A stretch of DNA of 64,000 nucleotides. Origin: Paramecium tetraurelia. Lineage: Eukaryota. The notes under the pieces are model-generated. The model saw only the letters and a program-made list of their open reading frames with translations. It was not told the origin of the DNA and searched no databases. Below, piece after piece: positions 1-64,000 of the stretch. The stretch lies in NCBI GenBank assembly GCA_000165425.1, contig CT868064.1, positions 1 through 64,000 on the forward strand. Reading direction: 5' to 3'. Numbering within the stretch: the stretch's first letter is position 1; every line of letters begins with the position of its first letter. The position numbers were made by a program, and so were the translations under genes.

Positions 1-190
1 ATGAGAAAGTTCAAAACTTAGAATCTGATAAATAGGAAAAAGAATAGAATATCAATCAATTGAATGAAAAAGTTCAAAACTTTGAATCTGATAAATAAGA
101 ATTGGAATAGATCAAATCTGAATAAGAACAAACTATCAATTAATTTAAAGAGAAAGTACATATCTTAGAATCAGTTAAATCAGAATTGGA
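1..190 (+). repeat. Imperfect coding tandem repeat (63/84-nt period, heptad multiples)
   Basis: gagaaagttcaaaacttagaatctgataaa at 3, gaaaaagttcaaaactttgaatctgataaa at 66, and a degenerate gagaaagtacatatcttagaatcagttaaa at about 150. Confidence 0.7.
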
Positions 191-3100
191 ATAGTAGCTA
201 ACACATTTAAGTTAAACCTTAGAATTATATAACCAAAACTAAATTTCAACATTTTTACTTGCAAATCATTCTTTTTCATTACTAGAATAACTTTAACAAA
301 TTGTTGCAAATGCTAATGATTTAATGATTGAAAAAGGATTTGTGAGTCTTGATTTAAGAGAAGTCGAATCTATTTGCTCGTCATAATATTAATATTTATT
401 AAGTAATTATTTTATATTTTTCTAGAATTAATGCAAATACTTTCTCCTAATTTTATTCCTTAATAATAATTTATTAATAATGATTAAAAATTTCATTCAA
501 TTAAAAACGATATAGATTAATAGCATACTTTAAATACCATTAACTCTAATCAAAATATTAAATTAGATGCGAACTCACCTTAGAAAACATTCTGTCTTTA
601 ACATTAAATTAATGCAGAAATTGAAATGCCAAACATCCTATAGAAAATTGAATATATGCAAAACAATATCAATTTTCTTAATGAAGCGTTATTAAGCACT
701 AAATAGTAAAACACAAAATTAACAAAAGATTTTATTGATTTGATTTTAGCTCATGACAAAATAATACTAAGTAATATTATTTATTCTATTTTAGGTCTTC
801 AAACGGAATAATCTTAATAATAAAGTTTAGAAGTTAATAACATAATAACAGAACAATAAGAAATTTTCTAAAACATATTAATATCTGATTAAAAAAACAC
901 AATAGAACTAACCAACCCTGAAGAACTAAAAAGAGTAATTAAAAATCAGCAATTGCAGTTAGATTAAATGAGTCGCAGAGCGTAAATGAAGATTTAACAT
1001 CTATAATAATAAATAGATTTACTTTCTTTAGACCTAAAGTAGCAATAGAAGCTTCGCCCTGTTATTAATGTTAATGATACACTTTTGGAGAAAATAACAT
1101 CTTTGGAAAGTAGTTTTTTTTTATTTTATTAATTAGACTTTAATGATTAAATGAGATAAATCATAACATCTAATACAACCGAGATTTAAAATCTGAATGA
1201 TTAGATCCAACAAAAGAACAGATGTAACAAATTTTCATATTTAGATTTTAATAATGAATAAGAATTATATAAAAAGTCTTTAGAATAATTGCAAAAATCA
1301 TAATTATCATATATTAATCAGATTGAGGATATGACTTAAGAGATAATTAGTATTAAATTTATAATATAGTAGAAAAAAATACTGAAATAAGTTCTTTAAA
1401 AGAAGAGATTTAGACTTTATAATAAAATAACTAGAGATTGACAGAACAACATGAATTAAATAACTATTATGAGCAATAAATGAAAAGTATAATTTTTTAT
1501 ATTCTAGTGCTTTAAAATTAATTGGAAAAATCGAAATAAAATATTCAATCATATTCCTTTGCAAACTCTCCATAAGTTGAAAATAAATCTGTTTTTGGAG
1601 ATGGAGATAAATATAAAAAACTAATAAATAGCTTGAATGAAGAGATCAAACTAAGCAAACTTTAGGTTTCATAATTTTCAACATCTTGCTCAGCTTTGAA
1701 GTAGGCTTAAAAAGAGATTTCTAATAGATTGAGAAGAATTTTGAGCATACCATTTGATTAAAAGGCTGATCTTTAAGAAATGCTTAATTAGATTGAAGAA
1801 TAATTCGAATTGTTATCTTAATTGCAACCTAGGAAAAAAATTATTGGTTTTTCTGATACAACAAAGTACTTATTAGGTAAAAGTCCAAAAGAATTGAATG
1901 AAACAAAACATAAAACAAAATAGGTGGTTGTCGAAAATTAGGCTAAATCAAAAGATAAAGACATTTATCAAGAAGAAATGTAAATATTACCATCTATCAT
2001 ATCAGCTCGGTTGATCTGGATTAAATTTTAAATGAAGAAGATTCTGAAGAGGAAAGTTAATAAAATATCTAAATAACTTAATTTGAATATGAAAAATAAG
2101 TAAATTCCATCTTACAAGAATAAGATGAATTAGAAAAGAGTAGATAAATAAACTATTCATAAAGTTATGATGAAGTACATAATGATGAATAGAGAAAAAT
2201 TTAGAATATTTAAGAACTTAAAGTAGAAATTGCTGACTTAGAAATAGGCTAGGTAAATAATTAGAAATTAATGCTGCAACAACAACAAGAGCATTAAGAT
2301 TCAATTTATCATTTATAAGAATTAATTGAAAGTAAATTATAATCTAAAATAGATTTACAACAAATAGTTTAATAATAAAACCTAAAACTGATAAATCAAG
2401 AAGCTGAATTAGAAAATCATTTCAAAAACGAAAAATAGCAATAAGAAATCATTGCTTGTTTCTAAAATTAATTAGAGTAAGCCAGAAAAGAGTTGAAATA
2501 TCAAAACCCAGAATTTGGAGATAATCAAAAGGATTATGACCAATCAAAAGACTTAAAAAATACAATCCTACTATTAGAATAGGATAAATTTGAGCTTGCA
2601 GCTTAATTAAACGAAGAAATCACAAGAAATAAGGAATAAAAGGAATAATTTTTTGATTCAATCTCAATAAGGGATAATATAATTTAATGTAAATAGAATT
2701 TTATTATTTTAGATTTGTAAACATAATTAGCAATAAAATCTTCAGATTATGATCCTAAAACCTCTGAAAGAAGTTTAAATTTACAGAATTAATATGAATC
2801 CAGTTTGGATATTATAATCAAACATTGAAGACAAAAGTAAGGTTTTATTTAATGAAGTGTTAACTCACGAGGAAGCCAGATTTGTTAGGTCAATTTAAGA
2901 GCATGAAAGTGAAACAGATGAAAATCAAACCGTTCAATAATAGCAGATACCTCGTCTACCCCTTTAGACTTAGCAATCAAGAATCAGAAATCCACGACCA
3001 ACAAGAGGTTTGAGAAGCAGTGGATCATAAGATCATTATTAAAGTAAATGCTTCAGTTAACATAGATAATTAAATTAAAATTGATTAAATAGAAGAAGAG

Positions 3101-4177
3101 TACTAAGAACAAATTTAATTTTTAATTAATGAAAAAACCCAAATGAAGGAATGTTTATAGAAGGATATTGAAAATAAGGAAGAAGAAATAGATGAAATGA
3201 AACTGGAGTTAGATAACTTATAATAAAGGTTAATAGCTCTTGATATAGCTAATAACGATAAATAAAAGGAATTAGAATAATTAAATCAATATTTAAGAAA
3301 ATTAGACAATTAAAATTAAAGTACTATTATTGTAAAAATTTAAGGTCTAAAAAATTATAATACTAATATAGAAAATCAACTAAATACTTAACTACAAGCT
3401 TTTGAAAACTAAAGAAAGATAGTTGAGAATATTCATAGAACAAATGATGAAATTTAGAAAAAATATGACATATTACTACAGAAATATTTAAGTACATATA
3501 AATAATTAAATTAAGAATTGGAAGATGATCATAATAAACTACTTGAATAATAAGAAAACGATTTAGCTTAAATAAACTTTTATAATGAATCCCTTAAAAA
3601 TATGTAAGATTAAGTAGAAAAGTCAAAGGAAAGAATTTGTAAGACTGTACTATAATCACCTAGTGGAGATAGGGATTAAAATGAAGAAAATAAATTTAAA
3701 TAGCAGATAAATCGACTTAATGATGAATTAAGAATAAGTAAATTATAGGTTGCTTAATATTCTGCAACTAATCTGTAGTTAAAATAAAAACATTAAGAAT
3801 TCGTTGTTAGACTTTAACAACTTTTTAAATTATAATTCTAAGAAAATGATGATGTTGCATAAATAATCCATTAAATTGAGTAGAATGTTTCAATTTAGGA
3901 TCAAAATAGTCCAATTAAAGCTTAAAAAAAATTAGGAATGAATGATGCAACTCGATTTTTCTTAAATAGGTCGAGTAAATCGAGATCGTCTTAGGATTCT
4001 AATAGGCCTTCATAATAATAATAAAGCTAAATACCTTCAAGAGAAAGTCCATAGAAGGCAGATAATTTAATGTATTTTTATTTTATAGGTTTTAGCGAAC
4101 TTGATAAAATACTTGACGAATCAGATTTTGAGAGAGAACTATCTTAATAACAAAATTTCTTTTTTGACAATAATTGA
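1..4177 (+). CDS. Large Q/E/K-rich coiled-coil protein, 5'-truncated by the window edge
   Basis: Code-6 frame from position 3 reads EKVQNLESDKQEKEQNINQLNEKVQNFESDKQELEQ. Several tiny introns (e.g. 403-425 gtaattat..tctag). Ends FERELSQQQNFFFDNN-TGA at 4175-4177. The junction near 2770-2830 needs a 31-nt intron or a frameshift. Confidence 0.65.
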
Positions 4178-4543
4178 TGACGTAAAAGTAATTGATTTAT
4201 TCACTTATTTTATTATGAATTATAAATTATTTCTATATATAACTTTTCTTTTATAATAAGTGCTGAAAAACTAAGGCTATCATCTTCTAAATCATATCAA
4301 ACTATTGAAAAAGATAATTGTATTCATGGATTTAGATTGATAATATTCATATTGATAAGCCATCACCTTCACTTAGATTATGGATTTCTTATATCTAAAT
4401 TATAATATCTATTCATCTATATAACTCAATGTTAAAACTTCTTGATGGTATTTAATTTGAGATAAATAATTGGTTAAGTCGATACTAAGTGATGAATTTA
4501 ATTTAACAATAAAAAATTTATATAACGAAAATTCAAACTTAAA

Positions 4544-6568
4544 ATGAAAGGAAAATTAGTATAATCCTTAATCAATCTATTTCCAAATCAACATTAGGAA
4601 AAATTAATCAAATGTGTGTTTATAATAGGATTTGATAAGCTTATAAAAAAGGGTTTTCTATTAAATGGTAAACCTAAGCTTCAAGAAATAATAGATTATT
4701 CAAGTAAACATATTTGTCAATGTAGTTAAATTGGAAAAAAGCGGAAGATTAGACTTTGCTGAATAACCTTGCGATGTAAAACATGAGTTGGATCATCTAA
4801 AGGATGAAATAAGTAGGTTGACTTCATAAATATAATATAATAACTCAATGATGTAATCTTTAAGTCATATATTCTAGTCAAAAATAAACCCAAAGAAGCT
4901 ATGAAAGGTTAATATTATAGAATGTTTCCCCTCAATATGATGAAAGAAAAAGGTCTGTATCAGTTGGATATAAATAATAATAGCAATAATTGATTAAAAA
5001 AAAAACTAAAGAAATAACTCCGAAAATTACAGAAACTATTCCTTAGACAATTAATCAAATTAATATTACAATTTCCAAACATCATTTAGATGATACAGAA
5101 ATAAAGTCAGTAATGAGAGATGATTAAATAAGAATAAAACCTCCTAAGCCTAGCAAACTGAATTAGGATTAAATTTTCAAAAAACATAATCAGATTGAAT
5201 ATCAGTGCATAGACACAGAAGAACATCCCACATATATAGATACTGAGAGTGTGCCTATGAAGGAATATTGCATTCCTTAAATTCTTTAATACTCAAATCT
5301 ATAAAGTAGTTAGTTTTCATAGAATCATTAACAACAAGAGTTATAACAACAAGCATAGTCTAACCAGTTATAATAACAATCATTTAATTAATTGCAACCA
5401 ACCTAGATATAATAACTGAAATAATCTTAAGTTTCGTATTAGTCAAATACAAGGTAGAGTGATCATTAAACCCATAATACAAATTAAACTTTTTCATAGC
5501 CTTATTCAAGCTAAAAGCATTGTGTTCAACCTTCTAAATCTCCAAATAGTTAATCAAAATCTAGGAGTAAATCTCCAAAATTTAAGAAATAAAAAAAGCA
5601 AACTTGTAAAAACAATTTAGACACTGTACATGAAGAAAGTTTTACAATAGCAAAACATTAAAGCAGTCATTCAGCTTCATCCAAGGGAAGGGGATCCCAC
5701 AGATAATAAAAAGCTCAATAAAATAATCAAGCTGTATCTAAGATTAAAGCACTTTTGGATTAAGATAAGAAAATATACAAATAGCACTTATTAGATATGG
5801 CAAGTGAGAGAAGATCGTTCTTAAATAATTCTGAAAAGATGAAAAGAATTTAAGAAGAAAATGTAACGGGCAAAAGCTAATCAAAATATTAAGAAACTAG
5901 CGATTAGTTGAATAAAAGAACTCTTACAAATAATAGTTTTTATAAATAGTAATAAAACGAGTAAATTTCACCGTTGTTAGATTCAGAATCTAAAGGTCAA
6001 GGTCTAGATCCATTAAATCAGTTTTAAGGGTCATATTCAATGACAAGTTCAAATCGTGTTGGGAATTACATCATTAATCCGCATTAATAAGATAATATAC
6101 TAATTTATGGCAAATACAAATAATCAATATTTGATCAGTACTCTCCTAAAGTAAAATATTAAGCAAGACCCTAAAGTGTGGGTAAATAATTGGAGAGTGA
6201 CTTTAAAAGATCGAATGATTTCAATAGGAGTTCATTTAGTAGTACATTTTCAATGTTTAATCCAAACGAGGAGTTGAAGATATTCTTTTAGAATGATTTT
6301 CTTGAAAGGAAGAGATATTTCCCTTAAGGGTATAGTGATATGACAAAATAAGTATTTATTTTTCATTATTAGTTAGTCATCTCTAAATTCCTCGTAAGAT
6401 TATAATTAGCATTAAAGCAAATATATTAGCACAAGTCAAATTGAAGATCAGCAGAACTAAAGTAAGAACGTATTTAGTCCTCAATAATATTAAAATGTTG
6501 ATAAGTCAAATGTCTTCAATAATAATAGGCTTAGTGTAACTAGAATACTAAACAATTCATAAATATGA
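4544..6568 (+). CDS. Hypothetical Q/S/N-rich protein
   Basis: MKGKLVQSLINLFPNQHQEKLIKCVFIIGFDKLIKK..., with tiny introns near 4704, 4853 and 6352. TGA at 6566-6568. Confidence 0.6.
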
Positions 6569-6592
6569 AAATATATTCGTTTTTAATTCTAA

Positions 6593-8503
6593 ATGAAATT
6601 ATTATTGCTTACCTATTTAGCTATTTCTTAATCTGAATGGATTAATATATATGAGGCATTTAAGGAGGATTCTTTAACAACTTTAGATGGTAAATTAAAG
6701 TTATAATTAATTAAGGATGGGTAACTTAGAATTAATTCTAAGTAACTTCTGATATAATAACTAAATGCGGTGAAAAACCATTGTAGGAGGATTGAAAACA
6801 TTTGGATAAAGGCCACGGCAACCAAATTTATAAAATTACCTCTTCATTTTAAATTGAAGTTTAATATCCAACTTTGGAAGTATAAATAATCTTGAAATAG
6901 AATTTGAAGAATGGGAAAATGAAGTATTTTCAATATATAGATGGAGTCCCTTGGGAAATGAAGTGGGGAGTTACTGAGGGAGGAATTAGATTATGTGGTC
7001 TCTGACCAATCTAAACATAGTGATAAAATTTTTGATGTAGTATTTGAGATCGCCCATAATTCTCCTACTGTGATAATCATAGTAGCAATAAATTAATAAA
7101 GATAAGCTGATATATAGGCCTGGGGATTTAGATAATTTAAAACTTTGTTTATACCTTGGAATTAGGAAGAATTAAGCTGGTTTTATATCGATACAAAATT
7201 AGAGGATGGCAATTGAAAATGGCAAGGAAAAGGGCTATGAATGCTCAGGCATAGTGATGTTTGGAGGGTATGAAAATTTTTGTGCCAAATTTACGTTATC
7301 AAAATCTTTTAAAAATAGCTCCTCATTATAAAATAATGATTAAATTTACATTTTGGAAAGTAATTTAATAATAGTATATAGATTGATCTTTGTGACAATG
7401 ATGAATTCTATATAAAAATTGATGATAAAGAAGTATAGAAAATAGCATTTTAGAAAACAGATGGGATAGAATTATGTGGAGTGTATGATATAATTCATAT
7501 AATGTTATAGGAAATAAAATAATCCAGGGCACGGAGAGAAGATTGTTGCAATCAAAATTATCTAAAAGCATTAAGAACCATCTTTAAAAATGACTTTTTC
7601 TTCTTCATTAACAATGGAAACAAATTAATAATCTTGGGGAGTTAGAGATTTCTTTTTATTTGCAGCGTAATGTACAAAATTTTGTGATGAATGTGTCGGT
7701 AATGCTGAAAATGAATGTACAAAATATCATTCAAATCATACGTTATAAAATGAAAAATACCTTAACAAAAATTAATGGTACTTTGCATCTAAAGAATTTT
7801 TTGATATGGAATCATTTTAGAAAATAGAATAATGGAATTTTTAAGAACTTGATCATTCTAGTCCTAATCCTCCTATTACAAAATGTTCTGATATTGATTT
7901 AATTGGAGGATACGAATCTTTTGGAAAGGTATTCAAAAAATTTATCTAAGAAAACAAAAGCATCAAAAAAGTTTATTTTACCAAAGCATGATTATGTAAG
8001 AGTTAGAGCAACTATCTACAAAATTGATAATTGGGAAGGAGAGGAATTCACAATGTCAATTGATAATAGTGAAGTTTGGATACAATTTTTAGGTTGGAAT
8101 GACCCCGCTCTAAGTGATATTTTTGGAAATAAGAGCATAATTAAATTTGATAAAATAGTTACACATAGTAATGCAGAATTACAACTTGATCTTGTAAGTA
8201 CTCTTAAAAAGAAGCCAATGAAGTATCTTGGGGATTTCGAGACTTTTAGCTTTTATATTCTCCATTAAATGATTGTATTTAATTATTCAGTGAATACAAT
8301 TTTAAGGAATTTCAGAAAATATTTGTGAAAACACAGAGTCGTTGGCCCAATCCAAAATAGAATTTGATATTAATATCAAGTCTATGAAAATACCTGAAGG
8401 TATGAAAATAATAGGATACAGAAATTTCGATTTCAAAGGGGACAAAGTTGAATATGAAACCAATCAAGAATGCCTAGATATTGTTTTCGCTATTTTAGAA
8501 TGA
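6593..8503 (+). pseudogene. Frameshifted gene for a secreted protein with three repeated beta-rich domains and a C-terminal beta/gamma-crystallin-like domain
   Basis: Signal peptide MKLLLLTYLAISQS. The repeat motif C..GG...FG / LP.H / KID.W..E.F / CG / SWG.R.F occurs three times, followed by LFSEYNFK..IKSMKIPEG..YRNFDFKG. The motifs fall in different frames, with many frameshifts not explained by introns (e.g. near 6780, 6810, 6940, 7000, 8215). Confidence 0.7.
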
Positions 8504-8713
8504 TTTGATGTTTAATAAAGCAAAATAATTTTAATTTAGAATACCATTGAATTCTCATTTATTGAAAAATTATTGATTGGGAATATGAAATACATTCATA
8601 AATGATAATATGATTTAAAGAATCATAATAATTATAAATTATTAATATGTATAACATGAAAATGATTCAACAGATTTGATTACACAACTGAGTTATATAA
8701 AATTCGACTAATT

Positions 8714-9385
8714 TCAATATCTATTTGTTAATGTGGTAAAAATAGTATCTGACTTTTCACATTTGTAACGGCTTGACTAATGTGTTCTTTTTTTATTAAA
8801 AAAATGCTTTGATCTATCATAAAAAGGTGTGATGGTATCCAATTTTTATTTAAGAACTTCATTTTGAAATGTATATTGTTTAATGCTTCTACTGGTGTAG
8901 GGAGAGTTTGAGATGTCAGATTCGTAAATTTTATGTAGTTATAATTACTTCGGATCTTTTTCTTTTTAATACGAATGATTAGCAAACTTTCTTTTTCTTA
9001 TATATGGAGATTCTTGCATATTCCATAAAGTTCTTTCTGTTTTAGGGTTATACTCTTCCGTAATTAAATCATCTGTTTAAATAAATTTAGAATTCGTTGT
9101 TTTGATTTGATCACTTTAGAATTTTTAATTGTTTGCATCCCTTTATTTAATATATAAAGTGATTGCCTTTTAATTTACACTAACTGATCCAGTTTTTGAC
9201 ATAATTTCTAAAAAGTGCCTTATAGATCGTGAATATGAAAAAATTCTTTTGGGTGGTTCCAAAACCGATTTTATGATTTAATGTTAGTGCTAACAAAAAT
9301 TTTTTGTGTGAGTTGGTTTGTTTAACAATATTCTGAGTTTATTTCTTCTTTGAGATATTATTTCTTAATCAATATCTAAAATCAT
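8714..9385 (-). CDS. Hypothetical basic protein, 223 aa, intronless
   Basis: Uninterrupted code-6 ORF MILDIDQEIISQRRNKLRILLNKP...TLTNRY-TGA, 672 nt. Confidence 0.65.
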
Positions 9386-9468
9386 TTAATTATATAATGA
9401 TCATATTTCATCAGGTTCCTACCAGGAAAATAAAAAATAATTTGCATAAACTAATAATAAAATAAAAA

Positions 9469-10293
9469 ATGTTAAGTTAAGTTTCAGCTTTACTATATGT
9501 TTACTACAAAGATTAGAATAGTGATCTTAATTAAGAAAGATTTACATACTATTGTGTTGTGATTGGCATTCTCAATTTCTTTGGATTTATTTTAAATGTT
9601 ATTGAGTAGCATCCAAAATCTAAAGGAAATTCATTTAAACTTGTTGTGGAATTGATTTGTTCTTTATTAGGTTTGATTTCAATATTGTGTTACTTCTTTT
9701 ATTACTTTATGGAATTTTCAATGCCTAGCATGTAAATGCTTGCAGGATTGATATTAATTTGGGTCATTGAATGCTCTCTTTATTATATTTTAAGCGATAA
9801 AGGGCTGTAAAGTATGCTCAGTCTATTTGTTACAACAAATGTTTTATTGATTAATGGAGATATTGCATTGAAAGGAATGGGATATTTTAGTGTAATTATT
9901 AATATTAGAAAGTAGAACTTATTTGACTACAGTTCCATCAATTTGATTGTGTTATGCGCTCAATTTTCGTGGGCAGGTGAGCCAACTACAAAAAAAACAA
10001 ATAGTCTATTTTATATCATTTCAAGGTAAGACTGTTTTAGATTAATGGTCTACTTTCTATTATTTAATATCTTAAATAATACAATTAAAGCAGTAACAGA
10101 AAACATTTATGTAATCGTACCAACTTTGGCTACTCTTATTCCATACATATGGGCTACTACTAAATTTAGTCAAAGAAGATATAAATAAGCATTTGGATTA
10201 TTCCTCTTCACACTAGTAATTTACTTTCCTATTGACGTGTACATAAAATAGTAATAGCTAAACCAATAAAATTAATAACAAATCTAACTATGA
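9469..10293 (+). CDS. Polytopic membrane protein, about 274 aa
   Basis: Open code-6 frame of 825 nt, MLSQVSALLYVYY..., with many hydrophobic segments. Confidence 0.7.
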
Positions 10294-10875
10294 TTCTATT
10301 ATAATAAATTAAAATTTTATATTTTTATTTAATCATTATCCAAAAGAAGATTAATGTTATTCATTAAAAATGCATAGACAATAAATCAATAACAAGTTTT
10401 ATAAAACTGAAAGTTGAATAAACACATTAATGATATATTAAATTTAAAGAATTAGTATTTTTTGAATATTATTAATTATAATAAATAGTTAGACTGTAAA
10501 TCAAAAAAATTAAATTCTAAATTTCATATGCTAAATCTTGGTTGAATCAACAAAAATATAATTTAAATAAGTTTAACCTTTATTGTGGCAAAACACATTA
10601 TAGTTTAAATAATCAAGTATTTCATTTGAAATTTTAGGATTAATTTAAGATCTTATATCTATAAATACTCTACTATAATTATATCGATGAAATCACCAGA
10701 AATCCAAATCAATCCAATACAGCTTTTCATTTAAACTTCAATAGATTATTCATTTTCATGGTATTTATGATTATGATATCAAAGATGATCTTTTTAGTTC
10801 CTATTAAATAAGGGATTTAATTTTAAGAATATTGAGAAAGAATATTGTCACCAAATATTAAATAAAAAATATTTT

Positions 10876-11948
10876 TCAATGATTTTAAATTTATTATACG
10901 CAATCATTTATTATTTAAATTTCTTGCTAATATTCACTAATTAATTGCTTATAGTTTTTCTATCTCAATTGAATCTCATTATTCAATTAAATGATCAGTT
11001 ATTGACTATTCTAAATTTATTATTGGATTTAATCAACAAGACTCTTCTTCAATTTATATTATTGTAACATAACTTCATGATCTTCCATTAAAATTTTAAT
11101 TAAATCGTTATTTACTTATTGAATTTTATTTTCATGCAATTTGATAGCAATATCATTCTGAGATTTTTCAGCATTCAAAGTATTTTATAATTTAATCTTT
11201 TAATCTGAAATGCTTGCTCTAAGTTTTTATAATAGTCTTGTTGATCTACGGATTAAATCATGATCTGCAAATTTTTCATAAGCAATTTAAGAAAATGTCA
11301 GTGAAATTTGTTGATATTCTGGTTCCAAATTATTTTGTAGCTCTTCACCAACTACGCTAAAAGTATCTGAATGCTCCTCAATAAAGTTAGATTCTAATAA
11401 ATTTTTAATTATTTTTACATTTTCCTTTTTCCAAAAGATCTATTGCAGTATCTATAGAACTTAAGGCTTTGTTATAGGAATTTTATTAATTAGTGTAAAC
11501 TTAATCTTCCCTTTTTTACCAATCAATCAATGATTGTTTAGAATTCACAAAATTTTAAACTTCTTACTTTTTGGAAATGATATCTGCTTCTTAAAATGTA
11601 ATAGATCTATCCAGTCGTCGAATTTCAACTTATAATGTAGCTAATTCTACTTATAGATCATTTATTCTATGTTCATGATATTCAATGTCACTCTATTGTC
11701 TATTTGTATATGTAGTATATGATTTAGTTTCTGTTTCAATTTTATCCTAAATACTTGGTGTGATTGATTACTAAAATATTATTCTTTATCTGATTGAGTG
11801 CTTGCATTAGTTCATTCGTGTTTGTTTAATCCAATTGGGATAATAATATGATAGATCTTCCCATGTTTGATACGCCTAACTAAGTTAACTTTGTTGTTAA
11901 GGAGGTCTGTAAACAATTGATTGTTAAAGCTAAGAAAAAAATCAACAT
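10876..11948 (-). CDS. Divergent trichocyst matrix protein (TMP/Grl)-like secreted coiled-coil precursor
   Basis: Signal peptide MLIFFLALTINCLQ, an N-terminal MGRSIILLSQL motif like other TMPs, DIEYHEHRINDL heptads, about 340 aa. Intron gtaatcaatcacaccaagtatttag. Confidence 0.6.
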
Positions 11949-13638
11949 ATCGTTTTTTTATAATTAATATAATAAATAAATAATTATTCAAAATTCAATT
12001 TTATTTTATTTTATAAAAAACTTCTTTTCATTTTTCCACTTTTTACTATTCGCCAAACTGATTAGGTTTGTCTCTTGATGTACATCTAAGTTTTTGTACT
12101 TATCTTGTTCTTTATAAAATTGTTAATATTTCCGTTATAGTAAGGTATGATTCAAATCAAATCCATTTACTTATGGAGGTCTAGAAGTAAGTGCAATATT
12201 CAAATGAAAAAAGAATCCAAAGATGACTCTGATTTATCCAATCAAAAATACAAAGTATGCAGATGGGATAATAATGGATTCATATTATGATTCAAAATAT
12301 TGAGAGGATAAATTGAAATAGATTGTCATACAGATAATTGAAGGAAGATAGATTAGTAAAGCTAATATGAACTCAGAAATTTATCTACTATTTAATAGAT
12401 ATTTTTTGATTTATATTCCAATTTAAGGACAAAATTATCTTAATACACTTTCTAATACATAGTTCTTCTCGCTCATCTTCCAAATATGTGAAAAAAATGT
12501 TGCTTAATCTGAATCCAAGTTTTTAAATAGATTATACATATTATTATAATTTGTGTAAGTAACAATTATGAATTTAATTATTGTTATTGATGATAAGGCA
12601 AATAAAAGAACAAAAAACTTAAATTGCAATTCTTTTTAAATGTTTTGCTCCTGTAAAAATTTTATAAAACTACCACAAAATCCAATTACTTCAAATTCAA
12701 AGAAATAATCAGTCTGTATGAAAAACTGTATGAAAAATAGCATCAACTCATGCCTTAAAGGATATCTATACATTTAGGATTGCTTTTCTTCGAAGGTTCT
12801 AATACAATAGTCTGGAACAGCCTTAACTCTGATTTTGATTGCAACATAAAAACTCAACATCTATATAAAAAGTGTGATGATCATATAGGCTATACTGACT
12901 CCAATGATATAGATATTTAAGTTTGTGAAGTAACAGGGATTCATATTTTTACAATTAATATTTACTTATTTTGGATCTACCAAATGTTCAAAATAGAATC
13001 CTATAATGGCACTCAAAATTGCCTTAATAGGAACTGAAAAAAATTAAATAAAGCAATATGTTTTAATTTAGAATTTATTTTGTCTCAAAAATCTATATAA
13101 GGAGCTACTTAACTTAAATTCGGTATATTAATATTAATTTGTGTTTATCAATTAAATCATCCATTTTCCATTGCTTCCATTTCTTAGAAAATAGTTCTTC
13201 AATTTTATTAATGAGCATTATAAAATACCGTCGTCAAAAATATTAATTACTCTCTACTCATTATCTATCTTTCCATCAATAAGATTGTAATTCATAAATT
13301 ATTCATTTATCATGCTAATGTACATATGCATCTTTCCAACACTTGTACTATATTTAGTACTACCAGAAAAATCTATAGATTCCAAATATTAAAAATGAAA
13401 GTATTTCGAACCAAACCAAATCAAAAAATTGTCAGTCAAATTAGAATCTCTGATTATCAAGCTTTTCAAATAAAATGGCGTCATCTTTATATTATAATTT
13501 ATGCTATATTAAATATATTATTCTATTATCTAAAATGCCAACTCCTCAGTCGCCTAAGTCCATGTATTATAAATATATAATCCTGGATTTATTTTTAAAA
13601 AATCAATTAAATCTTAATTTCCTAAAGCCTTATTATTA

Positions 13639-16600
13639 TCAATTATTAATAAATTAAAGTGTGTAAGCCTTTTGAGACATCGTTTAGAGAGAATGTAAGA
13701 ATCGATACAATTGCTAAATTAATTATTAAATTCTTACTTTGATATTACTAACTTTCTTAAATGACTCTTGTTTTCCAAGATAAAATTTATTAATGTGTTA
13801 AACCCTTTCGAAGTAATGTTATTTGTTGTCAAAGACAATTCTTATAATTTAATTTAATGTATTAATAATTCTAATAATAGTTCACAATGCTCATCCTCAA
13901 ATTGGCATTCATTAAATATTACAACTACAACATTCTAAAATATTTAGTCTGGTTTAATTCTATTGATTAATTATTTTAAGCTTGTTAATTAATATTTAAC
14001 CCTAGTTAAATCAAGTTAAATTAAATTGCAAAATAGAAACCTTGATTATTCTGGCAAATCAAAGTTGATTAGGAAATCATATTTGTATTCAGGAAGTGTT
14101 CTAATAAGTGACTACTTTTTGGTTTTCGAAAATTTTAATTTTTATAATTAAGAGATATTATTGTTGAAGACCTCAAAAAAGTTGTAATAGCTCTATTAAG
14201 TCAAGTTATTTCTTGACAATTCAAGATTCTATATAGTTCTATTTTTATATAATGATTCTATTAATAATTTGCATTTAAAATCATCTAATTTAATATTTGA
14301 TAAATTCAATGTTATTAAACTATTGTTAATTGATATTCCTTAACATAGAATTTCAAACTTTCGCTAATTTATTCTATTTTCGCTTATGTCTAATTCTTAG
14401 AGTTGCTCAGTCTATTATAGTAGTTATTTCAAAACCATAAAGAAATCTAAAGATAAAGTAGATTTCTTAATAATTAAATGTTATAAATTATCTAGAGCTT
14501 TGATTTGGATCAAAGTTGAAAAGGCTTCAAGAATCTCTCTTGATTCAATGAGTTAGTATTCGAGAATAAAAGATTTCAAGTGTTTAGAATAGGTCATTCC
14601 GTGAAGCAGAGTAAGCAAATAATTTTATGATATAAGAGTATTAGAGACTTCAATTACTGATAATGAATTTTGATTTTATTTTATTATCTATTGCAAAAAC
14701 TAATAAGATTCTAGTCTACATTATATCTTATTAATTGTCAACGACTTTACTTCCTTATGATCCTATAATGCTGTAAAATTGTTCATATAATCGATTGAAT
14801 CATTAAGACTAATATCTAATACTTTAAAGGAAGATATATCTGATATGATATCTGATAAAATTAATAAATCATCTGCAGTGAGTTTAAGATTATTTAATAT
14901 TAATTGTGGAAATTATGAGTGCATCTTTTGTATACAATATTTTATATTTTAAAGAGTTTTACCATGTATCCAATTGCTTGATAAGTCCACAATTTACAAA
15001 CTTCTATTCTTAAATATTAAAGGCAATTTCTTGGCTATCATTTCATTTTCATCAATCAAATTATTGCTAATATTTAAATTTCTTAAAGAACAACAATTTT
15101 ACAATCCATTTATGAGAAATTAAATTGAATCTTTCAACTTATTACTTGATAAATTTAAATTCCTTAATGTCGAGTTCTTCCCTAAAGAGCTACTCAATTA
15201 ATCTAAGGATTATTGGTTTAAGGAACCTAAATGGTTTTAAGCTATCTAGAGAGTAGTTAATGTATAAGTTTTTTCAATTAGAATACTCAGCTTCTCAATT
15301 AAAATAGATTGATTTAAGCCACAAGCATTCAGATTGAGGTATTCAAGTCTATTATACTGTTTACACAGTGATTCTAAAATGGGTTACATGATTGAGGGAT
15401 TAGAACTGAAATCTAATTCCTTTAAGTTGGTACATTTAATTTCAAAACAATCTTATTTACCACTTTGAATTTCATTTTCATCATTAAATAGTTGTGATAA
15501 GATTAAGGATTTCAATCTTGATTCCTTCATCATTGAAATTAAAGCATAAACCAAATCATATCTCAATTGATTGTGTGAAAGGTCTAAATATTGCAACCGA
15601 ATTTATTCATGATTAAAAATATAGACCAAAATGCCCTCGCCTGTAATTTGATTTTTGGATACCGACAGACTGGTTAGACTGGTGTTTTCAATCAATGCAT
15701 AAATAATAGAGATAAATCCCTTGGTTTTAATTTTATTATTGGTTAAGTCTAAATACATCCATCTAACTTTATTAGAACTCAACACTTGACTTATCTAATA
15801 AGCTCCTTCAGTATTAATTTGATTACTGGATAAATTTAAGTAGAAAACATTTAGAAAAAAATTGTTAGGTATTTCCTCAATTCTATTATGGGATAGGTCT
15901 ATTCTTAACAATTTCAAATTGAGAACTTATTGATTTTAAAATTCTACTAATTAATTATGAGCTAGATGCAATTCCTCTAATTGAATTTTCATTATTATTT
16001 ATTCCAAAAATTCTGTCTGAGAAATGTGATTTCCATTCAGATTCAATGACTTTATTTTAATTAATCGAACTGACATGAACAACCCTTTAGCTAATAATTC
16101 AATCCCTTCATTTTTAATCTGATTGTATGAAATGTCCAAGTAATCCAAATTGAGTTTACCTGTATAATTGAGCATCATGCTTGATAAGGCGAAGATTCCT
16201 TCTGAATTCAAACTCATCAAGGATAATTTTAAGCGTCTAAATAATGTACAGTATTTAATACCTCAAAGAGCTTAAATGATGAGTTTTATCCATTATTTAG
16301 GCTAATAAAGAGTTTTGAATGTTGCAATGAGATAAATTTATCTCCTATAATTAGTTCTTCCCGCATAAAACATACCTGCAAAAATCTTGGACTATCGCGG
16401 TTGTGAATGCTTAATTGTTAAACAAATTTAGGATCTTCAATCCTGAGTGATCGATCAACTGGTTAATTATATAATATTGATACTGCTCTGAATATACAGC
16501 TTAGTCCAAAAGAATTGATCAAACAGCTCCCTAGGTTTAATATTTATATATTTGTGTTTTTTTATATTAAACCACTAATCTCAATTGCGTAATATACATT

Positions 16601-16839
16601 AATGTTGCATCCTGATAAATTCACTTCACTAATTAGAATATCAAGACTTACATCACTCTGTTGTTTATACTCAAAGTGTTGCATAATGTAGTAAAACAAG
16701 CTAGGGCACCTCGATTTAAATGATAGGCAGCTTCTTCCTAATTTTTATCTAACTCTCTATTCATTTTCATTATAAGTTTCTTAATCAGCTTCTTAAAGTT
16801 AATCTAAGGGGATGATTGATTTTTAACTAAACTACTCAT
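13639..16839 (-). CDS. Large leucine-rich repeat (RNI-like) protein
   Basis: Many LxxLDLSxNxI repeats (LDYLDISYNQIKNEGIELLAKGL; YLDLTNNKIKTKG; LTSLSVSKNQITGEG). Start MSSLVKNQ at 16839. Several tiny introns. Confidence 0.85.
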
Positions 16840-17558
16840 TAATTAATTATTATCATTATCAATTAATAAATACGGGAATCCGCATAAATAAGATTGCACT
16901 TTCTAACAATAATATCACTTGGGTTAAAATATCAACATCAAATTCCATCTTCCTTTGAAAAATGGATAATTCCATTAATTTAGTGCTTTATGGGCTATCA
17001 TTTGTAGAGTAGGAGAGAATCATAATTTTAATGAAAATCTTGTTCCATCAATATTCTACTTAAAATAATATTATTAAATACTAGCTTATCAAATATTATC
17101 ACAGTAAACCTGTGTTTTAGTAACTAATAAGATAAGAGTTTAATATATAGTTCTGAATTTAAATGATAGATAATGAATATAAATATCAATATCAGAAATG
17201 CTTTACCAATATTACTTAAATTTTCAGTAAATAGAAATCAGGTATCTAATCAAATTAGATTTGATAGTTGAATTTGTAACTATTTTTTAGGAATTGAATA
17301 GGTAAATGAACTTATATAAGTAAATGTGCATAATTAAATTTCACCTTTTGTACATATTTTTACAATTATAAATTAAAAAATCGAATTTCATATTTTATAC
17401 CTAATCAATCTTAGTATTTGAATGAGCATCACTCCAAATACTAGGTTGTTTTTGAATTTTCTTGTAAATTTATCTTAAAAATACATTTTTAGATAGTATT
17501 ATTTTTATATTATATATATATCATTAATAATTTAATAGTAATATAAACTTAATTATAA

Positions 17559-18748
17559 ATGAAAAGTACATATTTAATCAAAGATGTTATTTATGAGAAG
17601 AACCAAGAGAGATAATTTTAATTTCATAAGAACAAGTTAAAGGAGATACTTACATAAGTATTTTATCAAATAATACGATTAGCCTTTGTAATTGAATTCG
17701 GAGGGGATTATGTAAAAATTAAAACACAAGCATGAATAGATGAAATTAACTCAATAATTCTAAACTCAAGAATAAAACATAGAAAAATCTAGAATAGACA
17801 AGAACTTAATGTTAAAACTATTAAACAACAATAATAAATCAATTAATGGTGCATAATCAACAACACGTTCAATTAATAGAAATTCTAAAATCAATATGTA
17901 TTTGAACACAATAAATAATGAAAACAAAAGCCTTGCAATTAGAATATATTCACTACCATCAGTAATTAATTCTTAGAGACACCAACAAGAATATTAGAAC
18001 CATAAATCTGACCTAAAAATTATGTAGAGATTCCACAAATAAAAATTGTATTCAAATTAGGATCTCATGACTCAATAAATTTAAACCATATTAGGAAAGG
18101 GATTTGAAGGATCAAAATATTAGAACTTGAATTTTCTCAAACAAATTGGAAAACAAAACAAAGTCTTATTTTTAACTCCACTCTAATTGAGATTGTTTTC
18201 AAAGTTAAGTAACAATAACAATAATCCACCTCATTTCTAATTGAAAGCATTTAATGAATCTAAATATTTGGGAGAATCTAAATCCTTATAGCTTAATGAT
18301 TTTCTTGGTTCTTTATTTGGAATTGTAGTTTCATAAGATGTTTATACAATTAAATTTACGCTTTATAAAATTAAACAAAACGAGGATGTAAATAATATTA
18401 AAATTGTGTTTAGTTTGAGTTAGGACACTTTCTCTTCACTGAATCTGCTTCCCCAATAAAAACAAAGTAATTAAGAGAGAACTTGTAAGCCTAAATCAAT
18501 GATCCAATCGAATGCTATGTAAAAAAGGAGATAAACAACGAGCAGATTTGTGTGGGATTATTTGAATACTAGATAATTTAATTTTGTTATTGTGTAAATA
18601 AAAAGTATGTAACCATTCATTTACTAGTCCATAAATAAAGAAGGACAATTTGTTATAACCATAATATCTAATTGAAGTTGTATAACCATCCCCATAAAAA
18701 TCAGCTTAAAAGAGTTTATCTGAAATGGATAAATTGTAACTAGATTGA
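17559..18748 (+). CDS. Hypothetical protein with a CFAP97/KIAA1430-like N-terminal region and a possible C2-like C-terminal region
   Basis: FHKNKLKEIL...RIDKNLMLKLL...INNENKSLAIRIYSLPS resembles the CFAP97 motif pattern. The 3' end depends on intron choice (18675 or 18748). Confidence 0.5.
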
Positions 18749-19187
18749 TATTTATTTTACATATAATGTGTATTAATAGTTTTGTTAATCTATAAAACTT
18801 ACTAATTATTATCACCAATCAATTACTTTAAAATAATGGTGATATGCTGAAGATTTAATAATGAACCTAACAAAAATCTGATGCAAGTTTAAATTAATCC
18901 GAATCAGCATTTTTCCCTCTTTAATTATGCAAGAGAAATAATGAGTGTAAGGTTACATTATTGAAAATTGAAAACATAAAATTGCATATTATTGAATTAA
19001 AAATTAAATATTTAATAACAAATCATTATGGACAAATTGATTACATAAAATTCAATAACGAATTCACTAAACCTTTTTATAATCTAAATAAAACCAAATG
19101 TTACTTCTATTTACTGTTTAGACTAAGAGTAGTGTCTAAAGAAAAGCTAAATTTTTTATCATTCATTTGTTTTTATTATAATAATAT

Positions 19188-20480
19188 ATGCACAGTAATT
19201 TGGAATTCAGTTGCAGAATTCCTCACCACTAAATAGTCAACAAGAAAATTGTCTATGTCATGATATTCATTTCGCACTCTTATTGCTCTGCAAAGGTCTA
19301 ACATCTTAGATATTCAGATGCTGAAAAATTGCATATGAAATTGGATAAGTCATTATAATAATTGCGTATTTCGGTCAATTTACCTTAATTTCCTGGCAAG
19401 AAACTATTTGGTAGTCATAATGATTCAGAATAAGGAATTTTAAGGCGTGTATATGTTATTATCATTTATCATTAGAGAACTGAATTACAAGACTATTTCA
19501 ACCAATTACTTAAAATTGATAAACTATATTCCATCCCTTATATGAAATCCATGTTGCCCAATATCATTGAGAATAAAAATGAAATTACTTAATTCTCTTA
19601 GAATAAGTATTATAATATAATAAATGCACTTAGACCAGAATAATAATACAACTTTATTATTGATTCATTCTAGCAATTAGACACGTTTGTACTGTATTTC
19701 GTTCAAGTTCTAGATAATTTTAATAAAACTAAATGGAGATTCAAAACTAGATATTCAGATTTGAGAGATATTCACTAAGCTCTTAAGGAATAAATCAAAG
19801 TTAATATACCTGAATTCCCTAAAAGGAAGATTTTTGGAATCACAAATGATGATCCCTAAGAAATTGAAAATAGAAAAAGAAATTTAGAAATCTATTTAAA
19901 TTCTATTTACGCGTATTCCATTTATATCTAATTAGAGTATTCCAGAATTATCATGTACAGATATTTTAGATTACTTCATTCAAAATAGTAGAAGGGAATC
20001 CTAAAAACTATAAAAATTTGATGAATAAAAATTGCTATTAAAATTAGTATATAATAATTCTAAATTCATTAGAAACTTCAACAAAAATAATAAAAACAGT
20101 AATAAATAGAACAATTGTAAAAAAAACTATTGAATATTGAAAATCCAGATAGTGATGATAAAACAGAAAAGCAATCTTTGAAACTAATCTCATAAATCCC
20201 TAGAAAAGGACTATTCGTCATTAAAGAGCTAATAGATAAATATGAGGATGATAATACTACGTTAGTAAGATACGGTTGCTTATCTACTCAAACATTAAAT
20301 ACTGTAGGTATTAATCAAATGTCTTCAATTTCTTTACAAGAGAATCCATGCGAGAAGGAGAACTTATAAATAACTACACAACCTAAAGCAGGATAAATTA
20401 TCATAAATGACCTCAAAAATGATATTTTAACATAATTTGAAGATAGAAAAGAGGATGTTTAATCAACCGATTAAAAATGA
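19188..20480 (+). CDS. Tandem PX (phox) domain protein
   Basis: PX1: LRYSDAEKLH..LPQFPGKKLFG..RRTELQDYFNQLL. PX2: WRFKTRYSDLRDIH..IPEFPKRKIFG..ENRKRNLEIYLN. Two tiny introns. Confidence 0.85.
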
Positions 20481-20910
20481 TAAAAGAATTTAAAAACAAT
20501 TTAAATTTCTTTATTTATTTAATTATTTGAATATCTAGTTGTTCTTTTTTCATATGATATAAGTCAATATAATAAGAATGATCCTACCTTTAATAAAGTA
20601 GATGCAACATAAAGAAAATGAGTTATTTTTATTTTTCTTAAGGAACCTTATTCAAAATCGTCATTAAATAGATGGAAATATTTTGATTAATTAAAGAATC
20701 AGATATATAAAGGTTGTCACTTGTTGGATAGTGCTATGATTAATTATGATACTTCTAAAAGTAAGATAACTATTTCACTTAATTATATAATCTATAATTT
20801 TGAAAAATAAATTTAATATTTCAGTGAATTATAGTCCATTCTATATTATAATCCTTTTAAAAGTATTATATGGAATTCAAATATATAATATATTTTAATA
20901 AGTTGCATCA

Positions 20911-21158
20911 ATGAGCGAATTAAAAAAAATTGATGATGATTATTATTTCAGATTGAATGACATTTTTAGCATCTGGTTAATGAAAAAGCAAAACGCTCAC
21001 TTCAAGGATCTTTCATACAAAGACGGCAAGAAGAAATTTAAAAATTTTGTAAAAGGTACAATAATCAAAAACTCGATCCATTATATTATGAACACAATAA
21101 ATTGATTGAAAAGTATTAATCAGATATCCAATCTAAACACAAATGGAATTTTAAATGA
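20911..21158 (+). pseudogene. Small SCI1 (style cell-cycle inhibitor 1)-like conserved domain gene with a 1-nt frameshift
   Basis: IDDDYYFRLNDIFSIWL..HFKDLSYKDGKKKFKNFVK continues as (R)YNNQKLDPLYY...HKWNFK-TGA only if one A is added in gtaaaagg at 21049-21056. Confidence 0.6.
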
Positions 21159-21356
21159 GTTAATTAGTCATTTTAATGAAATTATTAGCTATATTTATAT
21201 AAATTCATCTCTGAATTGAAATTCAATCGAAAATTTAGTTTAATAGTTACAATGATGATTTTGAATTAATAAGATATCAAGATATGATTTATTGAGAATA
21301 CTCCATTTAGAATAACTCTATTTAATAGTTGATTAAAATATAAAATATCAAAAAAT

Positions 21357-23125
21357 ATGATTATGGAAAACTTGCTAGATCAGACTCATCGTAATACGAG
21401 AAGAGGCATTGTTTTCTCCCATACTCGCAAGACTTTTACGATAAAGCCAGACTCTCCAAAAACAAGAGAGGCATGCCTGGCATTAGGCTATGATCCTCAA
21501 ATATTTTAATTAAAGTAGTTGCTTGTAATCATAAGATTTTAGAACTTTTGAGGAGTTTGCAGAACCTGGTCTGAGTGAAAACGTTCAAAAAATGAGATAT
21601 GATCATTACATGAAAAAGACTGAAAGTAAAACGGAAAATGGATTAAAATAGGTGCTTTACAAGAAATTAGCAAGATGCGTAGAGTGATTATCAAGAAATA
21701 AAAAGCCATTACAAATCTACATCTGGAGAAGAGTTATTAACGAGATGAGGAGTATGAGAATGTAATTATTTAAGATTAGTAAATGATTTGATTGAAACCT
21801 ACAATAAGAAGATGAGTAACATAAATAATGAAGAGAAGGATAACTCCTATCTTTCTTTTGATGATGAAGATCCAATACTTGTTCTGGAATAACAACTCGA
21901 AAAGGAGATTACAAAATATAAAAAGTAATTGCAAGTGAAAGCCAAGGAAGTATAACATTAATTAGAGAATGAAAAAAAAAGATAAAAGTTATAACATGAT
22001 ATGAATGAAAGAGAGAAGAAAATTGAGGAATTATAATAAAAAATAGCACATTAGAAGGAACTGAAAAAGAAAGAATAGAAACGTGCAGCCTAGAAAAAGT
22101 ATAATGAGATCAAAGAGAAAGAAAGGGAAAAATAAAGAAAATTACTTGAAGACAAATAAAAGTAAGCTGAAAAATTTGAGAAAATGTAACTCATTTATAA
22201 CTATATATAAGTCGTAAGAAATTGGAAGAAGATGAACTATAGCAAAAGAAAGAATTAGAGGAATAAGAGAGAAGATATCAAGAAAGAAGACATATTATCC
22301 AACAAAGAAAACAAATTTAAGATAAAGAATATAACCAACATTTGGCTTCAACTATGAATTAAATTGAGTAGAAGTGGGCTGAAACCTCCCAAAACAAAGA
22401 TAGATAGATATGGGAATCTAAATTGGAAAGATTAACTATGAGAAGTACCTTACATGAGGAAAAGTTAAGATAATATAAACTCAAAACACAATAAAGAGAA
22501 GAATCCTTGATGCAATCAATTGTTAAGAAATTAGCTCATAAAGAAGAGGATTTAAAAGGTTTATTCATTGTCTTAATTAATAGCATTAAGAGAATCAAGA
22601 GAAAAGGAGGAATAAATGAGAATCAAAGAAGAAAAATTGAGAAAAAAGAAAATTGAAAAAAGTCTAAAGAACATCAAATCATAATAATTTGATAAAGTAG
22701 AAACCTTGTAAAAGAAGTTTTAATTGCTTGAAGATTACTCAGAAAAAAGAAAAGAAGAATAAGAAAATTAGAAATACATAAAAAAAGAAAAAATGAAATT
22801 AAAATAATAAGACTTAATTGAAAATTATTAAAGATAGGAGAGATTAAAGGATCTAAAATTTAAGTAATTGATTAAATCTACTTAATAATTAAATGAATAA
22901 AAATCATTAGAAAAGATGTCTGGAGAACTTGTACGTAGAGCCTAATAAGAACTATAAAGAAAGTTAAAGAAAGATGCTGAAAATTTAGATTAAAGTTTAG
23001 TAAGTGTGAGTTAAGCAGATGAAAAAGTTCTGAAGTAAATTAAAATAAATATTTCTAGTTAAATGGTCAGTTAGCTTGAAAAGAATTTATCAAATCTGGC
23101 TCAAAATTCTAAAATATTAAATTGA
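21357..23125 (+). CDS. Coiled-coil K/E/Q-rich protein
   Basis: N-terminal DSPKTREACLALGYDP..KTFEEF..MRYDHY, then long charged helices. Several tiny introns. TGA at 23123-23125. Confidence 0.75.
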
Positions 23126-23199
23126 CTATATCTTTTGTGATGTCGTTGTATAAATTATAATAAACTTTTATTTGATTATTAATTTATTCATAAAAGACA

Positions 23200-24200
23200 T
23201 CTTTCTGGAGTTTGAACTATTTGATCATCTCTTGCCTTAGGCCTTACAAATAGAAGGAGTGGATTTAATAAAAATGAGCATAGAAAAAATACGAAATTAA
23301 TCCTGATTTCTTACTAAAGGAGGATTTTAGATTAAAAACTTAAAAACTTATTTAAAGAATTTAAAAAAAAATAAACCATTTGATAAGAAATTTGAAAGAG
23401 ATCTCCCTCAAAAAAATTAAGAAAGAATCAAAAGACTTTTAATTGTAGATTTTTCAAAGACTGATCCAAACAATTAACAAACAACATTTATTAGGACATT
23501 AAATTAATAATTGTTCTACCAAAAATAAGAAAAACTTGAGAATAACGTCATCATCTATAATAGATCAATTGATAGAGTGGACATAAAATAATAGAATTAT
23601 ATTAACTAATAAATTTAGATATCAAAGAAAATAATATGAGTCTGTGATAATAGTGAGTATAATTGTTGGTCTGATTGAGCAACTATAGTGAAACATATTA
23701 TCTACTAAAATTGATTAGTCTTGAAGTTTAGGATAATGAGATACCACTTTTTACTTACCTTAAAGAATTTTCTATAAAGGAATCAAAAATCATGTTTGAC
23801 TTTTTTTAAATGAAAAATTAACAACGAATAGAATAGATTTAGGTTAAACTATGAGTAATAATATTGCTTATCAAAAAATTGATTAATAGAGAAAGCAATA
23901 ATAACTAATAAAATATTTACTATTTTTTGTAATATAGACTATTAAATAAGAATTTATTTAAAAATGAGAAATAAGAAATAAGAAATAAATAATGAGGTCT
24001 AATGTGAATATTACCAAAAAAATCTACTTTTTAATTCCTAAGATAATATAAATGAATGTTTACAAAATTAGAATTAATGAGTAAAATGAGATAAATTTGA
24101 CACAGAATTTAATACAAGAATACAGATAGGCAATAATTAATAGAGATTTTGATGAGAATTTATCATAATTAATTTATAGAATTTATGATTGTTTTATTTT
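23200..24200 (+). pseudogene. Probable decayed gene remnant
   Basis: About 1 kb with coding-like purine-rich composition, but TGA stops break the frames I tried and I found no consistent intron solution. Confidence 0.3.
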
Positions 24201-24207
24201 TGTTTGA

Positions 24208-25369
24208 TCACACAACTATTTCCATAAGTGCTGCTCTAGTCCTATCATTGAAATTGTTTTCAAATAGTTCCAACAACTAAAGTACAATCTAGATTTATTC
24301 GTTTCTAGCAACTCTAGCTTGTTCAGCTGCATTGTTGTCTTCCTTGCAAGCCACTTCAAATGATTTTCTTTCAATTTCTTTGTTGTCATATATGATTTAT
24401 TAAAGCAGAGCTTGTTATTAGAGATCTTCTAATCTTTATTAAGCAAATTCAGCAGCAGCTTAGTCATCAGCAATTTGACCAGACAATCTAACATTTTCTT
24501 TTTAAAGACGATTTCTAAGAAAGAATATAGAAAGAATACATACAAGTCTTATTAGAAGAACTTCTCAGCCCAATCTTCAGCATACATTTCTCTCTTTTAT
24601 ACATCATAAATGCTTTCAATCAAATCGTTGATGATATCAACAATCACTTAGACGTTGTCATTGTCTGAATGTATTTTAGCATCAGAGCATAATTCCATAA
24701 GTAATGAAGTGATACTTTTGAATTCTGAATTTTGGGCATAGTTCTTCACTAGGAATATGATTCATATATTTACCTAATTATTCATGATGGTCTTTTAATT
24801 GAACTAAAGCACCTCCTGGATGTGGTGTTTATAATTATCTGATGATTTGTTATGCTTGTTTTAAACCATTGATTAAACCAATCAGTTCATCTCTTTTTTA
24901 TTCATATAATTGATGCTCTTTTCTTCTTTGTTCAGAAAAGTTTAATTATAATTGATCATTTCTTTAGATTTCAGCATTCTTTTATTCAACCTAATTCACT
25001 TTATTGGCTAATTCTTCTTATTTTCCTGGGATTTACCTTTCGTAATCAGCTTTGGCTACAACAGCTTTTTCTTGAATCGAATTAATTAATGAGAACTGAT
25101 CAGCGCATTAAGCCTATCTTTCTCCATTAGCTTTACTAGATCGTGCATCTTCATCTCTTAAATCATAGAAAAGCTTGTTCAACATAGTGTAAATTTATCT
25201 GGCAGCATTTCTAATACAAATTAATGTTAGACAAGTACTCTTATGTAAGTTCTAGCTGAATGGTCTGTAGTATTTGACGACCAAAACTATTTGAAGCTAC
25301 TTGTTGTAAAAATTCTGGTTGTTGACCTAAAGTGCAGACCAGAAGGATAACCAAGATTACTATTTTCAT
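24208..25369 (-). CDS. TMP: Trichocyst matrix protein (TMP) family precursor
   Basis: MKIVILVILLVCTLG signal, FLQQVASNSFGRQILQTIQLEL, heptad helices with Cys, three tiny introns. Ends RAALMEIVV-TGA. Confidence 0.8.
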
Positions 25370-25442
25370 TTGGAATAATAAAAAACGAATACAGAAAATG
25401 CAAATAATGATAAAATTGTATAATACTATATAGATAATCAAT

Positions 25443-27514
25443 TCATTGTATTCCTATTTATCTAAAGAATGCCTTGACTTGACTATAATCTAATTCAGTC
25501 AAATTATTGTTATGACCACAGTCTACATTAATCAATTGTCCAATTTTAGTAATGTAATGGGAAGTCAATTTCATTTCAATGTTGGCTCCTCTTTCAGTAG
25601 ATTCATTTAAATTATATGTCTGTTAGGTATCATCCATATATTCTGAGAACCTGTCAACAATTTTGTTGAATTGATCTAATATTATTTAACCATCTAGTTT
25701 TAACTAATATATTAAAGAAATATACATTCGCCCAATCATGTTGATTTCCCTGCAAATTTAAAAACTCAGTCATGGCTTACCTATAAATTGAATATTGTTA
25801 AATAAAATTATGTTGATAGTCATGCATTCCAAAAGTAAAGCAGCACGCAAAGAAGCATTAGACCTTCTCTTCAAAATTATCTTAGCTGTAAATCAATAAT
25901 TCTATCAAAGCTGTATTGCCGTACTTTAAGGAATACATAATTTCAATCATCGAATACAAGAGTGGCTGTAATCTTTCCAATTCTTCAGCAGTAATCAATT
26001 CAACATAATTTTATTAATTGTGCAAATGTTAATTAATGTTGATATTGATCAAAGTTCTATCTTGTGGATTTTCCAATTGTTATTCCAATTTATTCAATTT
26101 TACTATTAAACTAACTACTCTATTCAAACTGTTCAATAGAATTCTCATTTACTAACGGTTGAGAATATTTGAGTTGAAGAATTTTTAAAAACTAACAGAC
26201 TCTTGATCCAACGCAGATGTAATCTTGTTAAAATATTTCTCCTTATAAGGACTGAACCACTCTCTTGCTACTGCTACTTGCAATTAAGCAACATAAGGAA
26301 TGATTTCATCCTTGGAATCCTGCACAATCAATTTATGTCCCCTATAATTCCAATAGTTCATATATTAAGGTTTGTCCCAATCAGTTATTATGTTAAGTAG
26401 CATCCTTATGCGACTGCTAAAACACTTCGAAGCTACTTATCCTAGAGATGAAAATGTTCTATCGACAATTAAAAAATCCAGATTGTTTAACAAAGCCACT
26501 TCCCCAGCTATTGATCCACCTAATGAATATCCTTAGATTCCAAACCGCATTATATTGAAGTGTTCTCTGAAGTAATTGACAATTGTGTTTGCATCTGAGA
26601 GGAGAGCTTTTGGATGAAGTTGGCCAGTACTTTAACCATATTGTCTATAATTCCACACAATCACATTTATTTTATTGTATTCATAGAATCTAAACCAATT
26701 ACACTAGAAATAGCGATTTCATATTACATCGTAGAACATATACTCGTAATATCCACCGTTTGGATTACAAAAGAGAACTGTGTTATTGGGTTGACCATCT
26801 AATTGATTGATCAAGTACATGCAATCAATTTTAGACTATCCATTCATGATCATCACTCTCTTTGCATTTTGATTCTTCAATTATATCATAGCTCTAAATT
26901 CATTTAAGCCACCAAATAGTTCTAAGGTGCACCACCTGTTTAATTTTTTGAAACCCGTTAATTCTTGCACATGCTTATTTGCAATATTGTAGATGGCATC
27001 CAAATTGATTATCAAATAATCAACATATTTTTATTCGATCTGATTACCTTTCAATATTTACTCTAAGAGAAATTGACTGTTGCTTTAAGTTCGAAGTATT
27101 GAAAGTATTTATTTAAGACAATTGTGGTATTCTTATTATAATTTGCTTAGGCTCTACATTGTTTAAAATATCTATCCCTATGTCTCAAACCATTATATAA
27201 TGTTTATGTTCGGCTACTTGCGTTGGTATATCATGTCTTCGAATTCCTTGACCTATTATTAGACTATCTAAATAATTCGAACCAATCCTTACTTTAGCAT
27301 GTAACAATCCTTGATTATTTTAATTGATTCTTTAGTACAATCTAAATGAGCCAGGGTAGATCAAGGCCTGGCAGATCAATCTCAAGAATAGGTAGAGGAT
27401 TCCCAATAGGAATATTAAACTGAGAGTAAAGTCAAGGAATAAGTGAAGAACACTAAATGTTCCAAATATAAATAGTATAACTATGGCGTAAAGGCAAATA
27501 ATGTGAGTATCCGT
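25443..27514 (-). CDS. Membrane-anchored alpha/beta hydrolase (ABHD12/13-like); start codon uncertain
   Basis: N-terminal TM helices and LIYPGS, then TVLFCNPNGGYYE, WNYRQYGQSTG, nucleophile motif GYSLGG, DRTFSS, KDEIIP and a C-terminal CGHN. Confidence 0.8.
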
Positions 27515-27530
27515 TTTAATATTAATAATA

Positions 27531-28650
27531 ATGAAAATCATCGCTTTAGTGTTAGTTGGTTTATTGTGTGTTTCTGCTGAAACCTAAACAAGATCACCAG
27601 GCCAATTGTTGGTTGATCACATCAACAGTTTGATCCTCTCCATCCGTAACGAGCAAACAGAACACGACGACATCTACACAGACTAATACACAGACATGTG
27701 GAGATGAATTGGGATTCAGAAAGAAGGAAGTCCAAGACGCTGTTGATGCCTTAACAAGAGCTACTGAACACAAGGGAAGAGCCTAAGCTGCCCATGCTTC
27801 AGCCACAGCTGATTTGATCAGCGATATCACCTATCAATAAATCCTTGAAGACTAAGTTGAATTCATTACCACCAGAAGAAACGACAGAGCTGCCAACTTC
27901 AACAAGAAAGTCTAAAACATCAACACATCATTGTCCTTGATCGACGGTGCTGAATAAATTGTCAATGTAAATTATTCATATTAAAACATATAGGAATTCG
28001 CCAATTCCTCAGCTTCATTCATCCAAGTCACAAAACACTTCAACAACATGTTCCTCTAAGCCACCAAAGCTGGTAATGCTGGTGAATATGCTCCATTGTT
28101 GTCTGTCCTCGTTGAATTAAGCGGAGATGGAAACGTTAGCGTCGATAACATCAACAGAATCAGATAATTATTAAACGAATTAAGAGAAAAATTATCAGCT
28201 GCTCTTTCATAATTGACAGATAACGAAAACACACAAATCGAAGTCTTCCAAGCCAGAAAGAACAGAGTCTAAGACGTCATCACTCTTTTGGTCAACGTCT
28301 AAGGATAATTGACTGCTTATATTGCCTAATTATAAGCCACCATCACCAAGGAAGAAGACATCATCAACTCAGCCACCAGCAAGAGAATCAGAAACTAAAA
28401 CTTACTTAACTATGCTAGTGACATGTGCAATGCCTTCAATACTGAATACAGTGACAGCACTGGTGCCAGAAGAAAGGAAGTCGAACTTTTGACCAAATTG
28501 AGAACCTTCGTTGAATAAAGAGTTGAAGAATTCAATCAATATGGAGGAGATCCCACTGACGTCTTCGCCAGTTATGCCAAATAAGGATCTGCCTAAGCTG
28601 CTGAAGCTCAATTCCTCCAACTTAGAGCTAACCTTAGAGCAAGAAAATGA
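27531..28650 (+). pseudogene. TMP: Trichocyst matrix protein gene with a single +1 frameshift (recent pseudogene or assembly error)
   Basis: MKIIALVLVGLLCVSA signal and strongly biased codons. The start frame hits TGA at 27705-27707. The remaining ~300 codons (CGDELGFRKKEVQ..SFIQV..YAPLLSVLVEL..MCNAF) are intact in the +1 frame up to TGA at 28648-28650. Confidence 0.75.
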
Positions 28651-28710
28651 GTTTTATAAATATCATAAAATTCAACCAATCCCCAATTTTATTATAATAT
28701 TAAAAATTAA

Positions 28711-29335
28711 TCATCTTTTAACTTTTTCAAATTTTCCTGACCTCTCCTGCTTCAAATTTGGATTCAACTCTTTTTCTGGACGTTCATCACTATACATTAA
28801 TGTGTTTGGATTCTCTTCATCTAAAATAGACTTTGGCATTGGCTTCCCTTCCCAAAAAGGACCACTAAAATGCTATCTATCCAGTAATTCTTTATGTCTA
28901 AGTATACATAAGCTAGACATACTTTTTCAAATCATCGGGATCAACATTAGCTGCATACCAATTAGAATAATCAACTTCCTTTCTTTTTTCAGCTTATCCT
29001 TATACCAAATTTCCATTTTAATAAATATAAGTACCTTTCTTCAGATCAATATCCTCAGTCTTTTACTATTATTCCTATTACTCATTAAACTTCTAAATGA
29101 TTTTTTCTTGAATAGATTCCTCTTCCTAAGTGATCTATTAGTACTGAATATTGGGATTAGTTAACTTCAGAAAATTTATTTAATATTGAATCTCTTTTAT
29201 TATTTATTCCTCAGGTTTAGCTTCCTATACGATTTTCATTAGGTTTATCGATGCCCTTTGTTATTTTTATTAAGGAAGTTGATCAATAAACTTTTTAGCA
29301 GATAATAATAGGAGTCTCACTTCCTTCTTAATCAT
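28711..29335 (-). CDS. Hypothetical protein, about 200 aa, with motif YSNWYAANVDPDDLKRHKELLDRQHFSGPFW
   Basis: Code-6 frame from ATG 29335, one 25-nt intron, TGA at 28713-28711. Confidence 0.7.
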
Positions 29336-29342
29336 TTAATTA

Positions 29343-32300
29343 ATGTAATTTATAATATTTGAATAATTGTCGTGCTTGGCTCACTTAGCTCATAATAGTT
29401 AACCATCTGAATTTTCAACGATAATGAATGTCTTAATTGTTAATTTGTAATATCTCGCTTTGATGCTTCCTTAGAATGGATGGCATCTATGGAATTACAT
29501 TGATGGTCATCTCTATCTTTTAAAGTAATTCGCTTAGGCAACTTTGATTATTCCCTATGGATTTGAATCCTCAATTGATTTTGGTCCTTTTGCTTTGGCA
29601 ATGGTGATTATGCTGCTGATTTCATTTATAGCGATTATAGCTATATTTGTTACTTTTGGAATATTTGATAACCTAAATCCCAAGGATCATTATTCTTTGC
29701 GGAAATTTATCTTCCACTTTATACAAATTTGTACAACGACATTATAATTACCCATACTTTTCCTATTTTTTGCCATGATCATAATAGGATAAACTAAAAT
29801 AAACTAACATGATACTATTATTAATCTCAAAAGCATTTTAGGATTGTTTGGGGTTTTAATCTTTTCCATAGTTGTGTTCCTTTATCATTACTTTTTAAGG
29901 GCCTACACTTTTGTGCCCTTCTATAATTTCTAGTAAAAATTCAATCTACTCTAAATTGTACATTATTTCTTCAACATTCTAAATGCCATTTTATATATAA
30001 TTGCAGACGATATTTTGATAGAATATGTGAAAATAGCAGTTTTATTTTTATATTTTATATCCCGACTAACCGAACTCTATTATTTTAGACCCTTTTTACC
30101 ACACATTAATGGACTCCTATTTATGTCCAATAGCAGCTTGCTTGCAATTCTAATAGTAATTAGTATAAATATTTTGATGGCCGACAAACATATATTGCAT
30201 GAGGATTAGTTGCTTTACACACTATTAATATTTGGGAGCTTATCATTCTATTTTAGTTCAATGTATTATGAGACTAAATTCTTATCCACCTTTGATTTTG
30301 AAATGAATTCTTTTTCATGTATATATTATACTTAAGAGATGCACTTCAAATATCAATAAACAATTGAAAATCAAAAATAAAAGGAATTCTTTCAACTTTA
30401 TTTATATTGGAAAGCCCATAAGGTTGTGTGCACTAGACATTGGATCAAGGAATCTTACAAAACTGATTATAATTAAATTTAAAGAACACATTAAACCATT
30501 TTTTGTATTTTAAATACTGAATTAGAAAAGGCTCAAATGGATTAAAGAGTATCTTATGAAGAATTGCTATTAGTTTACATTAGTTATGTGGCATTGTTTT
30601 GCAAAAAACCACTTATGGCATATACAGAATTGAAAAGATATTAAAGTTAGAAGTCAATTTAATCATATTACTTCATTTGCATTCGTTATTAAATGAGTAT
30701 TTATTTATAAGAGTTGATTAAAATTCAACAATAAGAAAATATTTCGATGTCTTAAGGAGGGAAACAATTACAACCTGAACGATAACTTAGTATTCATGAA
30801 GTATTTGAAACGATGAGATTTTAAGATCAATTCATTCCTTCCCTTATTGAAATTTTAAGTGATAAAATCAATTTCTGGACTAAACAATTAAAAGGGTTTA
30901 ATTCCATTTATGAAGTCGAAAAATTAGCCCTAGCTCAAAGTCAAAAGATTCATAAATTATCATATCAAATAAAGAAGTATTGTTCTTTCGATATTAATAA
31001 TTTAGATCATCTATAAATAAATAATAATGTTTAAAATCTAAAGCTCTTATCAATATTTTGCAGTTCCATTATGAATGACTATTACAGTTCGTAGATATGC
31101 GAAACTGCAATCACTGATGTTTATAATATAGAGCATACACTATAAGAGGAAGCAATTACTAATTTAGCATTCATATAAGAGAAGGCTGTTTTGATAATGA
31201 TAAGTTTGGTCAAAAACAGAGGGAAGATAATTAATAAAGATAAGAAATTAATTCTATAATTCTTTGGTTACTAAGAAAGTGAAATATTTGAGATTGATAA
31301 TGTATCAAGATTAATGCCTTCCTTTTTTGCTGAATAACATGATAAATTATTGTTAAATTATTTACAAACTGCTAGATCTTCTTTTTTTTCAACATTCAAT
31401 TAAGTATTTGGATAGAGAAAAGAGGGATCTCTTAATTCTTACTAATTAAAGTTAGATAACAACTTTAATGAATTAGATGATTATGTTTTAATTGGGTGTC
31501 TTTCAGAATTCAAAAAAACATCCGATTATATTCTTTTTAATGAGGATGGCTATTTAATTGGAATGACAGATAATTTTTTTTATACGATTATTAATTCTGA
31601 TGATTAGGACTTTTAAATTCCAAAAGAAAATGTTGGGTAATTAAACATCTTTTTGATAATTTATAATATGATGGATCTATTAAATGAATTTAAGAGCAAT
31701 TATGGAAAAGATGTAATGTATAATTAGTAAGAAAAATATTTAAAAATTTGGAAATATGCAAACAATAAAGATTTATTGGAAAATTCGTAAAAGATACAAT
31801 ATTATTCCACCAAATTGAATTCATGTTTTAATGAAAATAGTCTATTAAAATCAAGAACTTCGAATATCACTGTAGAGAGAGAAAGAGCTGAAATATAAAT
31901 ATATTAGCAATTAGGTAAGAGTAATGTGGAATAGAAAAAATATAAAGGATCGTAGTTACTGTAATCTCTAACAATTTACAATGTTTAGCTTGGCAATTAA
32001 CTATAACATGTTCTTTAAACGTTAGAAGTAATCATATTTAGTATGATAGTTTAAAAATAGAACTCATTTTACAGGAAAAGCAAGTATCACTTACAAACTT
32101 GTAGGCAAGAAATCCTCCAGGAAATGCTATTTTGTATTGGAGATAAATGATCTAAAAAAAGCAGATGATTTGCTTAAGACAAATGAATCATTAATCAATA
32201 ATTAATACACAACTTCGATTTAAACAACAAACAAACGTATGTTGTCTTAGATCTTCATTTTTAGTTTTTTATACTCCAGATTTAAACCAAAGTAATTTTG

Positions 32301-34753
32301 AGATAATTAAAGTTGATAAGGAAGAGGTTACTCCAAATATTTCAAAGCCAGCCTAACCTTTCTTTTAGCGACTCATCAATAAATATGAATTGAAATAACA
32401 ATAATAATATGTAGATATCTTAGGAATGGAATCTGCAAGAGACAGTGTCAGCTATGGGCCCTTATCATAAAGAATTAACTTTATTAGTCCCTCTTCAAAG
32501 TAATAATAGATGTAAGAATTAATTGAAAAAGACTTCACAGACCTTCAAAATTAATTAGAATATATAAATTAAGATATCAACCAAGAAAATGATGTTCCTG
32601 ATTCTTCACAAATAAAGAGCAATAGTAAAGACTAAAATTAAAAAGGTCCCAACATCATTGAAATCTATCAAAATAATAAATTCAACTAAAAAATGGAAGA
32701 TATTGATAGGGATGCAAAAAAATCAAAATCCAGTATTACTTCTGGAACCTCTGGTGTGTCAGCCATAACAACTATTAAACAATTTCAATAGAATACCCAA
32801 ATGACAGATAGCCTAAAAAAGCTAGCCATTATTAATATTTTAATAATGGTTATAATTATAGGCTATATTATTGCCCATTTGGTAAAATTAAACACTTACA
32901 CAGAGCAAACTTAATAAACCTTAGCTAATATCAATGGGCCCACTTTATTTAATCGCTATTTCTTTAAAATCTTCACTTACACCTGGAGTCTTGTATTCAA
33001 TACACTTGAAATTATAGAAAGCAGCGATTTTATTATAAAGTCAACAATCTCTGAGATGCAAGATTTAGCTTAAATCGTATTTATTGACTTAAGCAAAATG
33101 TATAAAATTTTTATAGGGATTGAGGAATCAGGAATGCTAAGTTACATCAACTTGGATATGCTTTATCAATCAAATGAAAATGTAACATATACTTACTTTA
33201 TTAATTTAATTTCTACTGTTTCTGATCAATTATTTGAGGCTCTCAACTACGATGTTACTACACTGATTTAAATTATTGATAGAAGATATTTGGATAATCT
33301 ATTAATGTTGAGATACAATCTAAAAAATGTTGTCCTCATGAATTCATAATTAATTGATTCTTTAAATGAAGTCTATTTCTAATAGTAAGATGATAATATT
33401 CAAGAATTTTAAACACAAATTATATTAGAAATTGTTTTCTTGTTAGTAATAATAGTATCGTAATTAATTTACTGGAAATAAATTGAATAATATTGTTAAT
33501 AAATCTTAATACTAGCAGGAAGACTGTAATACACTTAAGCTTAAGAAATGATCTTAAGATTTACACTTGTAATTGAGACCTTAAAATAATTTTCTGGAAA
33601 TTAGAGTTGGAAGAAATAAAACTTTTATAAATTATTATTCTTTCCTTTAAATGAAATAGGAATAGATACTGTTCAAAGTCAATCAAGAATTTTAAAGGAT
33701 TACTAAAGTTCGTAAGTTAGTTAATAGTTTAGAATTAAGCAAGCGTTCGAGGAAAGATAAAAAAATCTCAAAAAGAACTTTAACGTTGTACTTAATTCTA
33801 AGATTAATAATCCAAACACCACAATCTTCAAAGCCACAATTTTAACAATGATAACATTTTTAATATTTTTAATTTATCTTTTGGGTGGATTTGTATTATT
33901 TAGACAATAATAAAATGATTTATTGCCAACTCAATAACTAACCTTAAGTTTTATTAGATTTACATCTTAATTAGATATAGTCGTTAGCACTTCATTAATA
34001 ACCAAATCTTAACCTCTTTTATATGATAAATTGATAGAAATGAAAATATACACAACTAAGGAAATAGATAAGTTTAGAGATTAAAGAAAAATTATAAAGA
34101 TTTTTATCTCTTTATATTCGATTTATTATGAAAATATTACTTCAATTTATGAGAACATCATTAAATCAAATAAAATATCAAGCGAGGATGCCAGCACACT
34201 GCTTACATTGTATTAAGGGGATTTTTGTTTAGAAATTGGTTCTGATGTGCCTTTTTGTAATTATGATACAATCACAAATTTTAATTCTCTCTATGGAATT
34301 CCAGACTCTCAAGATGACAACAGAGAGTATCTAAGTAAAGGTATACAAGGAATTGTGAGCAAATTAGACACTTTTTTCAAGTAGAATTATTAGTTTGAAA
34401 TTAATAACACTGAATACTTTCCAGATAAAAATGTAACCAAGGAAATCATGATATCCAAAGAATTTACAAATGCTGTAATGGAGCATTTCTTAGATACAAC
34501 AGATGGAACAAATTTGTTCCTTGATACGTTGATGTAAGCTATCAATAAAATAACTAATGATAATCTGAATTTATCCTATACCTATTACTTAATAACTGGA
34601 TTCTTATTATTGATTATTTTCCTTACTTTTTATGGACTTTGGATATATAACTCAAATCAAAGATTGATCTTGCTTAGGTTAATTCTAACAAATTTACCTA
34701 TTGAAGTTCTAACAGAATAACATACATTGACCTTACTTAGAAAATTATAATGA
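29343..34753 (+). CDS. PAS-domain polytopic membrane protein (TmcB/TmcC-like), about 1,780 aa
   Basis: N-terminal TM bundle (LQYLALMLPQNGW), helical region, PAS signature (QFFGY..RLMPSFFAEQHDKLLLNYLQTA), then a second set of TM helices and extracellular loops (GDFC..VPFC..YLSKGIQG). Only about two introns. Confidence 0.8.
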
Positions 34754-34824
34754 AAGAATATTATTTTAATAATTCATATAATGATAATTGTTTATGAAGT
34801 ATATTTTATATTCATAATTGGAAC

Positions 34825-35220
34825 TCAAAATGATTTAATATGTCCAAGGTATTCTTCACCTGTAATTCTCACTTGAGATGTACAAATCTCTAGTTCATCG
34901 GCTATCATGGCTGCTAAAATATGAGGACAAAATTAGAATTCACGAGCATTGAATTTATCGCAATTGCAGATATAATTATTGGCCTTGTAGACTTTACTAA
35001 CCTTTTAGTTTTATTCTGTGATAATATAAATAGCTTTATTAGCTTGGACTGGAATTTTGGTGATGGGAATTTTGTTCTCAATCAAGTAAAATGCCTCCTC
35101 ATAGTGTTTATGGAGATCAAATAAATTTTTATGAGCCTCCAGAGATTTATCGTCTGTTTGCCCCTTGAATAACCCAACCACTCTTGAAACACATTATTAT
35201 GTTACTTATAATAATTCCAT
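34825..35220 (-). CDS. SWIM zinc-finger protein, SWS1/ZSWIM7-like, 131 aa
   Basis: Intronless 396-nt ORF containing YICNCDKFNAREFQFCPHILAA (CxC...CxH). Size and layout match SWS1/ZSWIM7. Confidence 0.7.
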
Positions 35221-35264
35221 TTATAATTAATATTTTATTAGAAATCAGAAATTCCTTATTAGAA

Positions 35265-37474
35265 ATGTAACCAGGTTTGAAGCAATTATTCTTAAGAACT
35301 AATGGCCTTATATCAATAAAGCCAAAAATCAGAATCACGGACAATTACACTCTCTCTCTTGTGTATTCACCTGGAGTGGGCCACATTTGCCAAGTCATTC
35401 AAAAGAATCCAGATCTATTATACGATCTTACCATTACAGGCAATTCTGTTGCACTTCTATCCGATGGATCAAGTATATGTTCTACCTTATCTTAGGATCT
35501 TAAATTAAAAAGCCTTCTTGGATGATTCCAAATTTAGAAGCCATCAGTGCATTATACAAAGCCTTTTATGACATCGATGCCTACCCTGTAATTTTGGATA
35601 AGGAAATCATGAATGGGGCAGATGACTACTTGCTGATCATAGATAATTTATCTACAACATATAAAGTATTATCCCTTCTATTTTTAGACAATTGTATTCG
35701 TCGATATCGAAGAAAAATTGACTCAAGAACTTTTGCATAAGTTGGAAAATGCCAAAATTGATTGTACAGTCGTCATTAGTAACACTCATTCCTTAGTTGA
35801 ATAATTAAAAGATGCTGCTCTTATCAAAAGTGCCCTGGATTCTCGTTCTATTTTAAAACCATCTCTAATTGAACAAATTAGACTAAAACTCAAAGGAATT
35901 GATTTCTCACAATTACCAAACTACTTAACAGCTACACTCAGTTCTGCCTATGCTGCTAGTTTGAATGAAATCCATAGAAATGGATTATTTCATCATACTG
36001 TAAAAAATACCACTCCATCCCAATTCATATCAAAATTAAATGATTTATATCTGTATGGTGAGATTGCATACTACAACAGATGGACACCCAAATAATTCTT
36101 ATAAAATAATGACATTAATTAGAATTCACTGGAATTACATAAAAGATATAATGGTGTCATCACCATTGCTTTGAAATTTAATCCAAGATCTCTAGAAGAC
36201 TTATACAGAATCTATGAGTTATCTTATAGGAATAATGATATCTTAGAGATTCAAAAATTATTCGAAGCTGATCCCAAGAAAATCCGTGAAGTCACACTAA
36301 AAAAGAATTATGCTGCAATAGTCACAAATGGAACTGCCATTCTTGGACTTGGTAATATTGGACCAGCTGCTGGATCCCCAGTGATGGAAGGCAAATCTGT
36401 TTTATTCAATGCTCTAGGTGGAATTGATTTGATGCCCATCTGTTTCAAGGAAAGAGACCCTCATAAATTAGTGTAACTTATAAGATAGTATACATATCCA
36501 CAATTATAATTTAGCATTGCACCAATCTTTTCAGCAATTAATCTAGAAGATCTTAGAGCTCCTGATTGTTTCCCTATTGAAGAAGAAGCCATCCAAAGCA
36601 TTCATATTCCTTTGATGCATGATGATCAGCATGGTACTGCTGTCGTTAGTTTGGCTGCACTCATCAATTACTTGAAATTAACAAAAAAAAATGTAAAAGA
36701 TCTTAAATTGGTCATCAATGGAGCAGGGTATTCTACCTAATTATTCGTAGTGCTGCAGGTGTTGCCATTTGTAAATTACTCCATGGTCATGGTGTAGAGG
36801 ACATCCTCATTTGCGATACTGAAGGAATCATCTATGAAGGAAGACCCAAGAATATGAATACATTTAAAAATGATCTTGCTAAATTTACGAATAAAAATAA
36901 AATAGCTGGCAAACTAGAAGATGCTGTCAAAGGCAGAGATTTGTTTGTCGGAGTCTCCAGTGCAGTATATTATATTATTTATGGTTATCATAGGGAGCAT
37001 TAACATAAGACATGGTACGTAATATGAATAAGGATCCATTTATTCTTGCATTAGCAAATCCACTTCCAGAGATAATGCCAGATGATGCAATTCAAGCAGG
37101 TGCCTTCATTGTAGCTACAGGAAGATCAGATTTTAACAATTAAGTGAACAACTCCTTGGCATTCCCAGGAATATTTAGAGGAGCTATTGATACCAAAGCC
37201 AAAGAAATCAATTTACAAATGAAGGTATCTTATACCATTTAATATGAAAAAGATTGCTGCAGCATATGCTATAGCAAATAGTATCAAAGAGAGTGACCTA
37301 TCACCTACCAAAATATTGCCAGGAGCATTGACAGCTGAGATCCCAGCAAATGTTGCTAGAGCAGTTGCAATTGCAGCTATGGAAAGTGGTGTTGCTCAAG
37401 TCAAAGTAGATCCAGAGGAGGTTTTCGATCATACAAGAAAATTGATAATGGAAGGAAGCATACCAACATTATGA
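35265..37474 (+). CDS. NAD(P)-dependent malic enzyme, prokaryotic small-subunit type, with a degenerate duplicated N-terminal half (about 690 aa)
   Basis: The C-half has [67 protein letters not shown]. The N-half has [10 protein letters not shown] and [10 protein letters not shown]. Six tiny introns. Confidence 0.92.
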
Positions 37475-37526
37475 TGATTGTTATAAATAAATGTAATGAA
37501 AAATTTGTAAAATAAATATATATATA

Positions 37527-38615
<1,089 letters not shown>

Positions 38616-38736
38616 TTAATTAATATAGAAATTAATTGTAATATTTAATTAGCATAATTAATTTAATTTGTTTTTAGAACTAAGAGATTTTATTAAGTAC
38701 TAACTCTATTAACAAAGGATATAAATATATTAATTT

Positions 38737-39730
38737 TCATTCTGCTATTGACACCTTGGCTTCATTCTGTAAGATTTGATCATAAATCTCAATTAACTTT
38801 GATGCCAATCTATATCCTCCAATGGCAAGATTTTCTTGGCAAAATTCAATTGCCTGTTTCTCATAATCACTGTTGTAAGTGTTCGATTTCTAGAGCATAG
38901 GGTAAACAAATTATTAGGCCTATCTGAATCCCAAGAATGACCACACAGCAGGATTACTAAGCTATAATACGTCAAATACGTCATGTCATAATTCGAATAT
39001 TTGTTAATGGGGAATTTTTAAATTATGTCATTTGACCACTTATCAAGATATTCATGATCTGATTAAGATAAAGGTCGAGACATATATGTAGTATTGGAGG
39101 CCATAGTGAAAGCCACAGAGTCCCAATAAGAGTGGAAATTTACAAAAGTGGCATTTTTTAACTAAATCTCAAGAGATATCATACTTGAATTTTCATGAAA
39201 TTGCCTCCAGCATCTCCATTTGGGAAAGTATCATTCCAAAATGTGGTGTCATGCAATGGTTAATGCATATCTCCAATTACATGCAGTAACACTCTCAACA
39301 TCTAGGCCTTAAATACAGTATGTCGATTCTTGGCAGTCTTGCTATTAGTCAAAACAGCTGTGGCTTAGTTTATCGCATAGATGGAGTTGATGTTCCTTCC
39401 TTGATCCTCAATTTTGATTAAGAGTCTAGATTTATTAATGTATACTCCATACCCATCAGGATTGATTGGTTTATCTGTGTAATGCCAATCATTAAGGAAA
39501 GAGGTTCCTGTCTCCTTAATGTCATCCATCCATACTGCTGCCTCAACAAAAGTGTTTGTGCGACCATCAGTGAGAGAATTGAAATCCTACACCAAGGAGT
39601 CTGCCCAAGCTAATACATCTGGTCTAGTGTCTCTTAATTAGTTTTTAGCTATTTAGGCTGTCATCATGTGCCCCATATCCCACCAACATTATACGACAGA
39701 TAAGAATGCACAAATGATAAGACCATTCAT
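38737..39730 (-). CDS. Secreted S1/P1 (class I) nuclease
   Basis: Signal peptide then WWDMGH, AAVWMDDIK, WHY, LLHVIGDMHQPLH, GDAGGN, NFHSYWDS, GGYRLA. The frame is intact after splicing. Confidence 0.93.
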
Positions 39731-40000
39731 CTTAGATTGATATTATTATTTCAGGTTCTACTCAGGTTCATTATATATGAATGCATCTAATTGTTTAATT
39801 CAAAATAATCCGTATGATGATGTGATATTAACTTGTTATTTTTTGAATTGATATATTTTGTTGATTATTAAATAGTAGATAATATACAAACAATTATTTA
39901 ATTAATTAATATATGAGAATTGTAAGAATAGAAGAACAAAAACTTAAAATTTAGTAGATAAATACATTGATGAGATTTTACAATTAATTGAAACAAATTA

Positions 40001-40905
40001 TCATTTTCTTTTTAACTTCTATTCTGAACTTTATTTAAAAATCGGCTTTAATCTTCTGTCCTTCTCTTACATTATCGTAGAATATTGAAAATGACCCTGT
40101 AATTCTTCTACTCCTTGGATTCTAGCATAGGTGATTTAGCAAATCTAAGAGTTCTAGAAATTCAATACCTTCTCTGAGTTAAACTTACTCCACTTTTTGT
40201 TATGGAATTCTAGGTAAAACTTTGGAATGTCTAATGAATCATAGAAATTAATAAATGCATATCCCACATTGCATTTGTTCTATTATCATTAAATTAAAAT
40301 TTATACTGTAAAGTCAATTGGTAAATAAAAGAAATTGTAAGTATTCTTATTATTGCAGTCTATCTCCTCGAGAAGGAGGGGTTAAGAGTATTTGTTTGGT
40401 ATATTCTTTATCATTAAGGTTGTACGATTGTCTTTTGGTATCTTGCCCATTATTATATATTTTACATTCTGTAATTGAATTTAGAATTGGGTTGTTTGTT
40501 GCTAAGGTTCATAGCGTCTTTTATTTTTAAATTGAAACATTTAGAAAGAAGTTGGCATAGTCGAACTAAATACTTCATCCCAACCCAGAGAGGATCCACT
40601 TATTGAAAGATTCATCTCCGGAATCTATTGATTTGAGTGCTTAGATAAGGTTTCAGGCAGAGTTGACCCATTCGAATATAGTGTTCTAGACCTATTTTTT
40701 ATGACTGGCTGTGAAGGTTGTTGATTTGTAAATTAATCCACATCCTCATCATCATCTATATTCAATTGCTATATGATAAATTCATCATTACCTTCAAGCA
40801 ATCTTAAACTTGACTCATTTAGGAAGCCACCTCTTTCTTCTGTCCTGTGGGTTTAACGAATTGAGAAAGGACATTTGGGTCAATCCTAAATACAATAGGT
40901 TTCAT
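40001..40905 (-). CDS. Mei2-like RRM (RRM3-type) RNA-binding protein
   Basis: DNRTTLMIKNIPNKYSQ..TYNFFYLPIDF.NKCNVGYAFINF..FHNKKW.KFNSEKIC.ITYARIQG. Confidence 0.92.
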
Positions 40906-41475
40906 ACAATTAAATAATTATTATATTTGAGGAGTACAATATATTTATCAAATGCTATTATGTACAACTTCGATAATTTTGTCAAGAAATGCCTTCTGAT
41001 AAAAAGAATCGTATATAAATTCAATAGCATAATATCAAATTAACACAAATTAGATTTATGAATTTTATAAAATATTAATACAAATGGATTAACTTATAAT
41101 TGTAATTCAAATAGTAAATATTATAATCACAACAATAAGCTGCAAAATGAATGAATAAAATCAATTACGTTTAAGTATAATAAACAAGAAGGATGTACTT
41201 TCTGTAGTTCTAGTTAATTCATTTTGTATTGCATGCATGTAATCAGAATTTTGATACATTCTTAGAATTAACGTAAAATCTTGTGTAAATTCATTATTTT
41301 TTGTATTCAAAGCATTTATTTTATTATTACAATAAATTTTGATATAAAAAAAACACTATTTTGTAGTTCATGTCTCCTGTAATCATGTAAATAATTAAAA
41401 CACGTATTTTTTCATTTATACAAATTAATAACACTAAGTTATTGTTTAAAATAAGTTTTATAAGGAATATATTTA

Positions 41476-44400
41476 ATGAGAATTTCATTGATAGCTAACT
41501 TAACAATTATAGCTCATTCGTAACACAAGAATTCCGGAGAAGATACAATCGCTAAGCTGTTAGTCATCGTGCCTTACATTCAATATGTATCACTACTATT
41601 GCCCTAGCATGGATGGTAATATTGGAAATATAACGATGGTTATTTAATTTTTCTATCAAAAGCATCCTCCTATTTCACTATTACTCCCTTTTTCGAATTT
41701 CAAAATAATTTCATTTACTATCCTTTTACAATTTTTAGTCTCATTATACTATTAAGTCTTATATTTTACTTGTGTTTTTTCAGTTTAGAAGTGAATTCAA
41801 ACAAACAGAAAGTAAAGTATTTGGAAGGGAGAACCAGTCTCTTGTGTTCAATTATATTATTCACAATTTACACGCTGCAAATACCATGTTATAAGTTTTA
41901 CATTTAACAAATTATAGATGCTAATAATAAAAATTAGACAAATTAACTAATCGTTAATATCTGCACACTAATTTTATACTCTGTTTATGTTTTAGTATGT
42001 GAATATCTTTTAAGAATGTATTCTTTTATTGCTTATCATCCAATGTAATAAAAATTTACAAAGTTGAGAAGTTCTATAATATTATTGAATTTAATTGCTA
42101 TAGTCTTGACTTTAGATAATTAATCCAAATTATATAATCTTGTTGGTTTGTTTATATTGCATCTAATCTTTATCATTAAAATCGTAAATCATTTATACTA
42201 TCAATCCGATGTTCCGCATAAAAATATGGTAGATTTTGAAATCTCATTCACTCTTGAATCATTGGCACTTTTGATAACCTTCAATGTCTTATCCGAAAAT
42301 AAGATTTTTCCAGAAAATTAAATAGCTATCTACATTATGTTCATTTTGAGTCTAGGAATAATTTTGGGAAATCATATCTATTTATTTCTTTTTCAGTATA
42401 ATTTCAATGAAAAAACTAGACAATTGAATCAAATTTATGAATTATACTCCTACATTTGCCAAATTAATTCAAACTCTATAACTTAGCAACATTTACTGAT
42501 CTATCAGTTGATTAATAGTTCAAAGTTTTCAAAATTTAAACATAAAGCTATTATTAGCAATAAATGTGTAAATATGGTTGAGTATTACAAGTTAGGATTG
42601 TATTTAATTTCTGAAATCTTTCTTGATCTAATTAGTGGAGAAAAAAATGAATTGGAAGAAATATAATTGCTCTTTGTTTCTTTTGTAGCTCTTGTTAGAA
42701 AGAAACCACTTGTTGCTTATGTTGAATTTAAGAAATTTGAATAAAATAGTAATTACACTAAATCTTATTATTTTGGATTTATTAAAAACAGAATTGAATT
42801 ACATCTACAAAGACGAATATCTGCTGTTCAAAAGATTTATCAAAATGAATAATTATAGTCAGAAAAAAATAATGTCAGTATTGAAAAAAGAATTACAACC
42901 CTTGAACTTTTTTAATTTTGTTAATTGGAGGAGACTTTCTAAAAAGATCTTCTGGAGATTATTTAAACTAAAATAAAAATCTGGGAATTCCAAATCTAAG
43001 GATGCCAATCAATTTACGATTTTTAAACAGTTGCACTTCCTTTGAGTAAAAAAATAGTAGATTGCATTATTTATTTAAGAGGATAGTAAATCAATGTAAT
43101 TAAAGATGAGTTTATAAAAACATGTGAAAATATTTTAACTTTGAAGATTTGTTCTATGTTTCATAGTTTTGTTTTAAATGACTACTATAATTCTTTTTTA
43201 TGCGAATAGAAAATTTCTTCCATCATGAAAGCAGAAACTGTCTCTCAATAAAAAATATTATCAAGATCTAATATCTTATTAGATAACTCTGTATTGGTTA
43301 TTGTAAGTATGGTTAAACAATTAGGGTAAATACTGAATAAAAATAAGAGTCAACTTGCAAATTATTTTGGATTTTCATAAATGGATTTCAATTAAATCAA
43401 TAATATTAGAGAACTGATGCCTAAACATTTTGCCTATTAACATGATGCTTTCCTTTTATCCTATATCAAAGAAGCAAAGACAGATCTTGTGTTTAGAGAT
43501 TCCTTAACGTTTGCAAAAGGTAAAAATGGATTTTTAATACCTTAATATCTTAATATCTATAATAACTACAATATCTTTGATGATTTTACTTTAATTGGTA
43601 GTCTGACAAAAATAAAAGAATCTCATAATTATCTTTTATTTGATGAATATGGAAAGTGTATAGGCATCACAAAAGAGATGAGTTAACTATTGATACCAAG
43701 AGAAAACTAAGAATTTTTTTTATAGAACATCGAGCTATTTTTTATCTACATGTTTCTTCCACATATTCATATGTATGTTAATGATATGCTTCAAAATAAC
43801 AATAAAGAAGGAGGATTTTTATAAAAATCAGTCATTCTTTATGTTTATTAAGATTTAATTTAATTATCCAAAATTCATGAATCAATTTTCTCAACTTATA
43901 AAGCTTAATCTATAAAGTAAATTGAATAAACTAAAACATATACTTAATTTGAATATCTAAATTCCATGGTTAATAGTCCAAGAAATGGAATGAATCAGAG
44001 ATTGATTACTGATATAAAGCCAAACTAAAACTAGCTTTAGGATGAAATCATTATGGTAGATACAAATAGAGAACAGTAAAATAATTCAAAAAAAGAAGGA
44101 AAATCTGCATCATCTGCGGCAGAATAATAAAAAGAATAATAGACAGAATAATAGAAAGAATAATAAATGATTGAGTTTTTAAATGCTATAGATGTAATTA
44201 TATAAATATCTTTAGGATTTATAAAAGACGATGTACTTATGTACTGCAAAAATACATATGGCTGATATAGGTAGAAAAGGAAATAAACAAAATTATTTTA
44301 TTTTAGATTGCTCTGATTTTATTGATAGAGGGAATCTTAAAGAAGATGAAAAGAAGCTAATAAAAACACAATAAAGTTAATTGCGTAATATTAAAACTAG

Positions 44401-46693
44401 AAATTATATCAGAAGACCAAGTTAAATCATTTAATCTCAATCAAATCACAAGAGTTCTGAATAGTAGATGGAATCTTCAATAATGAGCCCCTTAGGATCT
44501 CAAGTGCACTAATCGAGCTTTCTTGATAAAAATTCTAGGTCAAAAAAAATATTGAATTATATCAACTAAAAGAGAACTAATTAGATTGGTAGAATAACTT
44601 AAGTAGAATCAGAGAGTCTACATGAAGAGATTATTAGCAATGATTTTAACTAGATTATATAAAAAAAGAATGAACTTAAATCCAACTAAGAGCTTTTGCT
44701 TAAATCTTAATCAAGTAGTAAGTCAGGTTAATCTGGATAAACAGCGATTGAAATAGTAAACAATTTTAAAACTCGAACTTCTCTAATCTCAAGCCTAACA
44801 ATAATCTCTATCTTGAAATTAATCATAATTCTACTGTTCCTTGTATTCATGTTCATCAACTTGACCTAGGTCATGACCTTCAATAATCAAGCAAAGAATT
44901 TTTTATCGGATATTAATTTACCAATCAGCTTTAACAAATATTTTTTAAATGTATTTACTCATTCTTGGATAATTTTAATGTAGAAGATTAAGATCTTAAA
45001 TACAAGCTAATTTATCTAAAACCAACTCCAAGACTAAAGAGTTAGTATGTTGAGCACATTTTAAAATCTGACAATTATGTACGGAAACTTTATAGCCTTA
45101 GAAGAAAATCGTTATTTAGACGAAATCTCAATAGTGCATCCAGATGAAAATCTCTAGGTAGAAGAAGTAGAGTTTACCGATTATCTGTTTTACCTTGAAT
45201 AAGTAGGTTTTAGATTATTATATAGTGATAATGAAAAAGACTTTTCAAGCAATCTTTTAAAATACAGGATAAATTTTGAAAATATTATCGTAAACAATGA
45301 TAAACTTATTTTATCCTTGAGCAACTATTATGAGGTTCAATAAAATGGAAAAATATCAAAATTTTTCAATTTAATTCTAGTTTAAATAATAGTGATTGGA
45401 AGTGTTATTATATCATAATTATATTTTTGGAGAAAAATAGAGCTTTATTGTTAAAGAATACTGATGTTATCAAATAGACTAAGTGAAAAAGCAGCAGAAT
45501 AGTAGATTAGCAAATTCAAAATCATAATCTCAGTGATTAAGTAATTATATGGCGAATTTGGCTATAAATAGAGAAATTGTTATAAGCTTTGTTATACTGA
45601 AAAATCATTCAAGAAAAAAAATTTTAGGTCAATATCCAAAATGAAACATCGAGAATCCATTTTACAACAAAATAGTTAAAAAATATTTGAAACTTAAATG
45701 AAACAATCTTAATAATCAACTATTCCCTTAAATTCAAGAATATAAAAACCTTCCATCAAATTGATGATTAAAAGTATTACAGTATTGTTCTTTGTTATCA
45801 TAATAGTGTTGTATTTCATAGGCTGTTATCTGATATTTAAGGATCAAACCTAACAATTGTCACCTCCTCAAGATTTAGCTATGGGGTATATCTAATTTTA
45901 CATAGATTTTGAAAATACAATTGCTATTTCACTAATAATAAAATCAGAATTTTAGATTTATACTTTCATGAAAGACTCAATTCCATTTTATGCAAAGACA
46001 GTCAATAAATATTTACAATAATCAAATACTATCCAACTTTTACAAAGTGTGTATAGTTTTGATCATAGTAATTTAAATGATATCTATGATCGTATCATAG
46101 AATCTGATGCTTTGAAAGGGGAAGACGAAACATTTATATTAAGTCTGTATAATGGAGATTTTTGCTAGCTATTTCAATCAAAAATAGCATTCTGCAATAA
46201 GGATATGAGTAAAATAAATTTTGAAAGTAAATTTGGACAATATGCAAATAAAGATAATAATTCTGATTATCTCAGTAAGGGAATTTCTGGCATGGTGAGT
46301 AAACTGGATAATTTCTTAACCTAATATTATGAAACTGAAATTCTAACAGGATAACCAGTTAATGATTTTGCCTTATTGAATTCTTAAATAAATACATAGG
46401 ATTTTAATAACATCATAATATAACATTATCTTGACACTTATAATGGATTTGAAGCATTTATTGCCAAGATTTAAGATTCCTTAATTAATCTGATACAAAA
46501 GCAGCAGAACAATTACAATATATATTAGATAGCAGTTGGTGTAATTTTTACTGTGTTTCTACTTTCCTCCTCAGCTTATATAGTAGTGAAAGTGAATTTA
46601 AGGTTGATTTATATTAGACTGCTAATAACTCTGCTGCCAATTGAAATTATGCTTGACATATATACCATATCTTTGCTGAAACTTCTAAAATGA
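41476..46693 (+). CDS. PAS-domain polytopic membrane protein (TmcB/TmcC-like), paralog of 29343-34753
   Basis: IQYVSLLLPQHGW, NYFGF..ELMPKHFAYQHDAFLLSYIKEA, GDFC..IAFC..YLSKGISGMVSKLD. Ends RLLITLLPIEIMLDIYTISLLKLLK. Confidence 0.8.
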
Positions 46694-46946
46694 ACTATTT
46701 ATTTATATTAATACTTGAAATTCTATTTATTTCTTCGTTTAGATTTATATTCATAATAATTTGATAATATGATTTAAGTCTTTTTCCTCTTAGTTCAGAT
46801 AATGAAATCAATAACATTTCTTTTGATCCCATGATAAATGAATCATAATGGCCATTAAAATTTTATATTAACATACATATAATTAAATATTCATTCTAGT
46901 AATAAATATTTTAAACTCTTTGTGTTACGTGTAATTAAATAATTTA

Positions 46947-49305
46947 ATGAAGTTGTTCCTACTTTTATCACTAATTCTTATAGCTTCTCAAGGTAGAAAA
47001 ATCATTAAAAAACACGTCAAGGGTGAGAGACATTCAAGATAACCTGATTTCGATCCCAATTAATTAAATAATGATGATTTAATTGACAAGTTTAGTGAAT
47101 CTGAAATCCAAATTTCAGAACACTTATCTATTGGTGAAGACATTATTGATATAATAAACAAACAAACAATTGAATATGAAAGCTAAACTAATTAACAATA
47201 ACAATAATAATAATAATAATAACAATAAGAAGATATAACATCAACAAATGAACAATCAGATTAGATTGATCTAGAATAAGTAGAGTTTGATTAATTACTA
47301 TAATAACTAGCAAATGAAAATCATGACATAGATGTAGATATACCCCTTATTAAAGAAGATGTTATATAAAACAATAATTTTAATGAGTAAGTTGAAACTA
47401 AACCTGATGATTAAATTTAACATCATTAGGATGATTAATAAAATAGCGATTAGTTTGAATAAGTTAATGATGCTAATGCTTAAAATAATGTTGAACCCAT
47501 TCTTCCTATTGCACTTGAAGAATAAATATAACATTAAGAAGAAGTGAAATAATCTGAATAGGTTGAAATATAATTAGAATAAGAATAATAAGACATCCCT
47601 ATTTAGGTAGATTAGATTGATCTAAATGATTAGCCATAAACTATAGAAATCGATAGTTAAGATTAAACAGAATTGAAGTAGGAAGGACAACAGGAGTAAA
47701 TTCATGAGAACGAAGTGCTTACATAATAAGAGACTCAACCTTTAATAGAGAATTAAGTCGAAGATATATCTATCTAACAAGATAATCAACATTTAGAATC
47801 AAAGAATGTGGAGGAACTTGAATAAGTAGTAAACTTACATTAGAATATTCACTAGGATACCCAAAATGCATAAGAAATTATCAATTAATAAAATTTAGAA
47901 TTAGAAATTCAATAAATTACAATTGAAAATACATAAGACAATTCATAATAAGGTGATCAAGCAACAAATTAATAAACTGATGAATAAATGCAAGTTTAAG
48001 AAGAGATTCCACAATATTAAGAATAACCAATAAGCAAAGATTCAGAATATGTTGTAATAGAAGATAATATAAATACTGCTGAAATTATATAAGAAAATGT
48101 TGAATAATTATAAGTTTAAGAGAATGAACCAATAGTTGAAAATAATGAAAACATTCAAAATTAAGATGATATCCAATAATAGGAATAGGAGTAATCGTAG
48201 CAAAATTAAGAAATAATTGTGAATTTAGATGAATTATTAAATTAATAGTCAGAATAAATATCTAATCAAAATTTAGATTCAGAAGTTAATGAAGATATTT
48301 AAATCATTCCAGAATAAATAAGGGAAGAGAATTATGATCAAAGTCCAGAAATTCTAGAATAAGAATAATAAAATGAAATAAATAATAATGGTTAAAATGA
48401 TGATTAAATATAAGCAGAAATTTAATAAGATTAAGAAAATATTTTGATTGACCCTCATGCAAATGAATATGCAAATAATGGGCATTAAAATCATGATCAT
48501 CACCATCATCATGACCATGACGATCATCATCACGAACATCATGACCATCATAATCATTATGATATTCATCTTGACCATATTAATAATGCAATATTAAATG
48601 ATTAAATTCAAAATGAAAACTAAAATGATAGTAATCCAACCGATCCCAATAACTCAATATCACAATAACCATCATGCTCATTCGATAATAAATTATCTTG
48701 CTCAGGTGATACTCATACATAATATAGTACTGGGGTGGAGACAGAAAATAAACCTCTTAATTAAGAAGAATTGTTATAATACGTTCTAACTCATTCCTAT
48801 TTATAATATTATACGAATTATCCAGTGTAATTTTTTGGTGTTTTGGCTAATGTATTTCTATTTTCTTTGGTGATCTTGAAAAATCTAGTAACAAAGAAAC
48901 AAACTCCATATTCAGTAACAATTATCAATTTATTATTAGACACAAATTAGCAATGAATAATACAATGAAGATAATGGAGACAATTCTTAATTTTAGTATT
49001 AAATTAACTCATTAGACACTATTTTATCAGAAATAAATACTAAATTGGATACTCTTACAAAATCTTATCAAAAGATGTAGAAAGATCATCAATTGATTAA
49101 TTAAAGTATTAAATTCTTTATATTAATAGTTATAAATGACCTTTAAACAAAAGTACTTGCGAATTTAGAAAAAAAAAAACTGAAAGAATCTTGTAAATCT
49201 CTGAATGAAAGTAATGAAGATGATTAAGGAGTAAGATAAAAAAGAACTTAAACACAGATAAAACCTCGATAGCGACCGACAACCCCAATTTAAAGATAAT
49301 ATTGA
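46947..49305 (+). CDS. Predicted type I membrane protein: signal peptide, long acidic Q/E/D/N-rich domain, His-rich tract, TM helix, cytosolic tail
   Basis: MKLFLLLSLILIASQG; HDHHHHHDHDDHHHEHHDHHNHYDIHLDH at about 48490-48580; TM FFGVLANVFLFSLVIL at about 48830-48880. Confidence 0.7.
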
Positions 49306-49435
49306 TTATGTATATTTAATTTCAAGAATAATACCCTTACTAAAAAGGATTGATATAAAATTGTTGCTTTCCAAATTTTTGTTCAATTATCAAATTTGCA
49401 TTATTTAATCTATATATAAAATAATAATAAACAAA

Positions 49436-50802
49436 ATGGATACTGAGGAAAAGTACAATCTGTTGATAATTGGGGGAGGACATGCTTCTTTTAAATTTTT
49501 ATATAATTTATTCAGAACATCAAGGATGTAGTTCTAATTTAAATTAAGATTGCCAGAATATGTGAATGGATTAGGAATTGGGATTCTTGAAAAGGGCAAA
49601 TGCTTTGGTTCTGGAAATCTAGAAAATAAGATGAATTAAACAACATATCCAGCAAACTGAATTGCTGAAATTCATGTATTTTCATTCAACCAATTAAATG
49701 ATATCAATTTGTAAAGATCTAACAGATACTCAGGCATATAAAACTCTTTATTAATATGGAGAGAAATGCCACCAAAATCATTAGTAGGATTCTTTTTAAG
49801 ATTGTTGGGAATTGCGTTTTTGAAACATATATACACTTTAAAAAAATTGCGAATACTTCATTTTCAAAGAGAAGCAATAGCGATAAGACTTTTGGCTGAT
49901 GAATAGTTTTAGATAAGAACACAGAGCTTATCGTAAAAGTTTTGAAATAATTTGTAAAAAATATATAATTGTATAATTTGCAAATCATTGAAATGCTCAT
50001 GTTTGGATCCCTTATATTTTCAGATCAAATTATATTGTGTTTGGAACATTGATTTACTCAATACCATAAAAATATATCTGGCATCACACAGTAAGACATC
50101 ATTATCTAAGGATGTTGCATTACCTGAATACAAAAGGGGGAATTAAAATTAATGTTTCTACAGTTCCACGACCATATTTTAGTAATCATTAGAATGAATA
50201 CATAACTATTCCATAGTCATAGACTAATAAAAAAGGAGAATCAAATTATCTAACTGGATTGAGAAGGAATTCAAAAATTTTATTCTTAAAATGCTTGCCA
50301 CCTAGGAAGCTAGGGTTTAACTTACTTAAGGTGATCCTAATTCAAATCAATTTATTGAAGGAAAGGAATGCAAATGCAATCATATTGAAATCAAGGATAC
50401 AGATTGCAATTTAGTTGAAATTTAATATAGTTTTGGCTTATATTAATTTGATGATCAACCAGGCTGAAAACATAGAAGAGGAGTATTAGAAACTTATTTT
50501 GTTATGGTTCAAATTGTACAACACAAGAGCATTTGAAGTGAGGATGTTAAGATGAATATGGAGATTGTAGTATAGAATTTGATGAATATGACTTGTTCGT
50601 TTTAAACATCAGGAATGAAATCATTACTCAATGGTTTGACAATAAGGAATTTCCATTGACTGCTCAATCTCAAGTGTCTAAGGCTGGGGATTTTGACTCA
50701 GATCCAAGTGTTCATTCTGAAGTGATGGAAACAGAAACTTTTACTTTAAATTAATTAAAACAGTAATTCAAATAGAAGAAACAAAAGAAATAATACAAAT
50801 GA
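49436..50802 (+). pseudogene. Disrupted FAD/NAD(P)-binding (Rossmann-fold) protein gene
   Basis: KYNLLIIGGGHAS and IGILEKGKCFGSG, then an in-frame TGA at about 49658, a frameshift near 49765 and further stops. Confidence 0.55.
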
Positions 50803-50870
50803 AGAATGTGAAGATATTTATGATATGAATTGATAATAGACACTATACAAAAGAATATTAAAACCTATAA

Positions 50871-53632
50871 TCAATCTTTCACTTCTTCTTCTTCTTCCTC
50901 CTCCTCTATCTTAAAACAATCCTACTCAATTTTATTGTCTCTATACAAGTTGACCATAGTCTTTTTATCAATCAACTCATCGAACATAAGTTCAAATCTA
51001 TTATTTTCTAAGACATTATCAGGAATGAATAGTTTTTTATTCAGAGGCCATTCCTCAAAAAAAGGGGGAGGAAATATTGGATCAATGGCAATTCTAATAT
51101 TTATAGTGTCAAGTACCTAAACAAATTTTCAACAAGGGTTGGAATAATTTTACTTAAAAGTGGACATGATAATTCTAGACATGGATTTGTATTAGCTTCA
51201 ATTAACCAAAGTTTAAAATTGTCATCTATCATAAAATCTAATCCAAAAAGCTAGATAGAATTTAGTTATTAATTTACTTCAAAACTATTTGATCTTCTTT
51301 ATTGATCTATCTTTCCATATGATGCTTTTATCAAATCCAAAGCAATCTACTTCATTTTGGGATAGATATCAACAAAAAAGTTCAATTTTTATTCTTTATG
51401 ATATGTATCCAGATATCTTTGATATTCTAGGAATGATATCTTATTTCCAAATTCATACTTTCCATAATCTTCATCTTTTGATTGAACTGCATCATTTGTT
51501 AAGTGAATGTATTTGTTCAGACATTTTGTAGTAAATTCCTTAGACGATGTTCTTATATATCCTTCTTAATACCAATATCCTTTTAAGACCCCATTCTAAG
51601 AGGTCAGGAGCATATAACATCTAATATCGAATTTTCTCTTGTTATACAAAAATGGATTATCTATGTATTACTAGATTATGTAAGTTCTCTATCTCCCATC
51701 AGGCTACTCTTCCATTATTGTCTTATTAATATCCAACAAGTCCTAGCAAACTGTTATCCCATTTCCCCTGTTTGTACATTCTCCAGGTTTCACTATCCAT
51801 AAATTTATTGGTTTGGCTTTCTTATCTTTCCGATAGTCCATATATATTCTCTTCTCTTACTCTCTTATCTCTTCTTGCCTTTTATTATAGTAGTCTACAA
51901 ATCTAAGATATTCTGGATCAGCTGTCCCTTGCTGAATGTGAAATGTAATTGGAATATACTTTGTATAATCTTCCTTAATTATTTTAAAATAGTTCCTCAT
52001 GTTATAAAATAGGGCTTTTTTATTTCCCAAATGCCAATTGTCTTACATATGATTGTGCATTCTATAATTTCTACTCTCAATTCGAATTGTAGTGTGAAAC
52101 TAATAATTATAAGAGAAATTGTACTCCTTTGATGTTGAATAGCAATTTTTCAGAACAATCGCTAAACACTAACTAAGTGTCCCATAAATTATTGTCCTTC
52201 ATATAAACCAGTAGTTTTTAGAGTTCATTTTAATTGAATATTCGCTTTAATTAAGTTAAATTACTAATTTATTAAAAAGCTTATTTGCCTTAAACATTAG
52301 TATTAAACAGTGGAATGGATCTAGTTTTGATACTAATTTCCAATTCTGAATCACTAGAATCAGCCACTGTATCTTCAATACTTTGAATAAATGAATCATT
52401 ATTATAATTTTAATCATTACTTAAAACATTAAAAGCTGTTAGATTTTCAATGCATGTATTTTATTTCAACTGAGTCCATATCAAATTAGCTTTTGTGAAA
52501 TCCATAGTTTCAATTTCTTGCCACCACCATCGCTAACGAAATAGGTTTTTAATCAAACTCGCATTATTTCCTTTACCGACATAAAAGTAATATGCTGGAA
52601 TTTCCATTTTATTAGGTGATTGGATGCATTAATTATTTGAAAAATTGATTTTATTTAAAAAACATCTATAAGATGTATGTCTCAATTGTAATTTGTCTTT
52701 TAATAGATTTTATTGTTAGCTTAAGGAAATTAAGGTATTTTGTTTTTGGGCTATATTTGGTTAAGTATTTTATTTGCTAGATACAATCTACAATTATTAT
52801 TATTATTATTAGATAGTTTAAGCCTATCTTGTTTTTCTTTTCACTTGAAGTTTCTTGTCTGATGGTTCTATCACCTTAATCGAAGATTTTTAAATAGTCA
52901 GTACTTTGTTTGTATTTTAGGTGTATCTCCTTTCTTTGCCTTAATTCTATTTATGATTCGAGATGGTCATTTTTTAAGGTTTTTAATTTTTTGACTTTGA
53001 TCGCTAAGTAGAAGATCCAGATCTGCTAGTCAAATTTTCCCTTTACAGAGGCTTATAGATAAATGGGGTAGAAGATGTTCTGCATACTTTATCCTTTTCT
53101 AATGATTGGCCTGGCGTTTTCTTATTGCTTTTTCTATGAATCCTTGGACTTACTAATTTACTACTTTTGGATGAATATAATTCAATTGGTTCCTTCTCTC
53201 TTGATTGAATTCGAATTAATGGCTTCTTAGGTATTAACTAGAGAGGAGGTAAAGCCTTCTTGACTTCTATCGAGTATAAATATAGAAATTACGCTTATCA
53301 ATTTCTGAAAAAGTTGGATTTGATTTAAGATTGTAATAGGGGTGTTCTTGCTTGATTTCTGAAGGGAATTCTTTATTATTAGAGAAGGTTTCATTAATGA
53401 GTAGATTTTTCATTTTATTATTGTTAAGAGGGGCAAGTCCTTTGGAGACTAAGCACAACAACATGTCATCAGGGTATTTAGGAGGGAGTTTATTCCTTTG
53501 AGTGAGTTGTTAATGGTCATTCCTATGGGTATTGGGAATAATCAATTTAGGATGTTGCATGGAATGATAATCTTTGCTGCTATTCAAAGATTCTGACAAT
53601 TTTGTGTTGTATCGAAGTTGGAAGATCATCAT
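50871..53632 (-). CDS. Tubulin-tyrosine-ligase-like (TTLL) protein, probably glycylase-type
   Basis: YVGKGNN..FRQRWWW, WIVKPGECTNRGNGI, IIQQYIDNPFLYNKRKFDIRCY, EGYIRTSS, HLTNDAVQ, FGLDFMID..WLIEANTNPCL. Confidence 0.9.
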
Positions 53633-53749
53633 ATTATTAAATTTAATTAATTAAACTTAGACCTTGAAATAACTAGAAATTTTATTTATTGTGATCTGCA
53701 ATATTAATAATAAGATGATAAATTTGATTCATATCACAAATTAAATATT

Positions 53750-55210
53750 TCAGATAGAACCTTCCTTTTGTTTGTCTTTTCCTTCATAAAACTTAATGTA
53801 TTAACTCACCATCTCATTCACTTAAGGTTTAGTGACTCTTTCACCATCACTTTTGATCATTTTTCTAAATAAACAGAAGCCAAGTAAAAAGAATAATACA
53901 ACAAATGCAGCTAGAATCAATAAATATGAAATAATAGATTAATCTAGTACTGGAGGTTAATAGCCTTCAATTTCTGAACTACATTCAGGTGGTGGTGTTA
54001 AAAAGCCTACGTTGAAATAATAGAATTACTGTTGCAAATCTCTCCGAAGATGCCTTATCCCGAGAACTACCCTTTGTAAGTCATAGAGTTGACTAGAACT
54101 GCTGGAAATACATTTATTCCAGAAACTTAGTATATGTGCAATTAATTTTCTAGTAAAAGATTGATAGCATTAGATTCATTTTTGGTTGGTTGGGAAGTAT
54201 GTTGGTCCACAAATGATCCATCAAAACAATTTTGAACTTCAGTTTTAGAGATCCCTTGTGCTTCCATTATTTATTGACTACAAACAGAGTAGGCTTAAGG
54301 CTTAGAACATTTGAAATTGAATTAGTCCTAAATAAATAGCTTGAATTGAATACCATATACGAAAACCATTTCTCTGGGTATTTTTAGAATATGCATGTTT
54401 ATCTTAAAATCTCATAGACTACATCTTTGCCAGTTCCAATGCCATAACCATCAGGATCAAACACACAATATCTATTTGAACAAATACAATCAGCATCCTT
54501 TTGATTCACAATTGGAGTTGTATCATTAAAACTCATCATAAAATATACAAGAGTGTAATTGATATCTTGATTTTTCAACTATTAGTAGTATGGTTAATAT
54601 TCATCAATAATTCTGAAAGATTCTCGATTTTGAATATTCAGTCCAAAAATGACTGATACTTTATCAGTTTAGACAACATCAAACTTTAAAAGCATCATGA
54701 TCTTTAAATCATTTGGGTCCTCTACTTTATAGGACTGAGCATTCTTAGTTAAAATATCGAAATGCTTTTTTTTGATGAAGATGGATGGGATTGATACCTA
54801 AGATAAAACTTGGAATATAAACTTAATATCCATAACCATCATCAGCCATAGTAAAATCATATTGCATTTGTTCGTCATTGTAATTCCCAATGATTGCCAT
54901 TTAATATCCAGCTTTCTCAGCATTCTTGACTTTAGTGACAAATGTACAGTTCCCTCTTTCAATCAAGATAAAATGAGCTCCATAAGTAGGTCGAAGATCA
55001 CTACATCCATTTTGTGGATAAGCCACATCTACTATTCCCATCAAACGATGTCCAAATGGTATAATTCTAGTTTTTGTAGACAACAACAATATACCCAAAA
55101 TTGGCTATACTATAATCAATGTACTCATTAATTAGGTTTTATGGCCTGATAACTTTGAGTTTAGACTAAATAACCGTAATAATGCAAATGAGTAGGAGAA
55201 TATTATACAT
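53750..55210 (-). CDS. PA-domain vacuolar sorting receptor (VSR/BP-80)-like type I membrane protein
   Basis: Signal peptide, YSIANFGIIPFG, LIERGNCTFVTKVKNAEKAG, IPSIFI, CICSNRYCVFDPD..GTGKDVVYEILRQTC, a C-terminal TM helix and VNEMVSQY. Confidence 0.85.
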
Positions 55211-55361
55211 AATTTAAAAATAATTGTGTCATCGATTATTAGTTTTGGATTAGATTAATACAATCGACATAAAATGTGAAGACATTACTCACAAGGTATT
55301 GCCTTGCATTATTATTCTCTGATTGAGCCAATTGCATTATTTTCTAAAATTAAGAAAATTC

Positions 55362-55904
55362 ATGTATTATATTGATTTTTTTGTTAGTAGAAGTGACTTT
55401 TACAAACAACCTTTCCCCAATATCGGTTTAAAATCAATAGAAGAGTTCTTCTCAGAGAGAAACGAAATGTAAAAAGTAGGATTGACTTCAGATGACAATA
55501 TACACTAACAAATCATGACTAATGAATAGTATTTGTAGGATCCAAATAAAATTGAAGCTCAGAAATAAATCCAAATGGCAAATCAAGGGTTATTAGAAGA
55601 GTTAAATGATTCATTTGCAGATTCTTATGTAGATTCCTAAAACCTAAACAAAAAATCAATATTTCTCAAAGGTGCTAAAATAGTGAAATAGTTAGTTGGC
55701 AAGATACTTCATTTCAGAAACAACAACAGAATGTAAAGTAAAAAAAGGAAGGATATTAAATGCACCTGTAAAAAAAATTAATGTTGCAATCTTTATTGTG
55801 GGTGTTATTAGATATAAAAACATTGCACGAAATCATGTAAATGCAACAAAATCGAATGTCACAATATGCCTAATACAAGTTCCTAATATTAATAATTACG
55901 ATGA
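55362..55904 (+). CDS. Tesmin/TSO1-like CXC (CRC) domain protein, 180 aa
   Basis: Open 543-nt frame with C-terminal CTCKKNQCCNLYCGCYQIQKHCTKSCKCNKIECHN. Confidence 0.8.
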
Positions 55905-55968
55905 TATTTTAATTAATAAATTTTAATCTCTATTCCAAAAATGTTGAAATTCGTTTATTTTATTATAA

Positions 55969-58900
55969 TCAAGTTGTACTAGTTCTTCTTTTGGCCTTAG
56001 ACTTTTATTTAACTGCATAGAACTCCAATTTCTGGCATAATGGATTATCCACGGGCAATAGAGCCTTGCAAATTTAATATGCCTTAATATTAGATGTAGA
56101 GCATATACCTTTTAAAAGTATTCCTCTCCCGAATAATCCATCTTTATCTTCTCCTTTTATAGAGTCTCGATGCCATCTTTGATTATGAGTTCGATCGTAT
56201 GAGTAGGGACCTTTGCTTTCTGATCAATTGTTAATTAGAAGGCTAATTTGTCACCTTCCACTTATAAGAATTGGATTAATTTCTTCTAATCCTTCCTTTG
56301 CAAATCTGGCAATCTCTTACCAGATAGAGTGTCCAATTCTAATTGCTTCAACAAATTCTACTCCAAAAACCTAATAAATCCGTGGGTCTTATAATTGTCA
56401 AAATGTTGAAGGTACGTTTTATCCTCTTTAAGAATTAAGGTGAGGATCTCAAACTTTTTGGATGGAGCTACTTAAAAATAAATTATCTACTTAATAATGA
56501 CAACCCCATGAGAACATCCACGTAGTTCTTAATCATATTCATTATATTCTATCTTAGATATCCTTATCTAAATGTTAGTTTGCAATAGTCTGGGTTGTAA
56601 ATGGATGTTTAACAAAACTCATAGGCACTTTTAGCCTCTTCCAAGTACCTCATTGTTGACACAATTTTACTTTGGATCTAATGATAAATGTTGATATCAT
56701 ACAAAATAGATATCTGAGTAAGTGGAATAGAGATAAGCTAATTAGGGACTGTACTCATAGGAGTATTCCTGACAAAAGCTCCTGTAAATGGAATAAGATT
56801 AGTTTGCTGCTATTAATGACCATCTGCAAACTAAATCAATGGACAATCCTTCATTGATGCCTTCTAGCACAGTTATCTTTGACTAAATGAATGATTTGGT
56901 TTCCAAGTATTTCTATTCCATAGCTGGGGAGCATTTATTCTTGACTTTGCTTTCCAAAATCTTGATGGTTTTTTGATTCAACTCAGACTTGAATGTACTG
57001 ATTTTAGCTTCTGTATCAGTCTAATGTTTATATCATAGATTCTTACAATTAGTTGTTCTTCTAGATCTTTGACTCTTAAAGTAGTCAAGAATTCAGCATA
57101 CATTCCAGCAATCAATCTTTGGATGTGAGCATTAAAGATATGATTCGATCCATATTATTACTATACGTATTTTTATATAGCAAACATAGGGTCGACGACT
57201 TGGGTTAATTTATCTGCGACATTAAGAGAAGACTCCAAATAGCATAAAAAGGCTTCTGTTTTGAGTCTATTGATTTCAAAGTAGGGTCTAAGTGCACTTT
57301 TCATAAGTGTTTAGTCATAAGAAAAGATGAGGGGTTTAATAGATTCTTGTTCAGGTCTTTTGATTTCAAAGAATTTGTCGAATTCCAAATTGCAAAAAAC
57401 CTAAAGATATATAAGGATTAGATAATACTCTTTCATTTTTGGTTGTTTTGATTTGAACATTTAATAACTATTGTTTATCTTCAATAGTTTGTATCATTAA
57501 TTGAGATTTTGAAATACCTTTCATATAATCTGCAATAATTAAATCCAAGTTCATCTGAATATTAGAATTAAGTGTAATGATCTCCTCAACTTGGGATTGC
57601 TAACCAAATTTATCCACACTAAAAGTAATTATAATTTGATTACAAAGATAAATTTGCCTAAGCCAATTTAAAGTCTCCTTTCATCATGATTGCTAGGGTA
57701 TGTAAACTTTCAAGATACTGAAACGCTGTTCTTAGGAAAATGATTTGTTTCAATGTTTTAAATTATCGAACATTCAAAAAGAGTTCTTTGATTGGTTCTA
57801 GAAGTGCCAATACATTATGTTCGTATTTCTCATAAATCTAAGCATTTTAATTTAATATTTTGAACATCTCCTCTACCTTCAAATCCTTTTTAGTTGATTT
57901 TTAGAATGTTTTCTCAGCCTGCCATCTTATAGCAACCTTACATAATTATGAGTAGATTAATTAAAACAGTTTCTATGAGACACTGGCTGCAGTGGTATCT
58001 GCATCTGAATATTATCCAGTGTGCATCTGGTAAATGACTAACTTAACTCCTAATTGACACAAAACCACTTGATTTTCTAAGGAGGCTGAATCAATTTATG
58101 CCAAGGCTGCCTTGATCTAGGTCATTTCATTTTACTCAAGGGATTAAGACAACAATAATTTGCTTACTTCTAAATAGTTATTTGATCTCTTGGTAAAACT
58201 CTAGGCCTTCTACACTTGTTCAAAGAGATCTTCCATTTGTCTTTCATCGGTTTTGTCTTCTTTGAGGATGTTCAAACGAATCTCTTCTTAATAAGCGAAG
58301 ATCTTGACGTTGAATATTTGCAAGGTTTGATAGAAGGATGAATGAGTAGAATTGAATAGATATGATTTGTTCTCAAACAGCATCAAGGTGAATTTCAATA
58401 ATTCGGATGCAAATTCCAATTGTTGGTTCTTCAGATTTAGATCTAAGATCTTTAAAATCACAAACTTGATATCGTAATAGTTCTCATACTTCTCCTTCTT
58501 TATCCAAGGCATTTACTTGAACTCAATCAATTAAGTAAGTGAAGTTCCTCCCAATTGATGTTAGACTATGGTAATAATATCGATGGTGGACAAGAGAATC
58601 ATGTGAATCAACGATTTGGTGTCTGTTTGCAGTACAAACTCTTCGGCTATCTGATCCATTTACGTATTGATTGTCTATAGAATGACCGGCAATTGCTGAT
58701 GATTTTAGGATATTAAGCAAAGTCTTGCTCTTACCAAATTGTGCTACACAACCATGAATCCATTTTTATTGCATAATGATTCTTCAGCTGCATGTTTGGC
58801 TTCTATAGATTTGAGAAAGGTCTCAAGATGTTCATCATCCAAAGATTCCAAATTCTACTTACTATTGATATAGAAATATCCTTAGATTAATTCCGTGATT

Positions 58901-61900
58901 ATGTTGTTCATGAGATTGTTCTTGAGCCAAGAATCGTTGTTGTTCTTTGAATTATACTCCTCATAAAAAAAGGGCACTAAGGGTTAATAATAAATTTGCA
59001 ACTACTTGATGAGTGACTATTCCATGATTACTTGACTAATCTCCTCAATGTTATTAGTCTCCTTTTTGGTTATGTAAGGGTATTGATGATTCTATGTGTG
59101 AATGAGTATATGCAAAATCTTAATGCATAGGATGCAATTCAACAGTTCTGCATTTTGATCCTTCAGTATTTACATGAATCCTTGGAAGATTCCCTCACTC
59201 ATCGTAATGGGATTGTAATAGAGCAATTAAGAACAATGATATATTAGGAGAGCCAATAGTTGTTTGTTGTAATTCTGAAAGATTTAGGATTTGAGACCGA
59301 AACTCTCAGAGATAAAGAATACTTCTTCCATTATTTCAGTGACTGTTTTGAAGATATTCAAAGTAGATTTCTCATCGTTGATTTCTGCGAAGTATTCTCC
59401 AGTCCACCCTAATTGAGGAATCTGATTCAATTGACTCAACAAACAATTTTACATAGTGAAATTCTTGGTGTAAGGCTTCAACCTCTTCAGTATGCCATGA
59501 TTGTCCTTACTCCTATTCAAATGCATAATCTACAGAAATTTGCCTTGCCTGTACAGCCACTGCAAAGTGTGATCCAAACTTCGTTGAAAATCTTCCTTGA
59601 TTTTGATTTGAGTGTTTTACAGTTATTATCTTACCAAGGATGACTTTCTCCTGTCGATTTCTCCCAAGTTCTCTTCATCCACTTTGATGTAACTGTGCAA
59701 GATATTAACTTCATTTAGTAGATCATGCACTTACTGAAAATCAGCATCTCGCCAACTATCAAAACTGATTTACACTTTCATATAATACATTTTTAATCTA
59801 CTTACCATCTTGATTAGGATATCCTCTTTAATCACAAATTATCCTTACTAATTCTTTTTGGAGTGTTTCACATCATGGACTATCTCACCTGAAGTATCAA
59901 TGATGAACTCTTCAGAAATGTCATGAGCCAATTAATATTGTTATTGCAGATGGTAAATCTACACCAAAGCTTACTGGAAGAAATGCCCATACTACTTTAA
60001 TTTATAAGGCAATTATTTGACATCCTTGAGTTTGTTTTTATCTTCCTTACAATTCTTTATTAATTGATCTTTGGACACTTACAATTCATACAATTACTCT
60101 CGATTTGCTATTGACAAATGAACATTCTAGATCTTCTGTCGTTCTTCCTCTGTCTTCGTTATGTCATGCAGCAAATGAACACATGTAATCTCCACTCCTT
60201 TGATGATCTCCTGAGATTTCAGTGACAATTGTTAAGCATAACGATATTGCTATTTCATGATACTCAGTTGCACTTTACTCAACAGATAAAGTACTAGATA
60301 TTTAAATTCGTGTATATTGCTACTCAATATTTCATACACTTGATTGTTGCAATAGTTGTCAATACAAGATAGAATGTCTCCTGTTTCTTTGGCATATGGC
60401 AATTGATAGAAGAATTGTGTCAACATGTTCTTCTCAAATGCTTCGATCTCCTCCTCCAATTAAACCAGTTGATGCAATTTCAAATGCTATTCGAATTTGT
60501 ATATATTCTATTTCAAGTACTCTTGAATGGATATCTTATCCTTCACATTCACATTGAGTTGAGTATTCTTCCCATCGAAAATACGAACCATCTAATCCTT
60601 GGTGATTTTTGGATTTGAGTTCTGTCTAATCTAATGGAATAAGGCTTCGTCAAAATTGATTCTCACTTCAGTCTCTTTGTAAGATTGCTAATTCTTGTGC
60701 TTCTAATAAATCTAACTAGGGAACTATCTCTGCATTTAATCAGGATTGATCAATTACAACACCAAATTCATAGTATTCGGATACTTCATTGTCAATTGCT
60801 GCTTACTATTCACAATCCATCTCTTAACAGCTCTCTCCACATCTCCTTCTTGATCCTTCAATAACTGCTCAATCTGAATGCCCATCTTACCAAGTGTTGC
60901 CATCTGTAAACCAACCATGCCTAATGAGTATGCATCACACTTCTATGGGGAAATGGCAATCTGGAATTTTGGATTCAAATAATTTGTGATTAATTCTGGA
61001 CTCATGTACCAAAGTTCATCATTTTATTCTATGGCTCTTGTGAAATATACTTTCTCCTCGTTATAATCATACCAATAGAACATCCCAAAATCCACCAGTC
61101 CATACGTATACCAAATATCATTCGGTTATTAATTTTTCAATAATATTATTGTTTACAAATTGATACTGCCATGATACATACCCTATTCACATTCAACAAA
61201 TGACAAAGTATCCAATACACTCACCAAAAATTCACAAATTTCCTAATCACTGTAATAGTTTGTTCTACTCTACAAGACTTCCTTGAATGCCTTACCATTG
61301 CAAATGCTGAATCCTTTAGGTGGTCCGTATGCTCTACTCAAATACCCTTTGATGACTGGATCCCTAATATTTGTTATTGGATCTTCAGGTGTTATCTTTA
61401 GATACTTAAGAGGAACAATAGGGACCTTCAATTGCAATTCCATGTATTGTATATCAGTTATTTTCTCATAGAATCTTGCCACTCTGCTTATAATGTCTTT
61501 ATGTAGAGTCCTGTGGTACAGAATTTCAGTCTAAAAAAACACCAAAACATCAGCCAATTTAGGCTTCTGAACTTAAGACACTAACCATCTATACATTTAC
61601 TGTTTGGCTGCAAAGACATTGTATTCTAAAGTGGCTGTATGCAAGGATTTCTTCGTATCTAAAGGAACGATGAAATATAAAATAGGCTACTCCTTAGCAA
61701 TCTATTGATCAACGAACAGATTCCAAATCTGATTTCTTAAGATTGAGACTGGTGGAGCCTAGATTCTGAAAGGAATGTAAGTGAAATTGACCAAATTGAA
61801 TTACTTCCTCAAATCCAATCCAATGTAGGCATCTAATTCGTATTCCACCTAGCTGACTCCTTTGGATGTCAAAGGGAATTGTAAGTTGGTCTTCGGAGGC

Positions 61901-64000
61901 AATTGTATTGAATCCACAAATTTCAAGTAGTCTTCATCACAATATCTAGATATTTGAGTTTGAGTCATGCTATTAATGTAAGAGTAGAATCGTTCGTCAA
62001 CGGGTTTAGTATCCAATTCCCTTCCTTATTGTTTGAAGACGGATTTGTAATTCATAAGCAACTTAACATAGTTCTTAGCAATTGCTATGGCTGGTTTTTT
62101 TCTTGTGCTCTTACGATATTAACTAAACCAAACTCCTTAGACTTTAAACACAACAGTCTTACGGCCATCAATCCATAAGTGCTTCTCCACATATTCTTCT
62201 ATCTTTTTCAATATTTCCATCTTTTCAATGAAATTCGAATGGATATCAAGATTCTGATTCAGGATTGTCAACTACCTTCTATACTTCTCATGTTAACTCT
62301 CCTTCAAACCATGTCTAAGTTTGTTTTGATTCTCCTAAAATACTATGGTTCTTCTCCAATCAAGATTTCTTATCAACACTAGATGTCTTCTTAAGAAGCA
62401 TTTTCTGAAAGTGAAACGATCATCTGTCCACAACTTTTAATGAGGATTGAGTTCATTCAGCATTTTCAGAAATTTGAGAGTCTTAAAGAAGAAAGCCTTT
62501 TGCTTTTGTTGTATTTCTGGGTCAGTAGAATCCTTCAATTTAAATTTCATAGCCCAATTAGAAGGTCTGCCAGCCAAATATTTCCTTAAAGTTTCAATGG
62601 ATTCCTTTTTCTTTTTTGATTTGGCATCTTCATCTTCCATAGTAGTGGATGCACTTAATTTAGATTTCGATTTCTTTTTTGATGACTCTGATTTCAATGC
62701 ACTCCTTGGTGATGATTTCATACTTTTAGGGGAATTATTATTTTATTATTATTTCTCCTTTTACTTCTACTTGTTCACAATATAATCTTCCACATCAGAA
62801 TCTGAACTAATTTCTTCGTATTAACATGTCTTCTATTCTGATAATAAACAACCATAAATCTTTTGAGTCGGATATCTTTTGATATCATCGTCTCCTTGGT
62901 TTTCTGATGATTACTTTTCACTTGAGCCCATAAACTTCTCAATAGTACTCTTGATCAAATATTAATGTCTTTGCATTAAATTCTATATTTCGTAAGGTAT
63001 CTCTCCAAATATTGAACCTTCAATATACCTTAAAAAGAAATTAGACAACAAGATGATTAGAAAGAAAGCGAGCAAACTTATTGTTGGATTGTAATCAACG
63101 ATTCTGTCTCTCGAATAAGAAATCAAACCACTATTCGAAACTAAGGATAGATATGCCAATCCTTCAAGCACATCATTCCACACTCCAATTGTAGATTCCC
63201 CTAGTGGCAATGGTCTTTACATATCATTCAACAATTTCAACTTGTCTGTCTGCAATTCCACCACGTTCCAAATGAAAGCAATGAAAAAACATAATGGAAA
63301 TGTCGTACCAAATAACACCAACATTGAATATTAGAGAGTGATTTCCATATATTCATCTACAGTACCATATCTTTCAGGACTGATAACGTAGGACTCTTTG
63401 TACAAGAATTCATTTTCAATAAAATTATTTATTTTTTCGAAGGGATTTGTCTCTCTTGTAATGGTTTCTTTCTTTTGAGTATCTTATTTCTCAGAAACAT
63501 TTTGTTCATTAGCCTATTTCGAAGATGCTCTATCAGGAGATAGACTTGGTGACTTTTGGGAATTCAAATCATCATGTCTCACATCCTCATCATCCTCTCT
63601 GATCTCATCAATCTGAGAAGTGAGTTTCTTGTTTTTTTAGACTTCCACATTTTCTTCTTTTTTCTCCCTCAATTATCGCAGAAATACTATCACTTTTGGT
63701 TTGATGATTTCCCAAATGTTCAATGAAAATTGTATTAAGAATATGGTCGAGAAATGATATTAAGCATGCTTCAAACAATCATCATTTATACAATGCAAAC
63801 CTACTTTCTAAAATATAAAAGCATATTACTTTATGTCCAAACATGATTTCAACCACTGGTCCACAGAGTGCAAAAAAAGATAGGAAATACTTCTTAAAAA
63901 CAAAATTGGTCTCATATTCTGTAATTGTTTTGTGATTCTCATAATCAGTCAATGACCCTGCTGTCTTGTCAAAAAAAGGATCCAAAATCAGAATCACTAT
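55969..64000 (-). CDS. Giant anoctamin (TMEM16) fused to a pseudokinase domain and TPR-like helical tail; 5' part lies beyond the window
   Basis: Anoctamin motifs ENHKT..EYE..FVFK, NIWE, DEYMEITLQY..LFGTTFPL, NVVELQTD, IGVW. The same frame has no TGA down to 57644 and passes through YHGSIN, VDFG, YMSPE, KCDAYSLG. Later TPR-like repeats. TGA at 55971-55969. Confidence 0.85.

Follow-up and report, generated by a model that had tools for sequence, protein, structure and literature searches.

Small malic enzymes are entangled homodimers with a textbook-type active site shared across the domain-swapped dimer, an approximately 48-residue segment bearing a YxPGV motif being passed into the active site of the partner. 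A gene in the window analysed here, 64,000 nucleotides of Paramecium tetraurelia DNA (contig CT868064.1, positions 1 to 64,000), raises the question of what becomes of such shared sites when two malic-enzyme units lie in one polypeptide. An earlier note on this DNA had described its product as two tandem copies of the small-type enzyme with reciprocal losses that suggest one composite active site per chain, and as an independent replay of the fusion by which large-subunit malic enzymes have been proposed to arise.

The coding region (35265–37474; forward strand, as are all features below) comprises seven exons and six introns of 22–29 nucleotides (gene model: 35473–35495, 35666–35687, 36488–36514, 36728–36750, 36965–36993 and 37225–37252). 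In this model, it starts with the ATG at 35265 and stops with a TGA ending at 37474; read with genetic code 6, in which its nine in-frame TAA/TAG codons specify glutamine, it encodes a fused malic enzyme of 685 residues. An annotated Paramecium primaurelia protein (P0001) has the same length and is 95% identical to the window protein. RNA reads covered 35272–37507 on the same strand without a break; at 58 nucleotides, they show cover rather than single molecules and place the 5' end only roughly. They stem from raw-read runs chosen by species label, the contig runs X5 and X10 having yielded almost nothing on the gene. As the boundary between the two copies falls within exon 3 and the same-strand cover is unbroken, both halves are carried on one transcript, which counters the separate transcription of the halves that the earlier note had named as a possible refutation. 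At intron 3 (36488–36514), a 27-nucleotide form is in use rather than a 42-nucleotide alternative: loose read ends at 36487 and 36515 continue into the adjoining exon, and the shorter intron brings back a conserved ...LVQLIRY... stretch. The gene is an expressed, Paramecium-type gene, whose transcription and splicing are documented by the reads.

Profile and structure-based matches bore out the tandem arrangement of two small-type copies. A canonical N-domain profile detected two malic-enzyme N domains in P0001, at residues 11–147 (i-E 5e-23) and 266–433 (i-E 2e-52). Pfam PF00390 scored 79.8 bits on P0001 against a gathering score of 23.1, and 56.3 bits on exon 3 of the window; the NAD(P)-binding domain PF03949 scored 88.3 bits against 23.5. 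Related proteins fall into three size classes, namely long forms of about 840 residues (bacterial, with two full copies), short forms of about 700 residues (ciliate and bacterial) and mini forms of about 490 residues (bacterial). Counts out of 52, 23 or 75 given below refer to a non-redundant set of 52 long-form and 23 short-form sequences.

Copy 2 is a complete small-type malic enzyme, whose residues 265–660 aligned with residues 22–411 of PDB entry 5cee (E 3e-110). Its catalytic body (36324–37474), delimited from motifs, Pfam matches and alignments, contains introns 3–6 and ends in a C-terminal helical domain. It bears MEGK at 36384–36395, with Lys362 encoded at 36393–36395, NLED at 36540–36551, HDDQHGT at 36618–36638 and, in this copy only, the GAGAAG motif, which is interrupted by intron 4 (36720–36727 and 36751–36760). 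All catalytic and cofactor motifs of copy 2 are invariant among the relatives, as are 96 of 322 core columns. With a transcribed and spliced gene, and with two paralog-level clusters retained in P. primaurelia, this conservation makes it very unlikely that the product is a pseudoenzyme devoid of catalytic activity or that the gene is decaying.

Copy 1, in contrast, is a crippled malic enzyme that lacks the Rossmann domain. Its residues 8–160 matched positions 17–169 of a second-copy profile (i-E 3e-17), and profile–profile comparison aligned it with 99.6% probability (E 4e-25) and a single gap over the Rossmann domain (template 160–318). The best-preserved part is the N-terminal arm and swapped Tyr segment (residues 1–69, 35265–35471), delimited by its match to PDB entry 2a9f (residues 13–69 on residues 19–75, i-E 1e-6) and by invariant columns. 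Here, the catalytic-type Tyr34 (codon TAT, 35364–35366) sits in a YSPGV motif. Twelve of the 57 columns of this region are invariant, including Y34, P36, G37 and V38, and it is 83% and 74% identical to the paralog-level proteins, close to the level of the catalytic core. In the degenerate body that follows (residues 71–160, 35498–35767, with the intron 35666–35687 inside), delimited by profile matches and column counts, LEAI replaces MEGK and Ile86 (35543–35545) occupies the position of the catalytic Lys. The coordinates of the copy-1 Tyr motif and of MEGK in copy 2 agree with those in the earlier note. None of the catalytic Lys, the Asp and the metal ligands (MEGK, NLED, HDDQ) is left in copy 1. 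The earlier note was thus right that the ligands and the Rossmann domain are lost, but the clean jump that it had described did not hold, as degenerate remnants persist at the NLED position (VDIEE) and at the HDDQ position (ISNTH). Beyond the excised Rossmann domain follow a helical, C-terminal-like tail ([10 protein letters not shown]...) and the linker to copy 2 (about residues 161–265, 35768–36104). On its own, this tail matched the malic-enzyme C-terminal region moderately (template 310–429, 55% probability, E 1e-4), and HMM matches of the tails of relatives were weak.

The Tyr motif shows the converse pattern. In copy 2, a YxPGV motif expected approximately 52 residues upstream of the Lys is missing; the motif is found intact in copy 1 instead, at a distance of 328 residues upstream of that Lys. 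The arm and former Tyr segment of copy 2 (about residues 266–338, 36105–36323; alignments and column counts) has lost PGV, in line with the decay proposed before, yet Tyr302 (36213–36215) still holds the catalytic-Tyr column, HMMER pairing DLYRIY of copy 2 with DLSLVY. In each of the 120 related proteins examined, Y[ST]PG is found a single time, always in copy 1, and HDD[QI] likewise a single time, always in copy 2. The copy-1 Tyr is present in 52/52 long-form and 23/23 short-form sequences, so that its conservation in orthologs, proposed earlier as a check, extends to all relatives examined. At the corresponding column of copy 2, long forms carry Tyr (44), His (6) or Ala (2), and short forms carry Phe (13), Leu (5), Tyr (3) or Ile (2). 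Conversely, the first Asp of HDDQ (Asp193 of the Entamoeba enzyme, EhME) occurs in none of the 52 long-form first copies and in all 75 second copies, while the catalytic Lys is absent from all 23 short-form first copies and still present in 47 of the 52 long-form ones. Mean pairwise identity amounts to 56% for the copy-1 arm and Tyr segment, 39% for its copy-2 counterpart (5 of 67 columns invariant) and 62% for the catalytic core; the three regions rank in the same order within Paramecium. Moreover, four of the five mini forms examined and one Gastranaerophilales genome copy lack the entire copy-2 Tyr segment. As this segment is gone, the copy-1 motif is the sole Tyr motif in such proteins, and their two pieces together make up a single canonical N domain (profile positions 22–71 and 65–166).

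These counts bear on whether copy 2 might be self-sufficient, using its own Tyr302, perhaps still pairing with a second chain as normal dimers do, and leaving copy 1 as a regulatory or stabilising appendage. The equivalent of Tyr302 is kept in all three Paramecium clusters and, among short forms, only there, and a Tyr at this column in 44 of 52 long-form second copies would also fit such an arrangement. However, the xPGV remainder of the motif is gone, the column reads Phe, Leu or Ile in 20 of 23 short forms and Ala in a Planctomycetota protein, and four of the five mini forms have deleted the segment outright. In addition, self-sufficiency of copy 2 would leave unexplained why an invariant YxPGV motif is maintained beside a destroyed active site in copy 1. 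We consequently regard a self-sufficient copy 2 as decidedly improbable.

Passages in three reports (PMC11944484, PMC7902834 and bioRxiv 10.1101/2020.07.07.192161) describe the Tyr of small malic enzymes as acting in trans, as the earlier note had stated. In EhME, Lys120 NZ lies 2.8 Å from Tyr65' OH, in what is termed a 'composite active site' (PMC11944484), and the crossover region of MaeB contributes Y52 to the opposite active site (PMC7902834). Because the catalytic Tyr acts in trans, reciprocal losses are what would be expected if a single composite site survives in a fused protein. Together with the invariant copy-1 motif and the replacement of Tyr in most short-form second copies, this background speaks for one composite site per chain. 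The Paramecium protein is thus probably a single-chain pseudo-dimer whose one composite site combines the copy-1 Tyr segment with the copy-2 body, and we infer that the enzyme is active and that Tyr34 of copy 1 reaches Lys362 of copy 2 within one chain.

In such a protein, two small prokaryotic-type copies would be joined head to tail, with one of the two possible sites left. The surviving site would unite the Tyr34 segment with Lys362, the NLED/HDDQ Asp and metal ligands and the NAD(P)-binding Rossmann domain of copy 2, and would be predicted to carry out the reaction typical of malic enzymes, NAD(P)-dependent oxidative decarboxylation of malate. The dead site would have to combine the segment of copy 2 with the body of copy 1, which has no Lys, acidic ligands or Rossmann domain. 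The copy-1 body would most likely serve as a scaffold that keeps the arm and segment positioned; it retains E84, K91 and D97, which vary little or not at all among relatives and would correspond to partner-arm clamps in solved dimers. Their EhME counterparts, Glu118, Lys125 and Asp131, respectively, are listed as inter-monomer contacts (Table 2 of PMC11944484).

A composite site could also form between chains, the copy-1 Tyr segment entering copy 2 of another polypeptide in a dimer or higher oligomer. The sequence data fit donation within and between chains alike, and, ancestrally, proteins of this fold swap domains between separate chains. On the other hand, retention of the partner-arm clamps in copy 1 and of an arm with invariant N272, H277 and G282 in copy 2 fits an internal pseudo-dimer interface, and the short linkers of long forms would favour internal pairing. 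We consider donation between chains unlikely and prefer the single-chain pseudo-dimer.

As to the origin of the fusion, the architecture can be read as a fusion event, and the mini forms indicate that fusion can yield a chain with one self-contained site; both would suit an independent duplication and fusion in ciliates that replayed the origin of large-subunit enzymes. Trees of the copies contradict this scenario. All first copies, including that of Paramecium, cluster in a single starred group that excludes both second copies and canonical enzymes (96* with 140 rows; 99* with 87 rows under a mixture model), although these are quick trees in which long-branch attraction among degenerate copies is possible. 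An AU test rejected Paramecium copy 1 and copy 2 as one clade (dlnL 61.5, p-AU 0.009), and fused forms turned up in ten or more named groups of bacteria. In addition, our literature search found no paper proposing an origin of large-subunit enzymes by duplication and fusion. An independent replay in ciliates is accordingly extremely improbable. According to the trees and the AU test, the duplication instead predates Paramecium and took place in a family common to bacteria and ciliates. A quick tree of the catalytic body under the mixture model grouped fused second copies with only 80% SH-aLRT support, with the canonical enzymes P0159 and P0196 inside; as the second-copy grouping is weak and contains these two enzymes, a single fusion origin rests mainly on the first-copy trees.

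The fused enzyme also occurs in ciliates with (CCCCAAT)n telomeres. An assignment of approximately 710-residue relatives to bacteria was ruled out, as their contigs carry eukaryotic neighbour genes and telomere repeats. A word-indexed search with the N-terminal 265 residues alone retrieved only three Paramecium clusters, which reflects a limit of sensitivity rather than absence elsewhere. A genome-contig scan with the N-terminal part of the relative P0095 gave no match; one with the mini form P0163 was swamped by canonical enzymes via one universal peptide, only L049 and L059 being informative. Searches of the ESM Atlas returned generic malic enzyme clusters only.

Tentatively, and with slightly less than even confidence, we propose that long, short and mini forms are successive stages of a single path, which led from fusion of an obligate domain-swapped homodimer via reciprocal decay of one of its two sites to deletion of useless parts, so that only the copy-1 Tyr arm would be left on an otherwise ordinary enzyme in mini forms. 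The end product would be self-contained, but large-subunit enzymes would have become so by a different route. The Paramecium protein would be a living intermediate, and ciliates would have acquired it from bacteria. The family offers a readable series, from two full copies via a truncated copy to a Tyr arm only, leading from an obligate dimer to a single-chain enzyme, and ciliates including Paramecium carry a fused malic enzyme of bacterial type. Hundreds of database entries named 'NADP-dependent malic enzyme' may have one site per roughly 700–840 residues, not two. A single chain that arose from a fused entangled dimer should also be threaded or knotted, a point of interest for protein folding. 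The fused architecture in ciliates and many bacteria seems not to have been described before: our literature search yielded no account of a malic enzyme in tandem or fused form. No sequence with two malic-enzyme copies was among the 36 matches in the PDB.

The closest counterparts are the bacterial tandem enzymes of about 840 residues, which likewise have YTPGV in copy 1 only and a complete HDDQ in copy 2 only, and whose first copies group with that of Paramecium; their first copy retains the Rossmann domain, GxGxxG and usually the Lys, all of which Paramecium copy 1 has lost. Database names for these enzymes are 'NADP-dependent malic enzyme' or 'malic enzyme-like NAD(P)-binding protein' only. 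With small-subunit malic enzymes (5cee, Ca. Phytoplasma; 2a9f, S. pyogenes; 1vl6/2hae, T. maritima; 3nv9, EhME), copy 2 shares PF00390 and PF03949 and the Lys, Asp, metal and GxGxxG motifs, and it aligns end to end with 5cee. The logic would be common as well, the Tyr being delivered by a swapped segment of a second malic-enzyme unit. In Paramecium, however, this second unit is fused upstream and degenerate, leaving one possible site per chain instead of two, in 685 residues compared with about 380–490. Hybrid MaeB (6zng, 8jzo) is also a multi-domain malic enzyme, of bacteria, with a small-type catalytic domain, and its Tyr is swapped according to the structural account in PMC7902834, but its extra domain is C-terminal and PTA-like, whereas that of Paramecium is N-terminal and a malic-enzyme copy; the hybrid MaeB model NF009501 gave 351 bits, below its cut-off of 1178, and the Pfam scan detected no PTA domain. 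Large-subunit enzymes (human ME2, pigeon malic enzyme, E. coli SfcA) matched the Paramecium protein weakly (E 1e-14 to 1e-18), and the corresponding model NF010052 scored 109.2 bits against a cut-off of 326. These enzymes have a complete site in one chain, as the fused and especially the mini forms would achieve, but they do so without a second copy, their sites being described as self-contained by way of a longer domain A and two insertions (discussed in PMC11944484).

The window is AT-rich (GC 0.23–0.34), and its malic enzyme region contains only short ORFs under translation table 11 and long open frames under the ciliate code, the latter separated by short GTA...TAG introns. Splicing of six introns on the forward strand (35473–35495, 35666–35687, 36488–36514, 36728–36750, 36965–36993 and 37225–37252) joins an ATG at 35265 to a TGA ending at 37474 and gives a 685-aa product with nine in-frame TAA/TAG codons. 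The protein shares 95% identity with a 685-aa protein annotated in Paramecium primaurelia (P0001), and 77% and 72% with two Paramecium clusters of 687 aa (P0002 and P0003, respectively). Raw oligo-dT RNA-seq reads carrying the same species label cover 35272–37507 without gaps and from a single strand (2065 reads in read set X20, 345 in X21), genes adjoining on either side yielding reads from the opposite strand; the 5' end of the transcript lies slightly upstream of 35272, as placed only roughly. At introns 2, 3 (in its 27-nt form), 4, 5 and 6, loose read ends agree with the exon junctions of the model. The boundary between the two halves of the protein falls within exon 3, where X20 depth is 21–24, and same-strand, gapless coverage across it speaks against separate transcription of the halves, which the earlier note had named as an outcome that would count against its reading. 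As the reads are 58 nt long, we infer, rather than see, that a single transcript molecule carries both halves.

The RNA also contains minority variants: at 36542, T>C in 4/49 X20 and 7/18 X21 reads, and at 36560, T>A in 6/58 X20 and 12/26 X21 reads. In five X21 reads, an unrelated 21-nt sequence follows a break at 36589; paralog cross-mapping or strain differences may account for these. Downstream, a reverse-strand gene (37627–38258) encodes a PP1-like Ser/Thr phosphatase (Metallophos PF00149, E 4.8e-22); this gene is read from the opposite strand, and its end lies about 40–130 nt from the malic enzyme stop. Upstream, a region at 34825–35244 is likewise transcribed from the reverse strand (depth 19 at 35100–35185); at E ≤ 0.001, Pfam contains no match to its open frame of 139 aa.

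That the protein comprises two tandem malic-enzyme copies was borne out by separate matches for each. Residues 13–69 of copy 1 match residues 19–75 of Streptococcus pyogenes malic enzyme (2a9f; i-E 1e-6), and residues 8–160 align to positions 17–169 of a second-copy profile (i-E 3e-17). In a profile-profile comparison, the first-copy alignment matched the malic-enzyme profile with 99.6% probability (E 4e-25), with one large gap, at template positions of about 160–318, corresponding to the Rossmann domain; for the copy-1 tail on its own, alignment to the helical C-terminal region was moderately supported (55%, E 1e-4). Copy 2 (residues 265–660) matches residues 22–411 of Candidatus Phytoplasma malic enzyme (5cee; E 3e-110). 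The earlier coordinates for Tyr34 (35364) and MEGK (36384–36395) are exact. Of the losses attributed to copy 1, that of the Rossmann domain stands, while degenerate remnants persist at the NLED and HDDQ positions.

Fused malic enzymes form a family that is not peculiar to ciliates. When longer proteins were searched with exon 3, each of the best 120 matches contained a single Y[ST]PG, near the N terminus, and a single HDD[QI], in copy 2 (120/120 for both). Fused proteins fall into three length classes. Long forms (~830–870 aa) contain two complete malic-enzyme units and bear the names of NC10, Desulfobacteraceae, Desulfobaccales, Dormibacteraeota, Cyanobacteria, Vampirovibrionales, Thermomicrobiales, Chloroflexia, Anaerolineae and Chloroheliales. 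Short forms (~660–730 aa) resemble the Paramecium protein; one such cluster contains a protein from a Planctomycetota MAG, with YTPGV and LEGE in copy 1 and Ala at the Tyr column of copy 2. Mini forms (479–535 aa) were detected by an exhaustive profile search that found 14,898 malic-enzyme relatives altogether; among the 150 matches listed, 149 were new, of which 21 are fused by motif spacing (5 long, 11 short, 5 mini). The bacterial mini forms (P0157, P0162, P0163, P0140 and a copy at 3968–5461 of the Candidatus Gastranaerophilales contig L049; ~480–520 aa) consist of a YTPGV arm, a copy-1 body remnant (...DAYP..., ...EPSF...), a second arm and a full malic enzyme devoid of its own Tyr segment; copy 2 lacks this entire segment in four of the five mini forms and in the L049 copy. 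In P0157, positions 22–71 of the canonical N-domain profile lie at residues 7–56 and positions 65–166 at residues 181–282, the two pieces summing to exactly one N domain.

Among the best 120 matches, a eukaryote name is attached only to Paramecium, from which absence elsewhere does not follow. The relatives of ~710 aa belong to ciliates: SNARE, Rab, syntaxin and WD40/Utp12 genes lie on the same contigs, whose GC content is near 0.2; TAA serves as a stop, and several of the contigs terminate in (CCCCAAT)n repeats, precisely the type of telomere repeat reported for rumen ciliate genomes (preprint 10.1101/2022.01.05.474053). Two contigs, L005 (1–2664; 2664 bp) and L008 (1–2602; 2602 bp), bear (CCCCAAT)n/(GGGGATT)n caps at either end and are complete linear chromosomes with one gene each, a short-form fused malic enzyme gene that has no introns and uses the standard code (731 aa for the L005 protein). 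The ciliate contigs and their telomeres thus place the short form in at least two distant ciliate groups. An EST study listed malic enzyme among candidate transfers from bacteria to rumen ciliates (PMC1413528). Three ciliate-type short forms (P0068, P0105 and P0108; columns 1–70 of the fused-protein alignment) have K-, N-, S- and H-rich N-terminal extensions of ~40–60 residues that precede the arm and could be organelle-targeting sequences; the Paramecium protein has no such extension.

The independent ciliate duplication proposed earlier proved wrong. In N-domain trees from quick searches, a starred branch sets all first copies apart, under LG+G4 (60/140 rows, support 96) as well as under a mixture model (37/87 rows, support 99), with short and mini first copies nested inside the group (starred, 98). 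Forcing the two Paramecium copies together, a group chosen after inspection of the tree, cost 61.5 log-likelihood units (p-AU 0.009). The grouping of first copies may instead be due to long-branch attraction among degenerate copies; a duplication within the Paramecium lineage is nonetheless contradicted. Catalytic-body trees are less decisive, with the fused second copies forming a 59-row set that includes one canonical enzyme (starred, 95) or, under the mixture model, a group at 80% support with two canonical enzymes inside. These enzymes (P0159 and P0196; 397 and 406 aa), with intact Tyr motif and normal spacing, may represent the closest unfused lineage or a tree artefact. Paramecium and the ~710-aa proteins form a robust clade (29 rows, starred 100; 17 rows, starred 99, under the mixture model). 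The groups closest to this clade consist of short and mini forms, among which a named bacterium was traced only for the mini-form relative L049 (Gastranaerophilales).

We then counted residues at catalytic columns in 122 proteins minus three (P0044, P0075 and P0113; fragment or odd length), thinned to <90% identity, which retained 52/62 long and 23/57 short forms. The catalytic Tyr is kept in copy 1 of all long (52/52) and short (23/23) forms, so that the conservation on which the earlier reading depended holds. At this column, copy 2 has Y44 H6 A2 in long and F13 L5 Y3 I2 in short forms, the three Tyr being the three Paramecium clusters. The body residues are complete in copy 2 of every long and short form (52/52 and 23/23 for MEGK Lys, NLED Glu, NLED Asp and the first HDDQ Asp). 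Copy 1 retains, in long and short forms respectively, the Lys in 47/52 and 0/23, the Glu in 39/52 and 0/23, the NLED Asp in 32/52 and 3/23, and the HDDQ Asp in 0/52 and a gap. In every member, a site combining the copy-2 segment with the copy-1 body is therefore broken, and one combining the copy-1 segment with the copy-2 body is complete. Copy 1 of long forms (e.g. P0012 and P0026) also keeps GxGxxG (Gly in 52/52, 51/52 and 52/52) and may still bind nucleotide as a regulatory site.

In small-type malic enzymes, two protomers contribute to each site (PMC11944484, PMC7902834 and 10.1101/2020.07.07.192161). In Entamoeba EhME, a 48-residue segment passes into the partner, placing Tyr65' (YTPGV) 2.8 Å from Lys120; the third member of the triad is Asp193, the first D of HDDQ, and the metal ligands are Glu168, Asp169 and Asp194 (PMC11944484). 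In Bdellovibrio MaeB, the opposing active site receives Y52 from a crossover region (PMC7902834). Based on this arrangement and the reciprocal losses, we suggest that the surviving site would consist of the Tyr segment of copy 1 and the body of copy 2, a mechanism that, as judged from sequence, appears well supported. Tyr34 would then reach Lys362, probably within one chain as the earlier note envisaged. Alternatively, Paramecium copy 2 could use its own Tyr302, which, as HMMER alignment revealed, occupies the catalytic-Tyr column, so that the decay of YxPGV described earlier concerns the remainder of the motif. T/S-P-G-V after the Tyr is intact in copy 1 only, and we consider this alternative improbable. 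Regional constraint is in accord with the composite site: the copy-1 arm and Tyr segment (mean pairwise identity 56%, 12/57 columns invariant) exceed their copy-2 counterpart (39%, 5/67), with the copy-1 body at 34% (6/91), the copy-1 tail at 25% (2/102) and the copy-2 core at 62% (96/322). The ranking is identical within Paramecium.

The fused Paramecium enzyme is a real variant of a known enzyme and apparently unpublished. No account of tandem or fused malic enzymes emerged from a full-text literature search, and the available part of a 2025 paper on malic enzyme types in prokaryotes gives only ME-PTA hybrids as fusions (PMC12704298). The same literature search turned up neither an assay of a fused member nor a source for the duplication-and-fusion origin that, according to the earlier note, had been proposed for large-subunit enzymes, and a comparison with the PDB matched no fused malic enzyme among solved structures. 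The window adds eukaryotic members, loss of the copy-1 Rossmann domain and mini forms that complete the series of fused forms. Dimer assembly is needed by small-subunit but not by large-subunit enzymes, according to a preprint on the Mycobacterium tuberculosis enzyme (10.1101/2020.07.07.192161); in the EhME study, large-subunit enzymes are said to owe their dimer independence to two insertions, named "tyrosine insertion" and "lysine insertion" (PMC11944484). The threading that characterizes the entangled dimer may persist in the fused chain. In the EhME contact table, Glu118, Lys125 and Asp131 of one protomer contact the partner's arm (PMC11944484); their equivalents in Paramecium copy 1, E84, K91 and D97, vary little or not at all among the 23 short forms, and flank an Ile at the position of the catalytic Lys.

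Follow-up and report, generated by a model that had tools for sequence, protein, structure and literature searches.

Does the locus at the end of a 64,000-nt stretch of Paramecium tetraurelia DNA (contig CT868064.1, positions 1 to 64,000; hereafter the window) encode one protein in which an anoctamin (TMEM16) domain is joined to a kinase-like domain and a giant tail? We hold with high confidence that it is one real gene, from a Paramecium of the aurelia complex, encoding a single fused protein. On the minus strand, the frame 57586-63948 is open over 2,120 codons in genetic code 6 and is the longest among the 34 ORFs of at least 100 aa that overlap 55000-64000. The five ORF fragments that an earlier note on this DNA had placed in one frame (63210, 62721, 61482, 60459 and 58512) each lie a multiple of 3 from 63948, and therefore all share the 57586-63948 frame. 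The main exon (63807-57644; 6,164 nt, 2,054 codons), described in the same note as a TGA-free exon of about 6.16 kb, contains no in-frame TGA, versus 77 and 92 in the other two frames; 63 TAA and 41 TAG codons are decoded as Gln.

The gene product, of about 3,565 aa, matches the Paramecium protein P0007 (3,565 aa) residue for residue over one upstream exon, the 6,164-nt exon and six downstream exons. The upstream exon (63830-64000, minus strand) is truncated at the edge of the window and supplies a portion of the anoctamin TM domain; its frame-0 translation corresponds to P0007 residues 948-1004, and tblastn matches residues 948-1006 to 64000-63824. Excision of a 22-nt intron (GTA...TAG, 63808-63829) restores the P0007 sequence ...MFGHK/KVGLHC.... 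The main exon runs from anoctamin TM6-TM10 through linker, pre-kinase region and kinase-like domain into the tail, of which it encodes about 1,010 aa; ORF residues 48-2101 show zero mismatches to P0007. Downstream are six short introns of 23-28 nt (57643-57619, 57428-57401, 57046-57021, 56702-56678, 56490-56468 and 56108-56083), the removal of which yields the P0007 translation, and six 3' exons (within 55969-57643) encoding the last 506 aa of the tail. The spliced C-terminus equals that of P0007 at 558/558 residues and ends at a TGA stop (55969-55971). The window holds P0007 residues 948-3565, that is 2,618 aa, close to the 2,600 aa previously estimated.

Five parts make up the product: after the anoctamin domain come a linker rich in K, S and E and a conserved segment of unknown fold, and these are followed by the kinase-like domain and some 1,500 aa of orphan sequence. 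The cytosolic C-terminus beyond TM10 measures about 2,270 aa and starts with a conserved helix. The explanation that we favour, with reasonable though limited confidence, is that a TMEM16 domain, a dead kinase and a scaffold tail are combined in one chain.

The anoctamin segment carried by the main exon (62965-63807, minus strand) comprises TM6-TM10, as had been proposed. It matches Pfam PF04547 at profile positions 235-460 of 460 (E 5.7e-43; 147.9 bits, gathering cut-off 28), and full-length P0007 matches the profile over positions 1-460 (318.1 bits, E 1.3e-94). All PDB sequence matches of the anoctamin part (20/20) are TMEM16 proteins, with a residue alignment to Anoctamin-1. Mouse TMEM16A has five acidic Ca2+ ligands on TM6-TM8, namely E654, E702, E705, E734 and D738, according to section 5 of PMC7118279. 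The minus-strand motifs NIWE (63709-63720), EYME (63343-63354) and ELQTD (63244-63258) align with mouse N651/E654, E702/E705 and E734/D738, respectively. The acidic positions, thought from the outset to be intact, are E or D in 5/5 cases in the phmmer alignment to Anoctamin-1, in which the TM6 stretch aligned weakly (2.6 bits), with NiwE and NlfE in register. Among the polar ligands, the N651 position alone is kept as Asn, with L at N650 and W at N730. The polar ligands N650, N651 and N730 are auxiliary, and the TMEM16 family is defined without them. The loop between TM6 and TM7 is enlarged by an insert of about 100 aa (about 63379-63696, minus strand), and P0007 has an N-terminal part of 767 aa. 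The helix that follows TM10 (IPYEIQNLMQRHQYLIKSTIEKF; 62932-63000, minus strand) is kept in all paralogue groups and in Tetrahymena (alignment A2).

The Ca2+ site is degenerate in some relatives: the E654 position falls in a gap in paralogue P0004, and E734 is replaced by Gln in P0031 and P0034. On this evidence, what is conserved across the wider family may be a function other than transport. Such losses favour a reading in which the TMEM16 part chiefly anchors a tail scaffold in the membrane, transport being secondary or lost and the conserved function residing in the tail. So does the conservation of the tail among orthologues, which at least equals that of the TM domain. However, all five acidic ligands are kept in the gene and its orthologues, the TM domain is itself 88-98% conserved among orthologues, and Tetrahymena, at the TM6-TM8 positions covered, features Asp at E654 and Glu at E702, E705 and E734. 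We regard a mainly anchoring role as unlikely, though less so than the other alternatives weighed below.

TM10 and its helix are followed by a flexible, low-complexity linker (62539-62931, minus strand) of 132 aa, the K/S/E-rich character of which, noted earlier, is borne out by its composition (K 24, S 23, E 12). An acidic motif within it, SSDSDVEDY (62782-62808), is kept in the 40%-identical paralogue. Between the linker and the kinase-like domain, a conserved segment of unknown fold (61525-62541, minus strand) contains the motifs LWTDDR...NLDWRR and GVWFSQYRKST; this pre-kinase region is 48% identical to the paralogue and 90-96% identical to orthologues and is also matched by environmental fragments. 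The Pfam scan assigned it to no family; in its AF2 model, which is poor elsewhere, long helices have a pLDDT of 59-76.

The linker is the place at which one gene could give two products. In three oligo-dT runs, stranded RNA reads of one orientation fill 28, 29 and 28 of the 30 bins, at a very low depth (143, 291 and 187 reads of 58 nt). RNA over the anoctamin-kinase junction, proposed as a check, was found in part: RNA-library contigs tile 61679-63770 with zero differing letters, but no single read or contig bridges both halves of the junction. Read depth dips at 62625-63467 in 3/3 runs, and no splice joint was reported. Because of the missing bridge, the very low depth, the dip and the lack of a splice joint, a two-transcript reading retains some probability. 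An internal start near the linker would then give a separate pseudokinase-plus-tail protein, or else the linker would be cleaved, and the fusion would be genomic and not functional. The dip is sizeable, as its three bins sum to 0.28, 0.18 and 0.76, versus 2.18, 2.84 and 3.23 for the three bins at 61782-62624, just downstream in the transcript, and a low-complexity linker is a possible protease target. In contrast, coverage is back at 63468-63748, upstream of the dip, and RNA-library contigs span the dip at a depth of 12.6-19.5. No stop interrupts the frame over the junction, here or in any homologue. GC in the linker (0.27-0.35) is at coding level, with no AT-rich intergenic-type stretch, and values below 0.24 are found in just 2 windows of 55300-64000, both outside the linker. 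Furthermore, the linker is 81-96% identical among orthologues with at most 2 gap positions, and the search turned up no stand-alone tail protein and, among 4,223 candidates, nothing of 363-1,157 aa homologous to the module formed by pre-kinase region and kinase. Two separate products are improbable, and we continue with the single fused chain.

The kinase-like domain, reported earlier as a kinase fold at about 61500-60720, maps close to that location (60679-61524, minus strand). The part from helix C through the C-lobe is supported, and the N-lobe is not resolved. Pfam Pkinase (PF00069) matches 61305-60703 over profile positions 79-259 of 263, with a score just under the cut-off (30.0 bits versus 31.7; E 4.4e-7), and is not matched when the whole 2,120-aa ORF or full proteins are scanned. 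Structural alignment, covering about 61524-60679, is more extensive. The best 50 VIA-align rows listed are all kinases (Z 14.2-15.4, 152-243 residues aligned, rmsd 3.1-5.1 A), at a sequence identity of 11-22%. Foldseek returned 15 matches at E <= 0.001, headed by kinases or pseudokinases, and 6/6 PDB matches of the family profile are kinases. Active kinases match as well as pseudokinases, and therefore no particular kinase family can be assigned; the Pfam scan reported no alpha-kinase family. The AF2 model has a mean pLDDT of 54.8, falls below 50 in the N-lobe region and has no confident N-lobe. Neither Pfam nor this model aligns a Gly-rich loop or a beta3 Lys. By eye, a conserved stretch further upstream, SKGVSQVEY...YIPFRIQAP, could be a remnant.

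Recognizable kinase motifs include HGSINLQT at the HRDLKPEN place (61150-61173), VDFGMF (61078-61095), YMSPEL (60991-61008) and DAYSLGMV (60913-60936), all on the minus strand. HGSINLQT aligns with HRDLKPSN of ERK2 and has N and T where the catalytic loop of a kinase has Lys and Asn. In alignment A3, 8/8 family sequences that cover the HRD Asp lack it and have S, Q, C, G, C, G, S and N instead, and Tetrahymena has N at this position. The catalytic Asp and Asn being missing, the domain is, on the basis of its motifs, very probably a dead kinase, as the earlier note had supposed, and the protein would then be no 'chanzyme'.

An atypical active kinase or a nucleotide-binding switch, which would make the protein a true channel-enzyme, is an improbable reading. 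It draws on the DFG Asp, present here (VDFGMF) and kept in Paramecium and in 6/7 covering sequences of A3, and on the fact that some kinases without canonical residues, such as WNK, CASK and SelO, are still active. However, the losses are broader than the HRD Asp: the catalytic-loop Lys and Asn are replaced, the Gly-rich loop and beta3 Lys are not recognizable, with the Pfam match beginning only at profile position 79, the DFG of Tetrahymena is NFQ, and motif decay goes further in other paralogue groups. The pseudokinase assignment is retained below.

The tail amounts to about 1,500 aa of orphan sequence, the length previously given. It is presumably helical, a character suggested by its low Pro and Gly content (Pro+Gly 3.3%), which is the sole basis for this part of the description. 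Its first part, about 1,010 aa (57644-60678, minus strand), is 90-98% identical among orthologues, was assigned to no Pfam family and gave 0 matches at E <= 1 in a PDB sequence search. The TPR-like solenoid with kinesin-light-chain-like motifs that had been suggested finds no support. At E <= 10, Pfam reported no TPR family in three segments that together span the whole tail, among them the last 558 aa of orthologue P0002, and none in whole P0007 or P0004; profile self-comparison detected no internal repeats, the best off-diagonal probability being 0.9%. The last exons are the best-conserved part of the tail (95-98% identity to orthologues, 46% to the paralogue), and in this region the family HMM matches the distant paralogues P0031 (E 1.5e-7) and P0032 (E 1.3e-6). 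Language-model features of the tail point to MAU2/SCC4 and KBP clusters at 0.90-0.91, with low recognition, and provide a weak lead.

The fusion is present in five aurelia species. Full-length fused proteins of 3,553-3,671 aa are found in P. primaurelia, P. sonneborni, P. pentaurelia and P. octaurelia. The five orthologues range from 3,553 to 3,568 aa; a paralogue group of 3,657-3,671 aa, into which one named P. tetraurelia model falls, is 40% identical and collinear over 3,662 columns. The family HMM matches Tetrahymena P0030 (4,140 aa) at positions 733-1465, in the anoctamin part, and at positions 1854-1983, in the kinase C-lobe, the latter with E 4e-10. Paralogues and Tetrahymena are thus also fused, and the in-frame fusion is real and no artefact of this assembly. 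On these alignments, the anoctamin plus kinase-like core is ancient. Ancient age is shown for that core alone: hhalign detects no relationship of the post-kinase tail either to the Tetrahymena tail or to that of the environmental protein P0035 (probability <1%). The tail is under constraint, identity to P. sonneborni being 93% in the kinase-like domain and 95% in the last exons, against 88% in the TM domain, and the family is conserved and under purifying selection. A merger of two adjacent genes by assembly or gene prediction, in favour of which nothing was found, is rejected as far as sequence can show and has a negligible probability, given the absence of TGA from 2,054 codons against its frequency out of frame, and the recurrence of the same architecture across five independently assembled species, as well as in old paralogues and Tetrahymena.

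The known proteins closest to the membrane part are the Ca2+-activated scramblases and channels TMEM16A, TMEM16F, TMEM16K, nhTMEM16 and afTMEM16. It resembles them in matching the full Anoctamin profile, in TM6-TM8, which aligns with Anoctamin-1, and in having all five acidic ligands. The Paramecium protein differs from TMEM16A in the polar ligands described above, and from the TMEM16 PDB relatives among the matches found in its length (3,565 aa versus chains of 667-1,217 aa), to which the C-terminal tail, the N-terminal part and the TM6-TM7 insert contribute. Proteins that join a TMEM16 domain to long repeat or scaffold regions differ in other ways. P0035 (2,161 aa) has an Anoctamin domain with TPR_12/TPR_19 matches in its tail, unlike the Paramecium tail, and P0036 (transcriptome, 5,724 aa) carries ankyrin repeats and an anoctamin domain, the latter at its C-terminal end.

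TRPM6 and TRPM7 likewise place a cytosolic kinase-type domain after an ion-transport membrane domain in one chain. These 'chanzymes' carry an active alpha-kinase. In the Paramecium protein the domain is of the ordinary PF00069 type and no enzyme is evident, so that the 'chanzyme'-like label is not supported. The best structural matches of the kinase-like domain include KSR1/2 and the JAK1 pseudokinase domain, and it resembles KSR1/2, the JAK pseudokinase domain and MLKL in having degenerate catalytic motifs and a conserved C-lobe. These proteins are pseudokinase scaffolds and switches; unlike the Paramecium protein, none is joined to a TMEM16 domain. In the accounts of PMC13466520, PMC6592433 and PMC7858053, P4-ATPase (flippase)-guanylate cyclase chimeras (P4GC), known first from ciliates, are giant alveolate proteins combining a lipid-transporting with a signalling-type module. 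Their membrane family is P4-ATPase and not TMEM16, and their partner is an active cyclase; the likeness is one of design, and no sequence relationship is claimed.

By analogy with other non-metazoan TMEM16 proteins, the membrane part is probably a dimeric Ca2+-activated lipid scramblase with some ion conductance. The tail is probably no enzyme, and a role as scaffold or regulator is somewhat favoured. In that role it would serve docking or regulation, keeping the scramblase at a particular site in the membrane or bringing partners to it, and it may feed back on gating via TM10 and the following helix. More speculatively, and with little probability at present, these proteins could be a dedicated ciliate class of 'scramblase-pseudokinase' machines, in which TM10 of a Ca2+-gated TMEM16 dimer is coupled to a conformational switch formed by pseudokinase and helical tail. 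Through this switch, cytosolic partners would be recruited or released at a cortical organelle as a direct readout of Ca2+ or of the state of the lipids; in reverse, lipid scrambling would be gated when an upstream kinase acts on the Ser-rich linker or on the pseudokinase. If true, this would parallel, in membrane transport, the pseudokinase switches of the KSR or MLKL type.

The fusion had been put forward as undescribed, and literature searches found no paper describing it. The claim does not extend to databases, in which UniRef entries named 'Protein kinase domain-containing protein' exist with Pfam Anoctamin attached. The fusion is an ancient, uncharacterised TMEM16 variant; its novelty is limited by the architecture being already public as automatic models, and its function here is predicted.

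How TMEM16 proteins are placed and regulated in cells is still debated. In this conserved family, a TMEM16 whose Ca2+ site is intact brings along some 2,270 aa of cytosolic machinery of its own, a long-dead kinase domain included. Paramecium and Tetrahymena are amenable to RNAi, tagging and electrophysiology, and thus provide a natural system for studying what a pseudokinase scaffold contributes to a scramblase or channel, and at which sites ciliates use Ca2+-dependent lipid scrambling. This would be a second case, after the flippase-guanylate cyclase chimeras, of lipid transporters joined to signalling-type modules in alveolates.

Residues 768–1285 of the stored 3,565-residue product of the anoctamin gene (P0007) match the entire Pfam Anoctamin profile when the full-length protein is searched, and the part encoded in the window covers profile positions 235–460 of 460 (PF04547, E 5.7e-43). 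All 20 distinct chains retrieved from the PDB by sequence search at E ≤ 0.001 are TMEM16 proteins. When the protein is aligned to mouse Anoctamin-1, NIWE lies opposite N651...E654, EYME opposite E702/E705 and ELQTD opposite E734/D738. PMC7118279 lists five acidic Ca2+ ligands (E654, E702, E705, E734 and D738), and the window gene retains all of them. Among the three auxiliary polar ligands, Asn is preserved at the N651 position alone, with Leu at N650 and Trp at N730. Ligand positions vary within the family. For instance, in alignment A2 the E654 position falls in a gap in the paralogue P0004, the giant Paramecium anoctamins P0031 and P0034 carry Gln at E734, and the Tetrahymena protein P0030 has Asp at E654. 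Judging from these alignments, some giant anoctamins may have lost Ca2+ gating. A TM domain serving mainly as an anchor would suit such members; for the window protein, with its acidic site complete, this reading is rather unlikely. The cytosolic loop between TM6 and TM7 contains a charged, Ser-rich insert of ~100 residues (63379–63696, minus strand), which varies in length and sequence among paralogue groups and Tetrahymena and is missing from P0031–P0034 in the alignment.

The reading frame is uninterrupted across the junction between the anoctamin and kinase-like domains. Read with the ciliate code, the minus strand shows no stop from 63948 to 57586 (2,120 codons); of the ORFs with at least 100 residues that overlap 55000–64000, 34 in all, this one is the longest. 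The earlier note had proposed one exon, 63807–57644, linking five ORF fragments (63210, 62721, 61482, 60459 and 58512). These do share a single frame, each lying a multiple of 3 from 63948 by arithmetic, and the exon borders are right, as the spliced product matches P0007. The exon (6,164 nt, 2,054 codons) contains no in-frame TGA, versus 77 and 92 in the other two frames, while 63 TAA and 41 TAG codons are decoded as Gln; chance cannot explain the TGA-free frame. On the minus strand, a 22-nt intron (63829–63808) joins this exon to an upstream exon extending past the window, and six introns of 23–28 nt each lie 3′ of it, ahead of a TGA stop codon at 55969–55971. Residues 48–2101 of the large ORF show zero mismatches to P0007, and the spliced C-terminus is identical to it at 558/558 residues. 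Since the spliced model is identical to P0007, 2,618 of the 3,565 residues fall in the window.

RNA evidence comes from three stranded oligo-dT runs of very shallow depth (143, 291 and 187 reads of 58 nt). In 28/30, 29/30 and 28/30 bins of the anoctamin gene region the reads share one orientation, and the only bin of the other orientation (55600–55880) corresponds to the convergent neighbour. An RNA-seq library adds contigs that tile 61679–63770 (61679–62452, 62427–63022 and 63003–63770) with no differing letter. At these depths, no splice joints, transcript starts or transcript ends are reported, and no single record among the oligo-dT runs and the library contigs bridges both halves of the junction. 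Depth is lower over 62625–63467 in all three oligo-dT runs, a stretch where contigs from another RNA library reach a depth of 12.6–19.5. Candidate causes of the dip are noise from the very low read depth, a bias of composition and a transcript boundary inside the gene. RNA-library contigs have zero depth over 56162–57566, and our guess is that spliced contigs failed the 95% likeness filter there. That two separate products are made from this one locus, a reading to which an internal boundary would lend itself, is quite unlikely. The GC content of the linker (0.27–0.35) is at coding level, and in a scan of 55300–64000 only two 150-nt windows, both outside the linker, fall below 0.24. When the pre-kinase and kinase module was used as query, no protein of 363–1,157 residues was found among 4,223 candidates; within the limits of this word-indexed search, no split form is known. 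Altogether, the RNA data fit a single transcript, short of proof.

The convergent neighbour, an ORF at 55323–55904 (plus strand), carries a Tesmin/TSO1 CXC domain (PF03638, E 2.3e-6). It ends ~65 nt from the anoctamin stop, and RNA in 55600–55880 runs opposite to the anoctamin reads. Other ORFs in the window encode a PA domain (54709–55359, minus; PF02225, E 1.9e-10), a malic-enzyme N-terminal domain (35637–36857, plus; PF00390, E 6.6e-17) and a Q/E/D-rich protein of 704 codons with a His and Asp run (46842–48956, plus). The minus-strand ORF at 11988–16262 (1,424 codons) features leucine-rich repeats (LRR_6, E 1.3e-17) followed by a hydrophobic C-terminal part, which is probably multi-TM. Two pairs of long plus-strand ORFs, 29283–34753 (955 and 953 residues) and 41155–46693 (1,036 and 840 residues), match no Pfam family at E ≤ 1e-5. 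Both pairs have hydrophobic stretches and share motifs by eye (e.g., LMPSFFAEQHDKLLLNYL vs LMPKHFAYQHDAFLLSYI), and they resemble tandemly arranged paralogues encoding a large membrane protein.

The helix directly following TM10 is conserved in every relative, and after it begins a linker of 132 residues (24 K, 23 S and 12 E). The acidic motif SSDSDVEDY (62782–62808, minus strand) is unchanged in the 40%-identical Paramecium paralogue and has counterparts in other groups (SSEDELFDHY and SSDDELHDHY); it resembles a phospho-acidic motif for docking or sorting. The pre-kinase region (~330 residues) features the strongly conserved motifs LWTDDR...NLDWRR and GVWFSQYRKST. Pfam returned only insignificant rows for this region (NTP_transf_4, E 0.012; ING, E 0.43), language-model (Atlas) features were at chance level (~100 shared features), and AF2 yielded nothing beyond long helices predicted with moderate confidence. 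Upstream of the recognised kinase part, the conserved stretch SKGVSQVEY...YIPFRIQAP (61753–61866, minus strand) could be, by eye and at a place where the model is unreliable, the remnant of a Gly-rich loop and beta3 strand in which Arg replaces Lys.

The isolated kinase-like segment scores 30.0 bits against Pfam Pkinase (cut-off 31.7; E 4.4e-7; profile positions 79–259 of 263). The AF2 model (661 residues) is poor overall (mean pLDDT 54.8) and confident at residues ~430–635. Foldseek returned 15 matches at E ≤ 0.001, and those named, which include Gcn2, KSR1/2, the JAK1 pseudokinase domain, CK2 and ASK1, are all kinases or pseudokinases. VIA-align Z scores are 14.2–15.4 among the 50 matches listed, all kinases, and alignments span helix C through the end of the C-lobe (e.g., CDK2 residues 44–296). 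Similarly, a nine-sequence family profile found six PDB entries at E ≤ 0.01, 6/6 of them kinases, with ERK2 as the best match (2.8e-4). In the family, HGSINLQT lies opposite HRDLKPSN, so that the catalytic Asp, Lys and Asn are all substituted. The catalytic Asp position is occupied by S, Q, C, G, C, G, S and N in the 8/8 sequences covering it; in Tetrahymena the residue there is also N. Neither a Gly-rich loop nor a beta3 Lys can be placed in the kinase-like domain, the N-lobe of which is not modelled confidently. The earlier note had called this domain a pseudokinase, a fair name because the catalytic residues are replaced and the Gly-rich loop and beta3 Lys cannot be placed; the kinase fold is demonstrated for helix C and the C-lobe only. 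With the catalytic residues gone, we judge that the protein is not a "chanzyme"; the note had put forward "chanzyme-like" as a candidate label. The DFG motif, an APE-like SPE and a DxxSxG motif are retained in Paramecium. The DFG Asp would speak for an atypical active kinase, a reading that the replaced residues make very unlikely.

The post-kinase tail comprises ~1,518 residues. Its Pro+Gly content, measured on the 1,011 residues within the big exon, is 3.3%, a composition that fits an all-helical protein. The earlier note had read kinesin-light-chain-like TPR motifs here, and these were not borne out. Pfam searches of three segments spanning the tail at E ≤ 10 revealed no family, TPR included; PDB sequence searches with a 986-residue piece and the last 558 residues gave no matches at E ≤ 1; and profile self-comparison detected no internal repeats. 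Atlas features of the 986-residue piece point weakly to the TPR-like MAU2/SCC4 and KBP clusters, and the "TPR-like solenoid" reading is unproven. Compared by hhalign with the tails of the Tetrahymena protein and of P0035, an environmental anoctamin, the Paramecium tail profile reached a probability below 1%.

Searches with the non-anoctamin part (residues 480–2120) identified three clusters among 3,508 candidates, of 3,566–3,670 residues, all carrying Pfam Anoctamin and the UniRef name "Protein kinase domain-containing protein". Their members belong to P. primaurelia, P. sonneborni, P. pentaurelia, P. octaurelia and P. tetraurelia. The second group, at 40% identity to the window protein, is collinear with it across 3,662 alignment columns. 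An artefact is hardly credible for an architecture that recurs in this way. When the anoctamin domain was used as query for proteins of 1,960–6,239 residues, 10 were found among 4,001 candidates: the three kinase-named Paramecium clusters, the Tetrahymena thermophila "calcium-activated chloride channel protein" P0030 (4,140 residues), four further giant Paramecium anoctamins (2,914–3,216 residues), P0035, which has TPR_12 and TPR_19 matches, and the transcriptome-derived ankyrin-anoctamin P0036 (5,724 residues). An HMM built from the Paramecium core matches P0030 in the anoctamin domain (positions 733–1465) and the kinase C-lobe (1854–1983, E 4e-10), with no match to its post-kinase tail. In the distant Paramecium paralogues, HMM comparison recognises the pre-kinase region and the very end of the C-terminus. 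In the TM-domain tree, the two kinase-bearing clusters group together (94/96) and are joined next by P0031, P0033 and P0034 (88/96); Tetrahymena, P0032 and P0035 form long branches that are not resolved.

Identity to P. sonneborni is 88% in the TM domain, 93% in the kinase-like domain and 95% in the last exons; identity to the old paralogue is 49%, 47% and 46%, respectively. Among orthologues, the tail is conserved at least as strongly as the channel. A phmmer search of the representative library with 1,200 residues of the tail gave 17 matches at E ≤ 0.001, none of them reaching 1e-30, and 16 of the 17 are fragments of 42–184 residues; this search is uninformative on fused versus split forms because known full-length relatives were not returned. 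The seventeenth is the environmental protein P0017 (963 residues, ~14 tandem 52-residue repeats); each repeat matches the family HMM weakly and at the DFG stretch only (1921–1957), and we judge the match spurious and the protein unrelated.

No description of a fusion between an anoctamin and a kinase-like domain was found in open-access papers and bioRxiv. The architecture is already public in the form of automatic protein models carrying both annotations. The nearest published concept is the flippase-guanylate cyclase chimera of alveolates (PMC13466520). A Stentor anoctamin to which eggNOG assigns a PKG KO number is described, in the accessible part of the preprint, as just an anoctamin domain with nine TM helices. 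Toxoplasma TgDAT1, an MFS protein, is outside the TMEM16 family. Tetrahymena Scr7p is presented, in the portion of a preprint available, as a predicted scramblase at the contractile vacuole and is given there without a family assignment.

A single chain combines a TMEM16 domain, the Ca2+ site of which is intact, with a long, constrained and non-catalytic cytosolic tail. TMEM16 proteins are dimers in which both termini are cytosolic and TM10 lies at the dimer interface; the fungal members studied are Ca2+-activated scramblases with unselective conductance. The window protein is probably a Ca2+-activated scramblase or channel, and the two tails of the dimer would hang from its centre, where they could provide a platform for docking or regulation. 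The dead kinase may mediate interactions, or it may be a switch that upstream kinases could address via the Ser-rich linker. We lean slightly towards such a role as scaffold or regulator. These proteins represent a real, ancient and uncharacterised ciliate TMEM16 subfamily.
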